This document shows positions 1-64,000 of a stretch of 64,000 nucleotides of DNA, piece by piece. Below the pieces are notes generated by a model. It was given only the letters and a program-made list of their open reading frames with translations, was not told the origin of the DNA and did no database searches. Numbering within the stretch: the first letter of the stretch is position 1; each line of letters opens with the position of its first letter. Source of the DNA: a virus; the IMG/VR virus record IMGVR_UViG_3300036819_000087, positions 1 to 64,000 of that record; one strand, 5' to 3'. The translations under genes and the position numbers were made by a program.

Positions 1-523
1 GCCCCGCCCCGACCCCGGACACCAGCCCGCCGGTGACCGCGATCAGCCCAGCCGCGAGTGGCTCCAGGCTGCCGGTCGCGAACCCGGCGACCAGCCACAG
101 CTTCTGGAGCATCCCCAGTTCCCCGAAGCCTTTCTTCGCCGAGTTGTCCACCGACCGGGCCAGGCGGTCATGGGCACCGGCGTCCTGGTTCGCGGCCCGG
201 GCCGCCGCCTCCAGGGCCGCCGCGTCGGCGATAGCGGCCCGTTCCTGCGCCTGGAGCGCGTCGTTGACCCGCTGCGCGGCCTCGTCGGCGGTGATCTCCC
301 CGCGGGCGAATTTCTGCGCCGCGTCCTCCGCGATCTTCATCGCCGCGGCGGCCCGGTCCCCGGCCTCCTGCGCCCGGAGCCCCATCTCGCGGGCTTTCAG
401 AGCGGCCGCGTCGGTGCGGTCACCGAACTGTTTCGTCGCCTCGATCGCGCGGCGGAGCGGCTCGGTGTACTCGTTCACGTCCGCGATGAACTTGGCTACC
501 GCCGGGGGCAGTTCGTCGGCGAC
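1..523 (-). CDS. Tape measure protein, N-terminal part (runs off window)
   Basis: Open frame (V)ADELPPAVAKFIADVNEY..., Ala-rich helical followed by a hydrophobic segment, downstream of tail chaperones; start codon uncertain (GTC at 523, GTG at 478). Confidence 0.75.
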
Positions 524-538
524 ACACTCACCCCACGA

Positions 539-979
539 TCATGTTTTGGTAAACGCACGGAACACGCGGATCGCGGCGTCGCGGGCTTTCAGCTCGGCGG
601 CGAGCATCCCCGGCCGCACATACGGGCGGGCCGGCAGATGCGACTTGTGGCCCCGCCCCGCCCAGCCGCCGAGTTCCTGGATGCGGGCGTAGATCATGGT
701 CGGGGCGATATGCACCGTCCACCGGCCGGCTCCGGAACTGTAGGTTTTGGTTTGCCGGACCGATCGGCGCAACTGGCCGGTGATCAGGCCCGGCGGGGAC
801 CCGGGCGGGGACTGGGTGGGGGTGCCGGGGGCGTGGGAGGTCCGGCCGAGCTGTTTCTTGATCTCCCGCTCCCCGACCGCCCCCATCGCCTCGGCTGCGG
901 ATTTGACCGCCCGGTCGGCGTCCCGTTCGATCTGCCGCAACCTGGCCAGCAACTGCTCGACCGACGCACCAGCCGCCAC
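539..979 (-). CDS. HK97 gp10-like tail completion/neck protein
   Basis: TGQLRRSV, YARIQELGG and LPARPYVRP motifs typical of this family. Confidence 0.75.
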   Translation of the reverse strand: MAAGASVEQLLARLRQIERDADRAVKSAAEAMGAVGEREIKKQLGRTSHAPGTPTQSPPGSPPGLITGQLRRSVRQTKTYSSGAGRWTVHIAPTMIYARIQELGGWAGRGHKSHLPARPYVRPGMLAAELKARDAAIRVFRAFTKT

Positions 980-1013
980 ACACCACCCCGCCTGACCTGC
1001 TGGTTTATTTTGT

Positions 1014-1286
1014 TTACCTGCCGCCGCGGGCGGCGCGGGCCCGTTCCCGGGCCGCTTCCTGCTTTTGCCTGACCTCGGCGGCGTGTTCCTCGGCCTCCTC
1101 GATCAGAGGCCACCACGTCAATGCGTCGAGGCTGGCGTCGTCCACCTGCTCCTCGGTGAACCCGTACACCTTCGCGAAATACCGTTTGGTGAGGGTCTCG
1201 GCTGGCATGCCGTCCGGGAAGGGCAAGTCCTGGCCGTGGTCGGCTAGGAAGAGGCCCCGGAGGCGGACGACATCCCGGGGTTTGGG
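1014..1286 (-). CDS. Tail assembly chaperone, -1 frameshift extension (gpGT-like)
   Basis: Frame 1014..1412 is -1 relative to the chaperone ORF and is entered at in-frame slippery C CCA AAC (1286-1280). Confidence 0.7.
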   Translation of the reverse strand, partial: PKPRDVVRLRGLFLADHGQDLPFPDGMPAETLTKRYFAKVYGFTEEQVDDASLDALTWWPLIEEAEEHAAEVRQKQEAARERARAARGGR

Positions 1287-1639
1287 GTCTCCATCACCTT
1301 CTCGATGTACGGGGCCAGCCAGTACTCCAGGGCGGCGTAGTCGTCGAGGTCGAGGGTCTCCCCGATGTAGTCGGCGACGTGCTCGTGCCAGCGGGCCGAG
1401 TTGCCGACGCATTCGGGGCAGGAGTGGTCCCCGGGCAGCGGCTGGTCCAGCGACCAGGATTCCAGCAGGCGGGCCAGCAGGGCGGTCGAGATCATGGTCA
1501 TGATCCCGCCTGACATGGCGCCGAGCGACCCGTCAGCGGCCATGTCGATGCGGACCGCGGCCTGGGCGGCGAACTTGTCTTTGGCTTTCAGCCGGTCCCG
1601 GAGCTCAACCGAGGCCCCGGTGGGCAGATCCAGATGCAT
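1244..1639 (-). CDS. Tail assembly chaperone (gpG-like)
   Basis: Directly after the tail tube gene; slippery heptamer near 3' end; GAAAGGA RBS before MHLDLP. Confidence 0.75.
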   Translation of the reverse strand: MHLDLPTGASVELRDRLKAKDKFAAQAAVRIDMAADGSLGAMSGGIMTMISTALLARLLESWSLDQPLPGDHSCPECVGNSARWHEHVADYIGETLDLDDYAALEYWLAPYIEKVMETPNPGMSSASGASS

Positions 1640-1722
1640 ACGCGCCGATCCTTTCGGGCATGACGGCCAGGCCCCGGCGCCGGAAGGAGACGAACGGCGG
1701 GGGCCTGGCCGAGATGGGGGGG

Positions 1723-3066
1723 TTAGTAGGTGGGGCAGTTGTTGACCAGGGTCACCGTGCACGGGCCCTGCCCGCCGGACCCGCCGACGTTGGTGAAGTT
1801 GTCGACGGCGGTCCACTCCGTCTCATAACCGACCAGCACCGCGCTCCTGGTGGGCTTGGCCTTCAGGACCGCGGCCTGCTGGAACGCGACGTTCAGCCCG
1901 AGGTAGGTCGCGGCCGTGGCCGCCGCGCCGTTGTTGATCGAGATGAGCATGGCGGGCTGAACGTTCTGCTCCATCAGGTCCAGCGGCGACTCGTCCCCCG
2001 GCGTCGAGTAGTGGCTGGCGCCGGTCACGTCGAGGTTGCCGCGGGCGATGATGAACGGGTTCGGGGTCCCGTCGTCGTTCCAGTAGACCTGCAACTCGCG
2101 TTTGAACGAGATGGTCCACTCCCCCACCGTGTTCACCGATCCGAGGCTGGTGGGGTTGTTGATCGCGCCGACCTGGATCGTGGACCGCCAGTTCGCGATC
2201 GGGACCACCGTGCTGACGACGTTGGTGGGCGCGGACCCGGCCGGGGTGGAGATCCACGACGTGCCGGTGACCTTGGCCTGGAGCAACTGCTCCGAGTTGC
2301 CGGTCAGGTCGAGCTGCGCGACACACGTCGAGGGATACAGGCGGGCCCCGAACGTGTTGGTGGTGCCACCCCCGGCGCCGGTCATCGGGCCGAGGTAGTC
2401 GGTGACGGTGTGGGTGGGCGGCTGGGCGCCGTAGGCGCCGCCGTACCCTTGCGCGGAGTTGAGCAGGTTGAACGCATGGGTGAAGTTGTTCACCACGGTC
2501 GCGGTCGTCCCGATCGCGAACACCGACGTGGCGGAGCCTTGCGCGTACCGGAGCGGGCAGTTCGCGAACGTCAGCACCGACCCGGCCACGTTGGTCAGCG
2601 GCACCACCTCAGCGGTGACCCCGCTACCGAACTGGGCGAACCCGCCGCTGGTGAACGAGCCGCCCGCGGCGACGGTCGCCTGGGTGCCGCCGACCGCGAC
2701 CGCCGCGGCCAGGCTGGTCGTCCCAGCGAACGACCCGTTGTAGACGGTCGACAGGTCCCCGAACACGTTGTCGAGGAAAAACCCGTCCATGTCCCCGTAG
2801 AAGGGGCCGCCGTAGTTGAACGAGGCGTCCTCGGGGCCGAGGATCACCGCATACGTGTGCCCCATGTTGCCCCGCAGGCTGTTGTCCATCAGCCAGTGCG
2901 GCGTGTCCTCCGGCTCGAACGAGGACTTGTCCAGGGGGATGGTCGAGGACATGCCCGAGATCGCCGGGGTGACCCCCGGCAGCAGGGGCGCGCCCGCGGT
3001 CAGTTCCCGGGCGAGGCCGGCCCACGTCCGGGAGCCGGGGAAAACGTTCGGTCCACCAAGTGCCAC
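1723..3066 (-). CDS. Major tail (tube) protein
   Basis: 447 aa, G/T/N-rich beta-type composition, position before the chaperones. Confidence 0.75.
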   Translation of the reverse strand: MALGGPNVFPGSRTWAGLARELTAGAPLLPGVTPAISGMSSTIPLDKSSFEPEDTPHWLMDNSLRGNMGHTYAVILGPEDASFNYGGPFYGDMDGFFLDNVFGDLSTVYNGSFAGTTSLAAAVAVGGTQATVAAGGSFTSGGFAQFGSGVTAEVVPLTNVAGSVLTFANCPLRYAQGSATSVFAIGTTATVVNNFTHAFNLLNSAQGYGGAYGAQPPTHTVTDYLGPMTGAGGGTTNTFGARLYPSTCVAQLDLTGNSEQLLQAKVTGTSWISTPAGSAPTNVVSTVVPIANWRSTIQVGAINNPTSLGSVNTVGEWTISFKRELQVYWNDDGTPNPFIIARGNLDVTGASHYSTPGDESPLDLMEQNVQPAMLISINNGAAATAATYLGLNVAFQQAAVLKAKPTRSAVLVGYETEWTAVDNFTNVGGSGGQGPCTVTLVNNCPTY

Positions 3067-3120
3067 ACAACTCCCAAGGGGCTGGTCAGGTTCGGATGGT
3101 GCTGGACGGGGCCACGCCGG

Positions 3121-3420
3121 TCAGGACGTGGCCGTGGGCTTGCTTCGGGCCTTACCGGCTGGGGACGCCTCGTCCGGGGCCTGTGAGGTCGCCCCAGCGC
3201 CGCCGCTGGGTGGGGTGGCCTGGCCGCCGTCGCCGATGGTCTCGTTGCCCTCGGCGGGTTTCCACCAGCCGTCGGCGGGCGGGACCGGGAGCTTGTCCCA
3301 GGTGGCGCGGATCTCGTACGCCTCGCCGGGCTGGGCGTCGAGCTGGCGGCCGGTGGCCGCGTCCACGTAGTCGCCGTAACTGCGGGGCGTCCCCGTCCCG
3401 GTGTACTGCCAGCGGTCCAT
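3121..3420 (-). CDS. Hypothetical tail-region protein
   Basis: GGAGG RBS then MDRWQYTG... Confidence 0.55.
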   Translation of the reverse strand: MDRWQYTGTGTPRSYGDYVDAATGRQLDAQPGEAYEIRATWDKLPVPPADGWWKPAEGNETIGDGGQATPPSGGAGATSQAPDEASPAGKARSKPTATS

Positions 3421-3443
3421 AACGGCCTCCCGACCTGCGAAAA

Positions 3444-3474
3444 TTGCGCGAACCGTACGGCTACTGTACGGTTC
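3444..3474 (+). promoter_or_regulatory. Sigma70-type promoter with overlapping inverted-repeat operator; leaderless start at 3480
   Basis: TTGCGC-N17-TACGGT; inverted repeat GAACCGTAC (3450-3458)/GTACGGTTC (3466-3474); ATG 7 nt after the -10 box. Confidence 0.6.
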
Positions 3475-3479
3475 GGGGT

Positions 3480-4367
3480 ATGACGACAACCGAGGACAAG
3501 ACCCCCACCCCCGAACAGATCGCGGCGTGGGTCACCGACCTGTATGCCGCCGTCATCGACGACATGGCCCACGGTCTGGTGGCCACCGAGGTGCGCGACT
3601 TCACCGACATCGCCACCGACTACCTCGACGCCAACAAGTACGCCGACCAGGTCGGCATCCCCTACGGCAGCGACCCCCGCGCTGGCCTCAACGGCTACGG
3701 CACCGTGAACATGGTGTACGGCCTCGTCAACGACCGGCTGCCCCTCAAGACCGACGAGACCGGCCTGCTCCGCGACCTGGTTATCGAGGGCTGGACCGCC
3801 CGCATGGTGCGCGACCTTCAGGACCTCGGCCGGGACGGGAAGCTGACCGACCCGCACGCCCGCACCCTGACCGGGCTCGGCATCCCCGTCCCCGCCGACC
3901 TGATCGCCGAAGGCATGGAAGCCGGCGAGGGCATCGAGGCCGTGTTCCTGGGTGTCCGCGCCGCTCTGCCCGCCGGGATGGGCGTGCTGGTCGACGAAGA
4001 CCTATGCGTCGAGGTGCTCACCCAGGTGTCGGCGCGGCTGCCGCTGTTCGCCGAACTCGACAACGCCCAGGTCACCGCGCTCCACAAGGTCGTCACGGCC
4101 GCGCTGGCCACGCCCGGTTTCATCGACCCGCGCTGCGAGGATGAGCGGCCCGGCCTCGAATACCTGCGGGACCGCCTCGGCGACATCGCGGCGATGGAAG
4201 GCCGCGACCCGAAGTTCGCGCCGCTGACCTCCGATCAGGTCACCGACCTGTACCAGGTGCTGGAGATCGCCGTCCAGGACCCCATCGACGGCTACTGGGC
4301 CGATGAGACCGCTGGGCCCACCCTGGAGAACCTGTTCGCGCTCCTCGAACGGGTCAGCGGGTCATGA
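3480..4367 (+). CDS. Hypothetical acidic helical protein
   Basis: Long ORF with natural composition; first gene of a plus-strand island. Confidence 0.7.
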   Translation: MTTTEDKTPTPEQIAAWVTDLYAAVIDDMAHGLVATEVRDFTDIATDYLDANKYADQVGIPYGSDPRAGLNGYGTVNMVYGLVNDRLPLKTDETGLLRDLVIEGWTARMVRDLQDLGRDGKLTDPHARTLTGLGIPVPADLIAEGMEAGEGIEAVFLGVRAALPAGMGVLVDEDLCVEVLTQVSARLPLFAELDNAQVTALHKVVTAALATPGFIDPRCEDERPGLEYLRDRLGDIAAMEGRDPKFAPLTSDQVTDLYQVLEIAVQDPIDGYWADETAGPTLENLFALLERVSGS

Positions 4368-4657
4368 CCGCCGCTGGTGAGGAGCCCAGGGTCGGGACCG
4401 AGGAGGCGCGGGCCACGTTCGCCGACCTCCTCCGCCGCGCCGGGCAGGACCGGGCATCGACCGTGATCACCCACCGGGACTACCCGGTGGCCCGCGTCGT
4501 CCCCTACACCGACCAGCCGCCGATCCCCCACGCCGACTTCCAGGCACTGGTCAACGCCTGCATCCGGGCCGGCTGGAAAGAGGGGCCCGTGGTCGAGATG
4601 TTCGGCGAGTTCGTCGACCAGCACGGCTTCGACATGACCACGGAGGCAACCGGATGA
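4364..4657 (+). CDS. Phd/YefM-family antitoxin-like DNA-binding protein
   Basis: VGTEEARATFADLLRRA...TVITHRDYPVARVVP matches the Phd N-terminal pattern. Confidence 0.7.
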   Translation: MTAAGEEPRVGTEEARATFADLLRRAGQDRASTVITHRDYPVARVVPYTDQPPIPHADFQALVNACIRAGWKEGPVVEMFGEFVDQHGFDMTTEATG

Positions 4658-4908
4658 GCTACAACGCACGGCTGTTCAACCAGCCGAAGCTTCTCGCCAT
4701 CGTCGAACTGACCGACAGCGTCTCAAACGAATGCGAGTCCGTCGCCGACGCGCTCGCCGACTACCAGGCCGCCGACGAACTCACCGGACAGGACCGGGCC
4801 GACGCCCGCGAGGAGGCCCGTGAGGCCGCCTGGGCGGCCCTCGGTGACCTCCTCGCCGAGGCCGACAAACTCCGCAAGCTACGCGACCAGTTGCACGCCG
4901 AGGGCTGA
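4654..4908 (+). CDS. Hypothetical coiled-coil protein
   Basis: ATGA overlap with the upstream gene, GGAGG RBS. Confidence 0.65.
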   Translation: MSYNARLFNQPKLLAIVELTDSVSNECESVADALADYQAADELTGQDRADAREEAREAAWAALGDLLAEADKLRKLRDQLHAEG

Positions 4909-4927
4909 ACCCCCAGCCTCCACCAGC

Positions 4928-4965
4928 GCCGCCCGTCAGCCATCCCCCTCAGGCTGGCGGGCGGC
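4928..4965 (+). terminator. GC-rich hairpin terminator
   Basis: GCCGCCCGTCAGCC/GGCTGGCGGGCGGC stem after the 3480-4908 operon. Confidence 0.55.
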
Positions 4966-4983
4966 TTCATGCATCATGGGGCC

Positions 4984-5472
4984 ATGAGGTTCACCGACCA
5001 GCACAGCTACGGCGCACCCCCGGACCTGCCCGACGCCGGTGAGGGTGCGTGCTGCCTCGGCGCTGCCGTGCACGGCCCGCAGCGGTGCACCTGCTGGGAG
5101 CCCGTGTTCGACCTCGACCAGGCCCCCATCGCCGATGGGCCGGCCACGCCGATGCCGCGCACCTCGATGTGCGGCGACTGCGCGTACCGGCCGCGGTCAC
5201 CCGAGCGGACCGGGGACGAAACCTACGCCAACGAGGAATCCGACCTGGAAAACCTCGTCCAGACGGGGGCGCCGTTCGCCTGCCATCAGGGGATGCGCCG
5301 CCCGGTCGTGTGGCGGCACCAATCCGGGGCCGAGGTCCCCGGCCACCCGGCCAGCTATCAGCCGCCGATGGCGAACGGGTGGGCGTACAAGGCCGACGGG
5401 AGCCCCGCCGATATTTGCGGGGGCTGGCTGTTGCGGCGTGCCCGGTTCCTGCGCGAGAATCCGCCGTCATGA
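4984..5472 (+). CDS. Cys-rich metal-binding protein, DUF6283-like motif pattern
   Basis: CGDCAYR...FACH...ICGGW. Confidence 0.55.
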   Translation: MRFTDQHSYGAPPDLPDAGEGACCLGAAVHGPQRCTCWEPVFDLDQAPIADGPATPMPRTSMCGDCAYRPRSPERTGDETYANEESDLENLVQTGAPFACHQGMRRPVVWRHQSGAEVPGHPASYQPPMANGWAYKADGSPADICGGWLLRRARFLRENPPS

Positions 5473-5693
5473 ACAGGTTGCGTGGCTGGCCGCGGTTCTG
5501 GTTCGGTGTCGCCCTCATGGTGGCCGGGGCCGTCCTGGTCTCGGTCCCGTACTGGCGATGATCAGCCTGGTGTGCTGGCGGCGGCGCCGCTGGTGGCGGC
5601 GGCACGGCCGGGGCGACTGGTACTGGTGCGCGTTCTGCGCCGCGGGCACCAGGCACCGCTGCGGTCGCGAGTGCGGGTATTGCCAGGCCGCCG

Positions 5694-6212
5694 CTATGCC
5701 TTGATGACTTCGAGGACGGTCAGCCCGACCAGGGCGTCGTACCGGTTGTACGCCTGGTTGACCAGCGACCGGAGTTCGATCCGGTAGGTCATTTTCTCGC
5801 CCACGTCGATGAGGGTGGAGATCGTGTTCGGGTCGTACGGGTCCTGCACTTCGGCCGGGTCGTCGCTGGTCCGCAGCACGGCCATCACCGCGTCGACCAC
5901 GCCGGGGAACAGGCTGTCGATGTCGGCCTGGTCGTCGGCGGCGAACCACACCAGGTACACCGACATGTCGTGCTCGATGCCCTTGTCCCCCGAATAGGTC
6001 CCCGGCCCGGTGTTCCGCGGCACGCTGCCGGCCCGGTTCGGGTCCCGGTCCTCGTTCCCGTCCCCCGGCCACACGTACGCGGTGGGGATGTCGGTTTCCA
6101 CGTTGGGGTCGGGTGGGGTGATGTAGGCGGCCAGGTTCGGGGTCGAGTCACCCGGCAGCGGCAGCCCATCCAGCAGGCCCTTGATGTAGCCCAGCGTGCT
6201 GGCGATCGGCAT
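5694..6212 (-). CDS. Probable tail terminator/neck protein
   Basis: MPIASTLG... 172 aa, follows the head-tail adaptor. Confidence 0.55.
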   Translation of the reverse strand: MPIASTLGYIKGLLDGLPLPGDSTPNLAAYITPPDPNVETDIPTAYVWPGDGNEDRDPNRAGSVPRNTGPGTYSGDKGIEHDMSVYLVWFAADDQADIDSLFPGVVDAVMAVLRTSDDPAEVQDPYDPNTISTLIDVGEKMTYRIELRSLVNQAYNRYDALVGLTVLEVIKA

Positions 6213-7174
6213 CAGATGGTCCGCGCGTAGGGGCGGAGGAGCATCTTCGCGGACGCTTTCAGGTCCCGGGAGTTGAGCCCGGCGCCGCCACCCGTCCCGG
6301 AGGTGGTGCCGCCGCCGGGGATCGTCTGGACCGTGGTCGAGGTGGCGCCGCGGGTGAGTGCCTCGTCGGCGCACAGCAGGATCGCGGCCCACACCACTGA
6401 CCCGGGCAGCGTGGACACCATCGTCCCGGCCGTATGCGGGGCGCCCAGCCCTTGGGACAGGGTCAGCGTCCCGGGCCCGGAGGTGGCCGAGCTGGCGGTG
6501 ACCTTGACGATTTCCTGCCCGGCCGGGTCATACACGGTCCCGGCCGCCCCCACCTGGCCGGACGCCTCGCTGGTGATCGCCCAGCCGGTGCAATCGTCGA
6601 CCAGGATCTCGGAGTCGCCGGCGGCCGCGTCAGCGATCAGGCCGGCGTGGGGCCAGCCGTTGATGTACTGGACGTTGGCGACGAACCCGTTCCGGCCGTT
6701 ACACCAGCCCGCGTACGGGGCCAGGATGATCGACTGGCCACCCTCCCCCGCCGCCGACGGCGCCGACGTGCCGTACAGGCCGATGGGGGGGAACTCGATG
6801 TCCCAGTACCCGTCGGGCAGCGACCGCCACGACCGCGGGAGCACGTTCGGGGAGACCTTGGCGGCCAGGATCGACAGGATCGGCCACCGGGCCATGATCA
6901 TCCGGATGTTGCCGGTGGACTGCTGGATCGTCATCCGGTAGTCGGGGCCGGAGTACTGTTCGGTGTTGATCGTGGCCCGCAGCGGCTGGTTGACGATCTC
7001 GTCGACCGCCGCGGTCGCGTACTGGCACAGGTTCGCCTGGGCGGCGACCCGCTGCGCGGGCGTCACCCCCGACCCGGCCGGCACCGAACTCCACGAGATG
7101 CCGGTGGGGGCCTGGACCAGCAAGGGCGGGGTCACATACGGGGTGCCCGGCCCGACCGGCAGCGGGGTGCTCAC
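6212..7174 (-). CDS. Head-to-tail adaptor
   Basis: Position and C-terminal AKMLLRPY motif typical of adaptors. Confidence 0.65.
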   Translation of the reverse strand: MSTPLPVGPGTPYVTPPLLVQAPTGISWSSVPAGSGVTPAQRVAAQANLCQYATAAVDEIVNQPLRATINTEQYSGPDYRMTIQQSTGNIRMIMARWPILSILAAKVSPNVLPRSWRSLPDGYWDIEFPPIGLYGTSAPSAAGEGGQSIILAPYAGWCNGRNGFVANVQYINGWPHAGLIADAAAGDSEILVDDCTGWAITSEASGQVGAAGTVYDPAGQEIVKVTASSATSGPGTLTLSQGLGAPHTAGTMVSTLPGSVVWAAILLCADEALTRGATSTTVQTIPGGGTTSGTGGGAGLNSRDLKASAKMLLRPYARTI

Positions 7175-7374
7175 GTGGCCGCCTCCTCACGGTCGGGCCG
7201 CGGGGCCCGGTGGCATTTCGTGCACAGGTAGCCGCCGAGGTCGGGGGCCTCGACCATATGGCGGGGGCAGATCGGGGTCCCGCAGGTCACACAGTCGGTG
7301 ACGGGGGCGGAGGTGCGGGCCGCACGTCCTCGTTTCCGGACGCCGCACCGCCCGCACACTCCGCGTCCCGTCAC
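7171..7374 (-). CDS. Small zinc-finger protein
   Basis: CxxC...CxxC...CxxH...CxxC. Confidence 0.55.
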   Translation of the reverse strand: MTGRGVCGRCGVRKRGRAARTSAPVTDCVTCGTPICPRHMVEAPDLGGYLCTKCHRAPRPDREEAAT

Positions 7375-7384
7375 ACAGCCGCCC

Positions 7385-8101
7385 TTACTGCCCGGCGCTG
7401 GTGAGCCGGGCAGCCAGTTCCGCCTTGGTGCCGTGCTGGTCGAGGCCGCGGCGTTTGCATTCCTCGCGGAGCTCGGCGACCTTCATCCCGTCCACGTCGC
7501 TCTTGGTGAGCTGCGGAAAGGCGTACGGCCCGGCCGGGATGGGCGCGGCCATCTTGTGGGCGTCGCCGGGTTCACCGAACTGGATGACCTGGTCTGCGGT
7601 CAGCGTGTTGATCCCGCCGTGGACCTCTCCGGTTTGGGCTTTGCCGGTCTGGGTGAAGTTGTGGCCGCACTCCCCGCAGAAGTTGGTGCCCGCCGAGGCG
7701 GTGTGCCCGTTGGGGCATTCCTTGGTCGCGCCGAGGTCGTGGGGCACCGCCGCGTTGGGGGTGCCGGACATGAGGGTCTGGAGGGCGTCGGCGGCCTCGG
7801 GCATCCCGGCCAGGCGGGCCAAGGCCAAGGCCATGATCTGGTCCCGGTCCCGGGACCCGCGCAGCTCAAGGTCCTCGCGGGCGCGGGTCTCATCCGGTGT
7901 TTCGGGGATCTCCGACACGGTCCCCGCCCAGAGCGGGTCGTTGCGGAGGATCGGGGAGGCCGCGCATTGGGGGCATTCGAGCCGCCAGATGCGGACGGGG
8001 GCACCGTCGATGACGGGTCGGCTGTGGCCACGGCCGCAACCTCCGCCCTCGGCGGACAGAGCAACGTGCGCCACGTCGCTCCGCGCATACAAACCAGCCA
8101 T
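7385..8101 (-). CDS. Zinc-ribbon protein with C-terminal SAP DNA-binding domain
   Basis: MKVAELREECKRRGLDQHGTKAELAARL is a SAP consensus; CPNGH...FCGECG ribbon; GGAAGG RBS. Confidence 0.75.
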   Translation of the reverse strand: MAGLYARSDVAHVALSAEGGGCGRGHSRPVIDGAPVRIWRLECPQCAASPILRNDPLWAGTVSEIPETPDETRAREDLELRGSRDRDQIMALALARLAGMPEAADALQTLMSGTPNAAVPHDLGATKECPNGHTASAGTNFCGECGHNFTQTGKAQTGEVHGGINTLTADQVIQFGEPGDAHKMAAPIPAGPYAFPQLTKSDVDGMKVAELREECKRRGLDQHGTKAELAARLTSAGQ

Positions 8102-8152
8102 GTCATTCCTTCCAATGGGGTAGTTGGTACAGGTGGAACAGGTGGGATAAGT

Positions 8153-8218
8153 GAGCGCCCCGCCTGGAGTTGAACCAGGCACCTCGCTGGCCGGGGCCTG
8201 ACACTGGACTAGCGCGCG
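8153..8218 (-). ncRNA. Degenerate tRNA-like element (intact T-arm, no anticodon arm)
   Basis: CCTGG-TTCAACT-CCAGG T-arm followed by CGGGGCGC; upstream TAGTCCAGTG resembles a D-arm start; about 9 nt too short for a cloverleaf. Confidence 0.35.
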
Positions 8219-8280
8219 TCGCCGCGGGCCAGGGCTGATTCCTCGGCCGAGGACCAAGCGCGGGGGGCAAGATTGGGCGG

Positions 8281-8655
8281 GTGGACATTGATGTGCGCAC
8301 CATGACCCAGCCCGAACTGGTCCGGCGCCGGGCTGAACTCGAAGGCATCCTGGCCGTGCTGGCCGCGCACACCCTCGACGAGGTGTGCGCCGAACTCGGC
8401 GAGATCAGCTACCTGCTGAACCGGACGAGAGCGTTCGGGGAGTGCCGGCACTGCGGGCAGGAGATCGTCCAGTCCTGCGACCCGCCGTCGCTGCCGGGTC
8501 TGTGCCGGGGGTGGAAGCACACCGCGTGGCTTGATCAGATGCCGATCGGCGCCCACTACTGCGGGGGCCGATCGGTCAACCCGCTGGCAGAGCCAGCGGA
8601 GCCTCCGACACTTTCCGGAGGGCCTCAGCGACCACCCGTTCGTCCTGCCGGATGA
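8281..8655 (+). CDS. Hypothetical Cys/His-containing protein
   Basis: CRHCG...WKH...HYC. Confidence 0.55.
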   Translation: MDIDVRTMTQPELVRRRAELEGILAVLAAHTLDEVCAELGEISYLLNRTRAFGECRHCGQEIVQSCDPPSLPGLCRGWKHTAWLDQMPIGAHYCGGRSVNPLAEPAEPPTLSGGPQRPPVRPAG

Positions 8656-9364
8656 CGGTCTCCCAGCACTCCCCGCACGCCCCCGACCGGCCGACCCGGC
8701 GCCGCGCCGAGTGTTCCCGGCCGTCGCACAGCGCGGCCGCTTTGCGGGCCAGCGGATGCGAGACGGTGAAATGGTCCGGTTCCCACACCGGCCCCACCGA
8801 GGGTTTCCCGTCCCGTTTCCGCTGTTTGGCGCGGATCCGGCGGACCGCGCCGACCGCGTCGGCCGCGGACAGTTCCCCCGCCCGGACCTGCGCTTGGGCG
8901 GCGGGGGCCAGGTCGAGGAGCGCGAGGTAGAACCCGACGGTGGCGTCGGTCATGCCGATGCTCTTGGCGATCCGCACGTTGGAGTAGCCGCGGTCCCGGA
9001 GCCGCCCCATCGCGGTGGCTTTCTCCATGGGGCCGAGGTCGCGGCGGTGGCAGTTCTCGACCAGCATCAGTTCTTCGGCGGCCACGCCGCTGTCGCCGGT
9101 CCGGATGACGACGGGGACCATGTCGAGGCGGCTGCCGTCCGGGCGGCGGACCTTTTTCGCGGCGGCGTGGCGGCGGTGCCCGGCCAGGATCTGGTAGCAG
9201 CCGGGCAGCTCAGGGTGGACCTCGACCACGATCGGCTGAAGGAGACCGTGCCGGGCGATCGACGCGATCGTTTCGGTGAGGTCGCCGAGGTCCTCGCGGG
9301 GGTTGTCCGGATGCGGGTGGATCCGGTTGATATGGATCTGCCGCTGGGCGCTGGTGTGTGTCAC
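8576..9364 (-). CDS. ParB/RepB/Spo0J-family protein
   Basis: HPDNPR, GLLQPIVV, LAGHRR, ENCHRRDL motifs plus HTH. Confidence 0.85.
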   Translation of the reverse strand: MTHTSAQRQIHINRIHPHPDNPREDLGDLTETIASIARHGLLQPIVVEVHPELPGCYQILAGHRRHAAAKKVRRPDGSRLDMVPVVIRTGDSGVAAEELMLVENCHRRDLGPMEKATAMGRLRDRGYSNVRIAKSIGMTDATVGFYLALLDLAPAAQAQVRAGELSAADAVGAVRRIRAKQRKRDGKPSVGPVWEPDHFTVSHPLARKAAALCDGREHSARRRVGRSGACGECWETVIRQDERVVAEALRKVSEAPLALPAG

Positions 9365-9367
9365 CGG

Positions 9368-9700
9368 TCAGGCCGCCGGGAACGGGATCGGCACCACCAT
9401 CGGCGGACCGTCCGGCGGCTCCTGTTCCGCCTCGGGGATGGTCGGGCCGCCGCACCGCGGGCACGTGGCCGACCAGGCTTGGGCGAGGAACCGGCACGGC
9501 TGGCACCAGCGGCCGTTGCGGGTGCCGATCGCGGTCGCCCCTTTGGTGACCAGGCCGATCGACGAGTGCTGCGACTTGGCCAGGGCGTCGGCGTGCCGGT
9601 CCTCCAGCACCACCGACCCGCCCGGCTTGGTGTCGTACCTGGTCCCGTCTGCGCAGGTGAATCCGCCGCAGCCGGGCGGTAGCTGGACCCGTTCAGGCAT
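9368..9700 (-). CDS. Zinc-ribbon hypothetical protein
   Basis: CQPC...CPRCG; GGAG RBS. Confidence 0.6.
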   Translation of the reverse strand: MPERVQLPPGCGGFTCADGTRYDTKPGGSVVLEDRHADALAKSQHSSIGLVTKGATAIGTRNGRWCQPCRFLAQAWSATCPRCGGPTIPEAEQEPPDGPPMVVPIPFPAA

Positions 9701-9710
9701 CGGCGGGCTC

Positions 9711-9977
9711 CTATCCGCTGGTGATGGTGAGGACGCCGAGGGTCGTGGCCGCGGAGCCGACGGCGTACAGGTTCTGGCCGCGGGAACCGGGCCAGCCGGT
9801 GATGTCAACCTGGGCGCCGGCGGGTATCCCGTACCCGTTGGCCGAGGTGACACCGGTCCCGCCGATGAACACGGGCCCGGCGCTGGTGTTGGACAGCAGG
9901 ACGGTGCACGGGCCGGGGGGCACGGCGACCACCATGGTGGCCGCCGTGCCGACCGCAGCCTGCTCGGCTGAAATCAT
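9711..9977 (-). CDS. Putative capsid decoration protein (paralog 3)
   Basis: N...VFIGG.GVT..NG..IPAG motif shared with the two upstream genes. Confidence 0.55.
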   Translation of the reverse strand: MISAEQAAVGTAATMVVAVPPGPCTVLLSNTSAGPVFIGGTGVTSANGYGIPAGAQVDITGWPGSRGQNLYAVGSAATTLGVLTITSG

Positions 9978-9984
9978 CCGGGCC

Positions 9985-10479
9985 TCACACCGCCCCGGCC
10001 GAGACCGCCACCTGCGTGGTGGCCTGGCCGATCCCGTTGAACGTGCTGGCGGATCCGTGCGCGAACGCGAACGGGGCCGCCGTGGTCACCGACCCCGCCG
10101 CCGAAGCGGACACGGTCTGGATCTCCTGCCGGGCACTGCCCGCCTCGATCACGATCTGGGAGCCGACGGTGAAGAACGTGCCACCCGACGCGACGGACAG
10201 CACCGACCCGCCCTGCGCGGCCGCCGAGCTGGTCGTGCCGGCCAGCGCACCCGCCGAGGCGTTGAACCCGGCCACCCCGTAGACGGGGAGGCTGGCGTTG
10301 GCGAAGCTGACCGACTCACCGGGCGGCAGTTCGAGCCCGCCGACCGTGGTGACCGCCGGCCCGCCGAGATACAGGGGGTTGCTGCCGATGTTCTGGATGA
10401 AGACCGACGACTTCCCGGACGTGTTGGGCACGTACAGGCTGACGGGGGTCGCGGCGATGGGGACGTTGAACGGTGGCAC
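9985..10479 (-). CDS. Putative capsid decoration protein (paralog 2)
   Basis: IQNIGSNPLYLGGPAVTTVGGLELPPGES; GAGGAGG RBS. Confidence 0.55.
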   Translation of the reverse strand: MPPFNVPIAATPVSLYVPNTSGKSSVFIQNIGSNPLYLGGPAVTTVGGLELPPGESVSFANASLPVYGVAGFNASAGALAGTTSSAAAQGGSVLSVASGGTFFTVGSQIVIEAGSARQEIQTVSASAAGSVTTAAPFAFAHGSASTFNGIGQATTQVAVSAGAV

Positions 10480-10501
10480 ACTGGCCTCCTCTCGACCGTG
10501 G

Positions 10502-10855
10502 TCAGACCACGGCGTCGACGGTGACCAGCCCGGCCTCGACCGGGACGGACACGGCGGCGGTGATGCCCCACAGGTTGAACGTGGACGAGGCGCCGGTCGA
10601 GGCGGAGCCCTGGATGACCAGGGACTGCCCGGCCGGGATCGGGACACCGGTCGCGGTGGTGACGGCGGAGCCGCCGACGTAGACGGTGGCGGTGCCGGCG
10701 TTCTGGATCTGGAGACCGGTACTGAGACCGGCACCGGGCGGGAACGTGTACGAGGTGCCGCCGACAGTGCAGCCGGTACCCGAGAACAGGACGGTCGCGG
10801 TCGTGCCGGGCAGGCTGGTCTGGTAGGCGGGCGGGGAGGTAACGAAGATCGCCAC
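10502..10855 (-). CDS. Putative capsid decoration protein (paralog 1)
   Basis: IQNAGTATVYVGGSAVTTATGVPIPAGQS; AAGGAG RBS; immediately after the capsid gene. Confidence 0.55.
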   Translation of the reverse strand: MAIFVTSPPAYQTSLPGTTATVLFSGTGCTVGGTSYTFPPGAGLSTGLQIQNAGTATVYVGGSAVTTATGVPIPAGQSLVIQGSASTGASSTFNLWGITAAVSVPVEAGLVTVDAVV

Positions 10856-10882
10856 ACAGCTCCTTCCGAGCGGTGAACGTGC

Positions 10883-10921
10883 GTCAGCCCCGGCCCGGGA
10901 GGGGGTTGGGCCGGGGCTGAC
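10883..10921 (-). terminator. Hairpin downstream of the major capsid gene
   Basis: GTCAGCCCCGGCCC/GGGCCGGGGCTGAC 14-bp stem. Confidence 0.6.
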
Positions 10922-10953
10922 ACGGGGTTGGGGTTCGGGGGTTGCCCGCTCGG

Positions 10954-12795
10954 TCAGGAGTAGGGGGTGGAGTCGTTGACCTGGAGACCGGCCAGCACAC
11001 CGCTGTACTGCGGCGCGTGGGCGACCAGCGCGCCGTACATGAACAGGCTGTACCGAAAACTTGCGTCGATGACGGGCCAGGCGATCGAGACGTAGTCCTG
11101 GACCATGGTCATTTCCCAGGCGTTGGCCACGTTGGTCCACGTCTGGGGCAGCGCGTAGCTCATCAGCATCGCGGTGCCCTGGGTCAGCCACGGGTGCACG
11201 ACCAGCTTCAGGATCGAACGTGTGATCGGGTTCTGGAACTCCGACACGGCGGCGCCGACGCGGACGCCGGGGACCTCGGACTGCTCCAGGAACAGCCGGT
11301 AGTTGGTCGCCGACCCGGCCGCGATCACGTCGTTCGACAGGCGCATGATGTCGCCGCCGTCACCGACCAGCTCGCCGGGGTCGGCCTTGAACGCGCCCGG
11401 CGCGTTGCTGTTGGACTCCCACAGGGCGTCCAGCGCGGTGTAGATCGCGTTGTAGGACAGGTGGGTGCCGACGTTGGGGGCGTAGTAGCCGCCCTGCCAG
11501 CCGTTGGGGTAGATGCCGTTGTTGGCGGACTTGCCTTCCAGGGTCGGGATGATCCCTTCCATGCGGGTCCCGGCCCCGGTCGTGGTGTCCGTGGTCGGGG
11601 GATGCGCGCCGGTGGTGGGCACCGCGCCCTGGAGCGTGTACTTCGCGCCACCGACCGAGCTGACCATCTTGAAGCAGGCCGAGGACGCTTGCGCGGAGCC
11701 GGCACCGACCGCGTAGATGTTCCACTGGAGCGCGCCGGCGCTGTTGGTGGTGGTCACGTCGATCACGCTGGTGCCGGTGGTCGCCCCGGTCACGTTGATC
11801 ACGTTGGAGGCGACGGTCTCGCCCCAGTAGTTGGTCGCGGTCGCGCAGATCGACACGTCCGCGTTGCTGAACGTGATGGGGGTCTCGTTGCTGCCCGCCG
11901 TCCGCGCCGTGGCGGAGACCAGCACAGGAGCTGACAGCGGGGTCGAGGTCGCCGCGATCATCGCGTATTCCTCGCCCAGCATCATCTCTTGCAGCAGGAC
12001 CAGGTTGGCCAGCGCGGAGATGTCCTCGAAGCCCTGCCCGGCGAACTGCGCGAGCCACGACAGCGACTCGGTCAGGCCGAAGAACCGGTACGGCACCTCG
12101 AGCTGAACTTCCGTCTGGGAACCGGACGACGGGAGGTTCAGCGGCCAGGAGCCGCCGGACAGGTTGCCGCCGTTCTCGACCAGTTCGGGGATGGAGATGT
12201 CGATGACACCCTGGCCACCCGTCTGGCTGCCCGAGATGCCGGTGAACACGCGCTCGATCCGCGCCGTGCCCTGACCCGCGGGGCGGGGCAGCTTGTTGCG
12301 GAAGACGGTGTACACGGGGTAGATCAGCCGGCTGGGGGCCAGCAGGTCGAACGGGACCAGGCCGGAGACGGTGCCGATACCGAGGTTCCCCGCGGTGAAC
12401 GACTTGAGGGCGTCGGCGCCGCCGGGCATGCCGCCGAGGACCTGGGAGAGCTGCTCCCCCAGCGACGGCATGGTCAGCGCGGTCTTGAGGGCACCGAACT
12501 GGTTGAGGAAGTCGGGGCGGAATCCCTTGGCGACCGAGGCGCGGTCACGGAACCCGCGGCTGGTCTCGGCGCGCAGGTCGACGGTGGCCTGGGCGGCCCG
12601 GTTCATGATGTCGGTCGGGTCGGACAGGGGGGCGTTGCTGCCGGTCGCGTACCCGGCGCCCTTGACCAGGGCCGGCATGCGGGCCTTGATCATGTCGCCG
12701 GTGGTGTTGTACCGGGCGGCCTCCGCTCCTGCGGCGGCGGTTGAACCGGTCAGCGCGGTGGGCGCTGGCGGTTCAGAGGTCAGAACATCAGCCAC
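10954..12795 (-). CDS. Major capsid protein
   Basis: 613 aa directly after the protease/scaffold gene, strong RBS, ALK-SFTAG candidate maturation site, followed by a hairpin. Confidence 0.85.
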   Translation of the reverse strand: MADVLTSEPPAPTALTGSTAAAGAEAARYNTTGDMIKARMPALVKGAGYATGSNAPLSDPTDIMNRAAQATVDLRAETSRGFRDRASVAKGFRPDFLNQFGALKTALTMPSLGEQLSQVLGGMPGGADALKSFTAGNLGIGTVSGLVPFDLLAPSRLIYPVYTVFRNKLPRPAGQGTARIERVFTGISGSQTGGQGVIDISIPELVENGGNLSGGSWPLNLPSSGSQTEVQLEVPYRFFGLTESLSWLAQFAGQGFEDISALANLVLLQEMMLGEEYAMIAATSTPLSAPVLVSATARTAGSNETPITFSNADVSICATATNYWGETVASNVINVTGATTGTSVIDVTTTNSAGALQWNIYAVGAGSAQASSACFKMVSSVGGAKYTLQGAVPTTGAHPPTTDTTTGAGTRMEGIIPTLEGKSANNGIYPNGWQGGYYAPNVGTHLSYNAIYTALDALWESNSNAPGAFKADPGELVGDGGDIMRLSNDVIAAGSATNYRLFLEQSEVPGVRVGAAVSEFQNPITRSILKLVVHPWLTQGTAMLMSYALPQTWTNVANAWEMTMVQDYVSIAWPVIDASFRYSLFMYGALVAHAPQYSGVLAGLQVNDSTPYS

Positions 12796-12852
12796 ACAAC
12801 CTCTTTCCTGGGGTGGCTCTGCACACCCCCACGCGGGGGTGCGGGGTGGGGT

Positions 12853-15800
12853 CTACTGGTGGGTGGTGCCGTTGCCGGCGATGCCGAGCTGACCGGACAG
12901 CGCCTGCCAGGCGCGTTCCCGCATCGCGGGGTCCGGGGAGTTGCGCCACTCGTCGGCGAGGTTGCGCATGACCGCCATCTGGGACCGCTCCGCGGCCTTG
13001 GTGACGGTCGGGTTTTCGATCGACCCCACCGGGGCCATCGAAGCTGGGTTGGGGAACGCTGGCCCGCGGTAGGGGGCGACACCCTGGTCGGGTTCCTCGG
13101 CGAGGGCGTTGAGCATCTTGCCCTGCTTGCGCAGCAGGCGGGCCTGCCGGGCCAGGACCTCGCCCTGTTCGTCGAGGCGGGCCAGGAGCGGCACGGTCAC
13201 CTCGGCGAGGGCCTCCTTGATCAGGTCCGGGCTGTATGCGCCTGCCCCGGCCCCGGCCGCTTTGCCGGTCCAGGTCGCGTTCACGGGGACGCTGGCGGGG
13301 AAGCCGAGGGGGGGCAGGCCGAGGACCTCGCGGGCCTCGTTCACCGGCATGTCGCCCTTGATGACCTGTTCGGCGAGCCACTTGCGGGTGCCCTCCGCGT
13401 CGTAGGCCAGGCCGTCAGCGTCCTGGCCGCCGAACCCGTCACCGTCGCCGGCCGAGGCCGACTTGTGGCCTTCCGCCGCCGGGGCGGCCGCGGCCGCGTC
13501 GCCGCTGCCGGCCATGGGGCAGAGGCTGGGGAACGTCTGCGCGATGTGGTCGTGGATCGCGGCCAGCGCCTGGTGGACCTGGTCGCGGGCCGTGTTCCGG
13601 TAGAACAGGCGGCCGCTCTTGTTCGACGGGGAGTCCGCGGCGTGCCCGGCGGTGAGCGCCCCCCGGTCGAACTCGGCGGCGGTGATGTCGCTGGCGGGCA
13701 CCCGGGCCGTGTTCGGCTCCTTGTGCCCCGGCGATGGGGCAGCATGCCCGGCCGTGATGTACGGCCGGTTGAACCGGCCCGGGGACAGCTCCGACGGGGT
13801 GGGGGCGTGGCCGGGGCCCGGGTTGGCGTCCTGGAACGCCTTGTGGACCGCTTCACCCACCTCGGCGAGGACGATCGGGTCGGCGGCCTTCAGCATCACC
13901 GCGTCCTGCCACAGGACCTGCGACTTGGCGGCCTCGTCCAGCGGCGCGGAGGTGGCGGCGGTGAACGCGGCCCGCGCCCACTCGTCCGTGTCAACCACGT
14001 TGGCGAGGGTCGCGCCCGGGTGAGCCTTGGCCACATCGGCTGGGTGGTAGGCGGCGCAGGTCAGGTCGTGGAGGCGGCCGAGGTCACCGGGCACACCGAG
14101 GGTCTTGAACCGGGAGTGGGCGGCCTTCTCGTAGTCAGCGTCGGGGTCGGTGGGCAGCCGGGCGTCGTGTTCGAGGGCCTCGATCGCCTGCCCGTCCGGT
14201 TCCCGGTGCTTCGGCACCGGGGTGGTGTGCTCCCCGCGGACCCCATCACCAGGTGACGGCTTGCCCGCCTTGCTGGCCTTGGCGTCGCTGGCCTCGTCGT
14301 CCTCGTCGTCATCATCCTCGGGGGACTCGTCCCCGTCGTCCCCGTCATCCTCCCCATCATCGGGGTCATCGCCGGAGGCGGTGTCGTCCTCGGCCAGGTC
14401 ATCCCCGCCGTCGTCGTCGGTCTTGCCCTTGGCCAGGTCGGTGTCCTCGACCGCGCCGGCGTCAGCGTCGCCGGCCTTCCGGGCGGGGGGGAGTTTCGCG
14501 CCGCACCCCTCGCAGTGGCTGCCGTCGAAGTCGGAGTGGTGGTTCTTCCCGCACTCCTTGCACGCCCGCTTCCCGGCCTTCTCCACGTCCGCCTCGGCCG
14601 GGCTGCCGCCGATCTCCCCGGTGCCCTTGCAGCGGGGGCACTTCACGTGCCCGTCCCGGATCGTCTTGGTGCCGTGGCAGAGCGTGCATTCGCTCTTGGT
14701 GGTCAGGTCCTCGCTGGTGTCGACACGTGCCGCCTTTCCCGCCCCGTCCTGCCACGAGCCGGGCAGCCGGGCCGCGAACTGCGGCCCCTTCCGGTGGGCG
14801 ATCCTTGTGATGTTGGCGCGGAGCTTGTCCGGCCCGTAGTTGCTGTCGCCGGCCCGGCCGATCGAGGTGGCCGCGTCGTGCACGTCCTGCGGGGTTTTGA
14901 TCGGGTAGGACCGGTCCCGGCCCGCGAAATCGGAGTCCGGGAGGGCGTCGCGGTCGGTGCCGCCGCCCACGTTCGGGTCAAAATCGCGTTTCGCCGACTG
15001 GGCGCTGGTGGACTTGGCGCCGGGCCCGGACCGTTGCGCGTCGTCAAGCTTGGCGTGGGCGGCCGGGTCGGTTTCCTGCGGGTCGTCATCCATCGGCTTG
15101 GCCCGGGTCCGTGGCTTGCGCGGTTCCGGCTCGGCGGGGCTGGTGGCGTCGTCCTCGTCGACCTCATCCGCTGCCGCGGCCTTCCCCGCGGTCTCGCGGG
15201 TGATCGCCTGGGCGTGGGCGAGGTTCCCGGCCGTGGTCTGGTGCTGTTCCGGTTTCGCTGCCGGCTTGGCCCGGCCCGAACTGGTGTGGTGCCGGGCCGC
15301 CGCGGCCTGCTCCTCCTCAGCCTCCTCGTGCGCCTCGTGCGCCTCATGCGCCTCATGGGCAGTGTGGGCGTCGTGTTCGGCGTGCTGGTGCGCCAGGTGC
15401 GCGAGGTGCTCCTCGTGGACCTCGTGCATGACGTGGAGCTGGTGCGCGTCCGGCTTCTTCCCGGCCGCTTCCCGCTGTTCCCCCTGGTGGGCTTCATCCC
15501 ACGCCGTCCAGTCCTTGCCCACCATGCGGGCCTCGGCCTCACGGCGGGCGTCGAGGAGCTTGGCCAGGTCACCGGGGCTGAACGACACCGACACGTCCTC
15601 GGGCAACTCCACCGTCACCGTCTTGCCTCGTCCACGCGCCCACTCCTCACCATCGCCTTGACTGGCCACAACCCGTGCGGCGTCCCCGGCCCGGCCCCGC
15701 CGGGTCTGCCACACCCCGTAACCGCCGCCCGCGCCGTTGGAGAGACGCCCGACCACGTACCCGTTGACGTGGGAGTCGCCGGGCTGCATGTTCCGCGCCT

Positions 15801-16485
15801 CCCGGTCCCCGGCGCCGCCGCCGGGCCCGTCTTTGATCCACCCGTGGGAGTAGCCGTGCGGGCCTTCCTTCCCGGCGAACTCGGGGTCGTCGAGGTCTTC
15901 GCCGGCGGCGTGGTGTTCGGCGAGGGACTTGACCAGCAGGTCAGCGCCGCCGACCTTCCCGGTGAACTCGGCGTGCCCATCCGACCCGGCGGCTTTGGCC
16001 AGCTCGACGTAGCAGCCCCGGTTCGCTGGCCGGTCCACCAGGCTGATTTCGGCGAGTTCACCGCCCTTGATGATCCCGCCGCGGGCTTTGCCGGTCACGT
16101 CCCGGACGATCAGCGGCTTCGCGATCCCCACCGAGAAGGCCCGCAGGTGGCCTTTCTCGCACATCATCCGGGCGACCGGTTCATCGATCGCGGCCTTGAC
16201 CCAGTGGGCGCGGTCACCGTCCCGGTCGATCTCGACTTTCACACCCGACCCGGCCGGCATGAGGCTGGCGTTGTGCTGGACCCGGACGTTCGGGCCGGTC
16301 TGGAACCACGCCTCCATCGCCTTGGCGGACCAGTCCGGGTCGACGATCTGCTCATCAGAGTCGACCTCGGGGGTGGTGGCCTTCCCGTAGACGTACAGGG
16401 TGCCGGTGGCGGGGTCGGTCTCCATCTTCTCGATGGGGAACGAGTGATAGTAGAGGTCGGGGTCGGCGGTGACGGCAGTGGCCAC
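12853..16485 (-). CDS. HK97-type prohead protease fused to cargo modules and scaffold
   Basis: VRVQH, FSVG and EISLVDRPAN protease motifs in the first ~160 aa; then KEGPHGYSHGW tag, His-rich tract, DUF6582-like module, two Zn fingers, acidic tract, C-terminal coiled coil. Confidence 0.85.
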   Translation of the reverse strand: MATAVTADPDLYYHSFPIEKMETDPATGTLYVYGKATTPEVDSDEQIVDPDWSAKAMEAWFQTGPNVRVQHNASLMPAGSGVKVEIDRDGDRAHWVKAAIDEPVARMMCEKGHLRAFSVGIAKPLIVRDVTGKARGGIIKGGELAEISLVDRPANRGCYVELAKAAGSDGHAEFTGKVGGADLLVKSLAEHHAAGEDLDDPEFAGKEGPHGYSHGWIKDGPGGGAGDREARNMQPGDSHVNGYVVGRLSNGAGGGYGVWQTRRGRAGDAARVVASQGDGEEWARGRGKTVTVELPEDVSVSFSPGDLAKLLDARREAEARMVGKDWTAWDEAHQGEQREAAGKKPDAHQLHVMHEVHEEHLAHLAHQHAEHDAHTAHEAHEAHEAHEEAEEEQAAAARHHTSSGRAKPAAKPEQHQTTAGNLAHAQAITRETAGKAAAADEVDEDDATSPAEPEPRKPRTRAKPMDDDPQETDPAAHAKLDDAQRSGPGAKSTSAQSAKRDFDPNVGGGTDRDALPDSDFAGRDRSYPIKTPQDVHDAATSIGRAGDSNYGPDKLRANITRIAHRKGPQFAARLPGSWQDGAGKAARVDTSEDLTTKSECTLCHGTKTIRDGHVKCPRCKGTGEIGGSPAEADVEKAGKRACKECGKNHHSDFDGSHCEGCGAKLPPARKAGDADAGAVEDTDLAKGKTDDDGGDDLAEDDTASGDDPDDGEDDGDDGDESPEDDDDEDDEASDAKASKAGKPSPGDGVRGEHTTPVPKHREPDGQAIEALEHDARLPTDPDADYEKAAHSRFKTLGVPGDLGRLHDLTCAAYHPADVAKAHPGATLANVVDTDEWARAAFTAATSAPLDEAAKSQVLWQDAVMLKAADPIVLAEVGEAVHKAFQDANPGPGHAPTPSELSPGRFNRPYITAGHAAPSPGHKEPNTARVPASDITAAEFDRGALTAGHAADSPSNKSGRLFYRNTARDQVHQALAAIHDHIAQTFPSLCPMAGSGDAAAAAPAAEGHKSASAGDGDGFGGQDADGLAYDAEGTRKWLAEQVIKGDMPVNEAREVLGLPPLGFPASVPVNATWTGKAAGAGAGAYSPDLIKEALAEVTVPLLARLDEQGEVLARQARLLRKQGKMLNALAEEPDQGVAPYRGPAFPNPASMAPVGSIENPTVTKAAERSQMAVMRNLADEWRNSPDPAMRERAWQALSGQLGIAGNGTTHQ

Positions 16486-16562
16486 ACAGCTCCTACGGGG
16501 ATGGGCGTGTCGGATCGGTAAACAGGGGGCCGGTGGGCCGGTGGGCTGGCAGGATGACCGCC

Positions 16563-16763
16563 ATGTTGCTGAGACTGTTCAGGCAGTGGCGGGCGGGGCG
16601 GGATGTGTGCGCCTGCGGGTGTCCCCGGCTCGCTCACCGGCACCACAACCACGGTTCGAATTGCGGCCGGCATCCGTGGTGCACGCGGTTCCACCAGCCC
16701 GGGGCGTGGCGGTGGGTGATCGCCCGTGACGGCCTGCCGATCCGGGCGCCCAAACGGCGGTGA
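16563..16763 (+). CDS. Small Cys/His-rich protein
   Basis: CACGC...H.H...C...C pattern. Confidence 0.45.
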   Translation: MLLRLFRQWRAGRDVCACGCPRLAHRHHNHGSNCGRHPWCTRFHQPGAWRWVIARDGLPIRAPKRR

Positions 16764-17101
16764 CCCCGGAAGACATTGAGGTCCTGCTGGCCGCTGAGGC
16801 GATCGGGCGGGACTGCTGGCTGGCCGGGCTGCGGGTCAGGTACGGGCTCCGCTGCCACGGGCAGCCCAACCCGGTCCATGTCGGCTGGCCGACGCCGCAG
16901 CGGCCCGCGTGGGAATTTGTGATGGAGGGGACAGCGGTCGTGTCGCTGGACGGGGAACACTGGTGGGCGGTCCCCGGCGGGATGGAACTCGGCGAGTTCC
17001 TTGGCCGGCTACGGGCCGGCGAGCCCGACCCACACCAGGTTGGAGACAGTGTTGCTGGACGGGGTGACGTTGGTGAGGCTGGTCAGCCCGGTCCCGTTTG
17101 A
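16760..17101 (+). CDS. Hypothetical protein
   Basis: GTGA overlap with the upstream small ORF. Confidence 0.45.
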   Translation: MTPEDIEVLLAAEAIGRDCWLAGLRVRYGLRCHGQPNPVHVGWPTPQRPAWEFVMEGTAVVSLDGEHWWAVPGGMELGEFLGRLRAGEPDPHQVGDSVAGRGDVGEAGQPGPV

Positions 17102-17608
17102 CGCGGCCCGGTAGTTCGCCGCCGAAAGAGCCACGTTCGGGATCGAACTGGTCTGGGTGCCGACCTGCCGGATGGTGGGCTGGGACCCGGCCAGGTTCGA
17201 CAAGATCGGCACCCACACGAACGGGATCGACGCCGGGTCGAGGCTGACCACCGTGCCGTAGGGGATCTGCTGCGCGTTCGCTCCAGTGAACTGGGCCGCG
17301 CAATCCGCCGAACTGGTGATCACCGACCCGGCCGGTGACATGAGACCCATGAACGTGCCGGTGCTGGTGCCGCTGCCCGCGGTCGCGTTGATGATCCACA
17401 CCGACGACACCTGGCAGGCGGCCCGGACCGGGACCTTGATCAGGTACTGGGTGCCTTTGGTGAACGTGAACGTGCCCGCGATCGCCCCCGGGCTGTCACT
17501 GGCGGCGACCAGGTTGTTATCCGGGGGGAGCCAGGGGACACCAGCGAACGGGGACTGGGCAGTCGCTTCCAGGAGCGGCACCGTCGGCAGACCAGCGAGT
17601 GGGGGCAT
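17009..17608 (-). CDS. Putative virion structural protein
   Basis: S/T/G-rich beta composition; co-transcribed with the fibre-like genes. Confidence 0.6.
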   Translation of the reverse strand: MPPLAGLPTVPLLEATAQSPFAGVPWLPPDNNLVAASDSPGAIAGTFTFTKGTQYLIKVPVRAACQVSSVWIINATAGSGTSTGTFMGLMSPAGSVITSSADCAAQFTGANAQQIPYGTVVSLDPASIPFVWVPILSNLAGSQPTIRQVGTQTSSIPNVALSAANYRAASNGTGLTSLTNVTPSSNTVSNLVWVGLAGP

Positions 17609-17609
17609 G

Positions 17610-19199
17610 TCAGGCCGCCGTCAGTTCGGTGATCCCGGGCTGCCCGGTGATCGCGTTGAACAAGGTCCGGGCGATGTCACCGTGCCCGGCCCGGTACGGA
17701 TGCACGCTGGTGACCGCGGTCAGGTCGAGCGCTGACGCGGCCGCGTTGCTCCCCCACCATTCACCCACGTCCATGTAGGCGGCATAGTCGTTGCCGAGCG
17801 CATAGTCGAGGAGCGTCGCATAGTACTGGTCCTGGGTGCTGCCGCTGCCCGCACCGTTGGGGTTACGGGGAGAGGCCAGGGCCAGCACCGACCAGCCGTC
17901 CGTGATGGCCTGCCCAATGAACTGGCCCATCCACGTCGTGTAGAGGGACAGGGTCACGTCGTTTTGGGTCGAAGCGCCGCCGCCGGCCTGGAACTGCTGG
18001 TCGTTGGCCCCGAACTCGGCGATCACCAGCCCGGTGGCACCCATCCAGCTTGTTTGCGCCCAGTCGTAGCAGGCGCGGGCCGCGGCGGTCTGGTTGGAGC
18101 TCGACGAGGCCTGGTTCAGCGTCCCGGACACCTGCCCGCCCAGCAGGTCCCCGGACACGTAGCCGGGCTGGCCGATCCGGTGGACGAGCACGCCGGGCTG
18201 CCCGGTTTGCATGTTGAACCCGGCCAGGTAGGACTGGGCGGTCGCGGGGGCGGTGAGGGTGATGGTGTCGCCGGGCTGGACCGCAATGTTGGTGGTCACG
18301 GCCCGGCCGGTGTTGGTCAGCGTCGTCAGGCTGGCGTTCGATACGGTCACCGACCCGGTCTGACTGTAGAGCAGGGACACGTCGTCGAGGCCGGACCCGC
18401 CGGTGTTGAACGCGGCGGTCTGGTTGGCCTGGATCACCCCGACCACATACACCCCGGCCGGAACCGTCAGGCTGACGGTGTTCCCGGACCCGTGGACGAT
18501 CCGGGGCCCGTGCCTGAGAGGGACACAGGGCCAGTTGTTGTTGCTGGTCCCACCGCTCCAGGTGACCCGGGAGTCGTCCGCGAACCAGAACCCCTCCCCC
18601 GGATACGACCCGAACCTGAGCGCCAGCAGGGCCCGCAACTGGCCGGCCCACCCGTTCGCGTTGTCGGGGAGGTTGGAGAAGGCGGACAGGTTGTTGTCGC
18701 CGCCCTGCCCCGCGGTGATCGAGTCGCCGACGCACACGATGGGGACCTGGGAGAACAGGGAGTCGCCGAGCGCGGCCCGCCACCGGCGCAGCCCGGTCGG
18801 GGAGTACAGGGTGGGGCGGGGGGTGATCGAGGAGTAGAGGTGCCCGTCGGTGCCGGTGGTCGCGACCGTGGCCAGGAACCCCGCGGTGACCACCTGGTTG
18901 ACCGTGAACCCCGCGCTGTGAGCCACCGGGGCCGAGTTTTCCGCGCCGCGGGTCACCGTCCAGGTGGTGCCCGACACGTTGGTGACCGCGATGATCTCGC
19001 TGGCCAGGGCGAGGACCGCGTCGGCGACGTGGAACTGGCCCGGCGGGCTCGAACTGGACGAGGCAGGCGGGAACAGAGCCGACGAGGCCACCGTCCAGTT
19101 CTCAACCGTCCCCGCCGCCGGGGCTGTGGTCCCACCCGAAACCACCGTGGTGGCGGCCTGGTTCTCGCCGTTGAACAGTTCAACGGTCGCCGCGGTCAT
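17610..19199 (-). CDS. Virion protein with SGNH/GDSL esterase domain
   Basis: VGDSIT (block I), GAND (block III), VHP (block V) after a fibre-like N-terminus (WTVTRGAE). Confidence 0.75.
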   Translation of the reverse strand: MTAATVELFNGENQAATTVVSGGTTAPAAGTVENWTVASSALFPPASSSSSPPGQFHVADAVLALASEIIAVTNVSGTTWTVTRGAENSAPVAHSAGFTVNQVVTAGFLATVATTGTDGHLYSSITPRPTLYSPTGLRRWRAALGDSLFSQVPIVCVGDSITAGQGGDNNLSAFSNLPDNANGWAGQLRALLALRFGSYPGEGFWFADDSRVTWSGGTSNNNWPCVPLRHGPRIVHGSGNTVSLTVPAGVYVVGVIQANQTAAFNTGGSGLDDVSLLYSQTGSVTVSNASLTTLTNTGRAVTTNIAVQPGDTITLTAPATAQSYLAGFNMQTGQPGVLVHRIGQPGYVSGDLLGGQVSGTLNQASSSSNQTAAARACYDWAQTSWMGATGLVIAEFGANDQQFQAGGGASTQNDVTLSLYTTWMGQFIGQAITDGWSVLALASPRNPNGAGSGSTQDQYYATLLDYALGNDYAAYMDVGEWWGSNAAASALDLTAVTSVHPYRAGHGDIARTLFNAITGQPGITELTAA

Positions 19200-19528
19200 G
19201 GCGTGATCTCCAGGAGCACCGGTTGCTGGACCGGCACCTCGGGGCTGTCGGTGACCTTGATCCACACCAGCCACATGCCCACCGATAGGGCGGTGCCGCC
19301 GTTCGCGGGCCCGACCAGTGCCTGCGCCCAGTAGGCCGGGCCGGGGAACGTCTCCCACGACCCGGTGACCCAATCAGAGCTGGTGGGGGTGACCTGCGGG
19401 TAGGTTTCGCGGGTGAACGCGAACTGGACCTCGTCGCTGGTCGGGTCGTAGCCGTCGGGGCTTTTGACCGTGACCTGAACCTGCACATACTGGGTAGACA
19501 GGGCCGACTGGGTCAGCATGTTCGGCAC
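19196..19528 (-). CDS. Small beta-sandwich virion protein
   Basis: YDPT...VQFAF...VWIKVTDSPEVPV; 4-bp overlap with the next gene. Confidence 0.6.
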   Translation of the reverse strand: MPNMLTQSALSTQYVQVQVTVKSPDGYDPTSDEVQFAFTRETYPQVTPTSSDWVTGSWETFPGPAYWAQALVGPANGGTALSVGMWLVWIKVTDSPEVPVQQPVLLEITP

Positions 19529-19531
19529 GAT

Positions 19532-21760
19532 TTATCCGCCTCCCCTTGATGGCCCGGACGGCCACTTCCACGAGCTGGTCACCGTCTCCCACGTGTGCCG
19601 CGCCGCCCCGGCCACCCACCGGAACCGCGCCTGCCCCGTGCTGTAGATGACCGTGATTTTCTTCGGGATGAACGCGGCCATGCTGGCGGCGGTGTGCAGC
19701 ACAGCGGCGACGACGACCGGGAACACCCGCCCCGCATGCCCGGCCACACCGACCAGGCCGGCCAGCCGGGCGGACATGACCCGCCGGGCTACCGCCGACG
19801 TGGCGGCCGTCGCGGCATGGACGGCGGCCAGCCCCCGCACCGTGGCTGCCGACGTGGCCAGCGTCGCGGCGGCGGCCACCTGCCGCACCCGGGCCGAGGC
19901 CACCGACGAGGCCGAGGTGACAGTGGCGGACAGGGCGCGGGCCACGACCCGGGCCGTGCTGGCCGAGGTGGTGAGGGTGGCGGCCTGACGCTGCCACACC
20001 GACCGGGCCGTGCTGCCCGCCACGGTCACCGTCGCGGCCAGGACCTTGCCGGGGTTCGCGGACCGGGCTCCGGTCAGCGCGGCCAGCGCGGTCAGCGTGA
20101 TCTGCCGGACCTTGATCATGGCCGCCGACGCGGCCGTGCCGATCGTGGCGGCCAGGTCGACCGCTTGCCGGCGGCCCGCCGACCCGGCCACGTTGACGAG
20201 GCCAGCCAGGTGGAGGGACCGTGCCACCTGACTGGCCAGGCTGCCCGCAGTGGTCATGGCCGCGGCGAGGGCGCGGCCGGTGCGGGACTGGACAGCCGCG
20301 GCCGTCACCACCTGCCCGGCCAGCGCGATCAGGTGCACCGCAGCGGCCGCCAGCGTGCCCGCCGCGGTGACTGTGGCGGCGACCGCACGGCCGGCCCGGC
20401 GGGAAACCCCACTCGAGAGATTCGCGACCGCGGCCAGGACCCGGCCCGTGACGCTGGCCAGCCGGGCGGCCGTGGCCACCTGCCCGGCCAGCGGCTTCCC
20501 AGCCTGCCGGCCAAGGCTGCCCGTGGTGGCCACGGCCGCCGCCAGCCCCCGCCCCGTACGTCGCGCCTGGAACGCCCCTACCGTCGTCTGCGCGGCCAGG
20601 GTCAGAAGGTGCGCAGCCCCGGCCGTCAGCGCGCCCACGGCCGTGACGCTGGCAGCCAGGGCACGTTTCGCCTGCCGGGTCAAGGTCGCGGCCGTGGCCA
20701 CTGTCGCGGTGAGGGCCCGGCCGGCCCTCCGCGTGATCGCCGCGGCCGTGGCCAGCGTCGCGGCCAGCACGAGCGTGAACGCTGACGACGACGGCAGCAG
20801 AGGCCGCCCCGGGTTGGCCAGGCCGGGCTGCATGTAGCCGGGAACGGCAGGGAACCCCTTGTTCAGCGGCCGCGGTATCCACCCGCCCGCCCCGGTCAGC
20901 GTCGCGGCCAGCACCCGGGCCACGCGGCGGGTCACCGACGAGGCCGTGACCACCGTGGCGGGCAGCGGCTTGCCCGCCCGGCTGGACCTGGCCGCCGCCG
21001 TGGCCACCGACGAGGCCAGCGGCTTCCCTGCCCGGCCGGCCCGGGTGGAGGTCACGTTGACCGAACTGGTCACGGTCAGGTCGTGGGTGACCGGGCCGGT
21101 GCCGCCGGCGAGGACCTCGGCGCCGATCGACGCCCACCAGTCGCTGCCGTTGATCTGCCACGCGACCGTCACCGGCGACCCGGTCGAGGGACTGGTCGCC
21201 CCGGCTGCGTTCCCGGCCGCCGAGTTGGGTGAGAAGTCGCTGATCCATTGGGAGGTGGCCGGGCTCGTGGGCGGGTTCAGCGCTGACCCGCAGCACGCCC
21301 CCGCGTCGACGATGTTCCCCGACGTGGTCGCAGTGATCGTGGTAGACGCGGTGCCGCCGGACCCGAAATCGGTCACTGGCGTGCCGATCCCGGTGGTCTG
21401 GTCGGCGCCGAGGTAACTGGTCGACCCGGCCTCGACCGACCCGTCCGGGGCCGTGTTCATCGTGGCGACCACCGACGCGGAACCGGCCGGCGGGTTGATC
21501 AGTTTCCACAGCGTCGTGTAGCCGGCGGTCTGGTCGTTGGAGTGGACCGGGCCGGCGGCCAGCGTCATCGCCGACCCGCCGTAGGTGACCCCGGTGACCG
21601 TATAGGCGGAGTCGTTCTGGTCGTCGGCGCCGACGGTGACCCGGGCCAGCAGGAGCCCACCAGACCCGGAACCCATCACATGCGGCCAGGAGATACTCGA
21701 CGGGGCGGTCGCGGCCGTACCAGCCGAACCAGGGCCGACCGTGTCGAATGCCAGGGTCAC
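19532..21760 (-). CDS. Repeat-rich fibre-like virion protein
   Basis: Globular N-terminus followed by about 20 imperfect ~19-20-aa repeats (R..GR.LAA.V.T.A). Confidence 0.7.
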   Translation of the reverse strand: MTLAFDTVGPGSAGTAATAPSSISWPHVMGSGSGGLLLARVTVGADDQNDSAYTVTGVTYGGSAMTLAAGPVHSNDQTAGYTTLWKLINPPAGSASVVATMNTAPDGSVEAGSTSYLGADQTTGIGTPVTDFGSGGTASTTITATTSGNIVDAGACCGSALNPPTSPATSQWISDFSPNSAAGNAAGATSPSTGSPVTVAWQINGSDWWASIGAEVLAGGTGPVTHDLTVTSSVNVTSTRAGRAGKPLASSVATAAARSSRAGKPLPATVVTASSVTRRVARVLAATLTGAGGWIPRPLNKGFPAVPGYMQPGLANPGRPLLPSSSAFTLVLAATLATAAAITRRAGRALTATVATAATLTRQAKRALAASVTAVGALTAGAAHLLTLAAQTTVGAFQARRTGRGLAAAVATTGSLGRQAGKPLAGQVATAARLASVTGRVLAAVANLSSGVSRRAGRAVAATVTAAGTLAAAAVHLIALAGQVVTAAAVQSRTGRALAAAMTTAGSLASQVARSLHLAGLVNVAGSAGRRQAVDLAATIGTAASAAMIKVRQITLTALAALTGARSANPGKVLAATVTVAGSTARSVWQRQAATLTTSASTARVVARALSATVTSASSVASARVRQVAAAATLATSAATVRGLAAVHAATAATSAVARRVMSARLAGLVGVAGHAGRVFPVVVAAVLHTAASMAAFIPKKITVIYSTGQARFRWVAGAARHTWETVTSSWKWPSGPSRGGG

Positions 21761-21815
21761 ACGTCACCCCCTGGCCCTCCAGGCATACGCGACGGACCAG
21801 GAGCAGGGTGTTCGA

Positions 21816-22502
21816 TTATTGCGGTATAAGCTGGGCACTTGCCGTAAATTGTATCGAATCACCGGAGTTGAGCGCCAACCCAGTGAAGCTGGCGTGGAGG
21901 AACAACTGCTCGGAGATCGCGGTGCCGCCGGGCCCGTCGCCGGCGGTGATCACGTCGGCGGTCGCGATCGACCCGAACGCGGTCGACCCGTTCTGTGCCC
22001 GGGCCACCGTCAGCGACGTGCCACCAGAACCGGTGAGGACCTGGAGAACTTCGGAGTCGACCTGGATGAACGTCGAGTTCGCCGGGGTGTAGTTCGCGGC
22101 GATCGTCAGCGTCGTCCCCGAGGTGGAGGCGACTGCGGCCCCACCGGTCACTGTCGAGGAAAACGGCTTGGTGGTGGTGTTGAACAGGCCCATCTCCGAG
22201 ATGGTTTCGGCAGTGCCCGCAGTGATCGTGCCGACCGCCTGATACGTGTCCTCACTGAACACGGTCGTGGTCAGGCTCGACCCGGACGGCGTGATCCGGG
22301 CCTCGGGCGCCTCATGGAACAAGCCCACGTCACTGGTCGCTGCGGACCCGGCACCGAGCCCGAACCCGGCGTTGCCCGAGTTCCCGCCGAGCCCCCATCC
22401 CATGTCCGCGGGCAGGGTCCCGTACTTGGTGCCCGCAAGGTTGAAAAACCGGTCCATGATCATGGACGCGCCCGTGCGGGTGACGTGCACAAAGTTGGCC
22501 AC
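21816..22502 (-). CDS. Virion structural protein
   Basis: ISEMGLF...FTGLALNSGDSIQFT pattern seen in fibre-base proteins. Confidence 0.65.
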   Translation of the reverse strand: MANFVHVTRTGASMIMDRFFNLAGTKYGTLPADMGWGLGGNSGNAGFGLGAGSAATSDVGLFHEAPEARITPSGSSLTTTVFSEDTYQAVGTITAGTAETISEMGLFNTTTKPFSSTVTGGAAVASTSGTTLTIAANYTPANSTFIQVDSEVLQVLTGSGGTSLTVARAQNGSTAFGSIATADVITAGDGPGGTAISEQLFLHASFTGLALNSGDSIQFTASAQLIPQ

Positions 22503-22509
22503 ACAGCCC

Positions 22510-22770
22510 CTATCTGGCTATTTGCCGGTTGGTTCGCTTGATCCGCCGGTCGGCCAGGCGGGAGCCGGCCAGCCGCCACCACGCCGCCTTGACGGGGTTG
22601 CTGTATGTCGCGGCCACCACCCCGAGATCGTGGACGACCGCCGGTTCCGTGTTCCCGCACCCGCCGCACGGCCGGCCCGGGTCACGGCGGTACCCGCACC
22701 GGTCGCAGCCGCGGATGACCACCGCGGCGACCTCGGCCTGCCCGAACGGGACCGCACCGGGCCCGTTCAC
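22510..22770 (-). CDS. Small CxxC protein
   Basis: Two CxxC pairs; GTGA coupling. Confidence 0.5.
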   Translation of the reverse strand: MNGPGAVPFGQAEVAAVVIRGCDRCGYRRDPGRPCGGCGNTEPAVVHDLGVVAATYSNPVKAAWWRLAGSRLADRRIKRTNRQIAR

Positions 22771-23903
22771 CGCCGCCGGCCCAGTTCCTCGTCCAGGCCC
22801 TGCCGGTCCATCGCCGCCTGGATCAGCCGCAGAGACGACGCCGGGACACGGCCGCCACTGCGGGCCTGCCGCTGAAATTCGAGGTTCGCGGCAGCGAGCT
22901 GGCGGGGGGTGAGCGCGGCGACGAACTGGTCCCGCAGGCTCGGTTTCAACGCCCGCAACGTACTGGTCACCGCCCCGCCGTCCTTAGCCTGGGCGGCCAT
23001 CCGAGCGATCGTCTCCGACTGGTCCGGTTTGGGTGCCCGGGACTGGCGGGCGGATGGTTTCCCTGCGAGCCGGTCCCGGATCATCTGGTGGGTGTCGGAC
23101 ACTTCCCCGTGGCGGCCGAGCGTGTCGGCTACATGGGTGAGGTACGAGTCCGCGGCCCGGGCCTCGGCGTCGGACAAGCCGGCCACGGCTTGCCGGCGGC
23201 CGCGTACCCCCCCGGTCGCGCCCCTGGACTCGATGAAATTGACGGCAGACTTGCCCGGGTCGGCGCCCTGCCGGCCCATCGCGGCACCGCCGCGGGCGTG
23301 GAAGTCAGCGACCCGCTCGGCCGCTGGCCGGGTGTCCTCACCGAGGCGGCGTGGTGGCTTGGCGGCGGCGTCGCTGGCCATCACGCCGAGGAGGTCCACC
23401 CCGGCGGCGGCGTGCTGCGCTTGTGATTCGCGGCGGCTTTGCCGGCTGCCTGGCACGTCGAACAGGGACAACGGCTCGGACTCGTCGAAATCTTGCCGCC
23501 GCATCGCCGTCCAGTCCCGGCCACCGGTCTGCCCGGCCGGGGCTGCGGCCTCGGCCGACAGCAGGTCGCCTTGCTGGCTACCCCGGCCCGGTTTGACGGA
23601 AGGGGCCGGGTTGTCGGTGGCCAGGCCGCGCGGCACGAAGTGGCCCGCACCGTTGCCGCCCCGCCCCGCGCCGGGACGGTGCTCGAAGCTGTGCTCGGCC
23701 CCGGAGTCGAACCGGACCCGCACCTTCCGGCCGCCGACGCCGGTGACGCGCCCTCGGCCGAGTTCGGGGTGCTCGATCTGGCCGCCCCCTCCGGGGATGC
23801 CGACGAAAATCCACCCGTGGATGTAGCCGTGGGGGCCGACCTTGAGGAGGTCGGCGAGCTGGGCGGCGGTCATCCGGGTCGGGGTGTCACTGGTCACCGT
23901 CAC
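22767..23903 (-). CDS. [11 protein letters not shown]-tagged head-cluster protein (class B adaptor plus unknown domain)
   Basis: Tag at 23811-23843 followed by HP.LG.G.V...VRFD.G SH3-like segment; GGAGG RBS. Confidence 0.7.
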
Positions 23904-25318
23904 GGGGCACCTCCGCTGTCGTTTTTGCCGTGGTCCATGCGGGCGTGCTGGGCGGGCCAGTAGCCGAGGGCCTCGTGGTGCAAGTTGTTGCAGTAGCCTT
24001 TTGCCTGGTCGGGGGTCATGTGGGCGTGTTCGGTGACCAGGGCGACACAGCGCATGAAGTCCCCGTCGGTGCCCCACTTGATGGCGTCGGCGAAGGCGTA
24101 GTGGGTGGGGCCGCCGTGCCCGTGCCGGGTCCAGTACTCGCGGAGCGTCCGCGCGGCGCCTTTCTCGACCGTGTCGCCGTCGAGGGCGTCGAGGACGGGG
24201 CCGAGCGACGCGGCCAGCTCGGGCCGGACCGCTGGGTTGTCGCGGAGGAGGCCGGGCGCCCACCAGGCCAGCGCCTCGGTCTGGTCACCGTCGGGGTCGT
24301 CCGGGTTGATCACCTCGTCGCGGCCCTCATGGATCGGCACGTCCGCCTCGGCTGGGACGGTCAGCACGAACCCCTCGTAGATGCCGTGCCGCCACCGGCC
24401 GGTGATCTGGCCGCGGGGTGGCTGGCAGCCGGTCTCCTCGGCCCACTCCCGGGCCGCGCCCATGATCGGGGTTTCCCCTGCCTCGATGTGGCCGCCGGGG
24501 AACTCCCACATGCCCGCAGCGGGGTCATCCGGGTCGTTCGCGCGTTGCAGCATGAGGACACGGCCGGTGTCCTCGGCCCGGACGGCCAGGCCAGCGACCT
24601 CGGCCGTCTTGGTTTTGCGCACGGCCGCGCCGCAATGCGGGCAGCCCCGGTCGTGGACGGCCTGGTCGCGGAACACCTCGTCGCAGAACGGCGCGGTCAG
24701 CTCGTTGCCTTCGAGGGTGCCGCTGGCGTCGCACCGGTAGCACTCGTGGCCGGTCGGGTGCTCGCCTGCGCCTCCGCAGCATCCGCAGCCGACCCGGCTG
24801 GTTTTCCCGGACGGGCCGGGTGGGCGGCCGCGGGGCCCGTGGCCGCCGGGGCTGGACGTGCCGGCCTGCTGGCTGCCGTGGCCACCTTGCGGCCACCAGC
24901 CGTCCATGTACGTGTTCGGCCAGTCGGTGCCCGGCCGGGTGGGTACGCCTCGACCGGATGGGGCGGCCGCGTCGTCCTCGTCGTCGGGGACCGTGGCCAC
25001 ACGCGGGACGGGCTGGTCACCGTCCCACCGTGGATAGTCCCCGCCCGCCGACGGGCCCACGGAACCGCCTTGGGCGCTAGCCGGGTCGAGGGGGCCGCCG
25101 GGGCCGTGCTGGGCGCCGTTCGCGTCATGCGGCCGGTGCACTGCGGCACCGCCGCCCGCGCTGTAGCCGCCGGGGTCATCCTGCCGCTGGTCGGTCCAGG
25201 TTTCCTGCCCGTTCAGGTCAACCGTGCGGCCCTTGCTGGTGTCGTCCAGGCCGAGGTCGATGTGGCCGACCAGGTGTGGCTGGAAGTCGGCCATCCGCTC
25301 GGCCATGCCCCCGGTCAC
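23900..25318 (-). CDS. Multidomain NUDIX hydrolase, head-cluster protein
   Basis: Complete Nudix box [23 protein letters not shown]; Zn finger upstream; C-terminal LREYW...[12 protein letters not shown]...KGYC module. Confidence 0.8.
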
Positions 25319-27108
25319 GCGGCCACCGACTTCGGCAGGGCCACGAAATAGGCGTCGGTGACATCCACGCGGCCAGGGTGGGGGCCTGACTTCAGGAACG
25401 CGAGCGGCTGGCCAGCGTCGAGGATGACCTCGTTTTCGGGGAACTCGGCGGCCGTGCCCGTCCACACCACCGGGGTTCCGGCTGGGGTCATGATGTGCAT
25501 GACCGTGGTCCCGGACCGGTTGGAGGCGAACCGGCCACCCGGTGACAGGGTGGTCGAGGAGAACCCGGGGTCGGCGATCACGTCGCCGCGGGCCAGCCCA
25601 TCGAACGTCATCGGGCCTTCGATCTGGCGGAGGAGGGTGAGGTCCTCGGGTAGCGGCTGCATCGCCGACGACAGCGCGGCGGCGACCGGGCCACCGTCGC
25701 CGTCGGCTCGCAGGCCGCCGTTGACCGCGGTGTACTCCGGGCCGGTGTATGCCTGGATGGCCTTGGCCTGCCCGGGGGTGTAGTGGAACGCGGGGTCGAG
25801 GTGCTCCTGGCGGTACTGGGTGGCCTCGTCGAACCGGAGTTCGCGGGGATGCAGCGTCCCGGCGTGGTCGCGGGCCCACTGGCCCGCGTGCTCGCTGATC
25901 TCCTCGCCCGCACCGGACCGTACCCAGTGGCCGTGGGAGCCGCGCAGCTCGTGCTCCCACGCCGCCTTGATCACGGCCTCGGCGAGCGCGGCCTGGTGCT
26001 GCGCGAGCACGTCCTCGTAGCCGTTGAGGTCCTCGGCCTTGACCACGGGTTTCGGCCAGGTGCCGGTGATGTCGAGGCCGTGGACCACGGTGGGCATCGG
26101 CGCGCACCTACAGTTGGGATGACCTGGTGGCCCCAGATCCCCTGACGGGAACAGGGCCAGGAGCGGGATGCCACCCTCGGCCTCGTTCCTGCGGCACACC
26201 GGGCAGACCCGCTCATCGGGGGCGACCGCCCACTCTTTCCCCTCGACCCCGTGCTCGATGTACTGGTCGAAACTCGCTGCGGTGACGGCCCGGGCGATCT
26301 CGGTCCGGGCGATCATCGGGGCCCGCTGAGGCACCCGCAAGATGCTCTCGAGTCTCCCCGCGAGGTCTTCCCACGAGTCGCCGTTGGCGACGGCGTCGGC
26401 GATCTCGTCGGCCAGATCTTGCATCCTGGTCTGGGCGATCGACCGGATCATGGAGATGCCGTGGGAGGCCAGCAGTGCCTGGAGGCGGGGGGCGGTCGCG
26501 ATGCCCTGGGCGGCTTCGAGGTCACCGGGTGTCCAGGTCCCCCAGTCGGGGATCTCCTGGCGGGCGATCCCGCGGGCCGAGTGATGCCCGAGGTACCACG
26601 CCTCGGTCCAGAGCCGCCGCAGCGTGGCACCGACGTGGGCGCCGATCCCGTCGGAGATCAGGTCAACGAGGCCCTGCCTGGTTGCGGCCAGCCGGCCCGC
26701 CCACCAGTCCCGCAGCAGACCCGTCGCGTTACTGGTCGCCGCTTTGAACGCTTGGGTGATCTGGTCGGTGTAGACGCTGGCCAGCGTCAGGTCATAGACC
26801 CAGCCAGGCCAGGCAGCGGGCGTCGGAGGGGCCGGCGGGACTGGTTGACCAGCCGGGCCCGTCGGCGGGGTCGGTGGGACTTTTGGGTCAGCATCGCCAC
26901 CCGCGGCGGCGGCCTTGCTGGTGTGGCCGGACGGTTCGGTCCACACGTACCCGTTGCTGTACCCGTCGAGGTAGGCGGCGGCACCACGCCGGGCGGCCAC
27001 GTCGGCCATCGACTGGAGGCCGGGGGTGGAGGCGACCAGGCCGTTGCCGGTGTCGGTGATCGTCCCGGCCGGGCCCCGCGCGGTGTGCACCGTCCAGACC
27101 GCGGTCAC
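25315..27108 (-). CDS. MuF (phage Mu gpF-like) minor head protein fused to an ADP-ribosyltransferase
   Basis: [17 protein letters not shown] and PPGHPNCRC MuF motifs; C-terminal R...FSSTT...ENE (R-S-E, VIP2-like). Confidence 0.88.
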
Positions 27109-28490
27109 GCCGCTGCCTCGTTCTCAGCGTCGGCGACCCGGTCGCGGAGCCGGGTGAGTGCACCCATCGTCTGGTCGAACATTTCCTCGGGGAACAGGTC
27201 AGTGGCGTACTCGGTGTCATCATCGTCGTTGAGGGCGTTGAGTTCGCGGGCCGCCTGGTCAAACGCGGGCTTGATCGCTTCTACCCGGGCGGTGATCGCG
27301 TCGAGGCCGGCGGAACTGATCGGCGTGTTCCCGTCGTCGAGTTCTTCGAGGAGGTGGTCGGTGAATGGGCTGGTGTTGCCCAGCCAGCCGGTCCCGTCGT
27401 CGGCGAGCGCCTCCCACGTGCCGTTGTTGTCGATCGGGACGGGGGTGCCGTCGCTGGCGATCAGCACGTTCCCGGAGTGCCGATCCTGGTGGCCGGTGAT
27501 CGCGTCGAATACACCGATCCGGGCCCCGGCCGGGGTGCTCATCGCCTTGGTCAGAGACCCCGTGGGTGCTTCGGCGCCTGGTGTCGCGTCCCCGACGAAC
27601 GGCATGTAAACCTCGCGGGGGCTGGTCCTGACAATGTGCGGGGCGCCAGCACCGACCGCGTCGGCGACACGGGAGGCCAGCAGATCACGGATGGCGTTCG
27701 CCTTGGAAACCTTCTCCGTGATCGGGTTGTGGGTGCCGGACGGGTATTCCTTGTGCACCCACTTGCTGCCGTCGGGGAACGTCTCGATGGTGGTGTACGC
27801 CTGCATGCCCTCGGTGGACGGCGTTTTCACCGTGGGTTCACCGGACCGGAACGCGGCGGCGAGCCGTTTGGCGGTCTCCTCGTGCCCCTCCCCCGCGGGC
27901 TTCTCGGACCGCCACGTGCCCGCTACCGGGCCGGGTTCCGGTTTACGGGCGGCTGGGGTGTGCATGGGCCCGGGTGCGGCTTGGTCTGCGGGCCGGGCCC
28001 CCGCCTGGTTGGCTCGCCTGTTGTACCGGCGGGACACCGACCTCAACGCGGCACCCCGGCTGTCGTGGCTGGTCTGGTCGCCGTTGGCGTGGTGGGCGAC
28101 GAACAGGCCGTTCTCGTCCCGGGCCACGTGCCCGACCGCCCAGCCGGTCTTGCGGTGGACGATCCCGCCATCTTTGGCGACGGCCAGGTCGTCGGCCTTG
28201 ATGTGGCCAGGCTTCTCCCCACAGGGCGGCCGCACACAGATGTACCCGTGGATGTAACCCTCGGGGCCGACTTTGGTCAGGTCCGGGACGAACGCCTTGG
28301 CCAGCTCGCCGCGGGCTGCGGCGAACCCCTGGTGCCATGCGGTCGCGGCCTGCCGGACCAGCAACGGGCCCGCATGCGGGTCTGGTGCCGGATGGTCGAG
28401 GACGCCGCCGGCGTGGCGGGTGTGGGCGGCGCGGCGGCCGGCCATGTGCGCGGCGGCGATCACGTCACCGCGGTCAACTACCGGGGCCAC
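27105..28490 (-). CDS. Tagged head-cluster protein with HipA/PI3-PI4-kinase-like domain
   Basis: KVGPEGYIHGY tag; WVHK, FDAITGHQDRHSGNVLI and PIDN kinase motifs. Confidence 0.78.
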   Translation of the reverse strand: MAPVVDRGDVIAAAHMAGRRAAHTRHAGGVLDHPAPDPHAGPLLVRQAATAWHQGFAAARGELAKAFVPDLTKVGPEGYIHGYICVRPPCGEKPGHIKADDLAVAKDGGIVHRKTGWAVGHVARDENGLFVAHHANGDQTSHDSRGAALRSVSRRYNRRANQAGARPADQAAPGPMHTPAARKPEPGPVAGTWRSEKPAGEGHEETAKRLAAAFRSGEPTVKTPSTEGMQAYTTIETFPDGSKWVHKEYPSGTHNPITEKVSKANAIRDLLASRVADAVGAGAPHIVRTSPREVYMPFVGDATPGAEAPTGSLTKAMSTPAGARIGVFDAITGHQDRHSGNVLIASDGTPVPIDNNGTWEALADDGTGWLGNTSPFTDHLLEELDDGNTPISSAGLDAITARVEAIKPAFDQAARELNALNDDDDTEYATDLFPEEMFDQTMGALTRLRDRVADAENEAAA

Positions 28491-28518
28491 GTGATCAACC
28501 TGTGATCAGCTACCGAGG

Positions 28519-29433
28519 TCATGCGTAGAAGTCACCCCCGCGCGGTCCGCCCCCGGCGGCCTGGCCGAGGAGCATCGACTGGAAATCGGCGCTGGTGGGG
28601 CGCCCGTTCTGGTCCCACCATTCGCCCAGCTCGGACGAGGCGTATTTGCGGGCCCGGTTCTCGGGTCCGGTGAACAGGGACCACGGGTCGATGTCGGCTT
28701 TCTGGCCTTCCCGGTTGAGCATGACCCCGTTCGTGGCGGCCTCGGCGTCGAGGACCCGGCGTTGCACATCGGTTTTGAAGGCGTCGCGGGCGAGTTCCTC
28801 GAAGTTGCGGCCCTTGAATCCCTGGGTGCGCAACTGCTGGATGGACGCTTGCCGGGTCATCGTGTCGGTGTCGGTGCCGTAGGAGTGCGCCCAGGCGTCC
28901 TCGGGGTTTTCCCCCTCGTCCACCAGCCCCTGATAGACCCGGTTGCGGTCCCCTTCCGATGTGGGGGTTTGGGCGTAGAGGCCAGCGACGCGGGCTTTGC
29001 GTTCGTCGCGGTCGCGGCGGTCGAGTTCGGCGACCGCGTGCTCGAACCGCTTCCCATCCCCGGACGCGAGTTCGCGGGCGAGTTCGTCGTCGGTCATCCG
29101 CTCGAAGTGGCCGGGGCCCTGGCCGGGCCGGACCGGGAACGAGGCGGCGTGGCCGTCGTCGAACGCGACCGACACGTGCGGGTGGCCGTGCTCACCTGCG
29201 GGCTCGGATTCGGTGACCTGCCCGTGCCCGTGGTGCGGGTGGAACACGTGGTCGCCGGCCGCGGGGATGCCCACGAAGATCCAGCCGTGGATGTAGCCGT
29301 GCGGACCCACCTTGACCAGGCCGGCGGCGGTGGCGGTCTTGACTGCGGGGCTGGGCAGCATCGCGTCGAGCAGCACGTCGTCGCAGCGGAAATCGTCGGG
29401 GAACCATGAAGGGAGCCCGGCCTTAGTGGGCAC
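28519..29433 (-). CDS. [11 protein letters not shown]-tagged head-cluster protein (class B adaptor plus unknown helical domain)
   Basis: Tag at 29281-29313; C-terminal AEAATNGVMLN...ARKYASSEL.EWW..NGRPT module. Confidence 0.72.
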   Translation of the reverse strand: MPTKAGLPSWFPDDFRCDDVLLDAMLPSPAVKTATAAGLVKVGPHGYIHGWIFVGIPAAGDHVFHPHHGHGQVTESEPAGEHGHPHVSVAFDDGHAASFPVRPGQGPGHFERMTDDELARELASGDGKRFEHAVAELDRRDRDERKARVAGLYAQTPTSEGDRNRVYQGLVDEGENPEDAWAHSYGTDTDTMTRQASIQQLRTQGFKGRNFEELARDAFKTDVQRRVLDAEAATNGVMLNREGQKADIDPWSLFTGPENRARKYASSELGEWWDQNGRPTSADFQSMLLGQAAGGGPRGGDFYA

Positions 29434-32400
29434 TGAAATCGCCTTGCGGACCGAGCTGGACGTAGGTCATGCCGTTTTTCTGCGACACAGACTGGACCGG
29501 GAACCGGCCACCGGTGACGACCTCTTGAAGTTTGGCGCGGTATTCGAGTTCGCTGCCGCCGCCTTCCTCGATGGGGCTGAGGTCCAGGCCCTTCGCGCCG
29601 GGAGCTGCCACGATGACAACACCCCCCTCGCCGCCGAACGCTTTCGCTGTGTCCTCTGACTTGCCCCACGACGCGATCGGGAGGTCAACGGTTCCGCCGG
29701 CCTTGAACATGCGGCGGATCTCGGCTGACGGGAGGGTCAGGCCCCGGTACAGCGGCGTGCGCTGGGCGGTGGCGTCGTCCTCGATGAGTTTCATGAAATC
29801 GTGGGCGTCGCGTGCACCGGGTGTCATGGTGGCCGGTGGTTTCCCGGTCTTCAGGAGGCGGTGCAATTCGTTTGTGAATTGGGCGTCACGGAGAGTGCCC
29901 TGGGTCCGGTTTGAGTACCGGAACGCTTTCGTCCACATGGTGGTCAGGCGGCGTTTCTCAGCCAGGTTGACGCCGCCGGCTGGTGTGGGCGGGGCGGCCG
30001 GGTTCTCATGGGAGTGGGAGACCCCCACGCCACCGAGTGTCCTGCTTATGCGTTCGCTGGGTGGTTTATGCATCTCCTCATGCCGCGTGAGAAGATCCTT
30101 TTTCGGCGGGTTTTTGCTGCCTATGCGGCGGCCGATAGCTGGGCCGCCGCCGTGGTAGTTCTCCAGGTGGTGGATGAGTTCGTCTTTACTCATCCGGTTC
30201 GCGGGGGTCGAGCTAGTCGCAGGTTCGTGCTCGTGCTCGTGCTCGTGCTGTGGTGCTGGTTTCGCTGTGGCTGGGCGGCTGGTACTGCCCGAGTTGTGGT
30301 GGCGGGCGATCGCCTTGACCGCATCGGGGCGGGCGCCGTGGACGGTGCGGCTGCCATCGGAGTGGTTTGCGGTCCACCCGCCGGCTTCACTGCGGGCGAC
30401 ATGCCCGACCGCCCACCCGGACGGCTTGTGCACGACTCCGCCGTCCGAACGGACCGTCAGATCCGCGGCGCGGAGACGGGCTGGCTTCTCCCCGCACGGC
30501 GGCCGGACACACACCCAGCCGTGGACGTACCCCTCGGGGCCGACCTTGCCGACGAACGAGCCGGCGGCCATGCTGGTTGCCTCGTCGACGGTGAAGCCCT
30601 TATCCAGGTCTTCCGCGATCTCGTCGAGGATCTCGCCGGACAGGTGCCGCGGCTCCCACGTGCCGACCGCGCGGCCCTTGCGGAGGTGCCGGGCAAGCGC
30701 GTCGAGTTCAGCCAGCGCCGCCTTCGAGGCGGGGTGGGGCTGGGGGTGGCCCAGCAGGCCCTGGACCAGGGTGCCCGGGATGAAGTCGGGGTCGGCGGGG
30801 AACTTCCCGGCCGCGACCTGCGCGGCCGCGGCCGACACGATCCCCGTCGCCACCGTGTGCGCGGCGTCGTGCTTGAACACGTCGGGGTCGTCGCCGAGCA
30901 TGGCCGCCTCGATCCGCTCGGCCTCGGCCGACTTGTCCGCGCCCGAGGCGGAACGCTGGCCGCCGCCACGGCCGCTCCCGGTCCCGTGTGCGGCGACGGC
31001 GGCGTCGTGGCCGGGTGACTGCCCCCGGGCGGGCGCCTGGGCGGCCGTGGCCCGTCCTGGGCCGGTCTGCGGCTTGGCCTGGCCGGCGGGCAGCGCGGCG
31101 CGCTGCGGCGCGCCCGCCACCTGCTGCGGGGCACCGGGCTGGCCAGGTGGCGCGCCGGCGGGGTGCGCGGCGTCCGGCTGCGCGAATCCGGCCTGCGGCT
31201 GCCCCTGGGTGTTCATCTGCCCCAGCGGCAGGAACCCCGTCGCGCTGGCCCAGCCCGGGTCGCTGGTCTCGGGCAACCCCCACGGCTGTTTGCCGATCTC
31301 GCCGCGGCCCTCGTCGATCGACAGGAGCCCGGCACCGATCTGGGTGACCAGCGTGGTCGTCTTGGTGGCCTCATCCTCTTCCTCTTCGAGCCCTTCGAAG
31401 AGGAACCGCATGTCGTCCTGGTGACAGACCTCTTGCAGGACAAAGTCGCAGATCGCGCCGATATATTCGAGGGTCGGCTTGGTCGCTTTCCGTTCCTGGC
31501 TGCCCTGGCTCATTTTGGCCATTTGGTTGGACGCGCCCGGCGACATTGTGGTGGAAACCTTGGGGGCGATACCGAGTTCCATCGGGGACACGTCGAACGA
31601 CATGCACACCCAGTTCATGACAACCTCGTCGAACTGGTCCGCCAAAGCGGCCGGCCGCTGCGGTTCCGTCTTGGACCCGGGCGGGAGAACGATGATCTTG
31701 TGGTGAAATGCGGGGTCGCCGGCGATCGCGTTCAGGGCGTCCTGGAGCTCGCGGATCTGGTTCGGGGTCATCGTCGCGTCGCCCGGCGAAATGTACACGG
31801 CGGGGACCGTGCCCTCGCGGAAAAAGTCCAGCGCATAGCCCTGCTTCTGCAACCCGGCCATGATCGGCAGGAGGGCCCGCTCCACGGGCGGGAACCCGTA
31901 CGGGGTCCAGCGGCGCTTCTCCACCGGCAGGTACAGGAGCTGGTCGCCGCGGAACTTTTTCCACGCCGACTCGCCCACCCCGGACTGCTCAATGTCCCGG
32001 CCAGTGATCACCGACGTGAGGTCGGTGCGGGGCACCCCGTACAGGTACTGCTGGTAGCCGGGCGCCGGGGGGCGGGGGGTGGCGCCGTTCAGGTCATACA
32101 GGGGCCGGATCGTTTCCCCATCAATCAGGCTGAACGAGTCCAGGTCCGACCCCAGCAGTCCCTTACCCAAACCCCGGGCCCGCTTCGGCTGCAAGAAAAT
32201 GGACAGCGCGTCGAAAACGAGCATCTGCTCCATCGCGTCGCCGATCCAGCTCGACCACGTGAAATAATCGGGATCCGGGCGGTGAAAGAACCGCATGGCC
32301 TTCCCGCGGCGTTCCCCGAATTCGCGCATGGCTTTTTTGTCGCCGCGCATCGCTTTGGCCGCGTCGGGGGTCGGGACAATATCCCACCCGATGCCCTTGA

Positions 32401-32812
32401 TCTCGTTTTTACGCAACTGGATGCAGGACCGGGCCACCGAGTACAGGTCGGCGATCGACCGCAACGTCTGGAACGTGGCCAGTTTGATGCCCTCGGTGCC
32501 AGGCTGACCGGTCGGCAGGTTCCAGCCGACCTCGTACTGCTCCCGCCTGGGCACGGCACGCCCGTCGTCCTCGGGGGTGTCGACCGGGACGGGGAGGATC
32601 GGGGAGAACGGGCCGAACGCGCCCGCGGTGAAATCCTGCGGCGGACGAGGCAGGAACGGGCCATAGGCGGAGGCGTAGCCGTTGCTGGTGTCCTGGTCCC
32701 GGACCGCTGGGGAGACCTGCCCGTACCACTGGCCGCCCTGCGGCGGCGGGGTGGGCTGCGCGGTACCGGGGACGGCCTTGGTCGCGGCCAGGATGGCTCG
32801 GGGAGAAGCCAC
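29423..32812 (-). CDS. Portal protein with C-terminal tagged ADP-ribosyltransferase-like extension
   Basis: Portal motifs (IDGETIRP, YGFPPVE, FFREGTVP, FDVSPMELG, LSIDEGR); tag at 30515-30547; LYRG...ASW...QEV ART-like end; GGAGGT RBS before GTG 32812. Confidence 0.88.
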   Translation of the reverse strand: MASPRAILAATKAVPGTAQPTPPPQGGQWYGQVSPAVRDQDTSNGYASAYGPFLPRPPQDFTAGAFGPFSPILPVPVDTPEDDGRAVPRREQYEVGWNLPTGQPGTEGIKLATFQTLRSIADLYSVARSCIQLRKNEIKGIGWDIVPTPDAAKAMRGDKKAMREFGERRGKAMRFFHRPDPDYFTWSSWIGDAMEQMLVFDALSIFLQPKRARGLGKGLLGSDLDSFSLIDGETIRPLYDLNGATPRPPAPGYQQYLYGVPRTDLTSVITGRDIEQSGVGESAWKKFRGDQLLYLPVEKRRWTPYGFPPVERALLPIMAGLQKQGYALDFFREGTVPAVYISPGDATMTPNQIRELQDALNAIAGDPAFHHKIIVLPPGSKTEPQRPAALADQFDEVVMNWVCMSFDVSPMELGIAPKVSTTMSPGASNQMAKMSQGSQERKATKPTLEYIGAICDFVLQEVCHQDDMRFLFEGLEEEEDEATKTTTLVTQIGAGLLSIDEGRGEIGKQPWGLPETSDPGWASATGFLPLGQMNTQGQPQAGFAQPDAAHPAGAPPGQPGAPQQVAGAPQRAALPAGQAKPQTGPGRATAAQAPARGQSPGHDAAVAAHGTGSGRGGGQRSASGADKSAEAERIEAAMLGDDPDVFKHDAAHTVATGIVSAAAAQVAAGKFPADPDFIPGTLVQGLLGHPQPHPASKAALAELDALARHLRKGRAVGTWEPRHLSGEILDEIAEDLDKGFTVDEATSMAAGSFVGKVGPEGYVHGWVCVRPPCGEKPARLRAADLTVRSDGGVVHKPSGWAVGHVARSEAGGWTANHSDGSRTVHGARPDAVKAIARHHNSGSTSRPATAKPAPQHEHEHEHEPATSSTPANRMSKDELIHHLENYHGGGPAIGRRIGSKNPPKKDLLTRHEEMHKPPSERISRTLGGVGVSHSHENPAAPPTPAGGVNLAEKRRLTTMWTKAFRYSNRTQGTLRDAQFTNELHRLLKTGKPPATMTPGARDAHDFMKLIEDDATAQRTPLYRGLTLPSAEIRRMFKAGGTVDLPIASWGKSEDTAKAFGGEGGVVIVAAPGAKGLDLSPIEEGGGSELEYRAKLQEVVTGGRFPVQSVSQKNGMTYVQLGPQGDFSAH

Positions 32813-32847
32813 GGGCACCTCCCCCGGGTGTGGTTGGCTGGTGCTCG

Positions 32848-33044
32848 TGATGATCAAAATGGACGTGTACGCGGCGGCGGGTGAACGGTTCGCGCCGGGC
32901 GTGTTCACCGACGTGGTCGGGAAGCCGGCCACCTGGACCGTGGGCGGTCAGGCGTGGCTGGGCCGGATCTGGTCGGCGAACATGGCCGACGACGGGACCG
33001 AGGCGACCCTCGCGATCGAGGTCGAGGATCCGCCGGCGGCGTAA
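32848..33044 (+). CDS. Small hypothetical protein
   Basis: Plausible beta-protein composition; start approximate. Confidence 0.4.
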
Positions 33045-33054
33045 CCTGGCCCGC

Positions 33055-33360
33055 ATGGACAAGGAACGGGACCGGTGGGTGGTCGCGTCGCAGGTCGGGG
33101 CGGCCTTGCCGGCTATCCAAGCCGAGCACACCGCCATCTACGTGATCAGGAACGGGCGCGACCCGATCGCGGTGCTGGTCCCACCCGAGTGGTACGAGGT
33201 CGCGGTCGAGGCTATGGGCGGCCCGCCCGGTTCCGACTCACCGCCCGACTGGCCCGCGCCCGCGCAACTCGACGACGGTACGGCGGGCACACCAGCCACA
33301 CCGTCATCCGTACCGTGGTCCACAGTGGCGGCCGAGCCTGGCCCGCCTGCCATGCCTTGA
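33055..33360 (+). CDS. Phd/YefM-like antitoxin-domain protein
   Basis: IYVIRNGRDPIAVLVPPEWYE; TAACCT -10 box 7 nt before ATG (leaderless). Confidence 0.55.
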   Translation: MDKERDRWVVASQVGAALPAIQAEHTAIYVIRNGRDPIAVLVPPEWYEVAVEAMGGPPGSDSPPDWPAPAQLDDGTAGTPATPSSVPWSTVAAEPGPPAMP

Positions 33361-33401
33361 CCCCGAACGCGGCCACCACCCGCGCACGCAACTCGTCCTG
33401 G

Positions 33402-33659
33402 TCACTCATCGGACCGGGCCGTACGCGGGTGCGCCGACGGTGGCACGTAGCGGGGGTCGTCGCGGTAGGTGCGGCCCCGCGCGTGGGCCTTCTCGAACTT
33501 GTACACCGTGGCGAGCACCGTGGTTTTCCCGGCGCCGCGCCTGGCCGGGGGCAGGACGGCGGCCTGGCCGCGGTCCCAGCTCACCAGGAGCGCCCGGACC
33601 ATGTCGGCCTGCCACGGGGTCAGGTCAACCCACCGGCCGTCGATGGTGACGCCCCTCAT
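33402..33659 (-). CDS. Mini P-loop protein resembling a terminase ATPase N-terminus
   Basis: LTPWQ plus ARRGAGKTT in only 85 aa. Confidence 0.45.
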   Translation of the reverse strand: MRGVTIDGRWVDLTPWQADMVRALLVSWDRGQAAVLPPARRGAGKTTVLATVYKFEKAHARGRTYRDDPRYVPPSAHPRTARSDE

Positions 33660-33934
33660 GGGATGACCTGGTAGACGCGGGCGCCGTCATCCTGGATCGA
33701 CCCGTTCCACCGGTACGCCGAGCGGCGGCGGTTGAACAGTGGCCGCGCGGCCAGATCGGCGAGCGTCGACGGAAACGGTGGCGGCTCGGACGGGTCAGGC
33801 AGCTCCATCTGGAGGACCGAGGCGGTAACACCACCCCACGGCATCGCGATCCGTTCCCCGTCGTGGGGGCCGCCGAACAGAACGACCTCGACCGGTGCCG
33901 GGGGGTCGTAGAAGTCTTCGATCTTGCGGGCCAT
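33656..33934 (-). CDS. Hypothetical protein
   Basis: FGGPHDG motif common in small actinophage proteins. Confidence 0.55.
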   Translation of the reverse strand: MARKIEDFYDPPAPVEVVLFGGPHDGERIAMPWGGVTASVLQMELPDPSEPPPFPSTLADLAARPLFNRRRSAYRWNGSIQDDGARVYQVIP

Positions 33935-33941
33935 GCTGGTC

Positions 33942-34307
33942 TCACGGCTTCCAGGTTTTCATCCAGGCCGCGATCCTGGACGGGTCCATCGTCAGCCCGT
34001 GGTCGGTGATCGTGACACCGGGGAACTTGTCCTGGTAGTCGAGCACGGCCTGGTCGGCCTCGTCAGCGACCTTGCCGTAGAACTCGTCGAGGGTGAACAC
34101 GCCCTTTTCGATCAGGAGGGCGACCACGGCCGTCATTTCCACCCGCAGGAGCAGCGACTGTTCCCGGTGGTCGCGGACCGCGTCGCCTTCCGGGTCACCC
34201 TTGGGGCGGGTGCCGAGCTGCCACCCGGTCAGCAAGGTGCGGATCTTGGCCACCTTGTTCAGCGCGGTCTGGTAGCGCACGTCGGGGCTGGGCGGGGTGG
34301 GGTTCAT
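33942..34307 (-). CDS. Hypothetical protein
   Basis: Natural composition; TAGGAT 8 nt before ATG. Confidence 0.65.
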   Translation of the reverse strand: MNPTPPSPDVRYQTALNKVAKIRTLLTGWQLGTRPKGDPEGDAVRDHREQSLLLRVEMTAVVALLIEKGVFTLDEFYGKVADEADQAVLDYQDKFPGVTITDHGLTMDPSRIAAWMKTWKP

Positions 34308-34318
34308 GGCCGATGATC

Positions 34319-34771
34319 CTATCGGTGGCGGCGTGCTGGCCTGCTGGTTTTCGCGGGCATCTGCGCGGCACCGAGCTGGGTGTTGACCGCCCGGCCGAGC
34401 CGCCGCGCCGCGTACTTGGCCTGCTTGGCCGTGAGGCCACCCATCGCCACCTGACCGATGGTCGCCCACGACACGCCGCGGGCCAGCGCGGCGGCGATAA
34501 GGCGGAGGCGGGTGATGTCCCGGCCGAGCTGGTCGGTGACCTCCCCGGTCTGCTGCCCGGCCAGGCCGGCGAGGTCGTCGAGGCTGGCCTCGTGATCATC
34601 TGGGGGGCGTTTGGGTTCCCACTGCTGGACCTCGTCCACCCAGCCTTGGCCGGTCACCAGCGCCACCCGGGGTAGCCGAGCGACGACCAGGCCAGCCACG
34701 CGCCTGCGGCGGCGCTGAGCGCTGCATACGGCCAGCGGACGTGCCGGGCCCACCAGCGGGCCGACCACCAC
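34319..34771 (-). CDS. HTH-like hypothetical protein
   Basis: RGVSWATIGQVAMGGLTAKQAK. Confidence 0.45.
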   Translation of the reverse strand: MVVGPLVGPARPLAVCSAQRRRRRVAGLVVARLPRVALVTGQGWVDEVQQWEPKRPPDDHEASLDDLAGLAGQQTGEVTDQLGRDITRLRLIAAALARGVSWATIGQVAMGGLTAKQAKYAARRLGRAVNTQLGAAQMPAKTSRPARRHR

Positions 34772-34783
34772 CAGCCCGGATCG

Positions 34784-35134
34784 TCACGCATGACCCGGCC
34801 CCGCAGGCTGGAACCGGAACTCCAGACTGGCCCCAGTGTGCGCGTTCATGCCACCGGTCCAGACGCGGACCTCAATGCCGGGGAGCACGTCAAGCCACTG
34901 ATCGGTGTGCTCGACCTGGACGACCAGGCTGCGGTTTGGGTCGGCGTACTGGGGGGGCAGTTCCAGCCATACCCGGTCCGGACCTTCGGCCGGGCCGGGG
35001 CTGGCTTGCTGGGTGGCGTTGAGTGCACCCCAGGCCGCGACCGCGCTGGTGAGCGCCTTGGCCAGCACCGGCAGCGCGGCGGTGATCGTGTCGGCGGGAA
35101 CGTCGATCTCCAGGTTGACGTGGGCGTCAGCCAC
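34784..35134 (-). CDS. Hypothetical protein
   Basis: GAGGAGG RBS, coupled to neighbours. Confidence 0.5.
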   Translation of the reverse strand: MADAHVNLEIDVPADTITAALPVLAKALTSAVAAWGALNATQQASPGPAEGPDRVWLELPPQYADPNRSLVVQVEHTDQWLDVLPGIEVRVWTGGMNAHTGASLEFRFQPAGPGHA

Positions 35135-35507
35135 CGTCGGCCTCCTCGCCCTGGCCGTCGTCGGGTTCGGCGGCGTCGACCAGGAACAGGACCCGGGAGG
35201 CATCCCAGTCCCCGTCGGGCCAGAACTTCGCCTCGATCACCATGCCGTCGGCGTTGCATTTGAACTCGGCGACCCGCGGGCACGCCGGCGTGTTCGGCAA
35301 CGGGTGGATACCGCCACACAGGCGGCATCCGAGGTCTTTCGCTGCGGCGTGGGCGGTGTCGCGTTCCTCGCTGGTCAGGACCCGGACGGGGACGGGGAAC
35401 CGGGGCCGGTCACCGAAGATCCGCTGCCGGGCACCCTGGATCGCCTGGGCGGCGGTGCCTTCGAGGAGGGGCTGGCTGGTGGCGCGGCCAGCGGGCGGCG
35501 GCATCAC
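35127..35507 (-). CDS. Hypothetical Zn-binding protein
   Basis: CRLCGGIH...ACPRV. Confidence 0.55.
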   Translation of the reverse strand: MMPPPAGRATSQPLLEGTAAQAIQGARQRIFGDRPRFPVPVRVLTSEERDTAHAAAKDLGCRLCGGIHPLPNTPACPRVAEFKCNADGMVIEAKFWPDGDWDASRVLFLVDAAEPDDGQGEEADGG

Positions 35508-35998
35508 GGCGTGTCCGGGGCGTGCTGGCTGCGGACCTGGTCGCGAATCTGAGTGAGGCGGGACCGGGCCGTCTCGACCGCATCCCGGGCGATCTCGCCG
35601 GGCGGCGAACCGAACGTGACCAGGGGCGTGGCCGGGTGGAGGACCTTGATCTTCTCGGCCGGGACCAGTAGTGCCCGTATGTGGTCGCCGTTGCTGGCTA
35701 GCCACCAGTTCACGTGCTCCTCAAGGTCACGGAGCTGAGCGGGGGTCCAGTCGGCGGGTACGCGGATGACGAGAAGGTCGCCGGGCTCGACCACGTTGAC
35801 GCACTCGCGGAGCAGGGCCCGCAGTTCACCCGGGCCGAGCGCGGGCGGCACGGGGAGCGGGTGCCGGTGCTGCGCGGTGACCTCGTCGAGCTGGCGGCGC
35901 AACTCGGCGGCCTGCGCCTCGTCGATGTCGGCGCGGTCGGCACCCAGCATCGCCCGGAGTTCGTCGTCGTCGCGGGGGCCGTCCACGGCGGGGCTCAC
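35504..35998 (-). CDS. Hypothetical protein
   Basis: Coupled ORF in a minus-strand run. Confidence 0.55.
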   Translation of the reverse strand: MSPAVDGPRDDDELRAMLGADRADIDEAQAAELRRQLDEVTAQHRHPLPVPPALGPGELRALLRECVNVVEPGDLLVIRVPADWTPAQLRDLEEHVNWWLASNGDHIRALLVPAEKIKVLHPATPLVTFGSPPGEIARDAVETARSRLTQIRDQVRSQHAPDTP

Positions 35999-36285
35999 GG
36001 TCCCACCTGATCCCATGCGCGGGCGTCCAGTTCACCGAGGAGCGCCAGCGAATCGGTGACCACCGGGTGGAGCTCGACCATCGGCGACCCACCGGACATG
36101 AGGGTCACCTGCTGGACCGTGGCCTCCTGGACCCCGCCGGTGGGCAGGTGGAACGCGAGGTGGTCCCCGGTGCGGGGCACGATCGGCAGGAACAGTGCGG
36201 CCGAGATCGTCCACGAGCCGGGGCGGCTGCGGGAGGTGGACCTGACCTGCTGCCGGACCTTGCACAGGACTTGGTCAGCGGACAT
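35995..36285 (-). CDS. Hypothetical protein
   Basis: Coupled ORF, GGAGG RBS. Confidence 0.55.
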   Translation of the reverse strand: MSADQVLCKVRQQVRSTSRSRPGSWTISAALFLPIVPRTGDHLAFHLPTGGVQEATVQQVTLMSGGSPMVELHPVVTDSLALLGELDARAWDQVGP

Positions 36286-36559
36286 CGGCGACCTCGGTGC
36301 GGCCGTGGCGGGGTGGCCAGTTCGCGGCGACCTGCGCGGCCAGGTGGAGACCGAGATCAGGGGGCAGGCTGACCGCGGGGGCGTCCTCGGCGGTCACGGT
36401 GATGTGGACGAGGCGGGTCTTGCCCTCGACGGTGATCTGCCGGGTCTCGGAGATGAGGGTGGGCCAGCCGCCGCTGGACGGGTGGCGGCGGCTGGCCAGT
36501 TCGGCGGTTTCAGCGACCGGGTCGCTGATCGTCCGGGCGGTGCCGGGGATCGGCATCAT
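36275..36559 (-). CDS. Hypothetical protein
   Basis: AGGAGG RBS. Confidence 0.5.
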   Translation of the reverse strand: MMPIPGTARTISDPVAETAELASRRHPSSGGWPTLISETRQITVEGKTRLVHITVTAEDAPAVSLPPDLGLHLAAQVAANWPPRHGRTEVADVR

Positions 36560-36670
36560 CGCGGGTGTCCTCCTGCTGGTTGCGGGTCAGGTCGGGGGTG
36601 TCGCACTCGGGCAGTCCTCGACGGGTTCGCCGCATTGCCGGCAGTGACGCACACGCGCCCTCCCCTTGGT

Positions 36671-36976
36671 TTATGGCATGGGCGGCCCGTAGGTCAGGAC
36701 CTCGATGGTTTCGCCGTGCCGGACGTAGGAGACCCCGGGCGGGGTGATGCCGGTCTGGTTGATCTCGTCGGCGAGCTGGTTGGTGGCGGCCGTGGTGAGC
36801 ACGTCGACCATGAGGGAATGGCCGGTGACCGGCCGGCCGGTGAGCTTGGTCAGTTGCTCGGCGCGGCGGGCGAACTGGGCGCGGACTCCGATTGGGAGAC
36901 GCGCCGTTGTACGTTCTGTGCTCTTGTGCCGGCTGGTGTTACGGTCCTTGCTGGCAGCGGGCTTATTTTCAGCCAT
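36671..36976 (-). CDS. Ribbon-helix-helix-like DNA-binding protein
   Basis: RHK...TTARLP.GVRAQFARRA pattern; divergent from the promoter/operator at 36989-37030. Confidence 0.55.
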   Translation of the reverse strand: MAENKPAASKDRNTSRHKSTERTTARLPIGVRAQFARRAEQLTKLTGRPVTGHSLMVDVLTTAATNQLADEINQTGITPPGVSYVRHGETIEVLTYGPPMP

Positions 36977-36988
36977 CCGGGTCTCCTC

Positions 36989-37030
36989 TTGCCTGTGGCG
37001 GACCACCATAGTAAGTTGGTGGCGGACCAC
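36989..37030 (+). promoter_or_regulatory. Promoter with twin operator boxes
   Basis: TTGCCT-N17-TAAGTT; GTGGCGGACCAC at 36995-37006 and 37019-37030. Confidence 0.65.
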
Positions 37031-37057
37031 AAAGCAAGCGACAACCGAGGAGCCAGA

Positions 37058-37546
37058 ATGACCGACAGCACCGCCCCCCAGGTCGACGACATCGTGACCG
37101 TTGACTACGAACCCGGCACCCTCTGGATCATTCGGCGGGTCAACGCCAAGACTTACTCTCTTGACCAGGTTGACGCCGACGGGCGGCCGTTCCCCGAATG
37201 CCGGCGTATCCGCGCCGACCGTGGCAAGGTCCGCGCCGCCGCCCTGGTCAAGATTCCCGCCCCGTACGCGATGCCCGCCGAGATCCCCGCCACCGGCGCG
37301 ACCGTCGGCATGCTGAAGGCGTGGCTGCGGGACGTGCCCGACAGCATGCCGGTCCTGCTGGCCCGCGACGACGCCGGGAACACCCACGCCGGCCTCGCCG
37401 CTCACACCGGGGCGATCGCCTCCCCCGACGGCCGGTTCGGATTCCAGACCGCACTCTGGGACGGCGACCACCAGGACGCCGACCTGCTCGACCTGATCCA
37501 GGCCGAGGGTGGCCAGCGTGTGTTCGTGCTCATCCCCCAAGCCTGA
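37058..37546 (+). CDS. Hypothetical protein
   Basis: ACAACCGAGGAG motif upstream of ATG. Confidence 0.65.
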   Translation: MTDSTAPQVDDIVTVDYEPGTLWIIRRVNAKTYSLDQVDADGRPFPECRRIRADRGKVRAAALVKIPAPYAMPAEIPATGATVGMLKAWLRDVPDSMPVLLARDDAGNTHAGLAAHTGAIASPDGRFGFQTALWDGDHQDADLLDLIQAEGGQRVFVLIPQA

Positions 37547-37642
37547 GCGACACTAAGGACGCCCCCCTCCCCACGATCCTGGTGGGCAGGCCCCAGACGC
37601 CGAGGGGGGCACGCACCAGCACCGAAACAACCGAGGAGAACC

Positions 37643-38119
37643 ATGACCAAGGACACCACCCCGGCCCAGCGCGGGCCGTTCATCTCCGCCGAGGGGCTGT
37701 ACATGATCGCGGCGCGGACCGTTGACCACCGGGCCTGCCCGGCCGAGGCCCACGACACCAGCCTCCCCGACGGGTGGCAGCCCGGCTACGAACAGGCCGC
37801 CCTGCCCGGCGGGAAGGCCATCGCCTGCAACGACTGCAAGAAGGCCCTGTTCTACTGCGTGCGGGACGAGAACTGGCACCACGTCGACCCGGACGCTGAG
37901 TGTTTCCTGTGCGGGCCGTGGTCGGCCCCGTTCGGGTGGCTGGTCGACCACGCCACCGGAGTCACGGTCCGGGCGGCGGCGATCCCCGACTGGGTCATGG
38001 GGGCACGGTCCCGCATGACCGGCGGAACCGTCGGCTACCCGGGCGCGTTCCGGGACGGGTCCAGCGCCCGCCTCGTGTACGTCGAGGGCGGCCCCGACCT
38101 GCCCACGGTGCCCCAGTGA
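37643..38119 (+). CDS. Hypothetical Cys/His protein
   Basis: ACAACCGAGGAG motif upstream; CNDC...WHH...C. Confidence 0.65.
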   Translation: MTKDTTPAQRGPFISAEGLYMIAARTVDHRACPAEAHDTSLPDGWQPGYEQAALPGGKAIACNDCKKALFYCVRDENWHHVDPDAECFLCGPWSAPFGWLVDHATGVTVRAAAIPDWVMGARSRMTGGTVGYPGAFRDGSSARLVYVEGGPDLPTVPQ

Positions 38120-38355
38120 AGAACGGGCAGCGCTGGCCGAGCCTGGACGGCTGGCCCGGCTGGTGCCGGTACGACCTCTACAGCGTCCTCGCCGGGGTCG
38201 CTGTCGCCTGGGTGCTCTACCCAGTGGTCATCACGGTCACCGGGGTCGGCTGGCATTTGTGGCCCACGGCCGGCGCGGTGATCGGTCCCCCGATCGTGAT
38301 CACCGTGGGGGCGGTTCGCTGGGCGCGGTACAGGTCGAGGAGGTGGGGCCGGTGA
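38116..38355 (+). CDS. Small membrane protein
   Basis: Two hydrophobic segments; GTGA overlap. Confidence 0.5.
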   Translation: MKNGQRWPSLDGWPGWCRYDLYSVLAGVAVAWVLYPVVITVTGVGWHLWPTAGAVIGPPIVITVGAVRWARYRSRRWGR

Positions 38356-38586
38356 GGCTCCACTACGACCGGCGCGGCCGCCGGCGAGGCTACTCGCTTC
38401 GCCCGGCCGAGGCCGGCGGGTTCCTCATGGTCAAGGGCGTCGGCCTGCTGCTCCTGCTGTTCGCTCCGCTGATCCTCACCGCTCGGCACGGGCATCCCAC
38501 TACGGTGGGGGTGGGTTCTGGCAGTGATCGAATGGGCCGTGGTCGCCGGGTGGTGGCTCGGCCGGGGGTGGAGAGGTCGTGGATGA
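38352..38586 (+). pseudogene. Small membrane protein, frameshifted at a G5 run
   Basis: Removing one G at 38507-38511 restores TVGWVLAVIEWAVVAGWWLG...* ending in an ATGA overlap with the next gene. Confidence 0.45.
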
Positions 38587-38804
38587 TGTTCCGGACGCTG
38601 TACCGGGCGTTCCTGCTGACCGGGGGCGCGATGCTCGGGGAGACGATCGCCTCGTACACGGTGCCGGCCGGGACGGCCAGCCACGCACGTCTCGCGGTCG
38701 GCTGGCTAGCCGGCGGCGGCGTGTGGGCGGCCGGGGGGGTGCTCGCCGAGTACGTCGTCTGGCGGGTCGCTGTCCGCCGGTGGCGGCGGGGCCGGTCGAT
38801 CTAG
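38583..38804 (+). CDS. Small membrane protein
   Basis: Two hydrophobic segments, basic C-terminus. Confidence 0.5.
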   Translation: MMFRTLYRAFLLTGGAMLGETIASYTVPAGTASHARLAVGWLAGGGVWAAGGVLAEYVVWRVAVRRWRRGRSI

Positions 38805-38812
38805 GCTGGGCG

Positions 38813-39007
38813 GTGATCCGGACGGGGTTCCTGACGGTGGCGTGCTGCGCGACCGGGACGATCATCGGCGGGGTGTACGCCGCGGCCCATTTCGCGATGC
38901 CGCTGGCCGAGGTCGGGTGGATCATCCACGTCACCGGGACGGCGGGCCTGGCCGTGGGCTGGGCGATTGGGCTGGCCTGGACGCATCGGGAGGTGTTCCA
39001 TCGCTAG
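38813..39007 (+). CDS. Small membrane protein
   Basis: Two hydrophobic segments; TAGGCT just upstream. Confidence 0.45.
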   Translation: MIRTGFLTVACCATGTIIGGVYAAAHFAMPLAEVGWIIHVTGTAGLAVGWAIGLAWTHREVFHR

Positions 39008-39037
39008 ACTCGCCTTTGCGATGAACGGCACGACCGG

Positions 39038-39298
39038 TTAAACGGGCAGCCCCCTGGGATACGCGCTTCCAGGGGGCTGTTCGCTGTCTGACCTGGGTTT
39101 CTCGGCGGTCGCGTACCAGACACCGTCCCACGTGCCGGGGGCGAACGCGGCGACCTCCTCGTCCTCGTCGTAAATCAGCAGGTAGCTCGGTTGCGGGTCA
39201 CCGGCGGCCGGGGCCAGCCGGTACTGGGTGCCGTGGAGATGGCAGACGGCGTTGGGCTGGTCGATGACGATAACGCGCTGTGGCGGCTGGGGAGACAT
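39038..39298 (-). CDS. Hypothetical protein
   Basis: TAACCT 7 nt before ATG. Confidence 0.55.
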   Translation of the reverse strand: MSPQPPQRVIVIDQPNAVCHLHGTQYRLAPAAGDPQPSYLLIYDEDEEVAAFAPGTWDGVWYATAEKPRSDSEQPPGSAYPRGLPV

Positions 39299-39308
39299 AG
39301 CCACCAGG

Positions 39309-40877
39309 TTAGGCCGGAGCCGGTTCGGTCGCGTCGGCCAGGTCGGCGGGGACCGCCGTCCCGCAATGCGGGCAGGTTTTCTTCCCCGCGGACAGGTACC
39401 CGTGGCCGCAGCCGGCGCATTTGACCACACCGTAGGCACCCAGCCAACTGCCGCTGATCAGGTCCTTCATGTCGGTGAACCCCCACACCAGCGCGTCGAG
39501 CCGGTCCGGTGACTCGGGGTCGAGCGGGGACCAGGAGCAGAGCTGGTCTTCCAGGAGCGGGAACGACCCGAGGTGATGGATGCGGTGCTGCTCATACAGC
39601 GCACTGATTGGTTCCGCACGGGTCGCTTTGCCGTGGGTGGCGCGGACGGCCCGGTAGGCGATCCCCGGGTCGACCGCGTGGAGCAGGGAGCCGATGTAGT
39701 CGCCGCCGTTGTTGACCTCGGCCACGACCCGGTCCGCGTCGTGATGCTTGGCCGCCCACACCGCTTTCACCATCACCTGCTGGGGGGTGCCGCGCATCGT
39801 GTAGTCGGCGATCACGAACCCGTTGCCGTCCCGGGAGGCCCCGACCACGATGATCCCGGTCTCCGCCGAGCTTTCGCCGTCGGAGACGGCCGGGTCGAGG
39901 GCGACGACCACGCGGATCATGTCCGGGACCGGCACCGCAGGCCACCGGTCCTGGTCGATCCAGTCGCGGCGCCACAGGGCGTCCTCGCGGTCCTCCAGGA
40001 GCTCGGCGTCGAGTTCCTGCCGGCCGAGGCGAGTGCCCATCAGGGGCGCGATGACCTCGGCCTTGTACGTGTCGGACAGGTTGGCCAGGTTGTCGACGGT
40101 CCGGCCGCGGGTGATGATCGTGGTCGCCCGCTGCATCAAACCGGCCCGGGCCGGATCCGGGTCCTGGGTGCGGAGCAGGCTGACGGGGCGGGGCGTGGTC
40201 GCCACCACGATCTGCGTCCTGTAATCATCCGGCCAGCCCGGCTTCGCGGGGAGGCGGGTGCCGATTGTCAGGTTCGACCAGGTCGTGTCGGTGATCGTCC
40301 CCTTGTGCGCGTCGGTCCAGAACGCCGACTCATCCCCCCACGCGAAATGATGCTGGGGTCCGCGCAGGCGGCGGGGCTTCTCCGAGCTGTACGTTTTGAA
40401 CCGGGACCCGTTGGCCATGTACAGCTCACCGAGCGACCGGTTCCAGGCGACCTCGGGGTCACCGCCGCGCAGCTCACCCGGTTCGAGGCAGCCCAGCAGG
40501 CCGGATTCGCCTTCCACCATGGTGTCGCGGGCGTCCGCGATCGTGCTGGCGACCAGCGCGATCCGGGCCCCCGGGTACTTGCGGGCCTTCTCCGCGCTCC
40601 ATTCGGCCGCCGTCCTCGACTTGCCCCAGCCCCGCCCGGCCAGGATGAGCCACACGAACCAGTCCCCCGCCGGGGCCAACTGGTCCGGCCGCGCGACCTC
40701 GACCCACGGCTTGTGCGGGTCGAGTTCCTCAACGTCGAGGAGATCCAGGAGCCGCTGACGTTCGGTGGGGTCAAGCTTCGCGAGGAACCGGCGCCGCGTC
40801 TCCAGATCCCACGCCAGCCACCTCGTCCGCAAGCTGGAAGAGGCGGGCGTCGATCGCGTCAATGGTCCTGACCTCAT
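39309..40877 (-). CDS. terL: Terminase large subunit
   Basis: AGRGWGKS Walker A, WGDE Walker B, TTP coupling motif, nuclease VALDPA and SPDRLDA. Confidence 0.95.
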   Translation of the reverse strand: MRSGPLTRSTPASSSLRTRWLAWDLETRRRFLAKLDPTERQRLLDLLDVEELDPHKPWVEVARPDQLAPAGDWFVWLILAGRGWGKSRTAAEWSAEKARKYPGARIALVASTIADARDTMVEGESGLLGCLEPGELRGGDPEVAWNRSLGELYMANGSRFKTYSSEKPRRLRGPQHHFAWGDESAFWTDAHKGTITDTTWSNLTIGTRLPAKPGWPDDYRTQIVVATTPRPVSLLRTQDPDPARAGLMQRATTIITRGRTVDNLANLSDTYKAEVIAPLMGTRLGRQELDAELLEDREDALWRRDWIDQDRWPAVPVPDMIRVVVALDPAVSDGESSAETGIIVVGASRDGNGFVIADYTMRGTPQQVMVKAVWAAKHHDADRVVAEVNNGGDYIGSLLHAVDPGIAYRAVRATHGKATRAEPISALYEQHRIHHLGSFPLLEDQLCSWSPLDPESPDRLDALVWGFTDMKDLISGSWLGAYGVVKCAGCGHGYLSAGKKTCPHCGTAVPADLADATEPAPA

Positions 40878-41304
40878 GCCGTTGGGGAGCGTCCAAGCCG
40901 AGGAGCCGGGCCCGCCGCTCCGACACCCGGATCAGCCCGTTGACCGCCTGGATGACCGGGCCGTCGTCCTCGATCGGCGTCCCCGTGACCGGGTGCCTCG
41001 CGACCTTCCCCGACGCGCTCACCGAGTAATGCTTAGTCAGCAGAACCCGGTGCAGGACCCGGGTGAGTTCATCGAGGCGGTCCGCTTCGAGCGCGCGGAC
41101 CTCCTCGGCCGCGTCCCGGGCCACGTCGGCCATGGCCCGCTGGACCGCCTCATACGAGGTCGACACCGACTTGTGGCCAAGCTCGGTAGCGATCTGCGGG
41201 TAGGTCATGCCGCGGCGGCGGAGGTCGAGGGCGCGGGCGTCCTTCTCCCGGGTCGCGACGCTGCGGCGGCGCCCTCGGGTGCTGCCGGTATTTCTCATGC
41301 TCAT
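40771..41304 (-). CDS. Terminase small subunit (HTH)
   Basis: ALDLRRRGMTYPQIATELG HTH and ERRARLLGLDAP; overlaps terL. Confidence 0.8.
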   Translation of the reverse strand: MSMRNTGSTRGRRRSVATREKDARALDLRRRGMTYPQIATELGHKSVSTSYEAVQRAMADVARDAAEEVRALEADRLDELTRVLHRVLLTKHYSVSASGKVARHPVTGTPIEDDGPVIQAVNGLIRVSERRARLLGLDAPQRHEVRTIDAIDARLFQLADEVAGVGSGDAAPVPREA

Positions 41305-41402
41305 TGGTTTCGCCGAATTCCGAGGTCGTCAACGTTCCCGTTGACAGGAGGGGGTGGGGGGTGCAGTGTGGTGGTGTACCAACCGCAACCGAGGAGCAGA
41401 CG

Positions 41403-41657
41403 ATGAGCAGCGCGGACGGTTTCAACACCATGAAGGATGTCCTTGACCAGGCACGGAACGGTGACATGGTCACGGCGCTGGCGGCCGGTACCGTCGCGGT
41501 GGACGTGATGTCCTCGGCCCGCAGCGACACGGTCTACAACGACGCGGCGGCGGCGCTCGCGGCGGCGTTCCTCACGATCAAGGACACCCACCTCGCGTCG
41601 CACCCGCATCTGGCCCACGCGGTCGCGGACCATGCGAAGCGGATCGCCGCCCTGTAA
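41403..41657 (+). CDS. Hypothetical protein (stand-alone insert)
   Basis: TTGACA at 41341, GCAACCGAGGAG motif, own downstream hairpin. Confidence 0.6.
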   Translation: MSSADGFNTMKDVLDQARNGDMVTALAAGTVAVDVMSSARSDTVYNDAAAALAAAFLTIKDTHLASHPHLAHAVADHAKRIAAL

Positions 41658-41673
41658 CCCCGGTTCCCGTTCT

Positions 41674-41704
41674 GCGGCCCGTCCCCCGACTGGGGGCGGG
41701 CCGT
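41674..41704. terminator. Hairpin between convergent genes
   Basis: GCGGCCCGTCCCCC/GGGGGCGGGCCGT stem. Confidence 0.55.
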
Positions 41705-41706
41705 AG

Positions 41707-43383
41707 CTATGTGAGGTCGAGGGGTTCGAGGTGCCCGTCGGGGGTGAGGCGGTGGGGCTGGTCACCGGTGTGCTCGGCCCACCTGCGGGCGATCACGTCG
41801 ACGTACCGGGGTTCGAGTTCGACAGCGGCGACCCTGCGGCCGAGGTGGTGGGCGGCGATGAACTCGGGGCCGGTGCCAGCGAACGGGACGGCGATGAGGT
41901 CGCCGGGGCGGGTGCTGGTCTTGATGGTGCGGGCGATCATGTCGACGGGTTTGGGGGTGGCGTGCCCGTACCGTTCCTCCCCGGCGACCCGGCCGAACTG
42001 CCACACGTCGTGGGTGTTGTCGAACGGGGTTCGCTGTTCCCGCAACTGGGCGGCCAGCTCGCGGCGGTAGGCGTTCCCGCCGTCCTTGGCTTCGGGGAAC
42101 AGTTCGGCGAACAGTTCGTCGTAGTCGCGGGTGAACGCGCGGCCCGCGGCGGCCTCCGCAAGTGCCTCGTAGTGCTTGCGGGAGATCGGGATGAACTGGG
42201 ACTGGGAGAACCAGTGGCCGGCCATCTGGGTGCCGGTGAGGCCGTTGGCGTCCCGGTTGGTCCAGCCGACTTTGTCGCGTTGCTCGACCAGGTGGACGCG
42301 GAGCGGCTCGTAGCCTTCCCAGTATTCGTCCTTGTTCTGGTTGCCCAGGAACTGCTGGCCGCGCATGAGGAACAGGCACCGTTCGGAGGCGATCGGGTAG
42401 GAGTGGCCGTTGTTGCTGGCCATGCCGGGGGTGCTGGCTTTGTCCCAGACGATCTCGTTGCGGACCATCAGGCTGTCGTCGTCGCCGAGGCCGCCACGCC
42501 ACCACAGGCGCCACAGGTCGGGGGCGTTGCCCCAGATGTACGCGGACCCGTTGACGGCCAGGTGGTCGCGCCACACCTGCCACCAGGCCATCTGGAAGGC
42601 GTCGAGCTTGGGGCCGTACAGGTTGTCGTTGGCGATCCCGTCGGCTTCTTTGCCCATCCCGTAGGGCGGGTCGGCGTGGACCATGACCGGGGTCTGGCCG
42701 AACAGGACCTGGGCGACGTGCTCGGGGTTGGTGGAGTCTCCGCAGAGCAGGGCGTGCCGTGGCCACGCCGCGGCTTCCCACTGGTGGCCGACCGGGCAGG
42801 TGCGGGGCTGGACGTGGCCGAGGTCGCCGCCGGCCGCCCACTGGCCGCATTCGGGGCAGGCCGAGCCGAGGCCACCGAACACCAGCAGATCACCGGGGCG
42901 GGTGACCGCTTCGGGTTCGGGTTCGGGGATAGCGTCGGGTTCGGTGAGTCCCTCACCCTGGCCGCTACCGTCGTCGCCGGTGTCGGCGGCCAGGAGTGCC
43001 TGGAGGTCCTCGTCGGTCCAGCCGGTGCCCACATAGTCACCGTCGAACGACGTGAGGAGGGCGGCGAGGTCAGCGTCGTCGTAGGTGCCGAGCTCGGCGG
43101 ACCGGTTGTCGACCGCGTTGATGCGGCGAGCCTCGTCGTCGTCGCATTCGACCAGCTCGCAGCGCGCCGACGGGCGGCCGAGTCGGCCGAGCGCGTCGAA
43201 CGTGTGGTTCCCGGCCAGGATCACCAGGCCGTTGCCGGTGTCGCGGACGACCAGGGACCGGTACTGGTCGAGGCGGGCGAGGGACTCGGCGATCAGGGCG
43301 ACATCACCGCGGCGGGCGTTGCCGGGGAACCGTTCGAGCTGGCCGAGGGGCACGTCGCGGGTGTCGAGGTATTTCGCCGGCAC
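41707..43383 (-). CDS. ParB-like N-terminal domain fused to an amino (N6-A/N4-C) DNA methyltransferase
   Basis: GNARR and LAGNH ParB-like motifs; LLCGDS, DPPY, HATPKP and PFAGTG methyltransferase motifs (beta class). Confidence 0.88.
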   Translation of the reverse strand: MPAKYLDTRDVPLGQLERFPGNARRGDVALIAESLARLDQYRSLVVRDTGNGLVILAGNHTFDALGRLGRPSARCELVECDDDEARRINAVDNRSAELGTYDDADLAALLTSFDGDYVGTGWTDEDLQALLAADTGDDGSGQGEGLTEPDAIPEPEPEAVTRPGDLLVFGGLGSACPECGQWAAGGDLGHVQPRTCPVGHQWEAAAWPRHALLCGDSTNPEHVAQVLFGQTPVMVHADPPYGMGKEADGIANDNLYGPKLDAFQMAWWQVWRDHLAVNGSAYIWGNAPDLWRLWWRGGLGDDDSLMVRNEIVWDKASTPGMASNNGHSYPIASERCLFLMRGQQFLGNQNKDEYWEGYEPLRVHLVEQRDKVGWTNRDANGLTGTQMAGHWFSQSQFIPISRKHYEALAEAAAGRAFTRDYDELFAELFPEAKDGGNAYRRELAAQLREQRTPFDNTHDVWQFGRVAGEERYGHATPKPVDMIARTIKTSTRPGDLIAVPFAGTGPEFIAAHHLGRRVAAVELEPRYVDVIARRWAEHTGDQPHRLTPDGHLEPLDLT

Positions 43384-43420
43384 GGGTCACCCCTATCCGG
43401 GCATATCTCGAGTGGTGGTT

Positions 43421-43666
43421 TCAGGCGGCGGCGCGGCGGTCGCGTTGCTCGGCGAGGGCGGCGGCCTTGGCCGCGTCGATCAGCCGGTACTTGGGGCGGC
43501 CGCGGCCGTCCCGGATCTCCCGGCCGCCGCCGTCGACCGCGACGGGGAGGAGTCCCCGGTCCCGCCAGTTGCAGACGGCCTGGACGCTGACGTTCCGGTC
43601 GGGTCTGGTGGCCCACGCGGCGACCTGGGAGGCGGTCAGCAGTGCCTGGAGGTCGAGGTCGGTCAC
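43421..43666 (-). CDS. MerR-like HTH DNA-binding protein
   Basis: LLTASQVA...VSVQAVCNWRDRGLL...RPKYRL. Confidence 0.7.
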   Translation of the reverse strand: MTDLDLQALLTASQVAAWATRPDRNVSVQAVCNWRDRGLLPVAVDGGGREIRDGRGRPKYRLIDAAKAAALAEQRDRRAAA

Positions 43667-43786
43667 AGGATCACCCCCGGGCATAAAAAAGCGGCCCGCG
43701 GGGCGCTGGGCTCCTGCGGGCGTAGTGATCCACTCGCGATACTACACAGTGAAGTCCCCGCCGCAAGTGTGCCGCGTTGATGCTGG

Positions 43787-44554
43787 TCATCGTGTCGGCG
43801 GTGCGGCGGCCAGGCTGTCGACGATCGCCTCGTATTCGCCGTACTTCAGGACGCGGCCGCAATTCGCGCAGGCCACGTTCTCTTCCCCCTCGACCCACAC
43901 CATGAGGCGGAGCCGGCAGAACGGGCAGCGGAGCGGTTTGGTGATTTTCCGGACGCCGGCTTTGGCTTGCCGGAACCAGGACTGATGCCAGGCGAGGACC
44001 TCCAGGCCGAACGCGGCAGCGAACGGGACCGGGCCAGCCTGCCCCGTCTCGACCGTGCCCGTGTACTGGAGGATGTCTTCGAGGTGGGTGCCGAGCCAGG
44101 CGATGACTTCGGTGGCGGCGGACGCGAGATGCCCGGACCGGGCCGGGGGCGGGGCGATCCCGAGCCGGTCGTGACAGAACAGGATCTTCCACCCGGTCAG
44201 GGTGCGGAGGAGCGCGTCGAGCTGGTCGCCGTACTCCGACGGGGACAGGGGTTCGGCGCTGCCGGAGACCCGCTCGGCGGCGTCGCTGGACGCGGTGTGG
44301 CCGTCGGCGGCGTAGCCGATCAGGGCGGCCAGCACGTCGAGTTCGGCGAGCGCTTCGCGGATACGGGACTCGTGCGGGGCGCACCACACCGGCCAGCCCC
44401 GGCGGGGTTTGGTGTCGGGGGGTTCGGGGCGGGACTGGTCCGGGTCGAGGCGGCCGTGGTCCGCGTATTCCTTGAGGGCGGCCCGGTAGGTGGCCATTTC
44501 GGCGCGGTAGTTTTTGTTGCAGGCGCCGGGGCAGATGCCGTCCTCGTAGGTCAT
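43787..44554 (-). CDS. Zn-finger putative late-gene regulator
   Basis: C-terminal CPFC...CANCG; position upstream of the packaging genes. Confidence 0.55.
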   Translation of the reverse strand: MTYEDGICPGACNKNYRAEMATYRAALKEYADHGRLDPDQSRPEPPDTKPRRGWPVWCAPHESRIREALAELDVLAALIGYAADGHTASSDAAERVSGSAEPLSPSEYGDQLDALLRTLTGWKILFCHDRLGIAPPPARSGHLASAATEVIAWLGTHLEDILQYTGTVETGQAGPVPFAAAFGLEVLAWHQSWFRQAKAGVRKITKPLRCPFCRLRLMVWVEGEENVACANCGRVLKYGEYEAIVDSLAAAPPTR

Positions 44555-44802
44555 GCGGTTAAGCGTGGCCGGCCGCAAGAGGTGCCGCCAACCTGAACGG
44601 CCCCCGGCCCGCCGTGGCGTTCACCACAAGCGGAGCACGGGGGCCGCTACCAGGGCCGCCGGGGCCCTCCCCGGTGGAAACGGGGAGGGAACACCGGACC
44701 GGCCGGTACTACCCGGCACCCGGGGTCTCCAGTCCCAAGCACCGGGCCGGCCTGCCGGGCCCTCCCCCAGGGCAGACGGGGAGGGATCATAGGCGGGCCG
44801 TC

Positions 44803-44949
44803 TTAGCCGCGGCCTCTCGTAACTCGGCGGGTGCGGCGGCGTGCTTCGCGGCGGCTCATACCACGGCCACGCATCGTGCGGTAGTAGACGCGGCCGTCAG
44901 CACGGTCATCGCGGCGTGTCTGCCGATCACGGCGGTTCTTCCCGAACAT
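44803..44949 (-). CDS. Very small Arg-rich protein
   Basis: GGAGG RBS, MFGKNRRDR... Confidence 0.45.
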   Translation of the reverse strand: MFGKNRRDRQTRRDDRADGRVYYRTMRGRGMSRREARRRTRRVTRGRG

Positions 44950-44962
44950 GGGTTTCCTCCGT

Positions 44963-45484
44963 TTATTCTGCTGTGCTGTCGCCGGGATCGGCGGGCAGTT
45001 CGGGCCAGATGTGGCGTTCACCGCGGGGGCCGGGCGGGACCGGGCCATCACCCCACGTGAACGTCTGCCACGGGCCTGGGGTGGTGTCGGTGCGGAGCCT
45101 GTACCTGGTCGTGGTGGGGTCGTCGAACAGGTCACGGGCCGCGTCATCCGCGGCGGCGGTGAACTTCTCGAACCGCATGTCGTCGGCTGCGGCCAGGTCG
45201 AGCGGCGCGGCCCTGCGGGTCCAGACGGCGCGGACCCGGCCCTCGCCGCGGCGGTAGAACAGGACCCAGCGGCGGGGCGCCCACTGGACCTGCAACCCAT
45301 GCTTGCCGCCGTGTCCGGGGATTACCCCCCACTTGATGCGACGGTCGCGGTGGTCAAGGCGGCGCATCCGCCACGCCTCGTACAGGCCCGTGAAAGGGCC
45401 GGGGTGACGGGGTGCGACGTAACCGCGGTAGGTGACGCGCCACATTCCCATCGCGATCCGCTCGAATGTTATCGGCGATTTCAT
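44963..45484 (-). CDS. Hypothetical basic protein
   Basis: ACAACCGAGGAG motif upstream. Confidence 0.6.
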   Translation of the reverse strand: MKSPITFERIAMGMWRVTYRGYVAPRHPGPFTGLYEAWRMRRLDHRDRRIKWGVIPGHGGKHGLQVQWAPRRWVLFYRRGEGRVRAVWTRRAAPLDLAAADDMRFEKFTAAADDAARDLFDDPTTTRYRLRTDTTPGPWQTFTWGDGPVPPGPRGERHIWPELPADPGDSTAE

Positions 45485-45502
45485 TGGGTTCTCCTCGGTT
45501 GT

Positions 45503-45868
45503 TCAGAATAGCGGGTCCATTATGGCCGCCAATTCGGCGGCGCGGGTGGCTTTCGCGGTTTCGGCGTGGTGCTCTTTGTCGTAATGCAAATGGCAGCCTT
45601 GGCACATTGCGCGGAGAATTGACGCGCCCAGGACGTTTATGTCCCAGCAGGCCGGCTGGTGGTTGAGGTGGGCGGTGGTCAAGATGACCCGGTTGCCGGT
45701 GCCGTAGGCGGCGCCCTCGTGCTCGTTCGGGCAGCGGCCGGGGTGGGTGCCCCGGCCGCACTCCCCCACGCATTCGCAGCGGCCGGCGGCCCGGACGAAC
45801 CGCACCCAGTACGTGATTGCCGTCCAGTTCGGCGGGTACAGGTGGCGGTTCTCCGGGCGGATCGGCAC
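45503..45868 (-). CDS. HNH-like endonuclease
   Basis: YPPNW...RA.GRCEC...LTTAHLNH...CQGCHLHYD. Confidence 0.7.
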   Translation of the reverse strand: MPIRPENRHLYPPNWTAITYWVRFVRAAGRCECVGECGRGTHPGRCPNEHEGAAYGTGNRVILTTAHLNHQPACWDINVLGASILRAMCQGCHLHYDKEHHAETAKATRAAELAAIMDPLF

Positions 45869-45871
45869 CGG

Positions 45872-46171
45872 TCAGCGGCCGTTCGTGCAGCGCCGCGGGC
45901 CGCTCATGATCTTCTTGCGCATGTCGTACAGGTAGCCGATGTAGCAGGTGGCGCCGAAGTCGATCACCCAGCAGACCCCCGCGCATTTCGAGCACACGCC
46001 GCGGTAGGCGGGCTGCCCTTTCCGTTTGGCCCACTTCATCTTGTGGCCGAGGCGGGTCAGGTCCTGGTGCTCGCGGACCTTCAGGCGGGTGCTGTTCCCG
46101 GTCGCGCCGACATCTTTGACAGCCTGCCGCGCCCATGTCCGCTGGACGCTTTCGTCGTCGCCGCGGGTCAT
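45872..46171 (-). CDS. Small basic GHxMxW/CxxC protein (paralog 3)
   Basis: GHKMKW...GVCSKC...RC. Confidence 0.6.
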   Translation of the reverse strand: MTRGDDESVQRTWARQAVKDVGATGNSTRLKVREHQDLTRLGHKMKWAKRKGQPAYRGVCSKCAGVCWVIDFGATCYIGYLYDMRKKIMSGPRRCTNGR

Positions 46172-46638
46172 GGTTTCTCGGACCCGTCGAGCCAGCGGGT
46201 GTAGTCGCCGTCTTCCAGGGGGTTCTTGTCGATGTCGCGGTGGAGGAGATGCACGTTGTACCCGGTCCGGTCGAGGTCGCCGGCGGTCAGGATCGCGATC
46301 GACGGGGACCGGTGCCGGCCTGCTGTGCAGCCGACCGCGATGGTGACGGGGACACTGCTGCGGCGTTTCCGCCCGTACAGTTGGGCGGTCATGGTCCGGG
46401 CCATGCCGGCGAGGTCGGTGACCAGGTCGCGGACGCCGGGCGTGTACATGACCCGGTCCAGGATCTCCTGGTCGCGGGCCGTCAGGGCGCGGAGGGCGGG
46501 GTCGACGCCGGGGTCGTGGAACCGGTGCTGGACGTTGACGGTGATCTCCGCGTCCGCGGGGGGTGGGCCGTTCCGGTACCCGAACGAGACCAGGACGACG
46601 TGGGTGCTGTCGGGGACGAACCCGGTGGTGGTGATCAC
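46168..46638 (-). CDS. RapZ C-terminal-domain-like protein
   Basis: SFGY..G.P, DP, IAVGCTAGRHRS and HRDI motifs. Confidence 0.8.
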   Translation of the reverse strand: MITTTGFVPDSTHVVLVSFGYRNGPPPADAEITVNVQHRFHDPGVDPALRALTARDQEILDRVMYTPGVRDLVTDLAGMARTMTAQLYGRKRRSSVPVTIAVGCTAGRHRSPSIAILTAGDLDRTGYNVHLLHRDIDKNPLEDGDYTRWLDGSEKP

Positions 46639-47039
46639 ACCGGCTCCTCGTCCTGCTGGCCTTCCAGCCAGCCGTTCTGGTCGGCGACCCACTCCGGGTA
46701 GGCGGGGCCGAGGAGGTCCCGGGCGACCTGGTCGGCGACGTAGTACAGGTGGAGGGGGCCGTGGTTCCCGCCGCCGGCTTCGGCCAGGTGGCCGAGGGCG
46801 CGGCCGACGCGGGCGATCAGCACGTCCGGGCCGGACTCAGCCCACCGGGTCTGCTGAACCAGGCGGACGTAGTCGAGGTACTGGGCGGTGAGGGCGAGCC
46901 GGTCGGCGACCAGCTCGGTGCGGGTCTCGGGCAGGGTGGCGCGGGCGGCCTGGTCCTGGATGTCGCGGGTGAGCCCTTCGAGGACCTCCCCGATCCGGGT
47001 CAGGTGCGGGAGCGCGGTCAGCGCGGGGGCGTCAGTCAT
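46635..47039 (-). CDS. Hypothetical protein
   Basis: ACAACCGAGGGA motif upstream. Confidence 0.6.
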   Translation of the reverse strand: MTDAPALTALPHLTRIGEVLEGLTRDIQDQAARATLPETRTELVADRLALTAQYLDYVRLVQQTRWAESGPDVLIARVGRALGHLAEAGGGNHGPLHLYYVADQVARDLLGPAYPEWVADQNGWLEGQQDEEPV

Positions 47040-47063
47040 GGTGTTTTCCCTCGGTTGTTGTGG

Positions 47064-47243
47064 TCACCGGGTGGTTCCGGTGTGAGCGTTGCGGCGTGCC
47101 TGGCGGATGGCGCGGCGGCCGTTCCGGCCCAGGGCCTTGCGGTGGGCACGCTCGGCTTTCCGGTCCAGCGGGCGGCGGCGGAAACGTGACTAGGCAAGGC
47201 CGGCGGCTAGCAGGGTGACCGCGGCGACGGCAGGCAGTGTCAT
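47064..47243 (-). pseudogene. Small membrane-anchored basic protein interrupted by an in-frame TAG
   Basis: Conserved start motif, then MTLPAVAAVTLLAAGLA*SRFRRRPLDRK...TTR*; amber codon at 47190-47192. Confidence 0.5.
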
Positions 47244-47264
47244 GCTGGTGTCGCTCCTCGGTTG

Positions 47265-47933
47265 TTACGGGCGGGTAGGGGCCGGGTGGATGGTGACGAC
47301 GGCAGGGGAACCGACCGGCTCAGGTGCTCCGACAGGCGGTACTGCGGGCGGGCTGGCTGAACTGGTCACCCAGGAACCGCCGTTCTCCGCGCCCAGGACG
47401 ACGATCGCTTGCCAGGTGATGAGCCGCAGATCAGTCCCGGTGTGGATCTGGCCGCTGGCAGGGAACCACACGTAGTCGCCGGGGAGCGGGTTCATCCAGT
47501 CGTCGGACTGGTCACCGGCTCCGGTGAGCCATGGCTGGCAGGCGACCCTGCGTGTGATGCTGCCACACTCGGCCTGGACGGTCCGGCCGCTAGTAGTGAG
47601 GATTGCCAAGGTCAACGCCCCGCAGAGCGGTTTCTTGCCGCCGCGCTGGCGGCGGGGCATGGCGGTGGGGCAGTGCGCTTGGGTCGCGGCGGCGAACCCG
47701 AACTCGACGGGATCGGAGTCCAGGACCATTCCGGCGGTCATGCCAGGGTGGGGGCGGGTTGTGGGGTGGCTGTCCATGTAGTGGGTGGCCTCGGTGCGGC
47801 TCGACGTACCGGGCGGGCTCGACGTACCGGGCGGGGTGGCTGTCCATGCTTGGCGTGCGCAGGCGGTCAAGGTGCCGCCGATGGTGAGCGCAGCGGTGGC
47901 GGTAGTCAGCGCGATGACGGTTCGGGAGGTCAT
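47265..47933 (-). CDS. Secreted/lipoprotein-like hypothetical protein
   Basis: Signal-like N-terminus ending LTAC; PPGTSS tandem repeat. Confidence 0.55.
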   Translation of the reverse strand: MTSRTVIALTTATAALTIGGTLTACARQAWTATPPGTSSPPGTSSRTEATHYMDSHPTTRPHPGMTAGMVLDSDPVEFGFAAATQAHCPTAMPRRQRGGKKPLCGALTLAILTTSGRTVQAECGSITRRVACQPWLTGAGDQSDDWMNPLPGDYVWFPASGQIHTGTDLRLITWQAIVVLGAENGGSWVTSSASPPAVPPVGAPEPVGSPAVVTIHPAPTRP

Positions 47934-47971
47934 GCTGGTGGTGCTCCTCGGTTGTTTCGGGTGGTGGGGGG

Positions 47972-49207
47972 TCAGGAATTGACGGCGCGGAGGCCGCGGG
48001 CCCGCTTCACCTCCTCGATGCGGGTCTTGCCCCAGTTGCGGGAGCGGCCGGGGTGCAAGGCGGAGAGGTCCCGGTCGGTGAGTGTCTTCCGGCCGGGCGC
48101 GAGCGACGCGATGTACTCGTCGCGGGCGGCGACCGCGTCGGGGTCCATGGACATGCGGCCACGGCCCGACAGGGCCACATCCGGGTGGACCTGGTCCGGG
48201 CCAGTGGTCCGTTCTGGCTCATCTGGCCCATCATTGGGCCGGGTGTCTGGCCCATCGGCCGGCCCACCCGTGGCCCACGTTTCTGGCCCATCGGCCGGCC
48301 CCGTCTCTGGCCCATTGGGGGCCTCGTCGGGGCCGTGGGCCGGGGCCATGGTCAGGGCCATGAACGGGGCCACCGGGAGGCTGGCGGACAGGGCCACGCC
48401 GGGGGCCACCCCGGCCGGGAGCGGCGCGGCGGCGGTCAGCAGTTCATCGACCCGGCCGAGGGCACCGGTGATGCGGACACCGGTGTCGAGCTGCCACAGC
48501 AGATCCCCCGGGACGTGGTCACGCCAGCCGGTGCCGAACCGGGCGCGGAGCCGCTCGACGGCGGCGCGGCGGTCGATTTCCAGGCTGACCGCGGTCGTGT
48601 AGGAGGTGACTCCCCACATGATCATGCGGCGTTTGATGTACCAGGTGCCGGGCCGGTCGACCAGCCACCTCTGCCAGGGGATACGTTCGGCGCGGCGCCG
48701 TGACCGGTCAAGGGCGCGGGCGGCGCGGCGGGCCTCGTTCTGGCGGCGGAGCATCGCATGCCGGGCCGCCTCAACGAAGATCACCAGCAGGGCGGGCGCG
48801 AACATGCGGATGCCCATCCCCCGGTAGTCGGGCCAGCCGGCGGCGGCGTTCACGGCGACCACCCCGGCGGCGAACGTGAGGACCGCCCACCGGAGCCACC
48901 ACACCGTCCGTTCGGTGTAGACCAGGACCAGGTCCAGGCCCATCACCACGTACAGGCCACCCTGGATGCCGAGGGGGGCCAGCCACGCCAGCGCCACGTT
49001 CAGGTGGGCCGCGAGATGGGCCACCGTCTGGTAGTCGGCGGCGGTGGCGTAGGCCGCGATCGCCAGGCCACCGATGGCCAGCAGGACCCGCTGCCATGGG
49101 CCAAGAGCGGGCCGGCCTTCATGTTCTCCCATAGGGGCCATAGTGGCGTCTGGCCCAACAGGGGGCGGGGAAACACGCGGGGCGGTCATCAGGTTGGGTC
49201 CTTTCAC
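47972..49207 (-). CDS. DUF2637/Spd-like membrane protein of actinomycete conjugative elements
   Basis: Four TM segments, RIPWQRW...RRMIMWG...Y motif, Pro/Gly repeats, C-terminal HTH-like end. Confidence 0.7.
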   Translation of the reverse strand: MKGPNLMTAPRVSPPPVGPDATMAPMGEHEGRPALGPWQRVLLAIGGLAIAAYATAADYQTVAHLAAHLNVALAWLAPLGIQGGLYVVMGLDLVLVYTERTVWWLRWAVLTFAAGVVAVNAAAGWPDYRGMGIRMFAPALLVIFVEAARHAMLRRQNEARRAARALDRSRRRAERIPWQRWLVDRPGTWYIKRRMIMWGVTSYTTAVSLEIDRRAAVERLRARFGTGWRDHVPGDLLWQLDTGVRITGALGRVDELLTAAAPLPAGVAPGVALSASLPVAPFMALTMAPAHGPDEAPNGPETGPADGPETWATGGPADGPDTRPNDGPDEPERTTGPDQVHPDVALSGRGRMSMDPDAVAARDEYIASLAPGRKTLTDRDLSALHPGRSRNWGKTRIEEVKRARGLRAVNS

Positions 49208-49887
49208 TGGACCGGTGCGGGTTCATCGGCGAGGGCGAGGGAATCCTCGAACCACCAGCCGAACGTGGGCACGGCACCGCCGGCGGCCTGGAGCTCGTAC
49301 ACCTCGATGTAGCAGGCGGTGATGTCGTCGGGGAGCCGCAGCGCGCAGGAGTGGGCGTAGGCGACCCGGCGGATCGCGCCTTCAAGCAGGTTGATCGCCC
49401 GTTCGCATTCGGCGGCGACCCGGCGGGCTTTCTCCGCGGCCAGGGCGGCGTCTTGCATCCGCTTCTCCGCGTCGTCGTAGGCGGGTGATTCGGGGTAGGC
49501 GGCGGCCAGGTCGCGGCGGGCCCGTCTCCACGCATCGATCTGGCGGCGGAGTTCAGCGGCGGCTTCCGCCATGTCTTTGCGGGTTGCTGTTATCAGCTCT
49601 GCGCAGTGTTTCCCCTGCTGGTCGAGGAGGGTGGCGAGGTCGGCGGCGAAGTTGTCCAGTTCGGCGCGGGTCCAGTTGGGTTCTACGTCCCGGTCGTGGA
49701 GGAGGGCGGCGGCGTCGCCGGCGGTCAGGGCTAGGGCGGCGCCGGCGAGGGCGCCAAGGCCGAGGACGGCGACGTTGTTGCGGAGGGCGCGGGCGTACAT
49801 GGTGGCGGTGGTGTTACCGGCGTCGCGGATGCCTTCGATGAACCGGAAAGCTGCCGCCTCGTGCGGGCCGATCGGGTCGAACATCAC
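49204..49887 (-). CDS. Coiled-coil hypothetical protein
   Basis: Ala-rich heptads; GGAGGGG RBS. Confidence 0.65.
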   Translation of the reverse strand: MMFDPIGPHEAAAFRFIEGIRDAGNTTATMYARALRNNVAVLGLGALAGAALALTAGDAAALLHDRDVEPNWTRAELDNFAADLATLLDQQGKHCAELITATRKDMAEAAAELRRQIDAWRRARRDLAAAYPESPAYDDAEKRMQDAALAAEKARRVAAECERAINLLEGAIRRVAYAHSCALRLPDDITACYIEVYELQAAGGAVPTFGWWFEDSLALADEPAPVQ

Positions 49888-49908
49888 CCCTCCCCTCCCC
49901 TACTGTCT

Positions 49909-50029
49909 GTGATCACGATTGACCGGTCACTTGATTGACCGGTCACTTCTGGACCCCCGTATATACAGGGCAGGTGTCCGGTCACGCGGCGTGCGGGCGG
50001 GCGCGGGCGCGGTCACGCGGTTTCGTCAC
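49909..50029. repeat. Repeat cluster downstream of traB; candidate clt (cis-acting locus of transfer)
   Basis: GATTGACCGGTCACTT x2 (49917-49948) plus CCGGTCACGCGG (49978) and GCGGTCACGCGG (50009). Confidence 0.55.
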
Positions 50030-52365
50030 TGGCTGTGATCCCCGGGCTTGGGGAGGCCGGGCGGGACCGGGGCCTTCCAGACCCATTTCTGGGCCGCGCC
50101 GCCGGCCCCGTTGGTCCCGACCAGGTCCGCCAGCCTCAGTTTGTGCATGTAGGCGAGGGTGACCGCTTTGTTGATCTTGAGGATGGCGGCGAGTTCCCGA
50201 GCCGATTTACCCCCGCTGACCAGGGCGTTCACGATGACCACGAAACGATCTTGGGGGATTTCGTGCAGGTCGGCGACCTGCTGCCACTGGACGGCGCGCG
50301 CCTGCCGCATCTGTTCCTCGGTGACCTCGGGCCGGATCGTGGCCGGGTCGGGGGTGCTGTCGAGGACGCGGCGGACCTCGTCGGCTTTGGTGCCGAGGCC
50401 CTGGACCATCTCGTCCAGGCCGGGGACTTCTTCTCGCATCATGCGCTCCAGTTCGTCGAACGAGGTGCCGGCGGCGGGCCGGTCGAGGGTGGCCACGGCC
50501 GCACCGTCCCATTCGGGGGAGGGGCTGGCGTCAGCATTTGCTGACGGGGTGGGGGTGGGCTGGGTGGTGGGGGTGAACCGGTCCCACTGGCCGCGTGCCC
50601 AGCGGGCGAACACGTCCTCGCCGAGGAGCTGGTCGAGTTCGTCGCCGAGGAAGTCCCGCAGTTCCGGTTCGAGCTGCGGCTGGTGGCGGGCGCGGGCGTT
50701 GACCAGTTCGTCGATGTCCTCGGTGTCGCGGAGCTTCCAGGTGCGGCCCATCGTGGTGGCGGCGCCCATCTCGGGGACGAACCCCCACACGCCCTTGGCG
50801 GTGCCGCCGTAGGTGGTCATGTCGGGCATCCACGAGTTCTGGCCGAGGAGCAGCGCGGACTCGTTCGGGTTGGTGATGCGGCTCACGGCGAACGTGTCGA
50901 CCAGGGGCCGGATGTTGGCCCCGGAGGGGCCGCCCATCCAGTCGGCGGTGGCCCGCTGCCCGGCGGTGACCCAGGCGATGCCCTCGGACCGGTCCTTGCT
51001 GTACGCCTGGCCGAGGAGTTTCGCGACGGCGGGGAACTTCGCGGCCGCGTCGATCTCGTCGATGATCACCAGGATGAGGGGGGCTTTGCGGGTGGGCCGG
51101 TGGTCACGGTTCCCGCGTCGGGTGTCGCGGTGCTGGGACCGCCACCAGCGGATCTTCTGGAGCAGGCGGAGGATGCGGACCGCGCGGGTCCACTGGTCCG
51201 GGCCGATCGCGGTCAGGTGGCACGCTGGCGCCCAGTCGAGCAGCTCGGACGCCTTGTCCAGGTTGATGCCGATGGTGAGGACATCCCGGCAGGCGGTGCC
51301 CCGCTCGTAGATGCAGTTCATGAGGGTTGATTTGCCCGCGCCGCGGGTGCCGAGGAGGTAGGCGACCCGGGCACCGTCCTCGGTCCAGACCGGGAGGGTG
51401 AGGACCCGGCCGGTTTCGGGAGCCTGGCCGACGGGGAACGGGTCGTGGCAGGTGGCCTCGTTCAGGCCGGGCAGCTCGATCTCATGGTCGGCGACCAGCG
51501 CCGGGTGCTTGATCGGCCGTTTCCACGGGTTGCGGTACTGAATGGTGACCTGGACGCGGCCGGCGCGGGAGTTCGCCGGGACCGTAACCTGGACCTGGGC
51601 GGGGCGGAGCCCTTCCGCGCCGGCGATCGTTTCGGCGTAGTGGCCGGCGCGGGACCGGAAGTACGACGCTTTCTTGCCGGTGCCGTTCACGTCGAACAGC
51701 CACGCCTCCCCGACCCGGGTGTCCCAGTGGTTCAGCAGGAGCGCCCCGTGCATGTCCCAGCTTGCGGCGCGGTGCTGCCACGCGGTTTTCTCCGCCTGCC
51801 ACTGGCGGGCGTACACGGCGGAGGGGAGGTGGTGGACCCACCACCAGGCGACCGCGGTGGTCAGCGCCCACAGCATCGTCAGGGACGGGACACCGAACGG
51901 GCCGCCGAGCACGCCACCCGGCTGGCCTGCGGTCCAGGCGACCCATGCGCCGGTGATCAGGCCGCCGACGGCCAGGCGGCGGGCCCCGGCCATGTGGTTG
52001 CGGCGTTCCCCGGTCCGCTTGTCCTTGCGGCCCGCCGAGCCGGCCAGGAGCGTCACCGACTCGAACACCAGGGTGGCGACCACAATGTCATGGCCGGGGA
52101 GCCCGGTCACGTGCATGATCTCAGCGGCGGTCCACGCGACCGCGGCGGCCTTCCACACGCGGCGGGCCTCGCGGCCGGTGCTGGTGGGGGGGCGGCGGGT
52201 CAGCGTGTTGTCGTCGCTGCCACCCAGGTCCTCCTCGTCACCCCACTCATCCCCATCATCTGCCTCATCCCGGTCATTCGGCTGGTCTATCCGGTAGGGG
52301 GCGGTGGCATAGGGGTCACGGTCGTCGCTCCACTCGGCGGTGGCGTCCGGGTCGGGGTGGGTCAC
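50026..52365 (-). CDS. TraB-like FtsK/SpoIIIE conjugative DNA translocase
   Basis: N-terminal TM segments, Walker A GTRGAGKST, Walker B VIIDE, GQR motif, C-terminal winged-helix (GGKSARELAAIL...L...LV). Confidence 0.8.
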   Translation of the reverse strand: MTHPDPDATAEWSDDRDPYATAPYRIDQPNDRDEADDGDEWGDEEDLGGSDDNTLTRRPPTSTGREARRVWKAAAVAWTAAEIMHVTGLPGHDIVVATLVFESVTLLAGSAGRKDKRTGERRNHMAGARRLAVGGLITGAWVAWTAGQPGGVLGGPFGVPSLTMLWALTTAVAWWWVHHLPSAVYARQWQAEKTAWQHRAASWDMHGALLLNHWDTRVGEAWLFDVNGTGKKASYFRSRAGHYAETIAGAEGLRPAQVQVTVPANSRAGRVQVTIQYRNPWKRPIKHPALVADHEIELPGLNEATCHDPFPVGQAPETGRVLTLPVWTEDGARVAYLLGTRGAGKSTLMNCIYERGTACRDVLTIGINLDKASELLDWAPACHLTAIGPDQWTRAVRILRLLQKIRWWRSQHRDTRRGNRDHRPTRKAPLILVIIDEIDAAAKFPAVAKLLGQAYSKDRSEGIAWVTAGQRATADWMGGPSGANIRPLVDTFAVSRITNPNESALLLGQNSWMPDMTTYGGTAKGVWGFVPEMGAATTMGRTWKLRDTEDIDELVNARARHQPQLEPELRDFLGDELDQLLGEDVFARWARGQWDRFTPTTQPTPTPSANADASPSPEWDGAAVATLDRPAAGTSFDELERMMREEVPGLDEMVQGLGTKADEVRRVLDSTPDPATIRPEVTEEQMRQARAVQWQQVADLHEIPQDRFVVIVNALVSGGKSARELAAILKINKAVTLAYMHKLRLADLVGTNGAGGAAQKWVWKAPVPPGLPKPGDHSQ

Positions 52366-52415
52366 GGTCGTGATCCTCTCGGGGCAGGCGGGCGGGCAGG
52401 AGAAGGGAAGGGGGG

Positions 52416-53213
52416 TTAGGCGGCGGCGCCGTCGCCGAACCACTGGCGGGCGTTGTTCGGCAGCGGGGTGCCGTCCGCGACCGCGTTGCGGGTCGCGGCG
52501 TACTCGGCGACCATCCGCTGGTTATGCGCGGCGACCAGCAGGGAGGCGTCCATCGCGCTGTCGGCGATCTCGATCAGGCCGGCGATGATGGCCGGGGACA
52601 GGTTCCACACGGCGGTCAGGTTGTCGGTGTGGGCCAGGATCGCCTGGGAGAAGTGGAGGAGCCCCGCCGACCAGCCCCGGACCGTGGACAGTTCGCCGGC
52701 CTCGTTCTCCGGGACGAACCCGGCGATCGCGGTGGAGAGCTGGACCCACAGGGCGGGCACGTCCTGCTGGCCGATCACCGCCGGGTCCGGGGGGGCGGCG
52801 CGCAGGTCGTCGCGGAGGGACGGCACGTCCCGGACCGTGTCTGGGGTCGCGTCCGGGCCTGGGCCACCCGCAGCCGGGACGGGACGGACACGCTGGACCG
52901 GTGCGGTGACCGCCCCGTCCTGGTGGCCACGCCAGGCCGACTCACGGGCCTTCCTGATTCCCAGAGACACACCCCACCGGGCCCGCATGAGCAGCCAGCC
53001 GGACAGCCAGCACAGTTTGTCCCATGCCAGGGTGAGCATCAATCTGGGTGCTCTCCTGACGGCCAGTATCAGCACCTTCCAGTGGGACAGGTGCCCGATT
53101 CTGGAATCAGAACGGGATGCGTCCTCTTCCAGCACTTTGTACAGGTAGGCAACCGACCAGGAAAATCCGATCAGGAAAATCGGGAGGAACAGGACGAAAA
53201 AGAGGCTGAGCAT
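52416..53213 (-). CDS. Membrane-anchored hypothetical protein (conjugation module)
   Basis: N-terminal TM segment, helical C-terminus, adjacent to traB. Confidence 0.6.
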   Translation of the reverse strand: MLSLFFVLFLPIFLIGFSWSVAYLYKVLEEDASRSDSRIGHLSHWKVLILAVRRAPRLMLTLAWDKLCWLSGWLLMRARWGVSLGIRKARESAWRGHQDGAVTAPVQRVRPVPAAGGPGPDATPDTVRDVPSLRDDLRAAPPDPAVIGQQDVPALWVQLSTAIAGFVPENEAGELSTVRGWSAGLLHFSQAILAHTDNLTAVWNLSPAIIAGLIEIADSAMDASLLVAAHNQRMVAEYAATRNAVADGTPLPNNARQWFGDGAAA

Positions 53214-53228
53214 TTCCGGGTGTCCTTT

Positions 53229-53873
53229 CTAATACCAGCCGTGGATGTTTTCGTGGTCGAGCGCTTTGCAGGGGGTGCCGTACACGTCGTGGATGTCGGC
53301 GAGGCCCCACCGGATTTGGGTCGCGGGGTCGGCCCGGCCCCCGAGGTCGGCGGGCCGGCCAGCGACCGGGTACTTGTAGGCGGGGCGGGCCTGCGCGATC
53401 CCGAACGCGAACACGTAGGAGCCGGGCCCGTCCCCGCCGGCGTGGGTGACGCGGGTGTCGGCGGTGTCCGACCAGCCCGACTCGCGGGTCCACAGCTCGT
53501 TGAGGCAGCCGGCCTGGGTGCCGGTCCAGCCGTCCAGGCAGCCGGCGAGCCTGTCACCGAGGGCCTGGTTGCTGGCCGGGGTGCCGCCGCCGCCGGGGGC
53601 CGAGCACGACGGGGCAGGATGATGGACGGCGTGGATGACAGGCCGGACCACTGGCCGGACCACGGCCTTGGCCGCACCCGGATCCGCGCCAGCACCAGCG
53701 GCGGCGAACGCAGCGACAGCCAGGCCAGCGACCACCAGCGGGTGGGGGCCTCGTCGCTGGCCGAGACGGAGCGGCTTCTGGAACAGGGACGGGCGCGGCC
53801 CATGGAACCGGCGGGACCGGCGGGCCTGCCGCCGCGTCGGCGGCCGGTGGAAGTCGTACCCGTCCAGAGGCAT
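53229..53873 (-). CDS. Secreted lytic transglycosylase-like protein
   Basis: CLNELWTRESGW...AFGIAQA...TQIRWGL..I...YGTPC...HGWY. Confidence 0.8.
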   Translation of the reverse strand: MPLDGYDFHRPPTRRQARRSRRFHGPRPSLFQKPLRLGQRRGPHPLVVAGLAVAAFAAAGAGADPGAAKAVVRPVVRPVIHAVHHPAPSCSAPGGGGTPASNQALGDRLAGCLDGWTGTQAGCLNELWTRESGWSDTADTRVTHAGGDGPGSYVFAFGIAQARPAYKYPVAGRPADLGGRADPATQIRWGLADIHDVYGTPCKALDHENIHGWY

Positions 53874-53883
53874 GAGCTGGCCC

Positions 53884-54108
53884 CTACCGGCTCTCGCCGG
53901 AGCAGCGTTGGCGGCCGAACCAGCCCAGTTTGTAGGTCTCCGAACGGCCACCGGGATGCACGGTCACCGAGCCGAGGCAGCGGCCGCACTGGCCGTTGTA
54001 TGTCTGGATGTTGCGTCTAATCCTCCAGGTCATCTTGTGGCCTTTGCCGCGGAGACGGCGCGTCCATTCCTTTTTGGCCTCGTTGCGCTGTTCGATCTCG
54101 GTAGCCAT
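53884..54108 (-). CDS. Small basic GHxMxW/CxxC protein (paralog 2)
   Basis: GHKMTW...GQCGRC...RC. Confidence 0.6.
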   Translation of the reverse strand: MATEIEQRNEAKKEWTRRLRGKGHKMTWRIRRNIQTYNGQCGRCLGSVTVHPGGRSETYKLGWFGRQRCSGESR

Positions 54109-54110
54109 GG

Positions 54111-54344
54111 TCAGCGGCCTCCCCGGATTCGGCGGCATCCAGGCCACTTCAGGTCGGTGGTGTCGACGCTGCCGCCGAGGTAGACGGTGATCTCGCCGGG
54201 GCAGTTCTTGCAGCGGCCGTGCCAGCGCCTGCTGCGGCCCCCGCTGTACTTCCACTGCATGACGTGGCCGTGTTTGCGGAGCTTGTCAGCCCAGTCGCGT
54301 TTAGCGGCGGTGCGCGCCTGCGCCGGGGTGATCTGGTTGCGCAT
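54111..54344 (-). CDS. Small basic GHxMxW/CxxC protein (paralog 1)
   Basis: GHVMQW...GRCKNC...GC. Confidence 0.6.
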   Translation of the reverse strand: MRNQITPAQARTAAKRDWADKLRKHGHVMQWKYSGGRSRRWHGRCKNCPGEITVYLGGSVDTTDLKWPGCRRIRGGR

Positions 54345-54346
54345 GG

Positions 54347-54934
54347 TCAGTACCTCAGTCCGGGGATGCGGCCGTAGCCGACGATGGTGGTTTCGGTGGG
54401 GGACCAGGCGCGGACCTGGACGTACGCGCCGGTGTGGGGTGCCTCGACCACCCGGCCGCCACCGACATAGGTGACGACGTGGCCGGGGGACGGGTCGGGG
54501 TCGCCGGGCCATTGCTCGAAGATCAGGTCACCCGGTTCGAGCTGGCTGTAGGAGATGCGGGTGGTCCAGGCGTACTGGGCTTCGCTGGTCCGCGCCCCGG
54601 TGTCGATACCGATCTGGTGGAGCGCCCAGAAGTTCAGCCCGGAACAGTCGAACTCGCTGGGTCCGATCGCCCCGTACACGTACGGGTCGCCGGTCTTGGA
54701 TTCCTCCAGGTGGAGGAACTCGGTAGCGGTCGGCCCGCTGCCCCCGCCGGCGGCGGCCGCGGCGTGCGCGGGAGCCGCCGTGGCGGCGGGGTGCTTGGCC
54801 TGGTGGACAGCGGCGTGCGCGCCGGTCGAGGCCAGCGCGCACACCACCACCCCGGCCATCACCCCGGCCGCCCAGCCGGGGACACCGCTGGCGCGGCGCC
54901 CGTACCGGCGGCGGAGAGCATCGGGAGAGGTCAT
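54347..54934 (-). CDS. NlpC/P60 cell-wall peptidase
   Basis: PYVYG..GP..FDCSGL, PGDLIF and GHV motifs; N-terminal signal/TM segment. Confidence 0.92.
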   Translation of the reverse strand: MTSPDALRRRYGRRASGVPGWAAGVMAGVVVCALASTGAHAAVHQAKHPAATAAPAHAAAAAGGGSGPTATEFLHLEESKTGDPYVYGAIGPSEFDCSGLNFWALHQIGIDTGARTSEAQYAWTTRISYSQLEPGDLIFEQWPGDPDPSPGHVVTYVGGGRVVEAPHTGAYVQVRAWSPTETTIVGYGRIPGLRY

Positions 54935-54937
54935 CGG

Positions 54938-55252
54938 TTACCGGCTCACAGACCAGCCGCCAGCGGTCCGCTGGCTGCCCTTGTCCTTGCCCCGGCCGAA
55001 CGGGGCCACGAGGATCCCCGTGGCCGCCGCGACCGCGAAGAAGATCACGAATAGGACGACCCACGCGCCGATCATGTTGCTGGTCACGGAGGTGTGGGTG
55101 ACGGCGGCGTGGTGGGCGATCGCCGTCTTGTGCTTGTCGTTGATGTAGCCGACAGCGACCGACGCGGCGGCCACCGACGCGACGATCGCGCCGAACAGCC
55201 AGCGGCCGAACGTCAGCGGCTTGCTCTCGCGATTGCGGTTGTTGCTGCTCAA
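54938..55252 (-). CDS. Two-TM membrane protein
   Basis: Two hydrophobic helices; AAAGGAG RBS. Confidence 0.65.
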   Translation of the reverse strand: MSSNNRNRESKPLTFGRWLFGAIVASVAAASVAVGYINDKHKTAIAHHAAVTHTSVTSNMIGAWVVLFVIFFAVAAATGILVAPFGRGKDKGSQRTAGGWSVSR

Positions 55253-55305
55253 CGGGGTGTCTCCTTTGGTGTGGCGTTGGCCCGGCCGGTTGGCCGGGCC
55301 ACGAT

Positions 55306-55671
55306 CTAGACCGCTTCGGCTTCTATGCCTTCGCGCTTGAGACGGCGGCGTTCCCGTTCGGACATGCCGCCCCAGATCCCGAACCGCTCATCGTTGGCGA
55401 GGGCGAATTCGAGGCAGTCGGCGCGGACCTCACAGGACCGGCACACCTTCTTGGCCTCCCTCGTCGACCCGCCCTTCTCGGGGTAGAAGGCTTCGGGGTC
55501 GGTTTGGGCGCACAGGGCCCGGTCCTGCCAGCCGAGTTCGTTGCCCTCGTCGGTCACTTCGCCGACGAAGCTCTCGTCGAGGGGCTCAACCGTGACCAGG
55601 GGGCCGGCGATGGGGCCGGCCGCGCCGGGGCTGGCCGCGAGGGTGGAGACGCGGACACGGGCGGCGCTCAT
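55306..55671 (-). CDS. whiB: WhiB-family transcription factor
   Basis: WQDRALCAQTDPEAFYP...AKKVCRSCEVRADCL...FGIWGGMSERERR. Confidence 0.95.
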   Translation of the reverse strand: MSAARVRVSTLAASPGAAGPIAGPLVTVEPLDESFVGEVTDEGNELGWQDRALCAQTDPEAFYPEKGGSTREAKKVCRSCEVRADCLEFALANDERFGIWGGMSERERRRLKREGIEAEAV

Positions 55672-56198
55672 GACTTGGCCGCCTTCCGCAGGTCGGCGAA
55701 GTTCGTGCACCGGACCTCGACCAGGGCGGTGAACTCGGACACGCTTCGCGCGTGGAGCGGACGGACCGGGCCGGTGTGCTCGACCACCAGGTCGGCCTTG
55801 TAGCCGTAGAACTGGCGGGCGCGGTACACAGCGTCCTGCTCGATATCGTCGAGGTCGCGGCCCTCGGCCTGGTCGGCGATGAACAGGTCCGGGCCGGGGC
55901 GGGGGGCGGGTTCCCGGTTGGCGCGCATGACGGCCAGCAGGTCGGGACGAGGCTGATCCGGGGCGGGCGGGGCGGGACAGCCGAACAGGTCAAGGAACGA
56001 GGGCATGAGGGTTCTCCAGGGAAGGAACAGGACGGCCGCGCCGAGGAACACGACCAGGGCGGCGGCGGCGGCCAGCCAGCACAGACCGGACTGGCAGGTC
56101 CAGCCGCCGGTAACAGCCAGGACGGCGACCACGGCGGCCGCGTCTCCGCACACGGCGGCACGCCGTCGTGTGCGGGCGCGGGGGGTGATCTCAGTCAC
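55668..56198 (-). CDS. Hypothetical membrane protein
   Basis: Two TM segments then a soluble domain; GAGGAGG RBS. Confidence 0.5.
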   Translation of the reverse strand: MTEITPRARTRRRAAVCGDAAAVVAVLAVTGGWTCQSGLCWLAAAAALVVFLGAAVLFLPWRTLMPSFLDLFGCPAPPAPDQPRPDLLAVMRANREPAPRPGPDLFIADQAEGRDLDDIEQDAVYRARQFYGYKADLVVEHTGPVRPLHARSVSEFTALVEVRCTNFADLRKAAKS

Positions 56199-56556
56199 GG
56201 GGGGCCTCCTCACGCCGGCCGCCGAAGTCGGCGGTGGCCGGGTCGGCCTCGTCGAGGAACTCGGCCAGTTCGGTCAGGAGCCGGACGGTGCCCTGCTCAG
56301 CAAGCTGGTCGCGGAACACGTCGAGGGCATCGGTGTAGTTGCCGCAGTGGACCGTCACGCGGGCGGTGACCGGGCCGGGCGCGCGGGGTGACAGCGACGC
56401 GGACAGGGGGCCGATGTAGGCGACCCGGAGGCGGGCGGCTGGCCCGTACACGCGCTGCGCATGGTCGAGGGCGTAGACGATCAGGCCGGGGATTCCGGAG
56501 CCGAAAGCGTCGAGGCTGAACCAGTCGGGGCTGTCGGGGCGGGGTGTCGTGGTCAC
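56191..56556 (-). CDS. Hypothetical protein
   Basis: Coupled ORF, GGAGG RBS. Confidence 0.55.
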   Translation of the reverse strand: MTTTPRPDSPDWFSLDAFGSGIPGLIVYALDHAQRVYGPAARLRVAYIGPLSASLSPRAPGPVTARVTVHCGNYTDALDVFRDQLAEQGTVRLLTELAEFLDEADPATADFGGRREEAPRD

Positions 56557-56882
56557 GATGCCTCCTGCGCGAGAGCGCGGGCGGTGCGGGCGTCGGCCAG
56601 CAGGACGGCGGCGAGGCCGTGGTCTGGCTTGGGGCCAGAGATGGCGTCCTCGGCCTGTGCGGTGAACCGCGCGGCGAGCGCCTCGTACACCTCGGGGCCG
56701 GCATCGACGAGGATGCCGCCGGTGAACATGCCGGCGGCGGTGGCACCGGGGCCGATACGGAGGGGGCGCTCGTAGCGGCCGGCGAGGATCACGGCGCGGA
56801 GGCTGGCCCTGATCTCATCGGGGGTCCCGGCGGTGGCCGTCTCCTCGTCCACCCAGACGATGACCGGGGCGGGGGCGGTCAT
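56553..56882 (-). CDS. Hypothetical protein
   Basis: MTAPAPVIV..., GAGGAG RBS. Confidence 0.55.
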   Translation of the reverse strand: MTAPAPVIVWVDEETATAGTPDEIRASLRAVILAGRYERPLRIGPGATAAGMFTGGILVDAGPEVYEALAARFTAQAEDAISGPKPDHGLAAVLLADARTARALAQEAS

Positions 56883-57106
56883 CCCGCGCTCCTCAGCGAC
56901 TGGGGGGGCCGACCGCAGCGTGCGCAGAAGATCCGGCGACGGTGGCGGATCAGGCTGTCCTCCGGGTGGCAGGGCGATGGTGCAAGTTCCCGGGAACTGG
57001 CGGAGGGGTTGCCGCCAGTCATGCCCCAGGCGGCTTGTGCACGGGCGAGGGCGGCTGCCCCCGCGCGCCGATTGGGCTTGACGAACCTGGTTGCTACAGT
57101 GGCCAT
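56879..57106 (-). CDS. Small hypothetical protein
   Basis: AGGAAGG RBS; CH...CxxC. Confidence 0.5.
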   Translation of the reverse strand: MATVATRFVKPNRRAGAAALARAQAAWGMTGGNPSASSRELAPSPCHPEDSLIRHRRRIFCARCGRPPQSLRSAG

Positions 57107-57199
57107 GTCGTTTCCTTCCTGGGCGGATGGGGCGATGTGGTGAGCAGGGCGACGGCCGCGGAGTGAGGGCTCCGTGGCCGTTCGCGTTGTAGGAGCAGT

Positions 57200-57442
57200 T
57201 CATGCGGGCACCGCCGACAGGCCGGGGCGTGCGGGGCGGAGCCGGGTGCGGGCGATGTAGGCGTCATAGGACGCCACCGTCACGCGGAGGGTGCGGCCGA
57301 ACTGATTCGCGACCAGTTCACCGGAGTGGATCAGGCCACGGACCCAGTCCTCGTCCCGGTCCCACGCGGCCGCGATCGCCTGAACCGAATAGAACGGGTC
57401 AGGTGCGGGGGCCGCTTGCGTCTCGGCGGGGGATTCACTCAC
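57200..57442 (-). CDS. Excisionase/Cro-like HTH_17 DNA-binding protein
   Basis: FYSVQAIAAAWDRDEDWVRGLIHSGEL.A.QFGRTLRV. Confidence 0.8.
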   Translation of the reverse strand: MSESPAETQAAPAPDPFYSVQAIAAAWDRDEDWVRGLIHSGELVANQFGRTLRVTVASYDAYIARTRLRPARPGLSAVPA

Positions 57443-57534
57443 CCGTGGGACCACCTCTCTGGACCTGGCAGGCCCGGAAGGCACCTCGGTTCACCGCAAG
57501 TGCCCTCACGGACCCGCATAAGCCGGTTTGGTAA

Positions 57535-57567
57535 TGACAGTACAGACCGAACGGACCGAACTGTCAA
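57535..57567. promoter_or_regulatory. Divergent control region with operator
   Basis: TGACAGT...ACTGTCA inverted repeat enclosing GACCGAAC x2; minus-strand TTGACA-N19-TACTGT. Confidence 0.55.
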
Positions 57568-57633
57568 TGGGTTCGGGAAAGTCCGGGTTACGCTTTCCGG
57601 TGGCAACCGAGGCGACCAGGGAGGACCCGGGCA

Positions 57634-58383
57634 GTGACCGAGTGGGAGAAAATCGCCAGCGACCTGCGGCGGAAGATCGAGGCGGGGGAGTTCACCGACG
57701 GGCGTCTGCCGACGGAACGGGACCTCGCCGAGGAGTACGAGGTGGCGCGGCCCACCGTTCAGCGGGCGCTGGTCAGCCTCACCAACGACGGGCTCCTCGA
57801 ACCGGGGCAGGGCCGGCGGGGCCGGCGGATCCGCCGGAACCGGCCGCTGGTATTCCATGTGCTGCGGTCAGAGTCACCGGCGGCGATCGCCGAGCACGCG
57901 GCGGCCGGGGTTGACTCGTGGACGGCCGCCGCGACCGAACAGGACCGGGCCGGCGGGCAGCAGATCTCGGTGGCGATCGAGGAGGCCAGCGCCAGCATCG
58001 CCGCCCACCTCGGCATCGGCCAGGGCGGCGAGGTCACTGTCCGGCGCCGGGTCCGCACCCTCGATGGTGAACCGCACAACCTCGCCACCACCTACTACCC
58101 GCGGTCGCTGACCGGCGGGTCGGCGATCGAGGGGCCGGGGGATATCCCGCAGGGCACCATCGCGCTCCTGGGGGAGATGGGCTGGCCCCAGACCAGATCC
58201 CGCGACGAGATCGGCACCCGGATGCCGGCCCCGGCCGAACGGGAACAGCTTGAGGTGCCGCCCGGTGTCCCGGTGCTGGTCCACGTCCGTGTCGGGTACA
58301 GCGGGGACACCCCGGTCAAGGTGACAGTGACGATCTGGCCGGGGGACCGGGCCCGCCTGGTGTATGAGGACGGGGACGTGTGA
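57634..58383 (+). CDS. GntR/HutC-family regulator with UTRA domain (KorSA-like)
   Basis: LPTERDLAEEYEVARPTVQRAL wHTH plus UTRA-type C-terminus; divergent from the transfer operon. Confidence 0.92.
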   Translation: MTEWEKIASDLRRKIEAGEFTDGRLPTERDLAEEYEVARPTVQRALVSLTNDGLLEPGQGRRGRRIRRNRPLVFHVLRSESPAAIAEHAAAGVDSWTAAATEQDRAGGQQISVAIEEASASIAAHLGIGQGGEVTVRRRVRTLDGEPHNLATTYYPRSLTGGSAIEGPGDIPQGTIALLGEMGWPQTRSRDEIGTRMPAPAEREQLEVPPGVPVLVHVRVGYSGDTPVKVTVTIWPGDRARLVYEDGDV

Positions 58384-58946
58384 TGCCGTTCATCCACAAA
58401 GCCGAACCGGGTCACCTGGCCGAGGTCCACGACGTGCTCCACTCAGCGGCTGAGGACCTTCACCGGCGGGGCATCGATCAGTGGCCGGACGGGTCACCGA
58501 ACTTCGAGCCGGCCGCGCTGGCCACCCAGATCCGGCGGGGCGAGTTCTGGATGGTCCGGGACCGGGCACTGCTGCCGGTCGCGGTGATCGCCGTGTCCTA
58601 CCGCGGCGACCCCGATTTCTGGACCCCCGCCGAGCTGGCCGCCCACGCCGTGTACCTGTCGAAAGCGGCGATCCTGCCGCGTCTGCGCGGGTTGGGGCTC
58701 GGCGCGTCCCTGTTCCGGTGGGCGGTCGACCTGGGATGGCGGGAAGGCACCGACGTGGTCCGCCTCGACGCCTGGTCAGCGAACAAGCAGCTCCACGGCT
58801 ACTACCAGGCGCGGGGGTGGCGGTTCATCCGCAACGACCCTCCGGAAGGACGCCGGTCCGGGGCCCTGTTCGATCGGCCCGCGGTCCCGGACCCGGACGC
58901 GCGGCGCATGTTCCGGCGGGTGCCGCCGCCGGCGATGGCCCTCTAG
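58380..58946 (+). CDS. GNAT acetyltransferase
   Basis: RG.GLG motif A, VRLDAW..N..LHGYYQARGW. Confidence 0.88.
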   Translation: MMPFIHKAEPGHLAEVHDVLHSAAEDLHRRGIDQWPDGSPNFEPAALATQIRRGEFWMVRDRALLPVAVIAVSYRGDPDFWTPAELAAHAVYLSKAAILPRLRGLGLGASLFRWAVDLGWREGTDVVRLDAWSANKQLHGYYQARGWRFIRNDPPEGRRSGALFDRPAVPDPDARRMFRRVPPPAMAL

Positions 58947-58967
58947 CTGGACACGCCCACCTGGCCG

Positions 58968-59180
58968 ATGATGGCCGGTATGGGTGTCTTGCTGCTGATC
59001 GGGGCCGTGTTCGGTGTGCTAGCCGGGTGGCGGTTCAAAACCACCCACTATGCGTGGTTCGAGTGGCGGAAAACGGTCAACGCGGTGCCGATCCTGCGGA
59101 AGATCTTCTACGGGTCGGTGCGGGCTGTCGCCGGGTGGGCGGTCGCCGCCCTGATCCTGGTCATCGTCGCCGTGCACTGA
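58968..59180 (+). CDS. Small membrane protein
   Basis: Two hydrophobic segments. Confidence 0.55.
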   Translation: MMAGMGVLLLIGAVFGVLAGWRFKTTHYAWFEWRKTVNAVPILRKIFYGSVRAVAGWAVAALILVIVAVH

Positions 59181-59267
59181 CCCGACACGCCGGCCCGGTC
59201 CGGTCTTCTGGCGGGCCGGCGGGCTAGCCGGCCATGATGTGCGGTGACGAAAGGAGGCTGGCCCGGA

Positions 59268-59299
59268 TAAACGAAAACGCGCCCCCGATAGGGGCGCGC
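59268..59299 (-). terminator. Intrinsic terminator, minus strand
   Basis: GCGCCCC/GGGGCGC stem followed by TTTTCGTTT on the minus strand. Confidence 0.55.
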
Positions 59300-59745
59300 T
59301 GACAACTCGATACCTCTGGACCCCAGCCCGTGTGGTTGGCGCCGCGAGCGGCTGGTGGCCCGGTTTCCCATCCGATCTGGCTTGGCCCGTCGGGGCTTTG
59401 CAATGCCTGGAAGGCGCTGCCACGATAACACGCCCGCCGCGCCGGGGTGAAGCATGCCCCGCCGCCTATTACCCGCGCGTGTCGCGCGGGCCGCCCACCG
59501 CGCCCCGACCCATCTCTCGAGAGAGCTTTTGTCCGGTCTGGGTGCGTGGGGAGCTCGAAGGCGCGGCGCGGTGTGCCGTGACCTCCTTGCCTCGTGCCCC
59601 CGTAGTGGTTGGTCAGTGCCCCAGTTCTGGGGTGTGCCGCGGGGACACCAGCGGCGGGAAACGGCGACGGCACACGTGCCAGCCCCCGGTGATCTTGGGG
59701 GGAGGAGGGGGGGTGTGCCAGAGCCAAGGGCCACCCCACCACCCC

Positions 59746-59782
59746 TTGCGACTGTAATAAACTTGAGCTATGTTTACTACAG
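59746..59782 (+). promoter_or_regulatory. Promoter with overlapping inverted-repeat operator
   Basis: TTGCGA-N17-TATGTT; CTGTAATAAAC/GTTTACTACAG inverted repeat (1 mismatch). Confidence 0.65.
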
Positions 59783-59803
59783 CAACCGAGGAGAGGACCC
59801 CCG

Positions 59804-60136
59804 ATGATCACAGACGAGACACTCGAACGGCTCCGCGAGGACGCCACGCTGGCGCGGAACACGCCGCTGGCCACCCGCTGCGGGCAGGCCCTGCGCGGCG
59901 ACACCGCCGCCCGCCAGTCCATCGAGGAGGCCCTCACCGGGACGCCCCGGCCGGCCACCCTGTTCATCACCACCACCACCGGCCAGTTCGGCACCCTCGC
60001 CGCCTACATGGCGCGGGCCGCGATCTCCACCCAGCCCAGCACCTGCGACGACGAAGTCACGGTCGCTTTCCGCGCCACCCCCGACCAGGTCGCCGACCTG
60101 ACCGCGCTCGGTTTCACCGTGGAAGGCGGGGCCTGA
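59804..60136 (+). CDS. Hypothetical protein
   Basis: GCAACCGAGGAG motif upstream. Confidence 0.65.
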   Translation: MITDETLERLREDATLARNTPLATRCGQALRGDTAARQSIEEALTGTPRPATLFITTTTGQFGTLAAYMARAAISTQPSTCDDEVTVAFRATPDQVADLTALGFTVEGGA

Positions 60137-60138
60137 CT

Positions 60139-60699
60139 ATGTACGACATCGAGATCCGCACCGTCCGCGCCGACCCGGCCACCGCGATCAAGGGCCCCCA
60201 GGGCTGCGACCTCGCCACCATGGTCAACCTCGCCGGCGACACCGTGTACGGCGGGACCAGCGTCTATGTGACCGCCGTCTACCCCGAAGACTGGAACGAC
60301 GCCTACCTCGCCGGCGCGCCCGTGCCCTACCTGTGGGCCGGGGTCGGCCTCGTTGAGACCCCCGGTGAAGACAGCCCCAGCGGCATCCCCGCCCACGCCG
60401 CGATCTGGTGGGATGAGGTCGGCGGTGACGGTGTCCTGATCGGCGGCTACCCCGGCATCCACGAGACCATGGCCATGGCCCAGGTGCTCGGGCTCGCTGC
60501 CCGGATCGGCGACGACGCCGAGGAAACCTTCCACCATGAGGGTGGCGACGGCATCCCCTGCGGGGCGATCCCGGGCGGTCTGCTGCCGTACTACCCGGCC
60601 GAGCCGTGTGTGCGGCGGGACAGCCACCTCAGCGACCACGAAGACAAGGAAGGCCGCCACTGGGGCAACGGCCACGAGTGCGCGGCGGTGTCCCAGTGA
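60139..60699 (+). CDS. Hypothetical protein
   Basis: Natural composition; C-terminal C...H...H motif. Confidence 0.6.
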   Translation: MYDIEIRTVRADPATAIKGPQGCDLATMVNLAGDTVYGGTSVYVTAVYPEDWNDAYLAGAPVPYLWAGVGLVETPGEDSPSGIPAHAAIWWDEVGGDGVLIGGYPGIHETMAMAQVLGLAARIGDDAEETFHHEGGDGIPCGAIPGGLLPYYPAEPCVRRDSHLSDHEDKEGRHWGNGHECAAVSQ

Positions 60700-61337
60700 C
60701 CCGGCGGGTGGTGTCGGTCAGCCTGCCCGAGGACGTGGCGGTCCGCCTGGAAGCCGCGCTGGCCCGCCGCAAGGCCGACGGGCGGGAAACCGAGCGGAGC
60801 GCGTTCGTGGTCGAGGGGCTCCGTGGGCACCTCGACCGGGATGAGCGCGGCGACCGGGCGACCAGGTCGGCCGTTGAGGTTGTGGCCGGTGCGGACCTGA
60901 TCGTCCCAGCCGGGGCCGACACGCTCCGCCGTCACGCCTACCGCATCATCGTCCGGGAGGTCGTACAGCGATCCGAGGCCGGGCACGTGCATGTGTTCGG
61001 ACGCAGGTACCGGCTCGACGGTTCCCCGTCCCGGCGGGACCGGTCACCGAACCTGTACGCCATCCTTGACCCAACCCGTCTCCTGCCCGCCCCCCACCGA
61101 GACCGAGGCAACGTCATGACCGCCAGCATCGGGCCGTTCCCGCTCGACCTGGACGACGACGGCCGCTACGACCCCCGCCGCCCGTTCCGGGCGCTCAGCG
61201 CCGACCAGACCAGTACCGGTTGGGGGACCGCTCGCGCCGCCGCTCGCGCCCTCGGGAAGGATGGCGGCGCGGTGTACGTGTGGCGGCCCGTCGAAGGCCG
61301 ATGGAACCGGTACGAGACGGTACCCGCCGATGACTGA
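60696..61337 (+). CDS. RHH (CopG/Arc-like) N-terminal protein; possible internal start at 61116
   Basis: RVVSVSLPEDVAVRLEAA...RSAFVVEGL. Confidence 0.55.
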   Translation: MTRRVVSVSLPEDVAVRLEAALARRKADGRETERSAFVVEGLRGHLDRDERGDRATRSAVEVVAGADLIVPAGADTLRRHAYRIIVREVVQRSEAGHVHVFGRRYRLDGSPSRRDRSPNLYAILDPTRLLPAPHRDRGNVMTASIGPFPLDLDDDGRYDPRRPFRALSADQTSTGWGTARAAARALGKDGGAVYVWRPVEGRWNRYETVPADD

Positions 61338-61782
61338 AGCCCTGGTGCGTCCCCGGAGGCGGCCCTGCCGGACCTGCCCCTACCGGCGGGACGTGCCGCC
61401 GGGGATCTGGTCAGCCGAGGAATACGCGAAGCTGCCCCGCCACGACGGGGACGTGCCTGACCAGGCGATGGCCGGCGCGGATGGCCTGTTCTTCTGCCAC
61501 ACCGGGGACGGGTTCCTGTGCGCCGGGTGGGTCGGCTGCCACGACATGATCAGCCAGTTCGCGGTCCGCATCCATGCCCGGTTCCTCGACCTGCCCGCCA
61601 TCTACGACTACGTGTCCCCGGTGCCCCTGTTCAAGTCGGGGGCTGAGGCGGCGCTCCACGGCATCTCGAAGATCACCGACCCGGCGGCGGTGCGGGCCGC
61701 GCAGCGGTACGTGCTGCGGTTCGCGGCCCGCCGCGTCGCTCTCAAGGAAGACAACCGGAACAACCGAGGAGACCAGCAGTGA
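61330..61782 (+). CDS. DUF6283-like protein
   Basis: PCRTCPYRRDVP.GIW..EEYAKL...FFCH...CAGW. Confidence 0.75.
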   Translation: MTEALVRPRRRPCRTCPYRRDVPPGIWSAEEYAKLPRHDGDVPDQAMAGADGLFFCHTGDGFLCAGWVGCHDMISQFAVRIHARFLDLPAIYDYVSPVPLFKSGAEAALHGISKITDPAAVRAAQRYVLRFAARRVALKEDNRNNRGDQQ

Positions 61783-62177
61783 AGTACGCCATCGAGCGGT
61801 GGCGGTCGCCACGTCGCCGCACCGACAAGCCCCTGTCCCACACCGAAGCGGTCGACGTGCTCCGCAAGGGCAGCGACATCCAGGTCCTCGCCGTGTACGG
61901 GCAGGGGGAGGAGAAGCCAGCCGGGCGGCCGATCCCCGGCCTGGAAGCCGCCGTCGGCCACGCCCCCGCCGAAGGCCGGATCGACCCGCGCCTGTACCCG
62001 GTGATGGTCCAGTTCCCCGCCGGTGTGCAGTACGGGACCGGGCTGAACCACACCGCCCGCGAGGCCATGGCCCAGGCCGATGTGCTCCGCAAGGCGGCCC
62101 GGGCCGCCCTGGACGCCTACCCCGACGAGAACGAGGTGATCGCCGGCGAGATGGACGAGGCCAGCGACGGCGCCTGA
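61779..62177 (+). CDS. Hypothetical protein
   Basis: ACAACCGAGGAG motif upstream. Confidence 0.6.
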   Translation: MKYAIERWRSPRRRTDKPLSHTEAVDVLRKGSDIQVLAVYGQGEEKPAGRPIPGLEAAVGHAPAEGRIDPRLYPVMVQFPAGVQYGTGLNHTAREAMAQADVLRKAARAALDAYPDENEVIAGEMDEASDGA

Positions 62178-62202
62178 CCTCTCCCCGGGGGGTGGTTTCG
62201 CG

Positions 62203-62245
62203 GCCCCGGCCAGCCCTGTACAGGGCTGGCCGGGGCTGTTTCGTT
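62203..62245 (+). terminator. 34-bp perfect palindrome / terminator
   Basis: GCCCCGGCCAGCCCTGT-ACAGGGCTGGCCGGGGC followed by TGTTTCGTT. Confidence 0.65.
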
Positions 62246-62348
62246 ACCTGTCTTGCGGCCAGATGCACCCCGAACGGGGGGACAGCGCAAGGTCCCCGCC
62301 CTATGCTGTGCTTTGCCTTGGTTCACAGCAATGGGGGGGACCTGTCCC

Positions 62349-63410
62349 ATGAATGCTACCGAGCCCAGTCCCGGTATGCGTACGAACGGCCACGGTGATC
62401 CGCGCCGGGCCCGGTGGCTGGCGTTCCGCGCTGACCATCCCGGCTGGCAGATCAGCCGGCACCCGGCCCGCGGCGGCTGGTCTTATACGGCGGTCGCCCG
62501 CCACCACGGCATGCAGCCGCCGGTGGCCCGGGCCCGCACGCTCGGCCAGCTCGGCGGGATGCTCGAACCGGACGGCATGATGCCGCTCGACGCTTCGGTG
62601 CCGAACGCGGCCCGCATCTACGACTACTGGCTCGGCGGGAAAGACAACTTCGCCGCCGACCGGGAAGTCGCCCGGCAGGTCCTGACCGCCCAGCCGGACG
62701 TGGCCCGCCTGGCCCGCGCGAACCGGGCGTTCACCACCCGCGCTGTCGAATGGGCGTGCCGGGGCGGTGTCGGCCAGGTCCTCGACCTCGGCGCCGGGAT
62801 GCCCACCGAAGCCCGCCACCTCGACGGCCGGCCCTCCCACGAATGGGAACCCACCCACGTCGCCGCCCAGTCCGGGTGGCCGGGGGCCCGCTGCCTGTAC
62901 ATCGACTATGACCCGGTCGTGGTCCGCCACATCTGGGCGATGTACCCCAACCCGGGTGACGGGCCGGTCCTGGTCGACGCGGCCGGGGGGGACCTGCGCG
63001 ACCCGGACGTGATCTGGTCGCTGGGCGCGGTCCGCACCATGCTCGACCTGGACCGGCCGCTGGTCCTGGTCCTGACCGCCGTCCTGCATTTCATGCCCCC
63101 CGACGTGGCCCGTGAGATCGTCGCCGCCTACGTTGACCAGCTCGCGGCCGGCTCTTACGTGGTCCTGTCCTCGTGCTGCGACGCCGCCGGGGGGGATGCG
63201 GTCACTGAGGCGTACAACACGAGCGACGCCCCCACCCTCCACAATTTCACCCGCGGCCAGATCGGTGATCTGCTGGACGGGCTCGTACCTGTAGTGCCGG
63301 GACTGGTCGCGGTTGACCGGTGGCTGCCGGGCTGGGACGAGCCGCGTCTGGCCACCGGTGGGCAGGCGGGTGTTCTCGCCGCGGTCGGCTGGAAAAAGCC
63401 ACCGCCGTAG
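62349..63410 (+). CDS. Actinobacterial SAM-dependent methyltransferase (Methyltransf_19/DUF574 type)
   Basis: PNAARIYDYWLGGKDNFAADR, QVLDLGAGMPT, YIDYDPVV and AVLHF motifs. Confidence 0.92.
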   Translation: MNATEPSPGMRTNGHGDPRRARWLAFRADHPGWQISRHPARGGWSYTAVARHHGMQPPVARARTLGQLGGMLEPDGMMPLDASVPNAARIYDYWLGGKDNFAADREVARQVLTAQPDVARLARANRAFTTRAVEWACRGGVGQVLDLGAGMPTEARHLDGRPSHEWEPTHVAAQSGWPGARCLYIDYDPVVVRHIWAMYPNPGDGPVLVDAAGGDLRDPDVIWSLGAVRTMLDLDRPLVLVLTAVLHFMPPDVAREIVAAYVDQLAAGSYVVLSSCCDAAGGDAVTEAYNTSDAPTLHNFTRGQIGDLLDGLVPVVPGLVAVDRWLPGWDEPRLATGGQAGVLAAVGWKKPPP

Positions 63411-63766
63411 AGGCGCCCACGCGCGGGCTCTGCCGCCGGGAGCGTGCTGACCCGCGCGTGGGTCTCGGGCCTGGCCAGCCAGCGGAACGGCATTCCGCCG
63501 ACTCCACCCACCCACGGGAGCCTCTGACACAGGCCCGCGGGCTGGCCGGGCCCCACGGGTGAACCGCTTGTGCCCGGACAGGGCGCCGCGTATCGTCCGG
63601 GTTACGAGGCATCGACGGTGACCCCTTTACCCCAAGGGGGGGTTGTCCGCACGCCGCGCCGCTGAGGAAACGCGGGCCTCACACCTCAGCCGAGAAGGCC
63701 GCCAGTTACCCCCGTACTGGCGGCCTTCCGCCGTCGTTGTCACCCCCCGCCAGTACCGTCCGGGCC

Positions 63767-63943
63767 ATGGATGCTCCCGCGCCGGTTCCCGTGGCCGACC
63801 TGGCCGACTTGGACACTGATGTCCTGTGCGGTGAGTGCGGGGCGCTGAAACGGTGGCGGCTCCGCGCCGTGCTGACCGGCTGCCCTGAATGCGACGTGGT
63901 GGTCGCGCGTCTACTGGCCGCCGCTGCCCGCCTGGTCCGGTGA
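63767..63943 (+). CDS. Small Zn-ribbon protein
   Basis: CGECG...CPEC; TACCGT 7 nt before ATG. Confidence 0.4.
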   Translation: MDAPAPVPVADLADLDTDVLCGECGALKRWRLRAVLTGCPECDVVVARLLAAAARLVR

Positions 63944-64000
63944 CGGGACCGGGGTGGGCTGGCCGTCCTGGCCACGGCCGCCACGGTGATGGCGGCCGTG

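Follow-up and report, generated by a model that had tools for sequence, protein, structure and literature searches.

Genes of the module and its surroundings

The window, a 64,000-nucleotide stretch corresponding to positions 1 to 64,000 of the IMG/VR virus record IMGVR_UViG_3300036819_000087 (G000), contains a gene module that spans 57484 to 46168 on the minus strand and runs co-directionally toward the genes for an HNH endonuclease, a DNA methylase, a TerS-like protein and TerL. The gene for a HutC-type GntR/UTRA repressor (57634..58383, plus strand; Pfam UTRA 1.8e-23, GntR 4.5e-13) is divergent from the module genes, and its stop codon is overlapped by the start of a GNAT acetyltransferase gene (58380..58946, plus strand; Pfam Acetyltransf_1 E=4e-6). 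In BLASTP, the repressor shares 38% identity with pIJ101 KorA over the HTH and 28% with pZL12.80 over 205 aa, and the GntR+UTRA domain architecture is common to all three proteins. Between the repressor gene and the module operon, the divergent promoter region (57485..57633) contains an inverted repeat, TGACAGT..ACTGTCA, around GACCGAAC GGACCGAAC, which is a candidate operator.

The operon, all on the minus strand, begins with an HTH_17/excisionase-like protein (57200..57484). The Xis-like HTH described in the earlier note is therefore present as a weak assignment, with a Pfam HTH_17 match below the cut-off (E=0.0027) and a PHROG excisionase match at E=0.003. Three ORFs of unassigned function follow, as called from the GC3 frame (56553-57203, 56191-56556 and 55668-56213); none gave a match in Pfam or PHROG, and a 121-aa ORF among them has a weak relative in genome G003. 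The next gene encodes a WhiB-family regulator (55306..55710; Pfam Whib E=1.5e-26), which is kept in six of seven related viral loci (tblastn 34-68% in L004 and L006-L010) and is unmatched in L005, whose sequence spans only ~170 bp upstream of the Tra-like gene. A small hydrophobic membrane protein (54938..55252), for which Pfam gave only weak matches to families of membrane proteins, all below threshold, precedes a secreted or membrane-anchored NlpC/P60 peptidoglycan endopeptidase (54347..54934; Pfam NLPC_P60 E=4.6e-16), kept in L007-L010. A motif scan then identified two small GHxMxW / C-x2-C paralogs, with approximate starts (~54111-54344 and ~53884-54110). The following ORF (53229..53951), which carries an N-terminal anchor and an ESGW..GIAQ motif, is probably an SLT-like lytic transglycosylase; this earlier assignment is partly upheld, by the motif and by the nearest ESM-Atlas clusters, which are SLT-domain proteins (score 0.94), but not by Pfam or the PDB, neither of which gave a match. 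Directly upstream of the translocase gene lies a conserved 265-aa membrane protein (52416..53213; tblastn 25-38% in L004 and L006-L008) that matches no family.

Past the translocase gene and the repeat field behind it, the genes continue on the minus strand. The first encodes a 227-aa protein (49204..49887; tblastn 30% in L004 and L005) that matches no family, and the second a DUF2637 membrane protein (47972..49207; Pfam DUF2637 E=1.3e-8; phrog_29003 E=5e-22). The latter has relatives on 223 plasmids, 212 of them of Streptomyces, and on one plasmid the relative adjoins a T4 coupling protein and a MobF relaxase. An assignment of the DUF2637 protein as SpdB was rejected, given that pIJ101 SpdB has no Pfam match and no BLAST similarity, and a search of G000 identified no Spd homologue. 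Two function-unassigned ORFs within 46635..47933 (47265-47933 and 46635-47039; SAS motifs at 47954 and 47264) are followed by a RapZ C-terminal-domain protein (46168..46692; Pfam PapZ_C E=2.2e-24; phrog_18111 E=7e-28), a third GHxMxW paralog (45872..46171), which lies just left of the 46168-58946 interval of the earlier note, and the HNH endonuclease (45503..45868; phrog_1571 E=2e-37). The motifs of the three paralogs are at about 54269, 54042 and 46048.

Two GC-rich hairpins of direct-repeat family D2 (44653..44789), which are possible terminators, sit in a 385-bp gap that divides the module side from the packaging side. The packaging-side block (39309..44578, minus strand) encodes a DNA-binding protein (43787-44578), a MerR-like protein (43421-43684), an N6/N4 DNA methylase (41707-43383), a TerS-like HTH protein (40771-41304) and TerL (39309-40877), the last two with relatives in pZL12. 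Thus, the earlier description of a divergent GntR/UTRA repressor, an NlpC/P60 enzyme, DUF2637 and RapZ-C-like proteins, GHxMxW paralogs within and just beyond the module, and a co-directional run toward the HNH and terminase genes agrees with our annotation, with the hairpin-bearing gap as an addition to that run.

The FtsK-fold ATPase and the repeats behind its gene

The gene at 50026..52443 (minus strand; the database start at ~52365 gives 779 aa) encodes a predicted Tra-like dsDNA translocase, with an FtsK-fold P-loop motor and a C-terminal winged helix. The protein contains an acidic tail, three to four hydrophobic helices, a Walker A motif (GTRGAGKST), a Walker B motif (VIIDEID) and GQR. 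The best Foldseek match of its AlphaFold model is the FtsK motor (E=4e-12), followed by the TcpA coupling protein, and the C-terminus of the model forms a helix-helix-helix-strand-strand winged helix. On the other hand, the protein has no Pfam match, PF01580 finds nothing across the genome even at E<=10, and BLAST against phage and plasmid collections returned no relative. The earlier designation as a TraB-like FtsK ATPase with a winged helix is consequently sustained by the modelled fold but not by family membership.

Profile comparisons extend further. In hhalign, the ATPase family aligned with pZL12.71c at 96.3% over 229 columns and with pIJ101 Tra at 94.4% over 273 columns, including the pre-motor domain, as compared to 85.7% over 108 columns with E. 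coli FtsK. The family profile also finds pZL12.71c (hmmsearch E=7e-6), and bridging chromosomal ORFs match both the G000 ATPase and pIJ101 Tra in BLASTP. In the tree, Tra is not separated from FtsK, and 71c is nearest to the G000 ATPase family, though weakly, with 80/87 support on long branches. The plasmid Tra proteins align with the ATPase more extensively than E. coli FtsK does, which bears on the grouping with non-conjugative FtsK proteins that the earlier note had raised against itself. The ATPase thus appears to be a remote relative of plasmid Tra, visible at the profile and fold level only, and the label "Streptomyces-type TraB" was an overstatement.

Directly past the translocase stop codon, a repeat field (49888..50025, minus strand) holds four direct GTGACCG copies, two of which sit in an exact 16-bp tandem with the palindrome TGACCGGTCA. 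This is the only 150-bp window in the G000 genome with four GTGACCG copies; counted loosely, an equal copy number occurs in 4% of 150-bp windows taken at random. Six of the seven related loci carry an 8-mer of their own in 4-7 copies at the same place, and L010 has only a GC-rich 8-mer. Such a locus-specific 8-bp repeat field could be a clt, the site at which a translocase recognizes its DNA. Similar recognition helices of the translocase pair with similar repeats in L007/L009 and in L004/L005, but the pairing is weak, because these loci are also the closest relatives overall.

The field also occupies the place where the next operon should have its promoter or operator, and its palindrome is typical of dimeric repressors. 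It is accordingly conceivable, although we consider it the less probable reading, that the repeats are not a clt but an operator/promoter that serves the operon behind them and binds the GntR protein or another repressor, or an iteron origin; the variation from locus to locus would then track the regulator or Rep, rather than the winged helix of the translocase. The field is placed 20-130 bp ahead of the next start codon, TGACCGGTCA is perfect and present twice, and several loci have a conserved GC-rich core and an element like TCACAGTGA that resemble parts of a promoter or leader. Palindromes like TGACCGGTCA resemble HutC-type operators, and the replication of pZL12 is said to use repA and iterons. 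However, the repeat motif is absent from the divergent promoter next to the GntR gene, except for an overlap with the GntR start codon, and the repeat cores shared by the two locus pairs go with similar recognition helices, within the limit of relatedness given above. We retain the field as a candidate clt.

Linkage of the module to the phage genome

The record that contains the window comprises 107,282 bp, is about 96% complete as estimated by CheckV, and ends in 125 bp that repeat bases 11-135. Its phage genes include TerL, portal, MuF, GH25 lysozyme and tail-fibre-like proteins; the GH25 endolysin is encoded elsewhere, apart from the module. Its sole integrase gene (86930-87970), outside the window and ~30 kb from the module, neighbours an endonuclease VII gene and XRE regulators, as in phage pZL12. 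Rep and ParA were not found in G000, while ParB alone is present.

Composition is uniform, with an even G+C content across the module, and the start-associated motif CAACCGAGGAG, which has eight exact copies in the window (ten with one mismatch, against 1.5 expected), occurs inside the module and on both its sides, in front of module and non-module genes alike. All 12 exact copies in the genome are located 5-11 nt before a start codon, in line with the earlier observation. Furthermore, the order GntR, WhiB, NlpC/P60, 265-aa partner and translocase recurs, in whole or in part, in seven IMG/VR loci. At least two further closed phage contigs (~125 kb), which hold two of these loci and differ in their head genes, have the same module; these two contigs show 127-bp end overlaps, and the one that was checked encodes a Mu-type portal and an integrase of its own and contains a capsid gene.

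AICEs measure 9-24 kb, with att sites in a tRNA gene and adjoining int/xis/rep genes (PMC2440964, PMC3218068). Elements of the pSAM2, SLP1 and pMEA300 type share with G000 a KorSA-like GntR regulator, an excisionase-like HTH protein, a Tra-type FtsK-like translocase and an integrase on the element. Unlike them, G000 is 107 kb long with full virion genes, an integrase ~30 kb from the module, and neither an identified Rep nor a tRNA. A recent insertion of an independent AICE or plasmid into a prophage is a highly improbable origin of the module, as is a chimeric contig assembled from two elements. The gene content of GntR, excisionase-like HTH and Tra-like proteins is indeed reminiscent of AICEs (PMC2440964), and a chromosomal relative in G262 adjoins a tRNA-Arg gene and a weak integrase match, with no phage genes detected by tblastn within 60 kb; the ATPase family is thus not restricted to phages. 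Against this, at least three contigs that were assembled independently, are closed or nearly so, and differ in their structural genes show the linkage, as does the cultured pZL12, and this recurrence argues against insertion or chimerism. Around the module, no second integrase, Rep, tRNA or att-like flanking repeat was found, and the stretch from the module to the packaging genes is free of integrases, tRNAs and att-like direct repeats. The earlier note had seen no boundary of this kind, had named an integrase beyond the window as a possible mark of a separate AICE, and had proposed to look for the same linkage in related genomes: no such boundary was found here either, the only integrase is distant, and the linkage recurs. 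These data support the view that the module, plasmid- or AICE-like in content and layout, is an integral part of the phage genome.

Known transfer loci and the proposed role

The Streptomyces plasmid-phage pZL12 (phage ZL12) has a demonstrated transfer locus, as described by Zhong et al. (2010, J Bacteriol 192:3747) in the form cited in PMC3583192 and PMC4487206. Like G000, pZL12 (GQ919031; circular, ~90 kb) is a tailed-phage genome of high G+C, in which the GntR/UTRA gene pZL12.80 is divergent from a minus-strand operon of membrane proteins and the 725-aa FtsK/SpoIIIE-like 71c, followed by the TerS-like 68c and TerL 67c; 71c also lacks any Pfam match. The gene order of G000 is that of pZL12, so the idea of a phage-borne transfer module, whose novelty the earlier note had implied, is not new. 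The identities are low (TerL C-terminus 38%, TerS-like 30%, GntR 28%, endonuclease VII 39%, adjacent integrase 32%), and no BLAST match links the two ATPases. pZL12 encodes ParA and ParB, whereas G000 has ParB only, and the NUDIX gene within the pZL12 transfer operon was not found among the G000 module ORFs; conversely, WhiB, NlpC/P60, the SLT-like enzyme, DUF2637 and the RapZ-C protein are extras of G000. The distance between translocase and TerL is ~9 kb in G000 and ~2.6 kb in pZL12. The two also differ in the repeat field behind the translocase gene, as no such field directly follows 71c and the GGACCGA repeats of pZL12 lie farther downstream. By the cited accounts, transfer has been demonstrated for pZL12 only.

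In the korA / tra (kilA) - spdA - spdB - kilB region of pIJ101 (NC_001387), the GntR+UTRA repressor KorA is divergent from the translocase operon, as in G000, and Tra comprises an FtsK-type motor and a C-terminal winged helix; genes for small membrane proteins follow it. However, pIJ101 Tra passes PF01580 and the G000 ATPase fails it, SpdA, SpdB and KilB have no homologue in G000, and tra is the first gene past the promoter, whereas about ten genes precede the translocase in G000. TraB of pSVH1 and pSG5, after Reuther et al. 2006 and Vogelmann et al. 2011 (both described in PMC2440964 and PMC3583192), is reportedly an FtsK-like pump that works as a hexamer. Its C-terminal winged helix is said to read 8-bp direct repeats (TRS), which form a cluster, the clt, at the traB 3' end or behind it. 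By this description, the four GTGACCG copies directly past the G000 stop codon are a candidate clt, and the relatives of G000 have their own 8-mers at the corresponding place, but some of these repeats are palindromic and the TRS are not.

We hold with moderate confidence that G000 is a temperate tailed phage of ~107 kb whose host is a mycelial, high-GC actinomycete of Streptomyces or Streptosporangiales type, with a native, conserved plasmid-type dsDNA transfer module in its early region. As its genome holds the repressor, the enzymes that cut the wall, the membrane proteins and the DNA pump by which Streptomyces plasmids mate, our analysis suggests that it may also spread without virions. 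The GntR/UTRA repressor would silence the divergent operon, as KorA and TraR do on plasmids, and upon derepression the NlpC/P60 and SLT-like enzymes would cut peptidoglycan locally. The small membrane proteins and DUF2637 would supply the membrane part of the apparatus, in presumed partner roles, and the membrane-anchored ATPase would form a ring. Its winged helix, putatively DNA-binding, would dock on the field of 8-bp repeats that follows its gene, and the ATPase could then drive the double-stranded phage genome into an adjacent hypha or through septal cross-walls. The element could thereby spread as naked DNA besides virions, as reported for plasmid-phage pZL12. The phage-conjugative hybrid of the earlier note is thus partly borne out, in an integral module with a KorA-type repressor divergent from a Tra-type operon; the TraB label and the novelty are not supported, and the dual spread is an inference.

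Alternatively, the pump might serve phage maintenance or the lytic cycle rather than cell-to-cell transfer, which we regard as rather unlikely. It might clear or segregate an episomal or replicating phage genome over sporulation and vegetative septa, like the chromosomal FtsK/SffA, or act in replication or superinfection exclusion, and the wall hydrolases would then be lysis or entry accessories. The fold is that of FtsK itself, the ATPase fails the Pfam family that contains Tra, and Tra and FtsK are not resolved in the tree; in addition, the most conserved neighbour belongs to WhiB, a septation-linked regulator family, and ParB without ParA suggests unconventional segregation. On the other hand, the divergent KorA-type repressor, the membrane partners and the repeat field past the gene give the layout of a plasmid transfer locus, and a GH25 endolysin is already encoded elsewhere in the phage. 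pIJ101 Tra and pZL12.71c give longer and stronger alignments than FtsK does, and the pZL12 relative, by the account cited for that phage, adjoins a locus required for conjugal transfer.

The module in its phage genome

G000, the 107,282-bp IMG/VR record that carries the module and has the window as its bases 1-64000, is a temperate tailed actinophage with a CheckV completeness of 96%. The last 125 bp of the contig repeat bases 11-135, which makes a circular or terminally redundant assembly probable; the IMG/VR listing is linear. With genes called by third-position G+C, the record was found to encode TerL (39309-40877), a TerS-like HTH protein (40771-41304), a portal of 1169 residues with a long C-terminal extension (29423-32932, minus strand), a MuF protein with an ADP-ribosyltransferase domain (25315-27108, minus strand), a GH25 lysozyme (93216-93890) and large tail-fibre-like proteins. 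RecT, two N6/N4 DNA methylases and XRE/DUF5753 regulators are also encoded. The C-terminal 190 residues of the portal have a relative in G005, another of the genomes compared (44-48%). The sole tyrosine integrase of the record (86930-87970, minus strand) lies beside an endonuclease VII gene, which overlaps the integrase start (both within 86292-87970 of the genome, minus strand, beyond the window). A ParB with ParB_N and HTH_ParB domains is encoded at 8576-9364 on the minus strand. ParA was not found by a PF13614 search of the record or by inspection upstream of ParB, and none of the scanned ORFs could be identified as a Rep gene.

The genes that the earlier note had assigned to the module (46168-58946) are in place. 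A repressor with GntR and UTRA domains (57634-58383) is divergent from the operon and followed by a GNAT gene, and the WhiB, NlpC/P60, DUF2637 and RapZ-C-like genes, the HNH gene at 45503-45868 and three small GHxMxW paralogs were all recovered. Two further assignments held in part. The excisionase-like HTH gene is present but its match is weak, and the ORF at 53229-53951 encodes at most a probable lytic transglycosylase: it has the ESGW..GIAQ motif and lies closest, in the ESM Atlas, to clusters of SLT-domain proteins, but it matched nothing in Pfam or the PDB. Among the records with DUF2637 relatives, 212 of 223 are Streptomyces plasmids, and on one plasmid the gene adjoins those for a type IV coupling protein and a MobF relaxase; this distribution and these neighbours are consistent with a part in DNA transfer. 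Its identity with the SpdB family was ruled out, as pIJ101 SpdB has neither a Pfam hit nor any similarity to it. The HNH product (minus strand) has a 49% identical relative on the Streptomyces linear plasmid NZ_CP108193 (L036, 24084-24368), which also encodes GntR, WhiB and DUF2637 in the order seen in G000. On that plasmid, the protein of 708 residues in the corresponding position falls outside the G000 ATPase family.

The module had been described as running straight into the packaging genes. The two are indeed co-directional, but they are separated by a 385-bp non-coding gap with two near-identical GC-rich hairpins, 96 nt apart (44653-44789). These hairpins probably terminate transcription between the early genes and those for packaging, and the two sides are therefore likely to form separate transcription units. 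A promoter scan found nothing, and a terminator scan is uninformative at the G+C content of G000, which stays near 70% throughout, without a step at the module.

The start motif CAACCGAGGAG occurs, as claimed, inside the module and to either side of it, with 12 exact copies in the genome, two in the module and the others flanking. All 12 lie 5-11 nt ahead of a start codon, on both strands. The positions of (A)CAACCGAGGAG are 37042, 37628, 41386, 45501, 47264, 47954, 59783 and 61761 in the window, and 77147, 78393, 85879 and 86275 elsewhere in the genome. CAACCGAGGAG serves this phage as an extended ribosome-binding sequence associated with gene starts, and it marks a gene subset spread over the whole genome. 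It is reminiscent of the start-associated sequences of cluster K mycobacteriophages.

Relatives of the translocase, at 31-37% identity, are encoded in seven IMG/VR loci, where the order GntR, WhiB, NlpC/P60, a 265-aa partner and the translocase recurs wholly or partly; in two of the seven, a TerS-like gene follows 8-9 kb downstream. Two of these loci are carried by closed contigs (124,995 and 124,491 bp, both with end overlaps of 127 bp, of the assembler type) that share almost nothing with G000 beyond the module. The one of these contigs that was checked encodes a Mu-type portal, a capsid protein and just one integrase, at a long distance from the module. With the G000 TerL and portal as queries, the terminases of G003 and G005, two of the genomes compared, were not detected, and the phage nature of G003 was established by Pfam on its own ORFs. 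The same linkage, which the earlier note had proposed to look for in related genomes, is therefore found.

Two other explanations of the linkage had been raised: an inserted element of the pSAM2 type (AICE), marked by an integrase outside the window, and a chimeric assembly. Such elements are small, with att sites in a tRNA gene and int-xis-rep beside tra. An integrase does lie outside the window, but some 30 kb from the module; the record has no tRNA gene, and a search of it revealed no att-like direct repeats around the module. Since each complete record has exactly one integrase and the linkage recurs in other contigs, the integrase is assigned to the phage lysogeny region and not to an AICE, and the linkage, judged from these sequences, does not appear to be chimeric.

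The translocase and its relatives

The translocase ORF (50026-52443, minus strand) is 805 residues long, and 779 residues in the database. It is composed of an acidic N-terminus, three to four hydrophobic helices, a P-loop core and a C-terminal helix-helix-helix-strand-strand domain. Walker A, Walker B and GQR do not vary across the family alignment, in which the C-terminal winged-helix domain is also conserved. Mean pLDDT of the AlphaFold model is 64, with 70-90 in the core, and the C-terminal winged helix of the model consists of three helices and two strands (residues 705-763, pLDDT 72-85).

The model was ranked by Foldseek closest to the FtsK motor (E=4e-12), followed by the pCW3 coupling protein TcpA and then EssC/EccC. 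By sequence, no Pfam family matched the translocase, tblastn against the phage and plasmid collections gave no hit, and phmmer against the PDB gave chance-level hits only. [quoted passage not shown] Profile comparison with hhalign aligned the G000 family with pZL12.71c over 229 columns (probability 96.3%), with pIJ101 Tra over 273 columns from the pre-motor domain on (94.4%) and with the E. coli FtsK motor over 108 columns (85.7%), the weakest of the three. Furthermore, bridging chromosomal ORFs of 530-640 residues in other actinomycetes match both the translocase and pIJ101 Tra by plain BLASTP. In a tree that took in E. coli FtsK, pIJ101 Tra, pZL12.71c and one leaf from the unpublished genome G021, pZL12.71c was placed beside the G000 family with 80/87 support, on long branches.

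The FtsK-motor fold, the winged helix, the hhalign and bridging BLASTP matches and the tree position of pZL12.71c together place the translocase, by architecture and profile, among the Tra-type translocases of actinomycetes, as a remote member. By sequence, the name Streptomyces-type TraB, as used at first, does not fit it in the narrow sense. A grouping with non-conjugative FtsK had been named as the competing outcome. The deep nodes of the tree leave Tra and FtsK unseparated. The translocase does not fit chromosomal FtsK/SpoIIIE, which has a PF01580 motor with a gamma domain and a setting among chromosomal cell-division genes, given the unmatched PF01580, the phage early-operon context and the weakest hhalign result, that to FtsK.

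A nine-member profile of the family retrieved 1320 cluster representatives (E<=1e-3). Few of these have names, and those that do are called AAA ATPase or hypothetical, for example in Actinomadura violacea. Among 401 genomes drawn evenly from the class, 11 match at E<=1e-10, three of them closely, including one in G021. In another genome, G262, the chromosomal copy adjoins a tRNA-Arg gene and a weak integrase hit; tblastn detected no phage genes near it, and its neighbours allowed assignment neither as a prophage nor as an AICE. The ATPase family is thus not confined to phages. These searches define a large, unannotated branch of FtsK-fold translocases.

The repeat field downstream of the translocase

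The stop codon of the translocase is followed immediately, at 49888-50025, by four direct copies of GTGACCG, two of which fall in an exact 16-bp tandem with the palindrome TGACCGGTCA in it. Every other 150-bp window of the genome has two copies at most. Six of the seven related loci have their own, different 8-mer in 4-7 copies at the same position, and the seventh, L010, has just a GC-rich 8-mer. Counted loosely, 4% of random windows have as many copies. A GC-rich core is common to several loci. Similar recognition helices go with common repeat cores (CTCAAG in L007 and L009, CGTGC in L004 and L005), in a small sample in which these pairs are also the closest relatives; among the loci compared, those with dissimilar helices have unrelated repeats.

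The field looks as clt, the repeat site docked by plasmid TraB, would look, and we regard it as a candidate docking site, which is directly testable. The repeats could instead form an operator for the next operon, which their position would also fit. In G003, the first gene past the field of L007 resembles, in its N-terminal sequence by eye, actinobacterial integration host factor (mIHF/sIHF).

Relation to pZL12 and to plasmid transfer systems

In pIJ101, KorA (GntR+UTRA) is divergent from tra, which is followed by spdA, spdB and kilB. KorA, the pZL12 regulator 80 and the G000 GntR have identical GntR+UTRA architecture. According to its GenBank record, pZL12 is arranged likewise: its GntR/UTRA regulator gene diverges from an operon on the minus strand, with a NUDIX gene, membrane protein genes and the gene of 71c, and then TerS-like and TerL genes. 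Both replicons thus combine a complete tailed-phage gene set with a Tra-type locus, in the order GntR, FtsK/SpoIIIE-like gene, terminase. They have in common the TerL C-terminus, the TerS-like protein, GntR, the ATPase at profile level and the endonuclease VII-integrase pair, which is adjacent in pZL12 as well (35c and 36c; 39% and 32% identity to G000). From the pZL12-type maintenance set of ParA, ParB and RepA with iterons, ParB was found in G000. pZL12 has been described as a singleton extrachromosomal temperate actinophage (PMC7157519).

These shared features make the phage-conjugative hybrid proposed in the earlier note a known kind, to which G000 belongs as a larger and distant member whose accessory genes differ. 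The proposal is partly supported: a conserved, Tra-like module is native to the phage, but the concept was already published and conjugation itself is what we infer; with the principle in print since 2010 for pZL12, the gain from the G000 locus alone is modest. We favour, with some reserve, cell-to-cell transfer of dsDNA as the function of the module. Should the module behave as it does in pZL12, filamentous actinomycetes would host phages with two ways of spreading, and the lines that separate phage, plasmid and AICE would be blurred throughout a whole lineage, and not just in one isolate.

As a serious but tentative possibility, an uncultured lineage of 105-125-kb temperate actinophages may have kept a Tra-type pump, with docking repeats that evolve along with it, as a second way of spreading between hyphae that needs no virions. 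Conjugative phages would then be a regular lifestyle in mycelial actinomycetes, with pZL12 no isolated case; hosts without the receptor could come within their reach, and host DNA bearing the repeat might be mobilised.

A further repeat was seen at the divergent GntR promoter of G000, where GACCGAAC GGACCGAAC (57545-57562 of the window) lies inside an inverted repeat. In pZL12, gene 70c ends, at its 3' side, with five direct GGACCGA repeats (L033, about 7790-7840), and the resemblance between the two may be a coincidence.
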